Of a stretch of DNA of 32,000 nucleotides, positions 1 to 32,000 are shown in pieces. This stretch comes from Cenarchaeum sp. (GTDB lineage: Archaea > Thermoproteota > Nitrososphaeria > Nitrososphaerales > Nitrosopumilaceae). Location: the NCBI GenBank assembly GCA_963692915.1, contig OY843584.1, positions 531,134 through 563,133 of the forward strand. The letters run 5' to 3'. Each line of letters opens with the position of its first letter. Within the stretch, counting starts at the first letter, position 1. A model generated the notes under the pieces. It was given only the letters and a program-made list of their open reading frames with translations. It did not search any database and was not told the DNA's origin. Position numbers and translations under genes: made by a program.

Positions 1-632
1 CATGTGGGCATGACGCCAGTAACAAACAGCGTGCCGGCCTCACGGCGCCACCTCTTTGGGCTTGATGCGTCCTTTACCGTTCGCGTTCTAGTGCTCAGGC
101 CGGCACGACGGAATGCCGCTGCCCACTCTGAGCGTGACAGCAGGTGCATCGTTATTCCCATCTCGCGTGCCCACCAGCGTGTTGCGTGGTTCTCGGCATA
201 AAAGTCAGTTCCGCATATGAGCGTCGCGCCGGGCGCCATGAGGCGCACAGTTGCGTCGATCGCCTCATCAACAGAGTCCGCATAGTATAGCGACTCCATG
301 GAGAACACAATGTCAAACCTCCCGCGATACTTCCAGGACTCGATGTCCGTGGAGACATAGCGTTCGGTGCGACGCTCGGCTAGGCGCCTGGCCTCGCGAA
401 TCATGCCCGGACTCTTGTCAATTCCCACGGCTGCCCTGCAGAGGGGGTTTTGGGCCATGCGCCTCACGAGCCAGCCGTTGCCGCACCCCACGTCAAGAAA
501 CCGAAACGGCCCTGTGGGGCGCACCGTGGCAAGGCGCACCTTGACGGCCTTGCCGTGCTCGCGCTCCATCTTTTCAGCCCTGCCGTTGGTGGCCCACATG
601 TCAAACGTCTTCTTTACGCTGCCGGCAGCCAC
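1..632 (-). CDS. Class I SAM-dependent methyltransferase, C-terminus cut by the window edge; missing from the supplied ORF track in this frame
   Basis: Reverse strand reads ...VAAGSVKKTFDMWATNGRAEKMEREHGKAVKVRLATVRPTGPFRFLDVGCGNGWLVRRMAQNPLCRAAVGIDKSPGMIREARRL...FDIVFSMESLYY..., with the SAM-binding motif LDVGCGNG and an acidic post-II motif. Start GTG at 632 is a guess. Confidence 0.85.
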   Translation of the reverse strand, partial: MAAGSVKKTFDMWATNGRAEKMEREHGKAVKVRLATVRPTGPFRFLDVGCGNGWLVRRMAQNPLCRAAVGIDKSPGMIREARRLAERRTERYVSTDIESWKYRGRFDIVFSMESLYYADSVDEAIDATVRLMAPGATLICGTDFYAENHATRWWAREMGITMHLLSRSEWAAAFRRAGLSTRTRTVKDASSPKRWRREAGTLFVTGVMPT

Positions 633-730
633 TGCGTGGCGTCCTCCCAGCCCACTGCACTCACCAGAGATCCCCCTCTCCATCTCCACGCGCAGGTGTG
701 GACTAGGGTTTTATACCCACTTTCTGGCAC

Positions 731-1990
731 TTGTGCGCGTTGGCTGCACGCGGGTACAAGGTTCGCAATATTGGGCTCGCCTCGCGCGGACGCCTCTCCT
801 ACGAGTGGGCGCGCGACCACATGGTCATACTCAACAACACTATGGCACGCCTGCGACGCACAAGGCCACTGCGCGGCGTGACTGTGGGATTCTGCCTTCA
901 CATCACAAAGGAGACTGCGGTTCTCCTTCTTGCGGCCCGCGAGCTTGGCGCCACCGTTGCCGCATGCGCGGGCAACCCAATGTCCACACAGGACGACATT
1001 GCGGCGTTCCTGGCCAAGAGCGGCATCCACATGTACGCGTGGACAAACCAGACGCAAAAAGAGTATGACTCGTGCATAGCGAGCGTGCTGTCGCACAAGC
1101 CGTCCATTCTAGTAGATGACGGGGCTGACATGAACGTCATGGCCCACTTTGATCGCCGTTTTGCAGACCTTGGAATACTTGGGGCCACCGAGGAGACGAC
1201 TGCCGGAGTCTCGCGCATTCGCGCAGTTGAAAAGGCAGGCCGCCTGCGCTATCCGGTGATAATAGTAAATGATGCGCACACAAAGCACCTATTTGACAAT
1301 AGGCACGGAACTGGCCAGTCAACAGTAGACGCGCTCCTCCGCTCGGCCAACCTCCTTGTGGCATCAAAGCTCGTCGTCGTGGCCGGATACGGGTGGGTCG
1401 GCCGCGGCGTTGCGGCGCGCTGCCGCGGCCTGGGCGCGCGCGTCATTGTCACGGAGACGGATCCCGTAAGGGCACTCGAGGCTCACATGGACGGCTACGA
1501 GGTGACGAGGATGGCAGATGCCGCTCGCAGGGGCGAGATCTTTGTCACGTGCACCGGACAGACTGGAATTATAACAAAAAAGCACATAGTGACGATGCGC
1601 GATGGTGCCATACTCGCAAACGTTGGCCACTTTGACGTCGAGATTGACACAAAGTTCCTCCTTCGCCCACAACACAAGGTTAGGGAGGTCAGGCCTGGCC
1701 TTGACGAGTGCACGATAGGCGCCAAACGGCGCATCTACCTTGTGGGCAAGGGCCGGCTCGCAAACCTCGTTGCCGCCGAGGGCCACCCGCCTGAGGTCAT
1801 GGCCCAGTCGTTCTCAAACCAGCTCCTCTCGATACTCCACATACTGAAAAACCACGAGTCAATGGAGCGCACGCTCCATCGCGTTCCCGAGGAGATTGAC
1901 GTGCAAGTCGCGCGTGATGCGCTTGCGGCCATGGGCGTAAAGATAGACAACCTGACGCGCGAGCAGTCAAACTACGCAAACTCGTGGTGA
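731..1990 (+). CDS. ahcY: S-adenosylhomocysteinase (paralog 1, canonical residues)
   Basis: FCLHITKETAVLL, DDGADM, ATEETTAGV, VNDAHTKHLFDNRHGTGQST, VVAGYGWVGRG, LANLVAAEGHPPEVMAQSFSNQ, C-terminus EEIDVQVARDALAAMGVKIDNLTREQSNY. Start could be TTG 731 or TTG 740. Confidence 0.95.
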   Translation: MCALAARGYKVRNIGLASRGRLSYEWARDHMVILNNTMARLRRTRPLRGVTVGFCLHITKETAVLLLAARELGATVAACAGNPMSTQDDIAAFLAKSGIHMYAWTNQTQKEYDSCIASVLSHKPSILVDDGADMNVMAHFDRRFADLGILGATEETTAGVSRIRAVEKAGRLRYPVIIVNDAHTKHLFDNRHGTGQSTVDALLRSANLLVASKLVVVAGYGWVGRGVAARCRGLGARVIVTETDPVRALEAHMDGYEVTRMADAARRGEIFVTCTGQTGIITKKHIVTMRDGAILANVGHFDVEIDTKFLLRPQHKVREVRPGLDECTIGAKRRIYLVGKGRLANLVAAEGHPPEVMAQSFSNQLLSILHILKNHESMERTLHRVPEEIDVQVARDALAAMGVKIDNLTREQSNYANSW

Positions 1991-3246
1991 CCGTGGCGCG
2001 TGCGGCCGCCTCGCACATTCGCGACGCGCGCATGGGGAGGCGTGGACGAGTTTTGCACGAGTGGGCAGCATCACGGATGGGTGCGCTGCGCTGCGCGTCA
2101 GGCTCGTTTGCGCGATCCATGCCGCTTGACGGCCTGACAGTCGCATTCTGCCTGCAGCTGACCGCCGAGACGTCTGTTCTCGTGAGCGAGGCGATGCGCC
2201 TGGGCGCGCACGTCGTGGCATGTGCGGGCAATCCGCACACCACAGATGACGCAATTGCCGCACACCTTGTCTCAGAGGGCGCAACTGTCCATGCATGGGC
2301 GGGCCAGAGCGCACGCGAATTTCGCGTGTGCATTGCGCGCACTATGGCCTCGTCTCCGGACATTGTCGTCGATGACGGTGGTGAGCTCTCTGCTCTTGCG
2401 CACATGCCGGGGCGCGCTCCGCCGAAAATGCTCGGCGGGACAGAAGAGACGACCACGGGCGTGCGCAGGATGCGCGCGCTCTTGCGCGCACGCCGGCTCC
2501 ATTACCCGATAATCGCAGTCAATGACTCTCGCACAAAGTCCACCTTTGACAACGCACATGGGACGGGACAGTCAGCAGTTGATGCGCTCATGCGCTCATG
2601 CGGCCTCCTCTTTGCGCAAAAAACCATAGTGGTTGCCGGATATGGCCCTGTTGGCCGCGGCGTTGCGGCGCGCTGCTCCGGCCTGGGCGCACGCGTTATA
2701 GTCACAGAGACTGACGTGCTTCGCGCACTCGAGGCACACCTTGATGGCCACGAGGTCACAAGGATGGTCGATGCGGCGCGCAAGGGGGACATGTTTGTCA
2801 CGTGCACCGGACAGCGTGGGGTCATCACCGCACGCCACGTCTCGCTCATGCGCGACGGCGCAGTCCTCGCAAACGTTGGGCACTTTGACGTGGAGATTGA
2901 TGTTGCGGCATTGCGTGCTGCTGCGCTGAGAACTAGGCGACCTAGGCCACACGTCGAGGAGCTCACAATGCGCAACGGCCGCCGCGTCAACATTGTGGCC
3001 GGCGGATATGTCGCAAACCTCGTTGCCGCCGAGGGCCACCCGCCTGAGATAATGGACATCTCCTTTGCAAACCAGCTCCGCTGCATCGCGCACCTTGCTC
3101 TGCACTCGGGCTCGATGGCGCCCGGCCTGCACGCAGTTCCTGCCGAGATTGACTCTCGCGTGGCCATGGACGCACTCGATGCCGCAGGCGTGCGCATGGA
3201 CACTCGTGCGCACGGTGGGGCTGAAGCTTTTAAGCGCGCTACGTGA
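1984..3246 (+). CDS. S-adenosylhomocysteinase-like protein (paralog 2, divergent catalytic His)
   Basis: Same family: DDGGEL, GTEETTTGV, VNDSRTKSTFDNAHGTGQS, VVAGYGPVGRG, NLVAAEGHPPEIMDISFANQ. Start overlaps the paralog 1 stop. True start uncertain. Confidence 0.9.
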   Translation: MVTVARAAASHIRDARMGRRGRVLHEWAASRMGALRCASGSFARSMPLDGLTVAFCLQLTAETSVLVSEAMRLGAHVVACAGNPHTTDDAIAAHLVSEGATVHAWAGQSAREFRVCIARTMASSPDIVVDDGGELSALAHMPGRAPPKMLGGTEETTTGVRRMRALLRARRLHYPIIAVNDSRTKSTFDNAHGTGQSAVDALMRSCGLLFAQKTIVVAGYGPVGRGVAARCSGLGARVIVTETDVLRALEAHLDGHEVTRMVDAARKGDMFVTCTGQRGVITARHVSLMRDGAVLANVGHFDVEIDVAALRAAALRTRRPRPHVEELTMRNGRRVNIVAGGYVANLVAAEGHPPEIMDISFANQLRCIAHLALHSGSMAPGLHAVPAEIDSRVAMDALDAAGVRMDTRAHGGAEAFKRAT

Positions 3247-3256
3247 CGGGCAGACC

Positions 3257-4915
3257 ATGGCAGATAGGGCCATACTCACAAGCGCTCTGCCGTATGCCAA
3301 CGGCGAGATACACCTTGGCCATATAGCCTCGACGTACCTGCCGGCTGACGTTACAACACGACATCTGCGGCAGCGCGGAGTCGAGGCATACTATGTGTGC
3401 GCGACTGATGACTATGGCACGCCAATACTGATCCAGTCCGAGCGCGAGGGCAAGACGCCGGCTGACTATGTTGCAGAATGGAACGCGCGCGATGCGGCCG
3501 ACTTTGCGTCCCTTGACATACGCTTTGATGCGTTCTCCTCAACGAGCAGCCCGTCATGCGCGGCGTTTGTGCGCGACGTCTATTCGCGGCTTCGCGAGGC
3601 CGGCCACATCTATGAAAAGGAGATCGTGCAGCTCTACTGTGACAAGGACTCGATGTTCCTGCCGGATCGCTATGTCCATGGAACGTGCCCGCACTGCATG
3701 GCGCCAGACCAGTACTCTGACCTGTGCGAGTCGTGCGGCAAGGTTCCTGACAATATCCTTGACCCAAAGTGCTCTATCTGCGGCATGACGCCCCAAAAGC
3801 GCTCAACGACCCACCATTTCTTTGCGCTGAGCCACTTTGCTGACTCGCTGCGCGAATGGCTAGAGGGTGCTGACGGCCTGCAGCGCGACGTTCGAAAGTA
3901 TGTCCTCGACTGGATATCGCAGGGTCTGTCTGACTGGGACATCACGCGCGACATATCATGGGGAGTGAGCATTCCGGGCGACGAAAAGCGCGTCTTTTAC
4001 GGATGGTTTGACAACCACCTTGCGTACATATCGGCCACGCTCTCGGCCCTGGAGGAGCGTGGCATCGACGGCAAGGAGTTCTGGAACTCGGCTGATCTCT
4101 ACCACTTTATAGGAAAAGATATCGTGTACCACCACTTTCTCTTTCTGCCCGCAGTCCGGATGGGCATTGGAGGCGAGTTCAAGCTTCCGGTTCACATGCC
4201 CGTTCGTGGACACCTCACGCTAGGCGGCAAAAAGATATCAAAGAGCCGCGGATGGTACATATCAATTCGGGACTTTTTGTCGAACTATCCGGCAGACTAT
4301 CTGCGGTTCTACCTCCTCCTTGCGACTCCCTACTCGCAGGATGACCTCAACTTTGACTGGGACGACTTTGCGCTCCGCATAAACAAGGAGCTGGTCGGCA
4401 ACATCGGCAACTTTGTCCACCGTACGCTCTCGTTTACGGGCAAGTCATTTGACGGGCGCGTGCCGCAGCCTGACTCCGAGTCTGAAGCAGACGTGTCTGC
4501 GCGCCGTCAGATCGAGGGGCTAGCTGCCAGGGTCGGCGAGCTTGTCAGTGCCGGCCACCTTGATCGCGCGCTCAAGGAGATACTGGCATTCTCTGCGCAC
4601 TTTAACCAGTACTTTCAGCACTGTGAGCCCTGGAAGGGCGGTCCGGGCGCGCCGACCTGCCTGCATCTGTCGGCAAATGCGGTACGAAGCCTCGCCATTG
4701 CATTGTGCGCGTTCATGCCGTCCTCTGCGCAGCGCATGTGGGAGCAGCTCGGGGAGAAGGGCAGCGTTTCAGAACAGAAATGGGAATCAGCCTCCGAGAT
4801 CTCCCTTGGTGCAGGACACGCGATAGGCACCCCCAGCGCGCTCTTTGCAAAGGTTGATGCCACCGAGATTGATGGCCTAAAGGCATCTCTTGTAGGCAAC
4901 GCACACCCTGCGTGA
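3257..4915 (+). CDS. metG: Methionyl-tRNA synthetase
   Basis: MADRAILTSALPYANGEIHLGHIASTYLPADV (HIGH region), Zn-binding CPHC...CESC...CSICG, KKISKSRG (KMSKS region). ATG at 3257 is in frame in the 3065..4915 ORF. Confidence 0.96.
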   Translation: MADRAILTSALPYANGEIHLGHIASTYLPADVTTRHLRQRGVEAYYVCATDDYGTPILIQSEREGKTPADYVAEWNARDAADFASLDIRFDAFSSTSSPSCAAFVRDVYSRLREAGHIYEKEIVQLYCDKDSMFLPDRYVHGTCPHCMAPDQYSDLCESCGKVPDNILDPKCSICGMTPQKRSTTHHFFALSHFADSLREWLEGADGLQRDVRKYVLDWISQGLSDWDITRDISWGVSIPGDEKRVFYGWFDNHLAYISATLSALEERGIDGKEFWNSADLYHFIGKDIVYHHFLFLPAVRMGIGGEFKLPVHMPVRGHLTLGGKKISKSRGWYISIRDFLSNYPADYLRFYLLLATPYSQDDLNFDWDDFALRINKELVGNIGNFVHRTLSFTGKSFDGRVPQPDSESEADVSARRQIEGLAARVGELVSAGHLDRALKEILAFSAHFNQYFQHCEPWKGGPGAPTCLHLSANAVRSLAIALCAFMPSSAQRMWEQLGEKGSVSEQKWESASEISLGAGHAIGTPSALFAKVDATEIDGLKASLVGNAHPA

Positions 4916-4939
4916 GGAGCCGCATATGTGGTGTGACTG

Positions 4940-4959
4940 TGCCATGTTGTGGCATGGCA
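4940..4959 (+). terminator. Short hairpin downstream of metG, possible terminator or processing hairpin
   Basis: TGCCATG-TTGTGG-CATGGCA (7-bp stem) 25 nt after the metG stop, followed by GCCGTGGTTTT. Confidence 0.3.
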
Positions 4960-5194
4960 GCCGTGGTTTTCAAGAACCCGTTTGTAAAGAATAACACAGT
5001 TGTCTTGTACACACATCGTGTGCCCATCTGCAGCCCATACGAGGTTTGAGCACTCAATGGGTTCAATGCATGTGTCAGGTCGTCTGTGTGACGCACTTGA
5101 CATATTGCCCAACTCACCTGTGTGTGGGCTGTATCTGGCGCATCATGCCTCATCACAAAGGTACATAAGCTGACTCTGGGGAACCGCGCGTGAC

Positions 5195-5665
5195 GTGATA
5201 TCTCCAGGAGACGCGCTGCCTGACTTTGAGCTCGCCGATGCCGACGGCAACACATTCTCGTCAGCCGACCTTGCGGGCAAGAAATGCGCGATCTATTTCT
5301 ATCCAAAAGACTTTACGCCAGGCTGCACGACACAGGCCGACGAGTTTACGCGTGAGCACGCAAAATTCAAAAAGGCCGGCATAGTCATAGTGGGAATAAG
5401 CCCTGATGACGAAACGTCGCACAAGAAATTCTGCGCAAAGATGGGCATACCATACACGCTCCTTGCTGACACTGGCCACAAGGTCGCCGGCATGTTTGGC
5501 GTGTGGGGCAAGAAAAAGTTCATGGGGCGCGAGTACATGGGAGTCAACAGGACAACGTTCCTTGTTGGTGCCGATGGGGTGGTTCTTGACGTCCTCCAAA
5601 AGGTAAAGCCGGCTGGTCATGCAGAGCACGTCCTGGGTCTGTTTGCCGCCAAGCGCACACGTTAG
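5195..5665 (+). CDS. bcp: Peroxiredoxin, Bcp/PrxQ type
   Basis: MISPGDALPDFELADADGNTFSSADLAGKKCAIYFYPKDFTPGCTTQADEFTRE..., peroxidatic TPGCT motif. Confidence 0.93.
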   Translation: MISPGDALPDFELADADGNTFSSADLAGKKCAIYFYPKDFTPGCTTQADEFTREHAKFKKAGIVIVGISPDDETSHKKFCAKMGIPYTLLADTGHKVAGMFGVWGKKKFMGREYMGVNRTTFLVGADGVVLDVLQKVKPAGHAEHVLGLFAAKRTR

Positions 5666-5727
5666 CGATCCACGATCGATCATGCCTGAGCGCAACAGCT
5701 CAAGTTTTATGTGCGCAAGCCGGCCTC

Positions 5728-6111
5728 TTGCGCGTGGACGACTTTGAGCGCGAGTATCCGGGGTTTGACTGGAGGAACACGCCGGCGTATCGGCATCCTG
5801 GCGGCAAGGACTGTCCTTGCCCAAAGCACGAGTACATACGGGAGCAGATGCGGCACGCCGAGATGCTCAACGCGTCTGGCGAGCGCGGCGAGCGCGTCAC
5901 GCTAAAGTTTTGCCCTGATCACCATGACGTCTACTTTAATGAGGTTATCCCGTCCATGCCATTCAAGTTTCGCATGCTCACAAAGATTGCGCTAAAGGTT
6001 GGGGCGATCAACGTCGTAAAGCTAGGGCACATGCAGTCAGACCTGTGCTTTTACTGCCGGTTTGGCTCTGGCGGCCACGGCAAAAAGAGCGAGCTCCCGC
6101 CAGTGTCCTGA
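5728..6111 (+). CDS. Conserved hypothetical protein with paired Cys/His clusters
   Basis: LRVDDFEREYPGFDWRNTPAYRHPGGKDCPCPKHEY...LKFCPDHHD...LCFYCRFGSGG; TTG start uncertain. Confidence 0.6.
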   Translation: MRVDDFEREYPGFDWRNTPAYRHPGGKDCPCPKHEYIREQMRHAEMLNASGERGERVTLKFCPDHHDVYFNEVIPSMPFKFRMLTKIALKVGAINVVKLGHMQSDLCFYCRFGSGGHGKKSELPPVS

Positions 6112-6208
6112 ACAGCCCGTCATCTGCGCTCCCTGCGCACATGCGAAACCCGTCAAGATTGAGGCGTGCGCGCGTTAGGCTTATACCGACGCGTGCGGTG
6201 GCCACGGC

Positions 6209-7663
6209 GTGGCAATGGACAGTCTGGGCGACTTTGTCGACGCACTCGAGCGCGACGGCGAGCTGCGGCGCGTTAGCACCGAGGTGAGCACCGACCTTGA
6301 GATTGCCGAGATACTGCGACGCGTGACCTATGCGCACGGCCCGGCAGTGCTCTTTGAGAACGTTGCCGGAGGCGACATTCCGGTTCTTGGCAACGCGTTT
6401 GGCTCCATGCGCCGCTTGGAGATTGGACTCGGCACGGCTGACTTTGAGGGAATTGGCTCGCGCATTGCGGATCTTGCGCGCATGGAGGTGCCATCTGGCA
6501 TGCTCGGCAAGATCAAAAAGCTTCCAGAGCTCTCGCGCATGGGAGACGCGTTTCCAAAGGAGGTAAAGTCAGGCCCTGTCACCGAGATCGCCGGCGAGGG
6601 CTCATTGGCAGGCCTGCCGATCCTAAAGACGTGGCCCCACGATGCGGGACACTTTGTCACGTTTGGCCTCGTCGCGACAAAGCACCCTGACACGGGCACG
6701 TACAATCTTGGAGTCTATAGGATGCAGGTAGTCGATGACACGCACGCAATAATGCACTGGCAGCGCCACAAGCGCGGCGCACAGCACCACGAGGAGGCCG
6801 TCTCGCGCGGCCAGAGAACAGAGGCCGCAGTGATCATCGGCGCGGATCCCGCGACGGTGTTCTCTGCAGTGGCCCCTGTTCCTGAAGGCCTTGACAAGTA
6901 CCTCTTTGCCGGAATTGTCCGCAAGTCCGGAATTCGAACCGTTCGCTGCAGGACAGTCGACATTAACGTGCCGGCTACTGCCGAGATCGTCCTGGAGGGA
7001 TATGTCGACTCTGCTGACATGCGCGATGAGGGTCCCTTTGGCGACCACACGGGCTATTATACGCCAGTTGGCCGCTATCCGACATTCACAATCACCGGAA
7101 TGATGCGCCGCAAGCGGCCACTCTACCTTACGACCGTTGTGGGCAAGCCTGTCCTCGAGGACGCGTACATTGGCAAGGCCATAGAGCGCTCATTCCTGCC
7201 GCTCCTGCGCATGATGCAGCCCGAGATAGTCGACTTTGCGATGCCACCGGCCGGATGGTTTCACGGACTCGCCGTCGCCTCGATCAAAAAGCGCTACCCC
7301 GGCCAGGCCAAAAAGGTGATGATGGGACTCTGGGGCATGGGCCAGCTCTCTCTCACAAAGACCATAGTCGTCGTAGATGATGACATTGACGTCCATGACG
7401 TCAATGACGTCATGTGGGCAGTCACAACGCGCGCAGACCCAGCGCGTGACACGCTCATAGTGGACAATGCGCCAACTGACACGTTGGATCCCGCCTCTCC
7501 GCGCCCAAACCACGGCTCAAAGATGGGCATTGACGCGACGACAAAGACTCGCGAGGAGGGGCACATGCGTGAGGAGCAGGTTCAAGTTGCCGTCGACGAG
7601 CAGACGCGCTCGCTTGTCGAGTCTAGATGGGCAGCCTATGGGCTCGGCACGACTGGCGCGTAA
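6209..7663 (+). CDS. UbiD-family decarboxylase
   Basis: MDSLGDFVDALERDGELRRVSTEVSTDLEIAEILRR...GPFGDHTGYYTP...PVLEDAYIGKAIERSFLPLLRMMQPEIVDFAMPPAGWFHGLAVASIKKRYPGQAKKVMMGLWG, characteristic UbiD sequence. Confidence 0.93.
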   Translation: MAMDSLGDFVDALERDGELRRVSTEVSTDLEIAEILRRVTYAHGPAVLFENVAGGDIPVLGNAFGSMRRLEIGLGTADFEGIGSRIADLARMEVPSGMLGKIKKLPELSRMGDAFPKEVKSGPVTEIAGEGSLAGLPILKTWPHDAGHFVTFGLVATKHPDTGTYNLGVYRMQVVDDTHAIMHWQRHKRGAQHHEEAVSRGQRTEAAVIIGADPATVFSAVAPVPEGLDKYLFAGIVRKSGIRTVRCRTVDINVPATAEIVLEGYVDSADMRDEGPFGDHTGYYTPVGRYPTFTITGMMRRKRPLYLTTVVGKPVLEDAYIGKAIERSFLPLLRMMQPEIVDFAMPPAGWFHGLAVASIKKRYPGQAKKVMMGLWGMGQLSLTKTIVVVDDDIDVHDVNDVMWAVTTRADPARDTLIVDNAPTDTLDPASPRPNHGSKMGIDATTKTREEGHMREEQVQVAVDEQTRSLVESRWAAYGLGTTGA

Positions 7664-8754
7664 AAGTTGTCGCGCTCGACGGGCTCATAGCCTATCTGGC
7701 GCACGGATGCCTCTATTGCCTCGCCGCTGAGCTCCGTCGAGCGAGAGCCCGTGCACGAGACGACCTCCTCGCCAATGAGCGTGCCGCCAAAGTCGTCTGC
7801 GCCGTACTCTAGGGCAAGCTGCGCCATGCCGACGCCGTTTGTGAGCCATGACGACTGGAGATGCGGTATGATCGAGTCAAAGATAATCCGCGATATGGCG
7901 ATCATCTTTAGCAGGCGCGCGCCACCGGCGCCGTGTGTGACGGTTCCCTCTTCGGCAAGCTGCGTGTTGTTTGGCTCAAAGTTCCACGGTATGAACGCCA
8001 TGAACCCGCGCGTCTTCTCCTGCAGTCTCGCTATGCGCTCAATATGCTCGGCAATCTCGCCGGGCTCCTCGACGTGGCCGTACATCATGCTAGCCGAGGC
8101 CGGCATTCCGAGGTCGTGGCACTCCTCCATTATGCGAATCCACTCCGAGCTCGTTATCTTTTTTGGGCTGATTATGTCCCTCACGCGGTCAGTGAGTATC
8201 TCGGCTCCGGCTCCGGGCATGGACTGCATGCCTGAGTCCTTTAGCCTCGAGAGAACCTCTCGCGTGGATGACTTTGACACGCGCGCTATCATGTCTATCT
8301 CTGAGGCAGACAGCGCATGAACGCCAACCTTTGGGAACTCTGCGCGCATCATCGAGAAGGCCTCCTCATAGTACTCGATCGGCAGATTGGGGTTGTGACC
8401 ACCCTGTATGAGAACCTGCCTTATGCCAAATGCCTCCCACGCCGTCTTTACGCGTGCCCTGATCTGGTCTAGCGTGAGCGTGTATGCCTCATCATCGCCG
8501 GGAGGCCTGTAGAACGCGCAGAACTTGCAGTCCGTGACGCAGACGTTGGTATAGTTGAGTATGATATTGTTGACGTATGTCACCTTCTTTCCAAAGCGCC
8601 TGCGCACAAGGTGGTTTGCCACCATGCCCATCAGCTCCGACTCGTCTGACTCTAGGAGCCTAAGGCAGTCCTCGCGCGATGGCCGCGCGCCGGCGATCGC
8701 CGACTCGAGAATGTCGCCAATGTCAGAGCTGACCTGCTCCACAAGCTGCCTCAA
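7636..8754 (-). CDS. mqnC: Radical SAM protein of the MqnC/CofH group (dehypoxanthine futalosine cyclase-like)
   Basis: NYTNVCVTDCKFCAFYRPPGDDEAYTLTLDQI (CxxxCxxC), QGGHNPNLPIEYYEEAF, GAGAEILTDRVR. A TATA-like TTAAATATAG near 8780 favours a start near TTG 8754 rather than the ORF maximum at 8958. Confidence 0.88.
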   Translation of the reverse strand: MRQLVEQVSSDIGDILESAIAGARPSREDCLRLLESDESELMGMVANHLVRRRFGKKVTYVNNIILNYTNVCVTDCKFCAFYRPPGDDEAYTLTLDQIRARVKTAWEAFGIRQVLIQGGHNPNLPIEYYEEAFSMMRAEFPKVGVHALSASEIDMIARVSKSSTREVLSRLKDSGMQSMPGAGAEILTDRVRDIISPKKITSSEWIRIMEECHDLGMPASASMMYGHVEEPGEIAEHIERIARLQEKTRGFMAFIPWNFEPNNTQLAEEGTVTHGAGGARLLKMIAISRIIFDSIIPHLQSSWLTNGVGMAQLALEYGADDFGGTLIGEEVVSCTGSRSTELSGEAIEASVRQIGYEPVERDNFYAPVVPSP

Positions 8755-8939
8755 TGACGCGATTGGGGCATCGCCTCTATATTTAATCTTGGGAGGCTGC
8801 ACGTGGACTGCTGGCGCACGGTCTGGCGATCGGCGGCCTGCGAGCCTGCAGGCGGTTCCAGATGGTACGTTCAGGGCATGCGGCAACGGCCGGCATTGCG
8901 CAGCAGACGGGCAATGGGGTAAGATTTGGCAGGCGCGAT

Positions 8940-10160
8940 GGTCTCGTTTGCGGCCCACGGCCCCACACCTGCTTTATTACCCGATGGCGCCATCGCCGTG
9001 CGGTGATCGCAGACTCGCGTCTCGTGAGGGAGGCGCTTGCCAGGGAGTGGAACGAGCGCGTTGCTGCGTCATCACCACAGTGGCGCGACGGGGTGGACGG
9101 CTCGAGCCCGCCGTCAGTCTTTGTGGGTTCGCACATGTACCCGAGCCTTGGTGTCGGGCCACTTGTTCCCGCCGCACACGGTGACACGAGCATCTATGAC
9201 TCACCGGAGCGCTGGGGCGACATGTCACTTGAGGACATTGTGTCACTCCGGCTTCGACTTGTGCGCGGTGTGCGCAGGGTTCGCGCAGAGGAGACTGACA
9301 GCAGGTATGTGCGATCACTCCAAGAGGTGGCCATGGCATCGCGGCCGACTGATGCCGAGCTGAGCTTTGAGCGCCCTGCGGCCACGCAGGGCGTGCCTGA
9401 CGGGCATGCAGCGCCGTTTGGGCCAGTTGGGGAGATAAGGTCAGCGTCGTTTGCCGGCGCGCCTGTGTTTCGGACACTAGAGCGCGCGCACGAGGACACG
9501 GACATGGGGGCCGCCACGGCGATCCTTGAGCTCTACCGCGCAGGAGTGGACATTACCAGAATACAGAGGTGCCTCAGCATTGGGATGTTTGGGAAACGCC
9601 GACGGCTTGTCCCGACGCGATGGGGCATAACCGCAGTTGACTCTGTGATATCGTCCTCGCTGTCGCGCGAGGCCATGGAGATGCCCGAGCTCGACTCGTG
9701 GCGCGTGTTTGCCTCAGAAAGGCTTGGAAACATGTATGCGGTGATCCTCTATCCGCACGCATGGAGGTACGAGATGGTCGAGGCGTGGCCGAGGGAGGAT
9801 GGCACGATGGCCTTTGGGTCAGACTCTGAGGGCCATGCGGGAATTGACCACGCTCCGGCCATCGCCGGCGCGTACCACGCCGCGCGGCTCGCCGTCTGCG
9901 AGCACCTCGTGCGCATCGGCGCACACGCCGGCGCGCTCGTCCTGCGCGAGATACGGCCAGAGTACTCTGTGCCAGTTGGCGTGTGGCAGGTTCGCGAGGG
10001 CGTGCGCGAGGCGATGCGCTCCACGCACACAGTCGTGGACGGGATAGACGAGGCGATTAAGCTGGCCTCGTCCAGGACCAGCGTGAGTGCCGCCGAGTGG
10101 CTCTCGCACGGGACTACGGCACGCGAGCTGCATCAGAGGACGATTGCCGAGTTCATGTGA
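8940..10160 (+). CDS. NreA-like archaeal DNA repair protein (DUF650/DUF651 type)
   Basis: GVDGSSPPSVFVGSHMYPSLGVGPLVPAAHGDTSIYDSPERWG...; C-terminal LHQRTIAEFM. Open frame extends to 8862; true N-terminus unclear. Confidence 0.82.
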   Translation, partial: GLVCGPRPHTCFITRWRHRRAVIADSRLVREALAREWNERVAASSPQWRDGVDGSSPPSVFVGSHMYPSLGVGPLVPAAHGDTSIYDSPERWGDMSLEDIVSLRLRLVRGVRRVRAEETDSRYVRSLQEVAMASRPTDAELSFERPAATQGVPDGHAAPFGPVGEIRSASFAGAPVFRTLERAHEDTDMGAATAILELYRAGVDITRIQRCLSIGMFGKRRRLVPTRWGITAVDSVISSSLSREAMEMPELDSWRVFASERLGNMYAVILYPHAWRYEMVEAWPREDGTMAFGSDSEGHAGIDHAPAIAGAYHAARLAVCEHLVRIGAHAGALVLREIRPEYSVPVGVWQVREGVREAMRSTHTVVDGIDEAIKLASSRTSVSAAEWLSHGTTARELHQRTIAEFM

Positions 10161-10193
10161 GGCGCATCTCTGCGCCCACAGAACTGTTTATTT

Positions 10194-11144
10194 GTGCGCA
10201 TATGGGGTTGTGTGGGCATGGTGAATGCGATGATGCTCGTGGGCATGGCGCTAGTCGCCGCACCCGTGGCATTTGCGTTTGTGGCGTATCCGGACACGTT
10301 TGAGCTTGGCTGGAACCAGGGACGCGGCGGTGCGCTCTTTGCAGTGGCCTTTGCCGTGGCCGAGCTTGCAATGCTGCGAGTCGCGATCAGCACGCACCGC
10401 ATTGCCGCATGCGTGCCCATTGCCGCCGGCGCCATCGCGTATATAGCGGCAGCCGAGTCTGGCCTGCGCGACACGCTGGCCTCGACATCGATGGCCGCCG
10501 GAGTCGAGCTGTCTGCGTCATGGGCATGGATGTGGGACATTGCGATAATCACGGCGTTTATCGTGGCCACGCTCCATGTCCTTCTCGGGCTCAGGTGGCT
10601 GCGCCTCACGCCGGCCGGCCCCATCTTTCTTGGCGGTAGCGCGCTCATCCTGGGCCTTGATGCGTACTTTCCATACAACAAGCTCGGCGCGCTCCAGTAC
10701 GTGGTTCCGTACATGGTCGAGCTAAACGTGTGGCTCGTCGGGGTCTTTGATCTTGGCGTGGCCAACGCGCGCGACAACATGATGTTCCTGAGCGGCGACC
10801 ACGGGCACTTTGCGCTCCAGGTCTTTTGGCCGTCAGCCGGCGTTCACAGCATAATCATCTATTCGCTTGTGATGATGGCGTTTCTCCTAAAGATGCGCGT
10901 GCCGGCGCACCGCAAGGCCATATGGTTTGCCATCGGCATCGTCGGGACGATCACGGTAAACGTCATTAGGATATTCCTCCTGTCGTGGTATGCGCTAAAG
11001 GTCACGACTGACGCCGAGCGCTGGGAGGAGTTCCATTCAGTCGCCGGCGAGATCATGTTCTTGCCCTGGCTCTTTGCGTTCATCGTGCTCGTCATGGCAG
11101 TCGAGACGCGCCGCGCGCGCAGGATGGAGCAGGCTCAGGAATAG
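10194..11144 (+). CDS. Exosortase/archaeosortase-family multipass membrane protein (thaumarchaeosortase-like)
   Basis: Multiple hydrophobic helices; FWPSAGVHSIIIYSLVMMAFLL (usual A-C-S-G-x-x-S region), NVIRIFLLSWYA (conserved Arg), EEFHSVAGEIMF (conserved His). Confidence 0.75.
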   Translation: MRIWGCVGMVNAMMLVGMALVAAPVAFAFVAYPDTFELGWNQGRGGALFAVAFAVAELAMLRVAISTHRIAACVPIAAGAIAYIAAAESGLRDTLASTSMAAGVELSASWAWMWDIAIITAFIVATLHVLLGLRWLRLTPAGPIFLGGSALILGLDAYFPYNKLGALQYVVPYMVELNVWLVGVFDLGVANARDNMMFLSGDHGHFALQVFWPSAGVHSIIIYSLVMMAFLLKMRVPAHRKAIWFAIGIVGTITVNVIRIFLLSWYALKVTTDAERWEEFHSVAGEIMFLPWLFAFIVLVMAVETRRARRMEQAQE

Positions 11145-12226
11145 TCGTCCATGCTGGCCTGACCGCCGGCCTCTCCGAGCTCAGACACCCTGACCCCTAG
11201 GCGCCTCACGGGGATCTCTTGGGACTTTAGCGCTTCCTGCAGGAGCGACAGCGCGGCGCGCTCCATCTCGCGCAGCGACGACGTTGGGCTTCGAAGCGTA
11301 GTCGATCGTGATCTCGTTGCCATGTTTGCCTGGATGATCTGTATCCCCACACAACGAAACGTCCTCGAGTCGGCAGTAATGGCCCTGTGGACGCCTTCGC
11401 ACAGGGGCCCGACGCTTGCGGACAGAAACCCCGAGTCAGTCGAGTCACGCGAGAGCGTCACGATCTTGCTGTACTGGACGTTGGGCCCGCGCTCGGCCAC
11501 CGGCTCGTCGTCCTTTCCATTTGACACGTTATGCAGGTGTGTTCCCATGCGCCGCCCATATGCCTCGACTAGCGAAAAGACGCCACGTTCACGAATGTCT
11601 GCGACTGTCTTTAGCCCGTTTGAGACCAGTGACTCCTCTGCCCTCTTGCCGAGGCCGGGTATCTTGCGCACGCCCATTGGCCCCATGAACTCCTTTACTG
11701 TCTCTGGCGTCACAACCGTGAGGCCATCGGGCTTTTGATGGTCAGACGCAATCTTTGCGACCAGCCTGTTTGGCGCCACCCCTATCGAGCACGTGAGTGA
11801 CACGCCTGCACGCACGTCGTTCTTTACCTGCTGCGCTATGTGTCGCGCAGTGTCATAGCTCCCCGATGTCCTCTGCGTCACGTCCAGGTATGCCTCATCA
11901 CGCCCGACATACTCGAATATGTCCGCATGTCCCCTGATTATCTCCATCGCGCGCTCCGAGATATCGCCATAAAACCCAAAGTCAACTGGCAAAAACTCTG
12001 CCTCCGGCACGTCCTCTAGGCGCCTGCGGGCCAGGCTTATCGACATGCCGGACTTTACGCCATGCTCGCGTGCCACATAGTTTGCCGTCGCGACTGCGCC
12101 ACTGTCCCCACCCCTCCCGGAAAAGACGCAGACCACGAGCGGGACTGCGCAAAGGGCAGGCCTGCGCGTCTCCTCGCACTGTGCGTAGAAATGGTCAAAG
12201 TCCACGTGCATGACTATTCTCTCCAT
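11135..12226 (-). CDS. dinB: DNA polymerase IV / Dpo4-like Y-family polymerase
   Basis: MERIVMHVDFDHFYAQCEE...GRDEAYLDVT...SLTCSIGVAPNRLVAKIASDHQKPDGLTVV...KIPGLGKRAEESLVSNGL. ATG at 12226. Confidence 0.95.
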   Translation of the reverse strand: MERIVMHVDFDHFYAQCEETRRPALCAVPLVVCVFSGRGGDSGAVATANYVAREHGVKSGMSISLARRRLEDVPEAEFLPVDFGFYGDISERAMEIIRGHADIFEYVGRDEAYLDVTQRTSGSYDTARHIAQQVKNDVRAGVSLTCSIGVAPNRLVAKIASDHQKPDGLTVVTPETVKEFMGPMGVRKIPGLGKRAEESLVSNGLKTVADIRERGVFSLVEAYGRRMGTHLHNVSNGKDDEPVAERGPNVQYSKIVTLSRDSTDSGFLSASVGPLCEGVHRAITADSRTFRCVGIQIIQANMATRSRSTTLRSPTSSLREMERAALSLLQEALKSQEIPVRRLGVRVSELGEAGGQASMDDYS

Positions 12227-12343
12227 CTGCGCGCAGCGGCCCGCACACGGGCCATATATCTCGCTGGCGCGCAAGGGTCGGCAGGACCGCCCCTGTGACC
12301 ACCGGGTGTTGGGCTAAATAGCCCCCCCGCGCCGCTGCCCCCC

Positions 12344-13192
12344 ATGGAGAGGGCGGTGTCTGCCGGCGAGGGCGGAATGAAGGTCAGGCCCGAGCTCATG
12401 GAGACTGACACGCTATACCATTGCATTGCGGGAGGCAGGCTCATGCTGGTGTATCGCGACGCGCAGGAGATAATGCACTGCTATGAGGTTGATGACGAGA
12501 GCCTGCTCAAAGCCGTTCGCTCGTGTCCTACCTATGAGGAGGCCTCGCGCCTGCTAGAGCGCATGGGCGAGGGGGACATGAATAGGGTTATTAACCAACA
12601 GGATCCGAGTGATGCCACAATGAGCGCAGACAGCGACGCCGCAAAGGTTTACAGCGAATACACGTCATCGAGTTCGGATTCAGGTGAGGCCTCGCAGAAC
12701 ACGTCATCAGAGCGACCGCTAGAGATGCATCCCGAAGGTGCGGCTAGCGCCGGTTCGGGTGACTCGTGCGGATGCCATGGGGAGGGCGGCTCATGCGAAG
12801 GTGATGGTGCGTCGAGCCAGTCCGGAGACAGGCCCGAGGGCGGCCATGACAGCCATGGTGACGGCCATGGCGCAGACGGCGCGAGAGAGGGTGAAGGCTC
12901 AAAGCAGGACAACGAGCCACGCGACAGGAGTGTTGTGCTCATCGGCATAAAGCCGATCATGACATATGTCACGGCAACGCTCACGCAGCTTGCCACGCTT
13001 CCAAAGATAACGATAAAAGCGCGCGGAAAGCGCATAACGCAGGCCGTGGACGTCTCGCAGATGATTGTAAAGAGAATGAACACCGTTGGATACCAGATAT
13101 CTGACGTTCGAATCGCCTCGGACAGCTTTACTGGCGAGGACGGGCGAAACCGCAAAATCTCCACAATGGAGATTGACATCATAAAGTCCTAG
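12344..13192 (+). CDS. Alba-domain protein with an N-terminal extension and a long acidic/Ser/Gly/His low-complexity linker
   Basis: C-terminus RSVVLIGIKPIMTYVTATLTQLATLPKITIKARGKRITQAVDVSQMIVKRMNTVGYQISDVRIASDSFTGEDGRNRKISTMEIDIIKS matches the Alba pattern. One uninterrupted ORF; start uncertain. Confidence 0.88.
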   Translation: MERAVSAGEGGMKVRPELMETDTLYHCIAGGRLMLVYRDAQEIMHCYEVDDESLLKAVRSCPTYEEASRLLERMGEGDMNRVINQQDPSDATMSADSDAAKVYSEYTSSSSDSGEASQNTSSERPLEMHPEGAASAGSGDSCGCHGEGGSCEGDGASSQSGDRPEGGHDSHGDGHGADGAREGEGSKQDNEPRDRSVVLIGIKPIMTYVTATLTQLATLPKITIKARGKRITQAVDVSQMIVKRMNTVGYQISDVRIASDSFTGEDGRNRKISTMEIDIIKS

Positions 13193-13824
13193 GCGCGTAT
13201 AGCCTCTAGCGCAAACAGCACTCCAATTCCTGCCATTGTCACAACGAGCGCAATGTCTGTTACGCGGCGCACGCGCCCCTGCATCACAGTTGAGCCCCTC
13301 CGTGCCAGCGCGGCAACTGCTGCGAGCCACACAATGTCCATGGGTATGTGCAGCGCAAAGAGGATCGGCGGACCCCATGAGGAGAGTATGTCTGTAGAGT
13401 CGGTGACGAGCTTTAGGCCAACAGTTGCCCACCATGCCCAAAAGAACGGGTTGATCGCGCTTAGTGCAGCACCCATTGCAAGCGCACTGTGCATGCCGGC
13501 GCGAGACTGGGCCTTTGAGCCCCTGTGCGATCCAAGGGTACTGCGCGCATGGATGGCTGCAAACGCAAAGAGCCCTGCTGCGCCAAGCGCCGAGACTGCA
13601 GCATGCGCTCCGGGGACTGACCCGAGCGGCACGATTCCTGCCCCGAGCGCAATGACGAGGGGCAGCTCGATGGCAGCGTGACCAATCGCAAGAAGGACTC
13701 CGGCACGCATGCCGCCGCCGCGCATTCCGAGGGCGATGCCGGCGGCAAGAAGCGGTCCGGGCGCGAGTGCGCCAGAGATGGACACGGCTGCAACGGTGGC
13801 CGCAAACGGCCCTAGGGCTTCCAA
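13189..13824 (-). CDS. LysE-family transporter
   Basis: GPFAATVAAVSISGALAPGPLLAAGIALGMRGG...SAINPFFWAWWATVG, six hydrophobic helices. Confidence 0.85.
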   Translation of the reverse strand: MEALGPFAATVAAVSISGALAPGPLLAAGIALGMRGGGMRAGVLLAIGHAAIELPLVIALGAGIVPLGSVPGAHAAVSALGAAGLFAFAAIHARSTLGSHRGSKAQSRAGMHSALAMGAALSAINPFFWAWWATVGLKLVTDSTDILSSWGPPILFALHIPMDIVWLAAVAALARRGSTVMQGRVRRVTDIALVVTMAGIGVLFALEAIRA

Positions 13825-13827
13825 CTT

Positions 13828-14559
13828 CTAGCCGTACATTCCGCGCTTTAGCACGCCCTCGCCGGATTCAGTCTTGGCCTCGCGAATTGCAAGCTCGGCC
13901 TTTTCGGCCTCTGCCTGTAGCGTCGCCATGTCGCACGCCGTGCCGGGCACTAGCCGTGACATTGCCGTGCACAGGAGCGCACCTGCACGATAGTCTGCGC
14001 CTTCGTGCGTGGGGTTGAATAGCACCACAATGACGTTCTGGCTGTTGAGTGCGCCATAGTTGAGCAGCGATCCGGGTATTCCTGTCACCATTCCGGTTTC
14101 CATGACCTCCATTGACGCATCTGATATCTTTTTTCGCGCGTCATCCGTGCTGCCTGCTGCCATGATCTTTCCCTCTGGCATCTGCGTCCCGACTGCAACA
14201 CTGCTGACTATCCACGAGACCTTGTGATCGCGCGCCCACCTGAGCATCATGCGCGCTATGGGCTTGTGCTCTGAGGCCGGAAGCGAGAGATATGAGGAAA
14301 AGACTGCGACCTTTATCTTGCTGTTGGCAAACACGCGAGTTGGATGAAATGGCCGCGAGTTCTGAACCATGCTCACCGGCGGAAACTTGTCCGAGTCAAT
14401 CGTCGCGACGGGGGTGAACTTCATCGTGTTTATGAGCGATGCCGAGGCGATTGCGCTCGTGTGCCCAGTTGAGGGAAACCCGTCTATGAGGTAGCCGCCC
14501 TCAACGTCTGTGGATTCTAGCTCGTTTATGTGGTACCTTTGGTTCGTGAGCCGCCGCAA
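13828..14559 (-). CDS. PAC2-family protein (proteasome assembly chaperone-like)
   Basis: YLIDGFPSTGHTSAIASASLI...TGIPGSLLNYGAL...; PAC2-like pattern. Confidence 0.75.
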   Translation of the reverse strand: MRRLTNQRYHINELESTDVEGGYLIDGFPSTGHTSAIASASLINTMKFTPVATIDSDKFPPVSMVQNSRPFHPTRVFANSKIKVAVFSSYLSLPASEHKPIARMMLRWARDHKVSWIVSSVAVGTQMPEGKIMAAGSTDDARKKISDASMEVMETGMVTGIPGSLLNYGALNSQNVIVVLFNPTHEGADYRAGALLCTAMSRLVPGTACDMATLQAEAEKAELAIREAKTESGEGVLKRGMYG

Positions 14560-14580
14560 GCGACCAACAATAATAGTATT

Positions 14581-15540
14581 TCACCCATCACGGCGACCTT
14601 CCATGCGCTCCAGGAGGGCCGCATAGAGAAACGGCAGTGCCACCGTGGCCTCGGCGTGGAGCGTCGCCTGCCGCGCCCCCTTTGCAACCTTTCCCCACGA
14701 CACGGCTTCTCTGACCGGTGCGCCGCTCAGACTGCCGTCGTGCTCATCAGCAGTAGTCACGTACAGCGCATAGTCGAGGCCACCACGGTACTGGTTCCAC
14801 CATAGCGTGTGGTGCTTTGATATCCCGCCGCCCACCATGAGTGCACCTGACCTCTTTGCGCCAAACACTAGCCCTGAGAGCATCTCAGAGTCCCTCACTA
14901 TGTCGAGCGCAAACTCCGCATGTCCCTGGCAGAACGTCCAGACCTGGCTGCCAACGGCACCGTCCATTATTCCTGGCACGATCACGGGTATGCCATTCTT
15001 GGCTGCCCAGTGCAGGAACGAGTCCTCGCCCGTGTGCTCACCGATAATCCTGGTCACGTCGGCAGTGGAGACAGAGCGCGTGCCCGAGTCGTACTCTGCG
15101 GCCAGGAACCCTTGCATCTTTTCCTCGATCAGCGTTCCATAGCTTGACGCGGGCACAAGAACGCTGCCTAGGCGGTGGATGTCCTGGTCTGCGAGCTCCG
15201 AGTCATCCATCGTGAACGAGCCGGCGTTATAGTCAGCAAACGAGCGTGCAAGGTCATGGTCCAGCGCGCCACACGTCGTGATAATGACATCAAACATGCG
15301 CCTCTTTGCCATGTCGCGCATGATGCCGCGTAGGCCAGTTGACATTGTCGCGCCCACAAACGAGAGGAACTTTAGGCATTTGTCGTCTGATTCCATATCA
15401 TGGAGTATGTCGAGTCCTGCGGCCATGTTTATGGACTCAAATCCGCCCGAGCCGGCCATCTCGGATATTATCCCCGCCGGTGACGAGTTGGCGCGTATGC
15501 TAATGTCCTTGACGGCATCGCCGAGCTCAACCATGCGCAC
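14581..15540 (-). CDS. dys: Deoxyhypusine synthase
   Basis: SFVGATMSTGLRGIMRDM, TTCGALDHDLAR, GGGISKHHTLWWNQYRGGLDYALYVTTADEHDGSLSGAPVREAVSWGK (catalytic Lys region). Confidence 0.95.
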   Translation of the reverse strand: MRMVELGDAVKDISIRANSSPAGIISEMAGSGGFESINMAAGLDILHDMESDDKCLKFLSFVGATMSTGLRGIMRDMAKRRMFDVIITTCGALDHDLARSFADYNAGSFTMDDSELADQDIHRLGSVLVPASSYGTLIEEKMQGFLAAEYDSGTRSVSTADVTRIIGEHTGEDSFLHWAAKNGIPVIVPGIMDGAVGSQVWTFCQGHAEFALDIVRDSEMLSGLVFGAKRSGALMVGGGISKHHTLWWNQYRGGLDYALYVTTADEHDGSLSGAPVREAVSWGKVAKGARQATLHAEATVALPFLYAALLERMEGRRDG

Positions 15541-15807
15541 GCCGCAAAGACGCCGGTAATAAAACCCTGACTAGGCGTGACGCCTTTGGGGGCACGCGCA
15601 GCGGCGCAAAGTCTGAACTTTGGCATGGCAGCTCTGATCGCCACATGGTCATGCGATGTGGCCGATACGGCAGACACTCGTTGAGTTGCATGCCCGCGAC
15701 CCCCTGTTCGCGCACATGCCCTGCTTGGGGCCGATTTGGATCCGGTGCGCACGGTCGTCTTGGAACGGCACGCGCCTATAACTTAAATTGAGCCTAATGT
15801 CCCACCG

Positions 15808-16908
15808 TTGACATTGGCAGACAAGATCAAGGTTGCCCTCGTGGGCATTGGAAACTGCTTTGCGGGTCTCATACAGGGAATAGAGTACTATCGGCGCAAC
15901 CCCACGCAAGAGGTTATTGGCATAATCCACGACAAGATCGCCGGCCGCGGAATTCATGACATTGAGTTTGTGTGCGGCTTTGATGTGGGGGACAACAAGG
16001 TCGGCTCGACGATAAACGAAGCCATATACTCCAAGCCAAACATGGTCACCTGGATACCCAGGGATGAGATGCCCAAGACGAGCGCAACGGTCTACGAGGC
16101 ACCCGCGCTTGACGGTGTTGGCATATGGGTTCACAACCGCATAAACCCGATCAAGAGCGACACGAGTGTGGAGGAGCTTGGCGAGACGGCAAGAAAGGTG
16201 CTGCGCGAGACGGGAGCTGAGGTTCTCGTGTCATACCTTCCCGTGGGTTCCGAGGAGGCCACAAAGTTCTGGGCACAGGTGTGCCTTGACACAAAGACGG
16301 CGTTTGTCAACTGCATCCCGTCGTTTATCGCGTCAGATGAGACATGGGCGAAAAAGTTTGCTGAGCGCGGCGTGCCCGTTATCGGTGATGACATCAAGGG
16401 GCAGGTTGGCGCAACGATCGTCCATCGCACGCTTGCAAAGCTGTGCAATGACCGCGGAACAAAAATAGAAAAGACATACCAGATCAACGTGGGGGGAAAT
16501 ACTGACTTTTTGAACATGAAGGAGCAGGATCGGCTTGTGAGCAAAAGGATCTCAAAGACCGAGAGCGTACAGAGCCAGCTTGATGAGCGGCTGGATGATG
16601 ACAACATATACGTCGGCCCATCGGACTTTATACCGTTTCTTGGCAACACAAAGCTCATGTTTATGCGAATAGAGGGCAGACAGTGGGCAAACATCCCGTA
16701 TAACATGGAGGTTCGGCTCGATGTTGATGACAAGGCCAACTCGGCGGGAATCGTCATCGATGCGATCCGGCTCGCAAAGCTTGCGCTCGAGCAGGGGATT
16801 GGAGGGCCAGTCCATGAGGCGTGCGCATATCTCATGAAGCACCCGCCGCGCCAGATGGGCGACCAGGATGCGCGCAGGGCGTGCGACGAGCTAATCTCGG
16901 GCGCCTAG
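15808..16908 (+). CDS. ino1: Inositol-3-phosphate (myo-inositol-1-phosphate) synthase
   Basis: IKVALVGIGNCFAGLIQGIEYYR, VNCIPSFIASDETWAKKFAERGVPVIGDDIKGQVGATIVHRTL; TATA-like TATAACTTAAAT upstream. Confidence 0.93.
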   Translation: MTLADKIKVALVGIGNCFAGLIQGIEYYRRNPTQEVIGIIHDKIAGRGIHDIEFVCGFDVGDNKVGSTINEAIYSKPNMVTWIPRDEMPKTSATVYEAPALDGVGIWVHNRINPIKSDTSVEELGETARKVLRETGAEVLVSYLPVGSEEATKFWAQVCLDTKTAFVNCIPSFIASDETWAKKFAERGVPVIGDDIKGQVGATIVHRTLAKLCNDRGTKIEKTYQINVGGNTDFLNMKEQDRLVSKRISKTESVQSQLDERLDDDNIYVGPSDFIPFLGNTKLMFMRIEGRQWANIPYNMEVRLDVDDKANSAGIVIDAIRLAKLALEQGIGGPVHEACAYLMKHPPRQMGDQDARRACDELISGA

Positions 16909-17520
16909 CGCGGCGCGGAGGCTCTCGGAGAGTGACGGCTTGTCTGGCTGCGCAATGACATAGTCGAGGTCATCGCGCGTGTCGACATCTAGCATTACCC
17001 TGCGGACCAGGGCAAGCGTCGTGCGCAGGCCTGCCGCATGGGCAGTCGCGACGTGTATCCTGTGGCTGTCCTCGTCATAGTGCGTCTCGTGCGCGCATGG
17101 CGGCGAGCGCACGAGGGCGTTGGTCCCGTCGAGGCGCCTCGAGGGCACCACGAGGGAGCCGTGCTGCGGGGCCAGGCGCAGTATGGCGTCAATGTCGCCG
17201 GCCTCCACGAGGGGTATGTCCTGGGGGATGACTAGCGATGCCCCATAGTCGCCGGCCACGCCGTCAGCGAGCGAGACAGCCCCATTGACACCGGCCTCGC
17301 GTGGCTCGTCGACGACCTCGGCGCCTGCCCTTGATGCGACAGACGCCGCACGCGCGTCTCCGGTGACGACGACTGTTGCTGACACCTGCGAGGAGACGAC
17401 GGCGTCTAGGACAGATCCGAGCATTGTCTCGCACACTGCCTCGCGTGCCGCACGGCTGGCGTCTAGCCGGGACTTTGCGCGCGCGAATGACTTTACGGGT
17501 ATGATTGCCACGGCGTCCAT
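16891..17520 (-). CDS. cofC: 2-phospho-L-lactate guanylyltransferase (F420 biosynthesis)
   Basis: MDAVAIIPVKSFARAKSRLDASRAAREAVCETML...SLVIPQDIPLV; adjacent to cofD. Confidence 0.9.
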   Translation of the reverse strand: MDAVAIIPVKSFARAKSRLDASRAAREAVCETMLGSVLDAVVSSQVSATVVVTGDARAASVASRAGAEVVDEPREAGVNGAVSLADGVAGDYGASLVIPQDIPLVEAGDIDAILRLAPQHGSLVVPSRRLDGTNALVRSPPCAHETHYDEDSHRIHVATAHAAGLRTTLALVRRVMLDVDTRDDLDYVIAQPDKPSLSESLRAALGARD

Positions 17521-17526
17521 TATGTC

Positions 17527-18441
17527 CTAGCGTGCCTGCTTTAGGACAAACGCCGCCAGTGCCTTCTCGGCCTGCCTGTTCTTCATCACTATCTTTGCGG
17601 TATGCACGTTCATGTCGATGTTGGACATCTTGTTGACAAGTGCCTTGTCCTTTGTGTCGACCACTATTGACGAGCACGCGTGCGCGTACATTTTTGCGAC
17701 GCCGAGTGCGCTAACCTCTATTCCGGCTGCCTCCATGTACTGTGCGGCCGGCCCGCTCACGGCCTCGTTGCCGACGATGGGGCTCACGGCAATTGTCTTT
17801 TTTCGCGCCCGTGCTAGATCCTTCCGTATTGCCTGCAGCTTTAGTATTGGCCCAATGCTAGTCAGCGGGTTTCCTGGCGCAATGACCACAAGCTTTGAGT
17901 CCTGTATTGCGCGGCTGACCTCGGGATTTGGACGTGCCCTGTCGGCTCCATCATAGCGTATTCCTGTGACAGGCTCGCGCCCCTTGTGCTTTACCCAGTA
18001 CTCCTGTATGTGCATGTCGCCTTTTTTGGTCGATATTATCGTCTCAACCTTGCTGTCAGTGGATGGCATGACATTGACGTTTATCGCAAATCTGCCGCAC
18101 ATCCACCTCGTTATCTCGCTGAGATTCTTGCCGTTCTTTAGCATGTTCGTCCTCATCAAGTGCGTTGCCGCATCGCGGTCGCCTATGCGAAACCACGTCT
18201 CTTCCCCAAATGCCTCCATCTGGCGCAAAAAGTTGAACGAGTCCTTTCGGATTCCCCACCCCTTGTCACGGTCGAGGAGGTCGGCTAGGCCGTACACGGT
18301 GGTGTCAATGTCAGGGCAGATGTACATGTCGTACATCCACAGGTTGTCGCCCACGTTGCACACGACATTGACGTCGCTCTCGCACGCGGCAAGACCCCGT
18401 ACGAGCTTTATTGATCCCGTGCCACCTGCAAGTACCGTTAT
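17527..18441 (-). CDS. cofD: 2-phospho-L-lactate transferase (F420 biosynthesis)
   Basis: ITVLAGGTGSIKLVRGLAACESDVNVVCNVGDNLWMYDMYICPDIDTTVYGLADLLDRDKGWG...VVIAPGNPLTSIGPIL. Supplied ORF begins at 18363, but the conserved N-terminus is encoded upstream to about 18441 without a standard start codon. Confidence 0.9.
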   Translation of the reverse strand: MTVLAGGTGSIKLVRGLAACESDVNVVCNVGDNLWMYDMYICPDIDTTVYGLADLLDRDKGWGIRKDSFNFLRQMEAFGEETWFRIGDRDAATHLMRTNMLKNGKNLSEITRWMCGRFAINVNVMPSTDSKVETIISTKKGDMHIQEYWVKHKGREPVTGIRYDGADRARPNPEVSRAIQDSKLVVIAPGNPLTSIGPILKLQAIRKDLARARKKTIAVSPIVGNEAVSGPAAQYMEAAGIEVSALGVAKMYAHACSSIVVDTKDKALVNKMSNIDMNVHTAKIVMKNRQAEKALAAFVLKQAR

Positions 18442-18557
18442 CGTGTGCTCTTCACGCTCCTAGAACGGGCAAACGTGCCGCACGGGCAAATATTACCCTT
18501 TTCAGGGCCGGCAGCGCCCAACAAGGTTTATTAGCGCACGCACGCGCACGAGGCGCG

Positions 18558-19784
18558 ATGAGCAGCATGGCGGTGCCCGTTGCACTCGTGGCATCCCTCA
18601 TGGTCATGGTTCCGTCTGCCTGGGGCGCGACGCTCACGGCCTTTATCGATCCGCAGGACAACGAGGCGACCTTCAAGCTCAGCTACCTCCAGACGTTCAC
18701 GATACGCCATGACTCGCAGGGCGAGCTCGCCGGCCTCCTTGAGGGCCAAGAGTGGGTGATCGACGAAAAGTTCAGCTCTGGCAATCCTGGCGTCACCGAG
18801 CTCGCCGAGCGCATCAACAGCGGCATACTTGACAACCGCAGCACAGTCAGGGTCTCTGACCTCGAAATTGCCTACAAGGCATCGCTAGTCGAGCGCGAAA
18901 AGTCCTCTGACATCAACTACAACCTCCTGATCTCCGGTGCCCTCGTGGACTTTGTCATAAAGGAGGAGGATCCGAGGAATCCGGGCATCATCGACATGGG
19001 ATGGAGGCACTTTGACATTGCCGGCCCGATCGTCGTCGACGGCATTGACGTCAACACGCCAATTGCGGCGATTGAGGACAACTCTCCTGGCGTTTATGCC
19101 GCAATAGAGGGCAGTGTGGCCGGCGACTTGCTCTCTGAGAGCCTCATGCAGGCAGAGGGCTTTTCTGATCCGCTCGACGTGTGGCACTTTCTCGTTGACC
19201 CCACGGGAATCAGCATAGACGCCAACCAGTTTGGGCTCAGCGAGGATATCGCCGGCAAGGTCATCTCAAAGTACACGCTTGGCGAGAGCAGCATACGCGA
19301 GGGCCGCAAGACTGACGAGCTCATCAACATGCCCTTTACGCTGGATCGCGAGTACTATATACGCACGATAAACACCATCGACATAGCCGAGACTGCCGTC
19401 GTCGGCTATACGTCAATATCCTCACTCGATGACCTCGAGACGCTTGGGTTCTCGTTTAGCGACCCGATTGGAACGACCACCGCAACGGGGGCATTCCCAG
19501 TGTTTATCGTGTATGGCATGGCCGCAATGGCCGCAGTCGGCGCCGGAATGTTCTTCTTTATCAGCAGCAGGCAGCTAAAGAAGGAAAAGGGCGCAACGCA
19601 GACTGGCATTGACCCGTCAAACCTCCAGGCCTCGGCGACTAGCACTGCTGCCGGCGGATACCAGACGAACAGGGGAGAGTCACAGCTCCGCTCTGACTAT
19701 GACTCTGGCTCGTCGTCCTCGCCGGAGCTCACCGAGCCGGACACGACGCGCGGCTCTATGCCAAAGGGCTGGGAAAAGAAATAG
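18558..19784 (+). CDS. Conserved exported/membrane-anchored protein (N-terminal signal-like segment, C-terminal TM helix, hydrophilic tail)
   Basis: MSSMAVPVALVASLMVMVPSAWGATL... and GAFPVFIVYGMAAMAAVGAGMFFFISSRQLKKEKG followed by a Ser-rich tail. Confidence 0.7.
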   Translation: MSSMAVPVALVASLMVMVPSAWGATLTAFIDPQDNEATFKLSYLQTFTIRHDSQGELAGLLEGQEWVIDEKFSSGNPGVTELAERINSGILDNRSTVRVSDLEIAYKASLVEREKSSDINYNLLISGALVDFVIKEEDPRNPGIIDMGWRHFDIAGPIVVDGIDVNTPIAAIEDNSPGVYAAIEGSVAGDLLSESLMQAEGFSDPLDVWHFLVDPTGISIDANQFGLSEDIAGKVISKYTLGESSIREGRKTDELINMPFTLDREYYIRTINTIDIAETAVVGYTSISSLDDLETLGFSFSDPIGTTTATGAFPVFIVYGMAAMAAVGAGMFFFISSRQLKKEKGATQTGIDPSNLQASATSTAAGGYQTNRGESQLRSDYDSGSSSSPELTEPDTTRGSMPKGWEKK

Positions 19785-19786
19785 GT

Positions 19787-20112
19787 GCGTGCCAGGAGTA
19801 ACCCTCCTTCTGTTCTGGCGACATTTGGCTATGCGGCCTACCCGAGCCTGCTGCAGGGTGCTGGGGCTCTGTCTGGCCTTGCTCCGCGCGGGACAGCCGT
19901 TCCATTCCGGCTCCGGAAACCTCAGGCACAGCCGTCACGGTGCGCCGGGCCGGATTCGTTTCTGTTCTGTTGCCGGCCATCTCTGGCCACCCATCTCCGG
20001 GTCGCGCTCCCTGCGTGGAGGGAGGAGTTTCCTCTGCGTTAGCAGCGTGTCGCTCTCTGGCTCGCACGCCCAAGGCCTGCACGAGGGGGCGTATATCGCT
20101 ATCTCTGCACGC
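19787..20112 (-). ncRNA. rnpB: RNase P RNA
   Basis: Reverse strand carries GAGGAAACTCCTCC (CR-I-like), GGCAACAGAACAGAAACGAATCCGGCC, CGGAGCAAGGCCAGACAG (CR-IV), CGGGTAGGCCGCATAGCCAAATGTCGCC-AGAACAGAAGGAGGGTTAC (CR-V). P1 ends pair (GCGTGC/GCACGC). P4 AAC[U]CCUCC / GGAGGGUU keeps the bulged U. Confidence 0.87.
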
Positions 20113-20135
20113 TAGAGCGTATTCTGTACTTTCAA

Positions 20136-20309
20136 ATACTTAACAGTTGAGGGACGATGTACGATCAAATACTTAACAGTTGAGGGACGATGTACGATCA
20201 AATACTTAACAGTTGAGGGACGATGTACGATCAAATACTTAACAGTTGAGGGACGATGTACGATCAAATACTTAACAGTTGAGGGACGATGTACGATCAA
20301 ATACTTAAC
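20136..20309. repeat. 33-bp perfect direct tandem repeat, 5 full copies plus 9 nt
   Basis: Unit ATACTTAACAGTTGAGGGACGATGTACGATCAA starting at 20136, 20169, 20202, 20235, 20268. Confidence 0.98.
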
Positions 20310-20360
20310 TATATTTTATACATTTTTTATGCTTAAAAACTTTTAGACATGAAATTTGGA

Positions 20361-20372
20361 ATAATATATAAA
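20361..20372 (+). promoter_or_regulatory. TATA box of the DUF4143-type ATPase gene (near-leaderless arrangement)
   Basis: ATAATATATAAACC about 25 nt before ATG 20386. Confidence 0.5.
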
Positions 20373-20385
20373 CCAATTTGCATGC

Positions 20386-21912
20386 ATGACTGACATGAGC
20401 GCCGGACCCTGGACACCACAGTTGCTGCGAGACGTGAATCCGTGGTGGGAGCTGCCAGACGTGATACGGCAGGATCGTGAGGTTAGGGCATGGCGTGATT
20501 CAGGTGAGCGCTATCGGCCTGCGCTCATGGGCGAGATGACGCTTGACTTTGAGTCTGATATGCAGGTGATCTACACGGTTCGAGGATCGCGCCAGGTGGG
20601 CAAGACGACAATGGTAAAGCTGCAGATCATGGATCTCCTGGATCAGGGGGTGGAACCGCAACGTTTGCTCTACTATTCGTTTGGCCCGCGTGCAACGCTT
20701 GACGAACTGTACGATGTCCTGCTGGGATACCTGCGCCTGAGCGAACGTGTCCGCGGTGATCGTAGATGCTACATATTTCTCGATGAAATATCATATGTGC
20801 CAAAATGGCAAGAGGGACTAAAGGAGATCTCCAACATGGGACGCCTGGCAAATTGCACCATCGTGGCAACCGGCTCAAATGCCACTGACTTGACACGCGC
20901 AACTGAGACGCTTACGGGTCGTCTGGGGCTTGTTGAGGATGGAAACCACAAATCACTCCTTCCAATGCGCTTTAGGGAGTTTGTGTCAATTATGAACACC
21001 GATTTGTCTAAACTTATCACCTCTCACGGCCTCTCTGAGCATGATCGGGCGCATTCTGTGTTTATGGACATCGCCACTGGATCCAATAATGAAGTTCTGA
21101 ATCGGCTAGAGCTCCATATGACCGACCTGGATGTGCTTTTCATGCAATACATGGTGTGGGGTGGAATACCACATGTGGCAAACATGTGTCCCAATGGCAT
21201 ACCAAATCCGCTGTACAGGACATACTTGGATGGCATATTGCATGAATGGAAATTTCTTGGATACTCGATTGATTCACTACGCGGCCTTGCGCCACATCTC
21301 GTGGATAGTGCGGGAAGCACTTTTTCGTGGAACAGCATGGCAGATGCGCTCTTGTGCTCCCGTCAGGAGTCCAAAGACCGCCTATGCGCGCTGCGTGACA
21401 TGTATGTGATCTCGGTTATGGATAACTATAACGTGCATGGCAAGATTGCGCACCACCGCAAGTCCAAAAAGCTGCACTTTCGAGATCCGCTCTTTTACCA
21501 CATCTTTGCCACGTTGTCTGGCAAACGCTCCTCTCCGTTTGAGCAGAGCAAGGCATGCGTGGACGATCCCACTATTCGTGGCAAGGTGGCCGAGTGTGTG
21601 ATGGCCGATCACCTCTCTCGCTTTGCCTACTCTGCATCGGTTCGAAAAGCGCTCTTTGATCCGTCCGATTATGTTTACTATTGGAAGTCGGGGAGACACG
21701 AGGTGGACTTTGTGTATATTGGAAGCGATAACATCCCAATTCCAATTGAGGTAAAGTATCGCTCCAAGATCAACCACAAAAACTTTGACGGCATGGCAGA
21801 GTTTCTAAACGTTAGCGGCGCGGGGCGTGGAATTGTTGCCACACGACGAGAGTATGACATTCGGCGCGACTATGCGCTTGTTCCGCTGCCGATGCTGCTA
21901 ATGCTGATGTGA
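20386..21912 (+). CDS. AAA-family ATPase with C-terminal DUF4143-type domain
   Basis: TVRGSRQVGKTTMVK (Walker A), RRCYIFLDEISYV (Walker B), C-terminal KLHFRDPLFYHIFATLSG...VAECVMADHL...VYYWKSGRHEVDFVYIG...PIEVKYRSK. Confidence 0.85.
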   Translation: MTDMSAGPWTPQLLRDVNPWWELPDVIRQDREVRAWRDSGERYRPALMGEMTLDFESDMQVIYTVRGSRQVGKTTMVKLQIMDLLDQGVEPQRLLYYSFGPRATLDELYDVLLGYLRLSERVRGDRRCYIFLDEISYVPKWQEGLKEISNMGRLANCTIVATGSNATDLTRATETLTGRLGLVEDGNHKSLLPMRFREFVSIMNTDLSKLITSHGLSEHDRAHSVFMDIATGSNNEVLNRLELHMTDLDVLFMQYMVWGGIPHVANMCPNGIPNPLYRTYLDGILHEWKFLGYSIDSLRGLAPHLVDSAGSTFSWNSMADALLCSRQESKDRLCALRDMYVISVMDNYNVHGKIAHHRKSKKLHFRDPLFYHIFATLSGKRSSPFEQSKACVDDPTIRGKVAECVMADHLSRFAYSASVRKALFDPSDYVYYWKSGRHEVDFVYIGSDNIPIPIEVKYRSKINHKNFDGMAEFLNVSGAGRGIVATRREYDIRRDYALVPLPMLLMLM

Positions 21913-21946
21913 TTGCCGGCGCACATGATTGGCTGATGCTAGCCGG

Positions 21947-22453
21947 TCAGTTGAGTATCTTTAGGCTTCGGCACACCGCGTACAGGTTGCGCCTGAGGTT
22001 CTTGTCAAGCAGCGTCTCCATCTTTTGGCGGAGGCGAACCTTTGCGCGCTCGCGCTCGGCGCCGTCAGGCAGCGAGAGGACCTCGTTTATCAGCTCGGGG
22101 AGCGACTCACGAACCCACGCGTCGAGTATGGCATAGTCGCGCGGCGATATTGGCACAACGTCAGGCCCCTCGTCGAGGACTCCGGTGAACGGCTCGTGCT
22201 CTATGCGGTATATCAGGGCAAACACACAGTTTTCTGGCGTGGGCTCGCGGAGTATCTCCTCTGACCTCGAGCCGGCCTTTCCCTGCGCGACCTTGTTGCG
22301 CAGGCCCACGGGATCGATGAGCGCGCCGTTCACGCCTATCCTCCTGCCGTCGACTCCGGTCGCCACTCCCACAAAACACCTGACCGTCTCGCCGTCACGC
22401 ACGCGCGCAAAGACGTGCGTTCCCTCGGAGATCCCGCGCTTTTTGCCAAACAT
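21947..22453 (-). CDS. Hypothetical protein, about 168 aa
   Basis: MFGKKRGISEGTHVFARVRDGETVRCFVGVATGVDGRRIGVNGALIDPVGLRNKV...; coding-like, upstream part of the ORF looks non-genic. Confidence 0.5.
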   Translation of the reverse strand: MFGKKRGISEGTHVFARVRDGETVRCFVGVATGVDGRRIGVNGALIDPVGLRNKVAQGKAGSRSEEILREPTPENCVFALIYRIEHEPFTGVLDEGPDVVPISPRDYAILDAWVRESLPELINEVLSLPDGAERERAKVRLRQKMETLLDKNLRRNLYAVCRSLKILN

Positions 22454-22659
22454 TGCGCTAGTGCCGGCGCGTTTGTATTTAATCGCTCGCCGCACGGGGC
22501 GTTGTTTCATAACCACGCCTAGGTGCCATCCACGCAGGCCCCGCCCCGAGCGAGGCGCGTGGCTGCCGCGACCGAAACACAAATGGATCGGCTCGCGGGC
22601 AGGCAACGCGTTGGCCGGCGAAGCGGATGCAAAGTACGTTGACAGGGGAAGGATACTCG

Positions 22660-23240
22660 TCATGCCCGCCAGCACGGAGGTCGCGCGGCGCGAGCTCGCC
22701 GAGGCGAGCAGGAAAAAGCCCGGCAGACCGTTCCTCTGCCCGAAGTCGCTCGTCATCCAGCTCGCCCTGGTGCGCGCCCTGTTCGGCGTCTGCCACAGGG
22801 AGCTGGAGGAGCTCCTCGCCGAGTCCCTGCACGGCGAGTTTGGTATCGGGTTCGTCCAGATATGGCGCAGGGTGTCGGGGTCGACGTCGGGTTCTCATCG
22901 CGCGACGGCTTGTTCACGTTCAACAACTCGCTCACCAGCGACGCCGGGGAAACCGAGGTCGCGTTTGACGGCACGGCCTCAGGTAGGGAGGAGCGGCGCG
23001 TGGAAGCTGGAGAAGTGGAAGGTTCGTTTCGGCTTCGTCAGGCTCACGCTGGCAGTCCACGCCGAGGACAAGATGATCATCGCCATGACGGTGACGGGCG
23101 ACGCGACGTCGAAACTCTCGCAGTTCCCAAAGCTGCTGCGCGCGGTGGTGGACGCGCGCGCAGTTCGTCAGGACGCGTGGCAGCCATCGTCGAGGAGCTG
23201 GGCAAACAACGCGAGGTACAGCAGGCAGCATCAGAAAAAT
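22660..23240 (+). pseudogene. Decayed/truncated DDE (IS5-like) transposase
   Basis: RKKPGRPFLCPKSLVIQLALVRALFGVCHRELEELLAESLHGEFGIGFVQIWRR, then frame-shifted FNNSLTSDAGETEVAFDGTASG, then shifted back to WKLEKWKVRFGFVRLTLAVHAEDKMIIAMTVTGDATSKLSQFPKLLRAVVD. Family assignment from the R-L region and DGT/K-W pattern only. Confidence 0.6.
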
Positions 23241-23250
23241 ATCGACGATC

Positions 23251-23889
23251 ATGTCGACGCCCGAGTTTGTCGAACGCTCTAAACATCTTGAGGCGCTTGA
23301 AAAGTTAGGTGCCGAACGAACCGCACTTGATCTGGAGATAGGCGGATCATTTACAAGGATAAGCCATCCACTCTCAAAGTACGTCTATGTCACTTCACTT
23401 GACAAAGAAAAAAAAACCGTAATGGCCAGGATGCTTGCCGAGCCGGCGGTTGCCCTGCGCGAGTCCGGCCCTGACATTGTGCTTGACATACTTGTTCACG
23501 TCAGAAAGGCAGTCTCATCAGCATCCGTCTCCGTAAAGGACATATCGAAATCCGAGGAACAGATAGACGCAGTGTCTGCCGGTCTTGGGGAGTTTGTCTC
23601 GCGCATGGCGTCACTGGAGGAGCGCAAGGGCGAGATTGCCGAGCGCGTTCGCTCCTTTGACTCCTCGCAGCTTGACTCTGCGCGCGCAACGCTCGAGCGA
23701 GCCACGTCTGACATTGTGGCACTAGAGTCGCGCGAGCGCGAGATTCGGGCCGATGCCGTGGCCGCCGAGGCCGAGATTCCCTCGGCCCTCAAGGCGCTAG
23801 AGTCGCGCATGCGAGCCGTGACGTCAGTCGCGTACACCTTCGGATGCCTGACGCCTAGCAATCGGGTTTTGCAGGATGGCCAGATCTAG
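23251..23889 (+). CDS. Coiled-coil hypothetical protein, possibly a 5'-truncated remnant
   Basis: LEERKGEIAERVRSFDSSQLDSARATLERATSDIVALESREREIRADAVAAEAEIPSALKALESRMR; begins immediately after the transposase remnant. Confidence 0.5.
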   Translation: MSTPEFVERSKHLEALEKLGAERTALDLEIGGSFTRISHPLSKYVYVTSLDKEKKTVMARMLAEPAVALRESGPDIVLDILVHVRKAVSSASVSVKDISKSEEQIDAVSAGLGEFVSRMASLEERKGEIAERVRSFDSSQLDSARATLERATSDIVALESREREIRADAVAAEAEIPSALKALESRMRAVTSVAYTFGCLTPSNRVLQDGQI

Positions 23890-24111
23890 TAGTGTCACAC
23901 TTTGCCGTACGGGCGCTGCTGTGACGGCATTAGCAGGCGTCATGGCGGTAGCCGTCAACATCCGCTCTAAATATCTCATGCCGTGATCATGTTTTGTCAT
24001 TATACCCCCTAACTTTTTGTGATTTTGGGCGTTTTTCACACTTTTTCAAGGGGTATTTGATCACTGTTCAAAAACCAAATGATTTTACCTTTCTTTATAT
24101 ACTCATTTGGC

Positions 24112-24124
24112 ATTTCTTTATAAA
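24112..24124 (+). promoter_or_regulatory. TATA box for the GHKL/NTase unit
   Basis: TTCTTTATAAAGA about 25-30 nt upstream of TTG 24149. Confidence 0.45.
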
Positions 24125-24148
24125 GAGATAGTGGCCTGACTGGCACGG

Positions 24149-26002
24149 TTGACCCAGCACAAGATTGACGTAACACCGGACAAGAGCCTCATCAAGAAGC
24201 TGGGGAGTGTAGGGTACCGAACCGAGCAGGCCATAGCAGAACTGATTGACAACTCTATCGACGCCCGCCTAGACGGTACGCTAGAGACGATCAGGATAGT
24301 CTTGGACTTTGCGAATCGAACGATTTCTGTCCGTGACGACGGCGCCGGAATGGATCTGGGTGCACTCAGGAACTCGTGGGTGCTTGGAGCACACTCAAAG
24401 TCATCAAACTCGAGCCTTGGCATGTTTGGAATTGGCATGAAGAGCGCATGCTCAGCCCTGGGCAAGTCGTTTTCGGTCAGGACAACAACTGCGGGTTCCA
24501 CGGCTGAACTTTACGCAAAATATGATGAAGATGAGTGGCTTGGAAGTTCAGGAGGGTGGGATGACTTTGAGGTTACTGAAACCCCCGCTGATGCAGATAC
24601 GCACGGAACAGAAGTCGTCGTGTCAAAGATCAATGTCGCGCTTTATCGTGCACAGGCTGCACAATTTCGAAAGCGCTTTGGAACACGCTATGCCCAGCAT
24701 ATGTTGGATCAACAAATAAAGATCACTGTCAACAACAAGCCATGCAGACCAATTGAGCCAGATATTGACTATAAAACCAAAAAAAACCTTGACATTTCCC
24801 TGTCTGATGGTAATCGCATCCATGGGTGGATTGCGCTTTTACGTCAATATTCAGTCAAGGGCGATTATGGGTTTAACCTGTATCAAAACAGTAGACTAAT
24901 CAGCTCTCACGCCAAATTTGGAATTCGTTACCATCCGGCAGTATCTCGTGTGGTTGGAAATCTGCATTTGGATCATGTCCCAGTAAATGTTCTTAAAACC
25001 GGGTTTTTGCCTGACACATACGAATATGCACAATCTTTTAAAGCAATTGAGAACGATCCGACTGTCAAAAAACTCATCAATGAGTCTGAACCTCATGAAA
25101 AATTTAGTAGTGACTATGCCTCTGTTTTCAGAAATGATGTGCCACCGACAAAAATTCCACGTATTGGAGATGTGAACGCCTCTCGTTTGCTTCGCAATAT
25201 GATCTCTGTGGATGTACTTGACACTGCGTCTCCTCGTATGGCGCTGGAGGATTGTGACACTGGGGTGTACCGCATTGAAGGTAGTGGCGACGAAACAAAA
25301 GTCATTGTTAATCGACAAAGTGCCGTGTTTCGGGCATTTAAAAATCCGCTGTTTTTGTTGGGAATGTTGCGTCTTGAAGCTCAAACTCTATCCGGTCATT
25401 CTGAAGCACAGCGTCTAATCACAAAAAGAAACAAAACATGGGAACAGTTTGTGGATTCACACTCTATTAATCGTGATATCAAACGTATAGGATCCAATGA
25501 CACATTGCCCAATAATCTTGTGAAGCTGCGTAGTTCAATTATGGGAGAGTTTTCAGAGCGGTTCCAGTTTACGGCTCTATCGATCTTGTGGCCACATCTC
25601 ATTAACGCATATCGTATATTGCCCTACACAGTATATGTTGCGCGAGGTTACGGCCAACTGTTAAAACATGTTGTATCGCAACAGAGTGGTTATCACGCAA
25701 TTTTAAATCCTGACCCTGGACAGGTGCATCAAATACTGGAAGCACGAGATGGCGGGGCACTCGTGATAATACGTGAGCGATCTGATGTGCCCAAGTTAAC
25801 TGCTGCATCGTATGCCAAAGCTTGGGTTGATCTATTTGTCGAGATACGACACGAACGTGTTGGAGTTTATGAAGAAGAGCTTGAGATGCTGTGGGATCTT
25901 GAGGACCACAGCTTGCTTACTATGAACCAAGTACTTTCATATGCGAAACGCCGCAGTGTTGCACAAGAGGTGGCTAAATACACTGGGGATGACACCACGT
26001 GA
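24149..26002 (+). CDS. GHKL ATPase (Hsp90/MutL/MORC-like Bergerat fold) with about 400 aa of uncharacterised C-terminal sequence
   Basis: QAIAELIDNSIDA (N box), VRDDGAGMD (G1), LGMFGIGMKSACSALG (G2), DADTHGTEVVV (G3). Confidence 0.88.
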   Translation: MTQHKIDVTPDKSLIKKLGSVGYRTEQAIAELIDNSIDARLDGTLETIRIVLDFANRTISVRDDGAGMDLGALRNSWVLGAHSKSSNSSLGMFGIGMKSACSALGKSFSVRTTTAGSTAELYAKYDEDEWLGSSGGWDDFEVTETPADADTHGTEVVVSKINVALYRAQAAQFRKRFGTRYAQHMLDQQIKITVNNKPCRPIEPDIDYKTKKNLDISLSDGNRIHGWIALLRQYSVKGDYGFNLYQNSRLISSHAKFGIRYHPAVSRVVGNLHLDHVPVNVLKTGFLPDTYEYAQSFKAIENDPTVKKLINESEPHEKFSSDYASVFRNDVPPTKIPRIGDVNASRLLRNMISVDVLDTASPRMALEDCDTGVYRIEGSGDETKVIVNRQSAVFRAFKNPLFLLGMLRLEAQTLSGHSEAQRLITKRNKTWEQFVDSHSINRDIKRIGSNDTLPNNLVKLRSSIMGEFSERFQFTALSILWPHLINAYRILPYTVYVARGYGQLLKHVVSQQSGYHAILNPDPGQVHQILEARDGGALVIIRERSDVPKLTAASYAKAWVDLFVEIRHERVGVYEEELEMLWDLEDHSLLTMNQVLSYAKRRSVAQEVAKYTGDDTT

Positions 26003-27087
26003 TTGTTGATGGTCTAACTAGACGTGATCTCAAGTCAAGAACTACTAAATTTGGTTTTGCTGACTCGGGCTATCTTGAAAAGTTTATGATGGATTTTGAT
26101 GCCTACATTGCACTATCTAATGTGAGAAAATGTTATGTTCGTGGAGGCATGTGTGTGCCTTTTTATGTTGATTCTAAACATCGCCGTTTCAGTAAAGATC
26201 TAGATGTATATGTGACTTGTTCAGTTGACGAGATCATCGAAAAAGTTTCTGCTGCATTGTTGGATGTGGGATTTACGCGTGTTACGCCCTATAATCATCG
26301 TGGCAATCAGTCTATGATGAATAACTGGGTTCGTTTTAAGGCTTCCTATGTTCCCGTGGGCTCTTCGGATCATCCATCTGCTTCTAGTCAACAAGATTCA
26401 ATATCTGTTGATATCACATGTGGGATTGATGCTGCTCAGCTTGACACTACTCTCCTAGAACAAGAGCAAAATTTATTTGACTTTAAAATACCGCCTCCAA
26501 TTCACACACTTTCTAGAGGGGCGCTTATCGCAGACAAAATTACTTCACTGGGGTGTGGGCCTGTGGGATATCCTACGCCTGCAGGACGTTCTAAGCCTTT
26601 GGGATATTCTGAGCCTGAACCTACGCCAAAGCAGATCTATGATATTGGCATGCTGCTGCGCAAAACAACAACCGATGATCTTATTATTATGGTACAGATG
26701 TACAATTATTTAACAAATTTTAAATTAACAAACGGAAATCGCAATTTTGGACTAGCGAAAGTAATTCAAAGCGTTAAATCATATATTTCTACCATTTTAA
26801 CAAATGACACCTTACCTCGGCTGACCAGCGCACACAGCGATCATTTTTTCATTTTTTCTCACAGTATGCTTTCAAAACCCCATATTGACGAAGTTGAACA
26901 TTCAAAAAATATCATGTTGACTTTACTCTGTGCAGACTTTCTTGAACGTTCTCTTGATGCCTCTGCCTCAAATGAACAATTGGCTGAACGTATGCAAGAT
27001 ACACTCGATGCTGCATTTGAACTTGAAATACTTGAAGACCAGATATCGTATTTAAAGCGACATGTTGAGGGTATGGGCTCACCTTGA
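25999..27087 (+). CDS. AbiEii/AbiGii-type nucleotidyltransferase
   Basis: KCYVRGGMCVPFYVDSKHRRFSKDLDVYV (GG...RxSxDLD), DSISVDITCG (third carboxylate), SRGALIADKITSLG ... PTPKQIYDIGMLLRK (K and YD motifs). GTG start overlaps upstream TGA as GTGA. Confidence 0.82.
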   Translation: MIVDGLTRRDLKSRTTKFGFADSGYLEKFMMDFDAYIALSNVRKCYVRGGMCVPFYVDSKHRRFSKDLDVYVTCSVDEIIEKVSAALLDVGFTRVTPYNHRGNQSMMNNWVRFKASYVPVGSSDHPSASSQQDSISVDITCGIDAAQLDTTLLEQEQNLFDFKIPPPIHTLSRGALIADKITSLGCGPVGYPTPAGRSKPLGYSEPEPTPKQIYDIGMLLRKTTTDDLIIMVQMYNYLTNFKLTNGNRNFGLAKVIQSVKSYISTILTNDTLPRLTSAHSDHFFIFSHSMLSKPHIDEVEHSKNIMLTLLCADFLERSLDASASNEQLAERMQDTLDAAFELEILEDQISYLKRHVEGMGSP

Positions 27088-27310
27088 CAATTTTGCCACA
27101 TCGGACATCTTACCGCTGTGGTGGGCGTGTCCTGTCTCGAACATTTTCACGCATGCCGTTTCTTGCAAACGTGCGGAGTCTGGCGGCCATGTTTTCTGGA
27201 TCCTGCTAGATTGACATGGTGCCCTGCCGCCTGTCGACTCCAATACTGACGCGTGGTCATGGCACATCGCCATGAGTGCAGTTAAATCCAGCCACGTGTG
27301 CCTGCTGCGC

Positions 27311-28138
27311 ATGAACCTCGTGGCCTCTGGCAAGGTAAAGGACGTCTATGACGCCGGTGACGGCCTCTTGAGATTTCACTTTAGTGACCGTGTCTCGGCA
27401 TATGACGTAAAGTTTGTCGAGCCGATCCCAAAAAAGGGTGAAATTCTCTGCAAGTTTGCCGAGTTTTGGTTTGGCGAGCTTGGGGTGCCTAGCCACTTTG
27501 TTCGGCGTGTCTCGGACACTGACATGCTCGTTAGGCGAATGAAGATGCTGCCGATCGAGTGTGTCGCACGGGGGTATCTGTATGGCAGCCTCTATGACCG
27601 TCATCTGCGTGGCGAGTCAGGACTCCGGCTTGATGACGAACGCCACGCGGCCAGGCTGCCTGAGGCAATATTTGACCCAACCACAAAGGCCGAGCACGAC
27701 GAGCCTGTGACGCGCGACTCGGCAATCCGTATGGGCCTTGTGAGCGCCGCTCAATATGACTCCCTAGAGTCAATGACGCTAAAGATATACGGCCAGATGG
27801 CATCAGTGGCAGAGCGTGCGGGATTTGTCATGGCTGACCTAAAGCTGGAGTTTGGCATGCTTGGTGGGAAGATTGTCCTGGGCGACTCTATTGGGCCAGA
27901 CGAGTTTCGGATGTGGCCATCAGAGTCATACGAGCCCGGACGCGTGCAGGACGCATATGACAAGCAGATACTGCGCGACTGGCTGGCCGCCGGCGGTCAC
28001 AAGGACAGATTTGAGCGCGAACGCGCCGCCGGAGAGGCGCCACGGCCGCCGATGATACCGTCAGAGATTATCGGCACAATGACGGGGCGCTATGTTGACG
28101 CCTATGAGCGCATAACGGGCAGGCCGCTAGACGCATAG
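27311..28138 (+). CDS. purC: Phosphoribosylaminoimidazole-succinocarboxamide synthase
   Basis: [71 protein letters not shown]. Confidence 0.95.
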
Positions 28139-28658
28139 CCTAGCGCCATGGGCCATTGTTGGGTTCTCAGAATGCCAATCTGCCGTGATGCTTCCATGCG
28201 GGGGCTAGATTGCGTGCCTTTCTTGCCTGTATTCATGCGTGCATAGGGAGATCCTGGCAGTTCGTGACCTCATATTGGCTGTGTGAGCATGCCGACTATG
28301 CGTAAAGACTCTAATCGTACTCCCAGGCGCGCCGGCGCTGATGCCCATTGTGCCTCAACGTGCCGCCGGAGCGCCGCCACAGTGGCGATCCGGTTATTTC
28401 CAATATCCATTGTATCATTTCATAACAAATCATATTATTATGATATATATCATTAGTCTTAATTCTAATGTTAGCATTATAAGATATTTCCTATTACAAC
28501 TATATGTATCGTATAATAGGGATATTATTCAGTTTCCTATTATCAATATCATTCAAATGAATAATAGTGCTCTAATTCTAATAAGTGTAAACTAGACTCT
28601 ATGCGAGCGGTCAAAAAATGCTGATCTTTCCCACTTTTGGCCTGGTGGGACGCACGGG

Positions 28659-29186
28659 ATGCCGATGGAGACACTGGTAGACCGCCCTGTCAGCGTGACG
28701 AGGACTATAGCGTCGAGTCCTGATGAGGCAAGCGCGATAGCGGATCCCGTGAGGGCAGCCATAGTCGCGCTCCTCTATCGCCGGACGCTGACGGCCGAGC
28801 AGATATTCGAGCGTCTAGGCAGGCGTGGCAAGAAAAAGGCGCTCACGACGGTGCGCCACCACATCGACGTCCTCCGCTCCGCCGGCCTAGTGGACATTGT
28901 GAAGGTCGTAGAGTCTCGAGGAGGAGTGACAAAGCACTATGGAACCTCCACGAGGCTCCTCATGCAGAACCCCCAGGATGATTTTGACGAGCAGCACTCG
29001 GATGCCATTGCAGCTGCAACCGTTGGCCTTGCGGCCGTCATAGAGTCAGCAGGCGCGAACATTGCGCCAAAGGATGGCAAAAAACGCGTTGATCCGGCGC
29101 ACAGACACTATGTCGTCGCCGAGATACTAAACCGCGCAATGACTGCGGCCATGGAGCGTGGCTCGCGCGCACCGTCAGGGTCATAG
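28659..29186 (+). CDS. ArsR-like winged-helix transcriptional regulator
   Basis: SSPDEASAIADPVRAAIVALLYRRTLTAEQIFERL...LTTVRHHIDVLRSAGLVDIVKVVESRGGVTKHYGTS. Confidence 0.75.
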   Translation: MPMETLVDRPVSVTRTIASSPDEASAIADPVRAAIVALLYRRTLTAEQIFERLGRRGKKKALTTVRHHIDVLRSAGLVDIVKVVESRGGVTKHYGTSTRLLMQNPQDDFDEQHSDAIAAATVGLAAVIESAGANIAPKDGKKRVDPAHRHYVVAEILNRAMTAAMERGSRAPSGS

Positions 29187-29290
29187 CCTGCTGACATGGC
29201 CGGAGGCGTGCCCAGTCGGCGATTATGGGCACGGGAACCCCTCTTGCGCCTGTCTGGTGGGCGCATGTGCTGTATGGGGCGCATTTGGCA

Positions 29291-29316
29291 TATTTCTAAA
29301 CTCGAGTTTAGAAATA
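29291..29316. repeat. 26-bp perfect palindrome TATTTCTAAACTCGAGTTTAGAAATA
   Basis: Directly read; both 13-nt arms match. Confidence 0.95.
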
Positions 29317-29770
29317 CATAATTTGTGACCATGCGCGCCTCGCAGACTCGTGTATGTGCCCCATGGCCATGTTACGCACAAGAGCTAAACCCCCCTGTGG
29401 GGGGAGCCGGTTCACGAGGGAGTCCATTTTTCTGAAAATGGCCGATCTGGAGGGGGGTTGAGCACCCACGCCTAGATCGGACAGACAACGCTCAAACCAT
29501 GGGGCTAGCTGTCCTGCGGGTGCCCCGTTGTGCAATGTCATGCCTAAAAGCTAAACCCCGTGATCTTTGCCGTTCAGGTGGTGGCTCGGTCCACAGATCT
29601 TCGCGCATGGCCGGCTGACGTGTGTCAGACGCGCCAGGATGGGCATAAATGACGCATGAGCCCACCCCCCGCACCCATGCTGCGCGCCGCCGCACAATCA
29701 TGCTGGCGCTGTTGTGGCACATGTGGCCAGGCGCAGTCTCGCGCTGGGCTGCCATGTGCGATATTGTGTA

Positions 29771-29792
29771 TTTCTAAACTCGAGTTTAGAAA
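29771..29792. repeat. 22-bp perfect palindrome TTTCTAAACTCGAGTTTAGAAA, second copy
   Basis: Identical 22-bp core to the palindrome at 29293-29314; sits 3 nt past the stop of the minus-strand zinc-ribbon gene. Confidence 0.95.
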
Positions 29793-29795
29793 ACC

Positions 29796-30041
29796 CTATG
29801 TGGCCGCACTGCGGACTCTTTCTTGCGTTATGGCAATCTCGACGGCCTCTAGGGGGCTTGCCTCCTCGTTGCGCCGTATGGAGAACATCTTTGGCCGCTC
29901 AAAGTCGCGCGTGCAGTCAGGGCACGCATAGACTAGAACGCGGTGCTCATTTGGCGCCTTTGGGTTTGAGAGGCGAGGATAGTACACGAGACGCGCACCA
30001 CAATCCACACAGTACCTGTTAACCCTGCGCGTCCTGGCCAT
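29796..30041 (-). CDS. Small zinc-ribbon protein, hypothetical
   Basis: MARTRRVNRYCVDCGARLVYYPRLSNPKAPNEHRVLVYACPDCTRDFERPKMFSIRRNEE... (CxxC...CxxC). Confidence 0.7.
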   Translation of the reverse strand: MARTRRVNRYCVDCGARLVYYPRLSNPKAPNEHRVLVYACPDCTRDFERPKMFSIRRNEEASPLEAVEIAITQERVRSAAT

Positions 30042-30160
30042 GCAAACCTCCTGCGTGGAGTATTGGCGATGGTGCATATTAGATCGGCATAGTCTAACAG
30101 AGTCGACCAAATGGTTCCCTCTGGGGCATGTGGGGGCGCGCACGGAACCCTGTGTGGTGG

Positions 30161-30234
30161 CGCCGCCCGACAGACTTGAACTGTCGACCAACGGATTAAC
30201 AGTCCGTTGCTCTACCACGCTGAGCTAGGGCGGC
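30161..30234 (-). tRNA. tRNA-Asn (anticodon GTT), CCA not encoded
   Basis: GCCGCCCTAGCTCAGCGTGGTAGAGCAACGGACTGTTAATCCGTTGGTCGACAGTTCAAGTCTGTCGGGCGGCG folds to a full cloverleaf with loop CTGTTAA. Confidence 0.96.
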
Positions 30235-30305
30235 AGCGCGCCGCCTTTGGAATGTTGCGATTTAACCCTTGCGTGCCCTGTGGGCGTGGGGCGCAGGCGG
30301 GCACC

Positions 30306-30454
30306 TGTCTGGTGCCCCATGGCCATCATGTCTGGTGCCCCATGGCCATCATGTCTGGTGCCCCATGGCCATCATGTCTGGTGCCCCATGGCCATCATGT
30401 CTGGTGCCCCATGGCCATCATGTCTGGTGCCCCATGGCCATCATGTCTGGTGCC
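30306..30454. repeat. 23-bp direct tandem repeat, 6 full copies plus partial ends
   Basis: Unit GGTGCCCCATGGCCATCATGTCT starting at 30311, 30334, 30357, 30380, 30403, 30426. Confidence 0.97.
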
Positions 30455-30524
30455 TGCAGGTGCGCATATCGGCGGGCCACAGAGTCGGGCCGTGCGCCCT
30501 GATGGGCAGGACATTGGCCTGCCG

Positions 30525-31100
30525 CTAGGACTCTATGCCGCGTTTCTTGTCGTACGTGTAGATGCCGTCAAGAAAGACCCTGTGGTCCTTTTTCTTTATG
30601 CGGGTGTTTTGCTGTATGTTGGCTGCCGTCTGCGTCACGTCGGTGAGCACGGGGCCTGTGAGGACCACGTCATCGCCCTTTACGGTGACCTTTGTGTCCC
30701 CGACGATGCGCGCGCGGCGCGGCGCGTGCTCGCCCTGAAAGTTCTCCACCAGGACCATCCCAGAGTCAACCTTTACGGAGACCGGAAAGTGCGCATAGAC
30801 GACCTTCATCTTTAGGGTATAGCCCTCCCTGATTCCATCGACCAGGTTTCGCACCAGGGAGCGTGAGGTGTTTAGTATGGCATAGTCGCGCTTTTTGGAG
30901 TCTCGTGCGCTCAGGTTTATGGTCCCCTCGCCGATCTCGACGTCGACGGGTATCTTTCTAAAGTTCTTGTACGTGTGGCCAAGCGGTCCCTCGACACGCA
31001 TGACTCCGCGCCTCATGCTGATTGTGACGCCCTCTGGCACGTCGACTGTTGTCTTTAGGCGGTCAGGACTAGTACGCATAGCCCACCAAAAACCCCCCAA
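30525..31100 (-). CDS. rpl6: 50S ribosomal protein L6
   Basis: VDVPEGVTISMRRGVMRVEGPLGHTYKNFR...; order L5-S14-S8-L6 on the minus strand. Start probably internal to the listed ORF. Confidence 0.93.
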   Translation of the reverse strand: MGGFWWAMRTSPDRLKTTVDVPEGVTISMRRGVMRVEGPLGHTYKNFRKIPVDVEIGEGTINLSARDSKKRDYAILNTSRSLVRNLVDGIREGYTLKMKVVYAHFPVSVKVDSGMVLVENFQGEHAPRRARIVGDTKVTVKGDDVVLTGPVLTDVTQTAANIQQNTRIKKKDHRVFLDGIYTYDKKRGIES

Positions 31101-31458
31101 TTCCCATCTTTGTCGCGTCGTGGTGCGACATGACGCCGTGGTTTGTCGTCACGACTAGTATACCGCGGTCATACGATGGCAGGTAGCGCTGCTCCCAGAA
31201 CGCATACTCGTCCTTTTTGACCTTGAAGCGAGGTGATATTGCGCCACACTTTGTTATCTTTGCGACAAGGCCAACGCGGAACTTGCCCCCGCGGCCATCC
31301 TCAATCCTCTCATACTCGCCGACATAGCCGTCCTTTTGGAGCGTCTTGAGAACCTCCGCACACAGTCCGGACGTGGGAAACACGGTGCACTCGGCCTTGC
31401 GTCGTGCCTCTGTGTTGTATAGTGTTACGAACATGTTTGCTAGTACGTTAGTGGCCGG
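31069..31458 (-). CDS. rps8: 30S ribosomal protein S8
   Basis: MPATNVLANMFVTLYNTEARRKAECTVFPTS...RGILVVTTNHGVMSHHDATKMGIGGFLVGYAY. Confidence 0.92.
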   Translation of the reverse strand, partial: PATNVLANMFVTLYNTEARRKAECTVFPTSGLCAEVLKTLQKDGYVGEYERIEDGRGGKFRVGLVAKITKCGAISPRFKVKKDEYAFWEQRYLPSYDRGILVVTTNHGVMSHHDATKMGIGGFLVGYAY

Positions 31459-31467
31459 CATCATCAA

Positions 31468-31644
31468 TCACATGTATTTCCTGAATCCCAGAGAGCCGGC
31501 GACCTCCCTAAAGCACCTGCGGCATATCATAAGATCGTACTTTTGAATGACTGCGGTATAGTCGCCGCACCTCTTGCACCAGCGCGAACCGCGCCCAAAA
31601 GAGTGCTCCTTGCGGCCGGTAAACTCGTACGAGCGATCCTTCAT
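31468..31644 (-). CDS. rps14: 30S ribosomal protein S14 (58 aa, below the ORF-track cutoff)
   Basis: MKDRSYEFTGRKEHSFGRGSRWCKRCGDYTAVIQKYDLMICRRCFREVAGSLGFRKYM; ATGA overlap with the L5 stop. Confidence 0.93.
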   Translation of the reverse strand: MKDRSYEFTGRKEHSFGRGSRWCKRCGDYTAVIQKYDLMICRRCFREVAGSLGFRKYM

Positions 31645-32000
31645 GCTACTGCCACCCCAAACCTGTCAGTCACAAACGAGCGCGCCTCGTCAGCCGTTAT
31701 AATGTGTGCGCCTCCAACGCTGGCCTTGTGCTTGCTCCTGCGGCTGATCGAGTTGCCTGGACGCGCAAGCGAGACGCAGACGTCAAGGCCGAGTATGCCC
31801 ACCTTTGGGTCGTATTTCACGCCGGGCACGTCAATGTGCTCCTTTATCCCAAACGAAAAGTTGCCGTGGCCATCAAACGCCCTGCTGCGCACGCTGTTGT
31901 CGCGCGCCTCAAGAAGGCGCTTTAGGAGGGTTGTGGCATCCTCGCCGCGCACGGTCACTGCCACCCCGATGGGCTCACCCTTGCGCACGCCAAAGTCACG
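31641..32000 (-). CDS. rpl5: 50S ribosomal protein L5, C-terminal part; N-terminus beyond the window
   Basis: RDFGVRKGEPIGVAVTVRGEDATTLLKRLLEARDNSVRSRAFDGHGNFSFGIKEHIDVPGVKYDPKVGILGLDVCVSL. Confidence 0.92.
   Translation of the reverse strand, partial: RDFGVRKGEPIGVAVTVRGEDATTLLKRLLEARDNSVRSRAFDGHGNFSFGIKEHIDVPGVKYDPKVGILGLDVCVSLARPGNSISRRSKHKASVGGAHIITADEARSFVTDRFGVAVA

Follow-up and report, generated by a model that had tools for sequence, protein, structure and literature searches.

Two overlapping genes in the window, i.e., the whole analyzed stretch of 32,000 nucleotides, form what we consider fairly probably an AbiE-family toxin-antitoxin (TA) or abortive-infection-type cassette with a rebuilt antitoxin, for which we propose the classical mechanism with neutralization made conditional by an ATPase. 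Judged by sequence profiles at the family level, the C-terminal ~170 residues of the ATPase encoded by gene 1 are an AbiEi/DUF6577-type antitoxin domain, which argues for an AbiE variant with a fused antitoxin and against a toxin that has no antitoxin and is gated by an unrelated ATPase. Thus, gene 1 is presumed to encode an ATP-regulated antitoxin and gene 2, by analogy, the toxin.

Locus organization

24094..24124, + strand: putative promoter read from the sequence, with TATA-like elements TTTATATA (24094-24101) and TTTATAAA (24117-24124)
24149..26002, + strand: gene 1, 617 aa, TTG start; MORC-like GHKL ATPase fused to an AbiEi-type C-terminal (DUF6577-like) domain
25999..27087, + strand: gene 2, 362 aa, GTG start; AbiEii/MenT-family (DUF1814) nucleotidyltransferase (NTase)

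The two co-oriented reading frames with a GTGA start/stop overlap described in the earlier note are borne out by the sequence: the 4-bp overlap joins the GTG of gene 2 (25999-26001) to the TGA of gene 1 (26000-26002), and translational coupling is supported. The pair had also been credited with a TATA box of its own, and 2 TATA-like elements are indeed found upstream of gene 1. The second of them, TTTATAAA, lies ~25-30 nt before the TTG start codon, which fits a putative leaderless archaeal mRNA. The module is located in a GC trough (0.40-0.46 vs ~0.57-0.60 for the flanks). As for the transposase remnant reported to adjoin it, Pfam returns nothing for the reading frames in 21947-23308 even with the threshold relaxed to E ≤ 10, and this annotation was dropped.

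The arrangement resembles that of AbiE (AbiEi-AbiEii; COG5340 + DUF1814), a TA/abortive infection system first classified as type IV and now as type VII. Both are bicistronic overlapping operons in which the antitoxin-type gene comes first, both encode a DUF1814/AbiEii NTase toxin, having the catalytic motifs and a Ser/Thr phospho-acceptor position in common, and, according to family-level evidence, both have a partner with an AbiEi-type C-terminal domain. In contrast to AbiE, ~450 residues (MORC-like GHKL ATPase, S5 transducer, and middle region) replace the N-terminal winged-helix DNA-binding domain of AbiEi, and the host of the window module is archaeal (Nitrosopumilaceae). The winged-helix domain of AbiEi serves promoter autorepression. 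Since it is absent here, transcriptional autoregulation has probably been lost and an ATP-dependent step gained.

Toxin-type gene

26185..26205, + strand: active-site loop R63-F-S65-K66-D67-L-D69, with catalytic aspartates and the predicted phospho-acceptor serine S65
26559..26617, + strand: imperfect 18-bp tandem repeat (TRF), 3.3 copies, encoding a disordered insert (aa ~188-207)

The AbiEii polymerase-beta-type motifs ascribed to gene 2 are present in its translation (GG at residues 49-50, RFSKDLD at 63-69, SVDI at 136-139, ADK at 178-180, and QIYDI at 212-216). Pfam AbiEii (PF08843) matches the NTase above cut-off with E = 1.6e-8, the PADLOC AbiEii profile PDLC02299 matches it too, and the AlphaFold model (pLDDT 85, pTM 0.88) has a MenT fold, with MenT3/TglT, MenT1, and MenT4 as the best Foldseek matches. 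The link is provided by Foldseek and Pfam only: a sequence-profile comparison with PDB yields no relative, and MenT3 and AbiEii are not alignable in this way. The closest solved structures are those of MenA3-MenT3 (TakA-TglT) and MenA1-MenT1 of Mycobacterium tuberculosis, with identity to the MenT toxins of only 13-15%. In comparison with MenT, the helical C-terminus of the NTase is longer and its N-terminus carries an additional conserved helical segment (aa 1-42); the antitoxin architecture of the window differs from both MenA3 and MenA1.

MenT1 and MenT3 serve as the mechanistic template, being toxins that nucleotidylate tRNA 3′ ends and are silenced by induced auto-phosphorylation. Antitoxin-induced auto-phosphorylation occurs at S78 of MenT3, T39 of MenT1, and T65 of AbiEii (PMC11375011; bioRxiv 10.64898/2026.01.19.700257, the latter for the AbiEii acceptor), and the active-site residues of MenT3 comprise R76, S78, K79, and D82 (PMC11375011; also PDB mutant names). 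The R-x-S-K-D-x-D loop of the window NTase has the pattern of MenT3 R76/S78/K79/D80/D82, and S65 is the predicted counterpart of MenT3 S78 and AbiEii T65. Since the NTase cannot be aligned to these toxins by profile, the equivalence is based on motif and spacing.

Both NTase alignments keep S65, D67, D69, K180, K211, and D215 without exception. One of them shows R63 as invariant and G49 and G50 as nearly invariant; in the other, R63 is nearly invariant. For D138, invariance is limited to the 14-sequence alignment. The disordered insert sits between the ADK and PKQIYD motifs (pLDDT <50 for aa 188-206) and is lineage-specific, being seen in the NTase alignment only in the window and ortholog sequences. 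Three long NTase homologues (P0203, P0219, and P0269) were considered as clues to a fusion and rejected: they contain neither DUF6577 nor GHKL, and their extra domains are unrelated.

Antitoxin-type gene

24215..24628, + strand: Bergerat-fold ATP-binding domain (aa ~23-160, motifs I-IV; HATPase_c_3 E = 3e-17)
24707..25036, + strand: S5-fold transducer domain (aa ~187-296; family-level Morc6_S5 match and Foldseek)
25037..25495, + strand: middle region (aa ~297-449; helices and a three-stranded sheet in the model)
25496..25993, + strand: AbiEi-C-terminal/DUF6577-like domain (aa ~450-615), predicted to be toxin-neutralizing

All 4 Bergerat-fold boxes attributed to gene 1 are found in its translation (ELIDNSIDA at aa 31-39, DDGAGM at 63-68, GMFGIGMKSA at 91-100, and HGTEV at 152-156), in agreement with the HATPase_c_3 match and with the fold obtained by AlphaFold (pLDDT 77) and Foldseek. 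Across 30 homologues the motif residues are invariant or nearly invariant (≥90%), the conserved ones being E31, N35, D63, G65, G67, G91, G94, G96, G153, and T154. Profile matches in PDB (MORC4, MORC3, and MORC2, E = 2.5e-18 to 2e-9) and the best Foldseek matches (MORC2/3/4, SMCHD1, and Hsp90) bear out the proposed Hsp90/MORC-like identity; 360-410 columns are aligned to MORC2/3/4 ATPase modules with rmsd 4.5-7. The S5-fold domain contains an invariant V279-N280...K283-T284 segment, and Morc6_S5 matches 29 of the 30 family members (best E = 2e-7), the window copy being sub-threshold (E = 0.035). Pfam and PDB comparisons give no match for the middle region, which varies more within the family than any other part of the protein (mean family distance 0.72) but is strongly conserved in comparison with the ortholog (dN/dS 0.056).

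Like prokaryotic MORC/paraMORC proteins, the product of gene 1 has an N-terminal GHKL domain with intact motifs, followed by S5 and a family-specific C-terminal extension, and shows a patchy, laterally mobile distribution in conflict-type contexts. The families described by Iyer, Abhiman and Aravind (2008), however, are found in RM-like operons together with SF2 helicases, endonucleases, methylases, or TIR domains, and none has a link to an NTase toxin or an antitoxin domain. No RM genes (SF2 helicase, endonuclease, or methylase) are conserved beside the module in 46 loci, according to Pfam on the 150 nearest neighbors. The best PADLOC and NCBIfam match to the ATPase domain is MzaB, the ATPase of the MZA anti-phage system, with an NCBIfam score of 46 bits against a cut-off of 850 and over residues 15-156 only; an ORF and PADLOC scan of the window reveals no other Mza genes.

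The GHKL superfamily includes protein kinases (cf. histidine kinases and SpoIIAB-type Ser kinases). The GHKL domain could therefore be imagined as a kinase that phosphorylates the invariant S65 directly, making gene 1 a kinase-type type VII antitoxin, in line with the silencing of AbiEii/MenT toxins by phosphorylation of the equivalent Ser/Thr. We regard this as very unlikely, as the S5 transducer domain is typical of MutL/GyrB/MORC/Hsp90 clamp ATPases and the best structure and sequence matches listed above point the same way. Moreover, in all studied cases the toxin auto-catalyzes its phosphorylation and the antitoxin binds no nucleotide (bioRxiv 10.64898/2026.01.19.700257).

Regarding the C-terminal domain, hhalign with the window sequence as the query row aligns it to stand-alone DUF6577 partners (99.5%, E = 3e-23); the 168 aligned columns are C-terminal only and exclude the wHTH of these partners. 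The DUF6577 profile matches 13 of 30 and 10 of 15 ATPase family members, and positions 71-236 of 240 in the PADLOC AbiEi profile PDLC02235 are matched by the C-terminal domain of a family member (E = 1e-5). On its own, the domain of the window copy scores weakly (E = 0.13 for DUF6577 and 0.02-0.03 for PADLOC AbiEi), so the assignment rests on family-level profiles. Neither the domain nor DUF6577 has a significant PDB relative by sequence profile. For AbiEi, neutralization of the toxin requires no more than the C-terminal domain (PMC3985639).

The stand-alone DUF6577 proteins (254-276 aa) are recognized by PADLOC as AbiEi, matching PDLC02235 over its full length with E = 6e-18 to 5e-14. Their genes precede and overlap distant NTase genes of the same clade as the window NTase in 4 independent contexts, i.e., the C-terminal partner domain, gene order, and overlap are those of the window pair. 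They keep, however, an AbiEi_4-like winged helix at the N-terminus (with weak AbiEi_4 matches), where the window protein has the ATPase, and a profile scan of the 617-aa protein gives no HTH family match. Thus, the description "without AbiEi" in the earlier note holds in part: there is neither a separate AbiEi gene nor a winged-helix domain, but hhalign and PADLOC place an AbiEi C-terminal domain on the ATPase itself.

Genomic context and conservation

The family has more than 449 full-length ATPase homologues (clusters), and the pair recurs in other genomes: the NTase lies immediately downstream in ~38 of 47 full-length ATPase loci (degraded copies counted), and the ATPase lies upstream in 5 of 5 NTase-seeded contexts. 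Among 31 intact pairs the 4-bp overlap is the modal spacing (gap −4), and the 2 proteins co-diverge (Mantel r = 0.84-0.89, p ≤ 0.0005, the same number of pairs). About 20% of ATPase genes have no NTase, and no NTase of the clade is without a partner, an asymmetry that matches the prediction from TA biology.

This strict linkage, as well as the lack of a separate AbiEi gene and of a winged helix, would also suit a defense pair unrelated to AbiEi, in which an Hsp90/MORC-like ATPase acts as the sensor and directly holds or activates an antitoxin-less AbiEii effector. Moreover, GHKL+S5 is paired elsewhere with a helicase, or with a PEP-mobile domain and an uncharacterized protein, and so behaves as a portable module. 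Such a pair is, however, quite unlikely, because the ATPase protein ends in the AbiEi/DUF6577-type domain, and where the ATPase is absent the same NTase clade has stand-alone AbiEi-like DUF6577 partners, so an antitoxin-type domain is present.

No conserved third gene or separate antitoxin accompanies the module: the largest neighbor family, an IS66 transposase, is found in 4 of 46 loci. According to Pfam on the 150 nearest neighbors, the surroundings in other genomes are mostly housekeeping genes, tRNA synthetases included, with transposases the commonest, and the defense-island context is weak. No plasmid relatives were found in PLSDB by tblastn with the NTase or with a C-terminal domain, and in IMG/VR viral contigs the module is not found, with only 2 weak partial GHKL matches. 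Two further candidates were discarded: the alternative downstream partner at locus L022 is an ordinary methyltransferase-like host gene, and the partner of short bacterial GHKLs is not a cryptic NTase (hhalign probability 0.6%).

Nitrosopumilaceae and Cenarchaeum genomes have several copies of the module, tandem copies occur, and paralogues within a genome are strongly diverged (38-41% identity). A sister genome has the ortholog at the same site (93.7% DNA identity, dN/dS 0.28 and 0.43), i.e., the module is retained at one site in 2 species under purifying selection. At first sight, the window looked mosaic in comparison with Cenarchaeum sp. OY843768.1 (NTase 84%, ATPase 41%). This was dismissed, since the 41% protein, P0064, is a paralogue from a different site and the true ortholog is ~94% identical throughout.

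GHKL+S5 ATPases act in repair and topology, and together with the frequent housekeeping neighbors this could suggest a housekeeping nucleic-acid complex, e.g., one for repair or RNA maturation formed by a MutL-like ATPase and a Pol-beta-type NTase, with no conflict system involved. Such a complex is scarcely credible in view of the patchy distribution within one lineage, the divergence of paralogues in one genome, the variable sites, low GC, and degraded copies, and the homology to AbiEi and AbiEii. Likewise unlikely is a purely selfish addiction role unconnected with virus defense. In that case, cells that lose the labile or regulated antitoxin would die, and the ATPase would do no more than tune how stable or active the antitoxin is. 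Such a role would agree with the multiple and tandem copies, GC content that is low relative to the host, the varied sites among housekeeping genes and transposases, and the occurrence of decayed toxin genes and orphan antitoxin-type genes. In addition, AbiE of S. agalactiae gave no protection against 32 coliphages (bioRxiv 10.64898/2026.01.19.700257), and thus an AbiE relative need not be a defense system. These features are, however, compatible with a defense role: protection is afforded by AbiE of L. lactis and by relatives such as SanaTA (bioRxiv 10.64898/2026.01.19.700257), expansion in sponge-symbiont archaea is compatible with high pressure from viruses and mobile elements, and the module is kept at one site across 2 species under purifying selection.

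Proposed model

For the AbiE-type cassette with a rebuilt antitoxin, we infer toxicity, neutralization, phosphorylation of S65, the tRNA target, and a gating role of the ATPase as follows. By analogy with MenT1/3 and AbiEii, the NTase would add nucleotides to tRNA 3′ ends and halt translation. The C-terminal domain of gene 1 would bind the toxin and induce its auto-phosphorylation at S65, as in classical systems. The MORC-like GHKL+S5 module, which together with a linker region stands in place of the winged helix of AbiEi, may act as an ATP-driven dimerizing clamp. Neutralization would probably be conditional, the antitoxin domain being switched on or off the toxin when ATP is bound or hydrolyzed or by a ligand, e.g., foreign nucleic acid. 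The idea of an ATP-driven sensor gating an effector, put forward in the earlier note, is a plausible proposal. A more specific version, in which the MORC-like ATPase is a direct sensor of foreign nucleic acid or a viral protein, and its ATP-driven dimerization removes the AbiEi domain or blocks its induction of auto-phosphorylation so that the tRNA-modifying toxin is unleashed, is possible but doubtful.

Discussion

A literature search revealed no description of the pairing of an AbiEii NTase with a GHKL/MORC ATPase (PF08843+PF13589), nor one via DUF6577, and no prior description of an ATPase-fused AbiEi-type antitoxin architecture was found. Recent work on AbiE/MenT-type toxins covers only their silencing by induced auto-phosphorylation. 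As to how such toxins are released from their antitoxins, the family offers a natural experiment: one toxin clade has a classical winged-helix AbiEi-like partner in some lineages and a MORC/Hsp90-type clamp partner in ammonia-oxidizing archaea, especially sponge symbionts. The swap of a winged helix for an ATP-driven clamp points to a post-translational, energy-dependent control step.

The module adds a toxin predicted to target translation to the RM-type DNA systems in which MORC-like ATPases of prokaryotes are known. It also suggests a likely role for Pfam DUF6577 and explains many multi-copy "ATP-binding protein" genes in Nitrosopumilaceae genomes. If the direct-sensor reading is true, an "ATP-gated antitoxin" would be a mechanistic answer to how AbiE/MenT-type toxins are triggered, and the module would for the first time connect MORC-type clamps functionally with effectors that target translation.

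Organization of the gene pair

The module consists of two co-oriented genes that overlap by GTGA:

24149-26002, + strand: gene 1, ATPase ORF, TTG start, 617 aa
25999-27087, + strand: gene 2, NTase ORF, GTG start, 362 aa

The overlap is read directly in the window sequence, and all ATPase and NTase motifs quoted in the earlier note are found in the two translations. The identities proposed there, a GHKL ATPase and an AbiEii-type nucleotidyltransferase, are upheld by Pfam (HATPase_c_3 at aa 23-123 of gene 1, E=3e-17; AbiEii PF08843 at aa 44-228 of gene 2, E=1.6e-8), as well as by AlphaFold models and Foldseek matches. As for the TATA box placed before the module, two TATA-like elements are seen 5' of gene 1, the nearer of which, TTTATAAA at 24117-24124, is a putative promoter element correctly positioned for a leaderless transcript of this gene. 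GC content drops to 0.40-0.46 across the module, compared with 0.55-0.60 in the flanks. The host is archaeal and, going by its relatives, a Cenarchaeum-like organism within Nitrosopumilaceae; the window also holds a ribosomal-protein operon and two RNA genes:

19787-20065, - strand: archaeal RNase P RNA gene
30158-30234, - strand: tRNA-Asn gene

The sister Cenarchaeum sp. genome OY843768.1 carries the module at the same site, adjoining purC, and over window 23141-29650 the DNA of the two genomes is 93.7% identical. Synteny breaks at 23141, and the coiled-coil ORF at 23251-23889 (212 aa) appears to correspond to the 3' portion of an OY843768.1 gene of 428 aa (L001 4486-5772). Window 21947-23308 has high GC (0.65) and long overlapping ORFs on both strands; it may be a rearrangement scar, and may also be what had been described as an adjoining transposase remnant. 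The latter description is unsupported, since these ORFs have no family match even at E<=10.

A 508-aa AAA_14 + DUF4143 ATPase (20386-21912, + strand) that matches the PADLOC candidate system PDC-S01 (E=6e-32) is encoded between the module and the RNase P RNA gene, as part of the same stretch of reduced GC (~0.50). OY843768.1 lacks this gene in its syntenic region, synteny there beginning only at window 23141. Directly beside the RNase P RNA gene lies a near-perfect tandem repeat (20125-20309; 33 bp, 5.6 copies, 98% matches), and about 70 bp from tRNA-Asn a perfect one (30306-30454; 23 bp, 6.5 copies, 100% matches), at which the OY843768.1 alignment is gapped, blastn segments stopping at 30362 and resuming at 30432.

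Structure and conserved residues

According to Foldseek, the ATPase model (pLDDT 77) resembles MORC2/3/4, SMCHD1, and Hsp90/TRAP1 across the GHKL and transducer domains. The best PDB matches of a 30-homologue profile are MORC4, MORC3, and MORC2, and Morc6_S5 is detectable in 29 of 30 family members. The 30-homologue alignment shows little or no variation at the Bergerat motif residues or in the V-N-x-x-K-T segment of the S5 domain, so the ATPase is probably active. Among PADLOC, NCBIfam, and Pfam models, none covers the 617-aa protein over its full length.

The NTase model (pLDDT 85, pTM 0.88) resembles MenT3/TglT, MenT1, MenT4, and an H. pylori NTase. Both NTase alignments show S65, D67, D69, K180, K211, and D215 without variation and R63 with little or none; D138 is invariant in the 14-sequence alignment only, the larger alignment having either D or E at that position. 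The loop R63-F-S65-K66-D67-L-D69 reproduces the R76/S78/K79/D80/D82 pattern of MenT3, and the spacings of D138 and K180 resemble those of MenT3 E146 and K189 (residue names from PDB mutant entries). A short repeat lies within the NTase gene:

26559-26617: imperfect 18-bp repeat, 3.3 copies

The residues it encodes (aa ~188-207, pLDDT <50) form a disordered insert that separates the ADK motif from PKQIYD. Since the insert is confined to the window copy and its ortholog, it is a recent repeat-driven loop expansion beside the active site.

Predicted antitoxin domain of the ATPase protein

The earlier note had described the pair as lacking AbiEi; profile matches to DUF6577 and PDLC02235 instead place an AbiEi-type domain at the ATPase C-terminus. 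A weak Pfam DUF6577 match is present in the last ~160 residues of 13 of 30 ATPase homologues, in one of them above the gathering threshold. Four distant same-clade NTases (P0229, P0243, P0222, and P0258) each have a stand-alone DUF6577 gene (254-276 aa) abutting or overlapping upstream. Profile-profile comparison of these proteins with the ATPase C-terminal region (query row, window residues ~450-615) scores a probability of 99.5% (E=3e-23, 168 columns), with the motifs FTGLSTL, LLNP, IIRE, and KAWLDLY.E in common. The stand-alone proteins align with the whole of the PADLOC AbiEi model PDLC02235 (E=6e-18 to 5e-14), and their N-termini show weak AbiEi_4 winged-helix matches. ATPase C-terminal domains align to positions 71-236 of this model, with E=1e-5 for one family member and 0.02-0.03 for the window domain alone.

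The AbiEi winged helix is required for autorepression, and toxin neutralisation needs no more than the AbiEi C-terminal domain (Dy et al. 2014, PMC3985639). Taken with the DUF6577/AbiEi matches, this identifies the 617-aa protein, at the level of sequence, as a MORC-like ATPase fused to a predicted AbiEi-type antitoxin domain, the winged helix having been replaced. The module shares with AbiE the toxin family, the operon structure, and the antitoxin C-terminal domain, but not the winged helix. It has the architecture of MORC/paraMORC proteins, but not their RM association.

Recurrence and linkage

More than 449 full-length ATPase homologues of about 620-650 aa were found. As for NTase relatives, word-indexed search returns only 13-15, and exhaustive profile search 742 clusters at 50% identity (E<=1e-3), 115 of them with E<=1e-30. 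The locus scan, with one genome per species, yielded 79 loci, including roughly 47 full-length ATPase genes, all from Nitrososphaerota MAGs (Nitrosopumilaceae, Cenarchaeum, Nitrosopumilus, one Nitrososphaera, and unclassified Thaumarchaeota) except for one Dehalococcoidia bin. The neighbourhood check suggested earlier confirms that the pair recurs: a same-clade NTase lies immediately 3' of the ATPase in about 38 of the 47 genes, several being split or interrupted, and the NTase-seeded search finds the ATPase just 5' in 5/5 close relatives. Two or three module copies per genome are frequent, some in tandem (two pairs at L095; a pair and an orphan ATPase at L093). The 1.64-Mb genome of the window itself has, outside the window, a second ATPase-AbiEi fusion paralogue, the orphan P0081 (L004 133-1992; 619 aa, 38% identity to the window ATPase), with no NTase 3' of it on the short L004 contig.

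About one fifth of ATPase genes have no intact NTase, while no partnerless NTase of this clade was seen, which is the asymmetry expected of an antitoxin versus a toxin. At three loci the toxin gene has decayed and the antitoxin-type ATPase gene is preserved intact:

L009 7814-10529: NTase split by a ~1.5-kb insertion, possibly an IS element, with a 414-446-aa ORF
L023 7931-9073: NTase frameshifted
L031 8024-8998: NTase frameshifted

In the 31 intact pairs, ATPase and NTase distances are strongly correlated (Mantel r=0.84-0.89, p<=0.0005). Conservation is much higher in the ATPase core, with a mean distance of 0.46, than in the C-terminal domain (0.64) or the NTase (0.72). In a single pairwise comparison with the OY843768.1 ortholog, dN/dS is 0.43 in the NTase and 0.28 in the ATPase, versus about 0.11 in purC and HTH genes of the flanks; the ATPase C-terminal domain evolves fastest (0.58). 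A specific interface would fit two observations: the NTase has conserved helices at its N-terminus (aa 1-42), and both it and the ATPase C-terminal domain evolve rapidly and in a correlated manner.

Proposed mechanism

MenT toxins nucleotidylate tRNA 3' ends and block translation. Silencing of the toxins by MenA1, MenA3, and AbiEi proceeds via induced auto-phosphorylation of an active-site Ser/Thr, the acceptors being MenT1 T39, MenT3 S78, and AbiEii T65 (PMC11375011; bioRxiv 10.64898/2026.01.19.700257). From this MenT/AbiE precedent and the MenT3-like loop with invariant S65, we infer the function of the module as follows: the NTase would be a tRNA-directed toxin, the fused AbiEi-type domain would bind it and hold it phosphorylated or blocked, and the GHKL+S5 clamp would make neutralisation dependent on ATP or a ligand.

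Genomic neighbourhoods and other partners of the ATPase core

Comparison across loci reveals no conserved third gene beside the module. Its neighbours are mainly housekeeping genes, transposases being the most recurrent class, with a few AAA_15/AAA_13/AAA_21 ATPases, and the module is absent from the viral contigs of IMG/VR. A defence role is weakly indicated. One of the few defence-island-like settings is L093 (ERZ19489113 contig, 197 kb), where a cluster of conflict-type genes at 1-11143 comprises an AAA_13 ATPase, a complete ATPase-NTase pair, the second, orphan ATPase, an N6_N4 methyltransferase, and an 846-aa HATPase_c_3 protein.

Shorter ATPase relatives have only the GHKL+S5 part in common. 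In Clostridia, Patescibacteria, and Gammaproteobacteria MAGs (L060-L070, L072-L075, L078-L083) this core belongs to a different two-gene module, with a first protein of 416-427 aa (GHKL, Morc6_S5, and a PEP-utilising mobile phosphohistidine domain) and an overlapping, conserved 3' partner of 367-395 aa. The partner has no Pfam family, hhalign rules it out as an NTase, and the pair matches no PADLOC system; it may represent an undescribed system. In Methanosarcinales MAGs a GHKL+S5 ATPase (458-463 aa) directly precedes an SF2 helicase (L076 2658-5394, with ResIII/Helicase_C domains; L077 3371-6080), which is, here in archaea, the classical arrangement that Iyer et al. 2008 (PMC2292703) reported for MORC/paraMORC ATPases. 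Such pairing with different partners supports the view that GHKL+S5 is a portable module with a regulatory or engine function.

Neither the ATPase-NTase pairing nor DUF6577 is mentioned in the searched literature, the coverage of which is incomplete. The module represents a large, unannotated family, and it makes the control of AbiE/MenT toxins testable with simple mutants.
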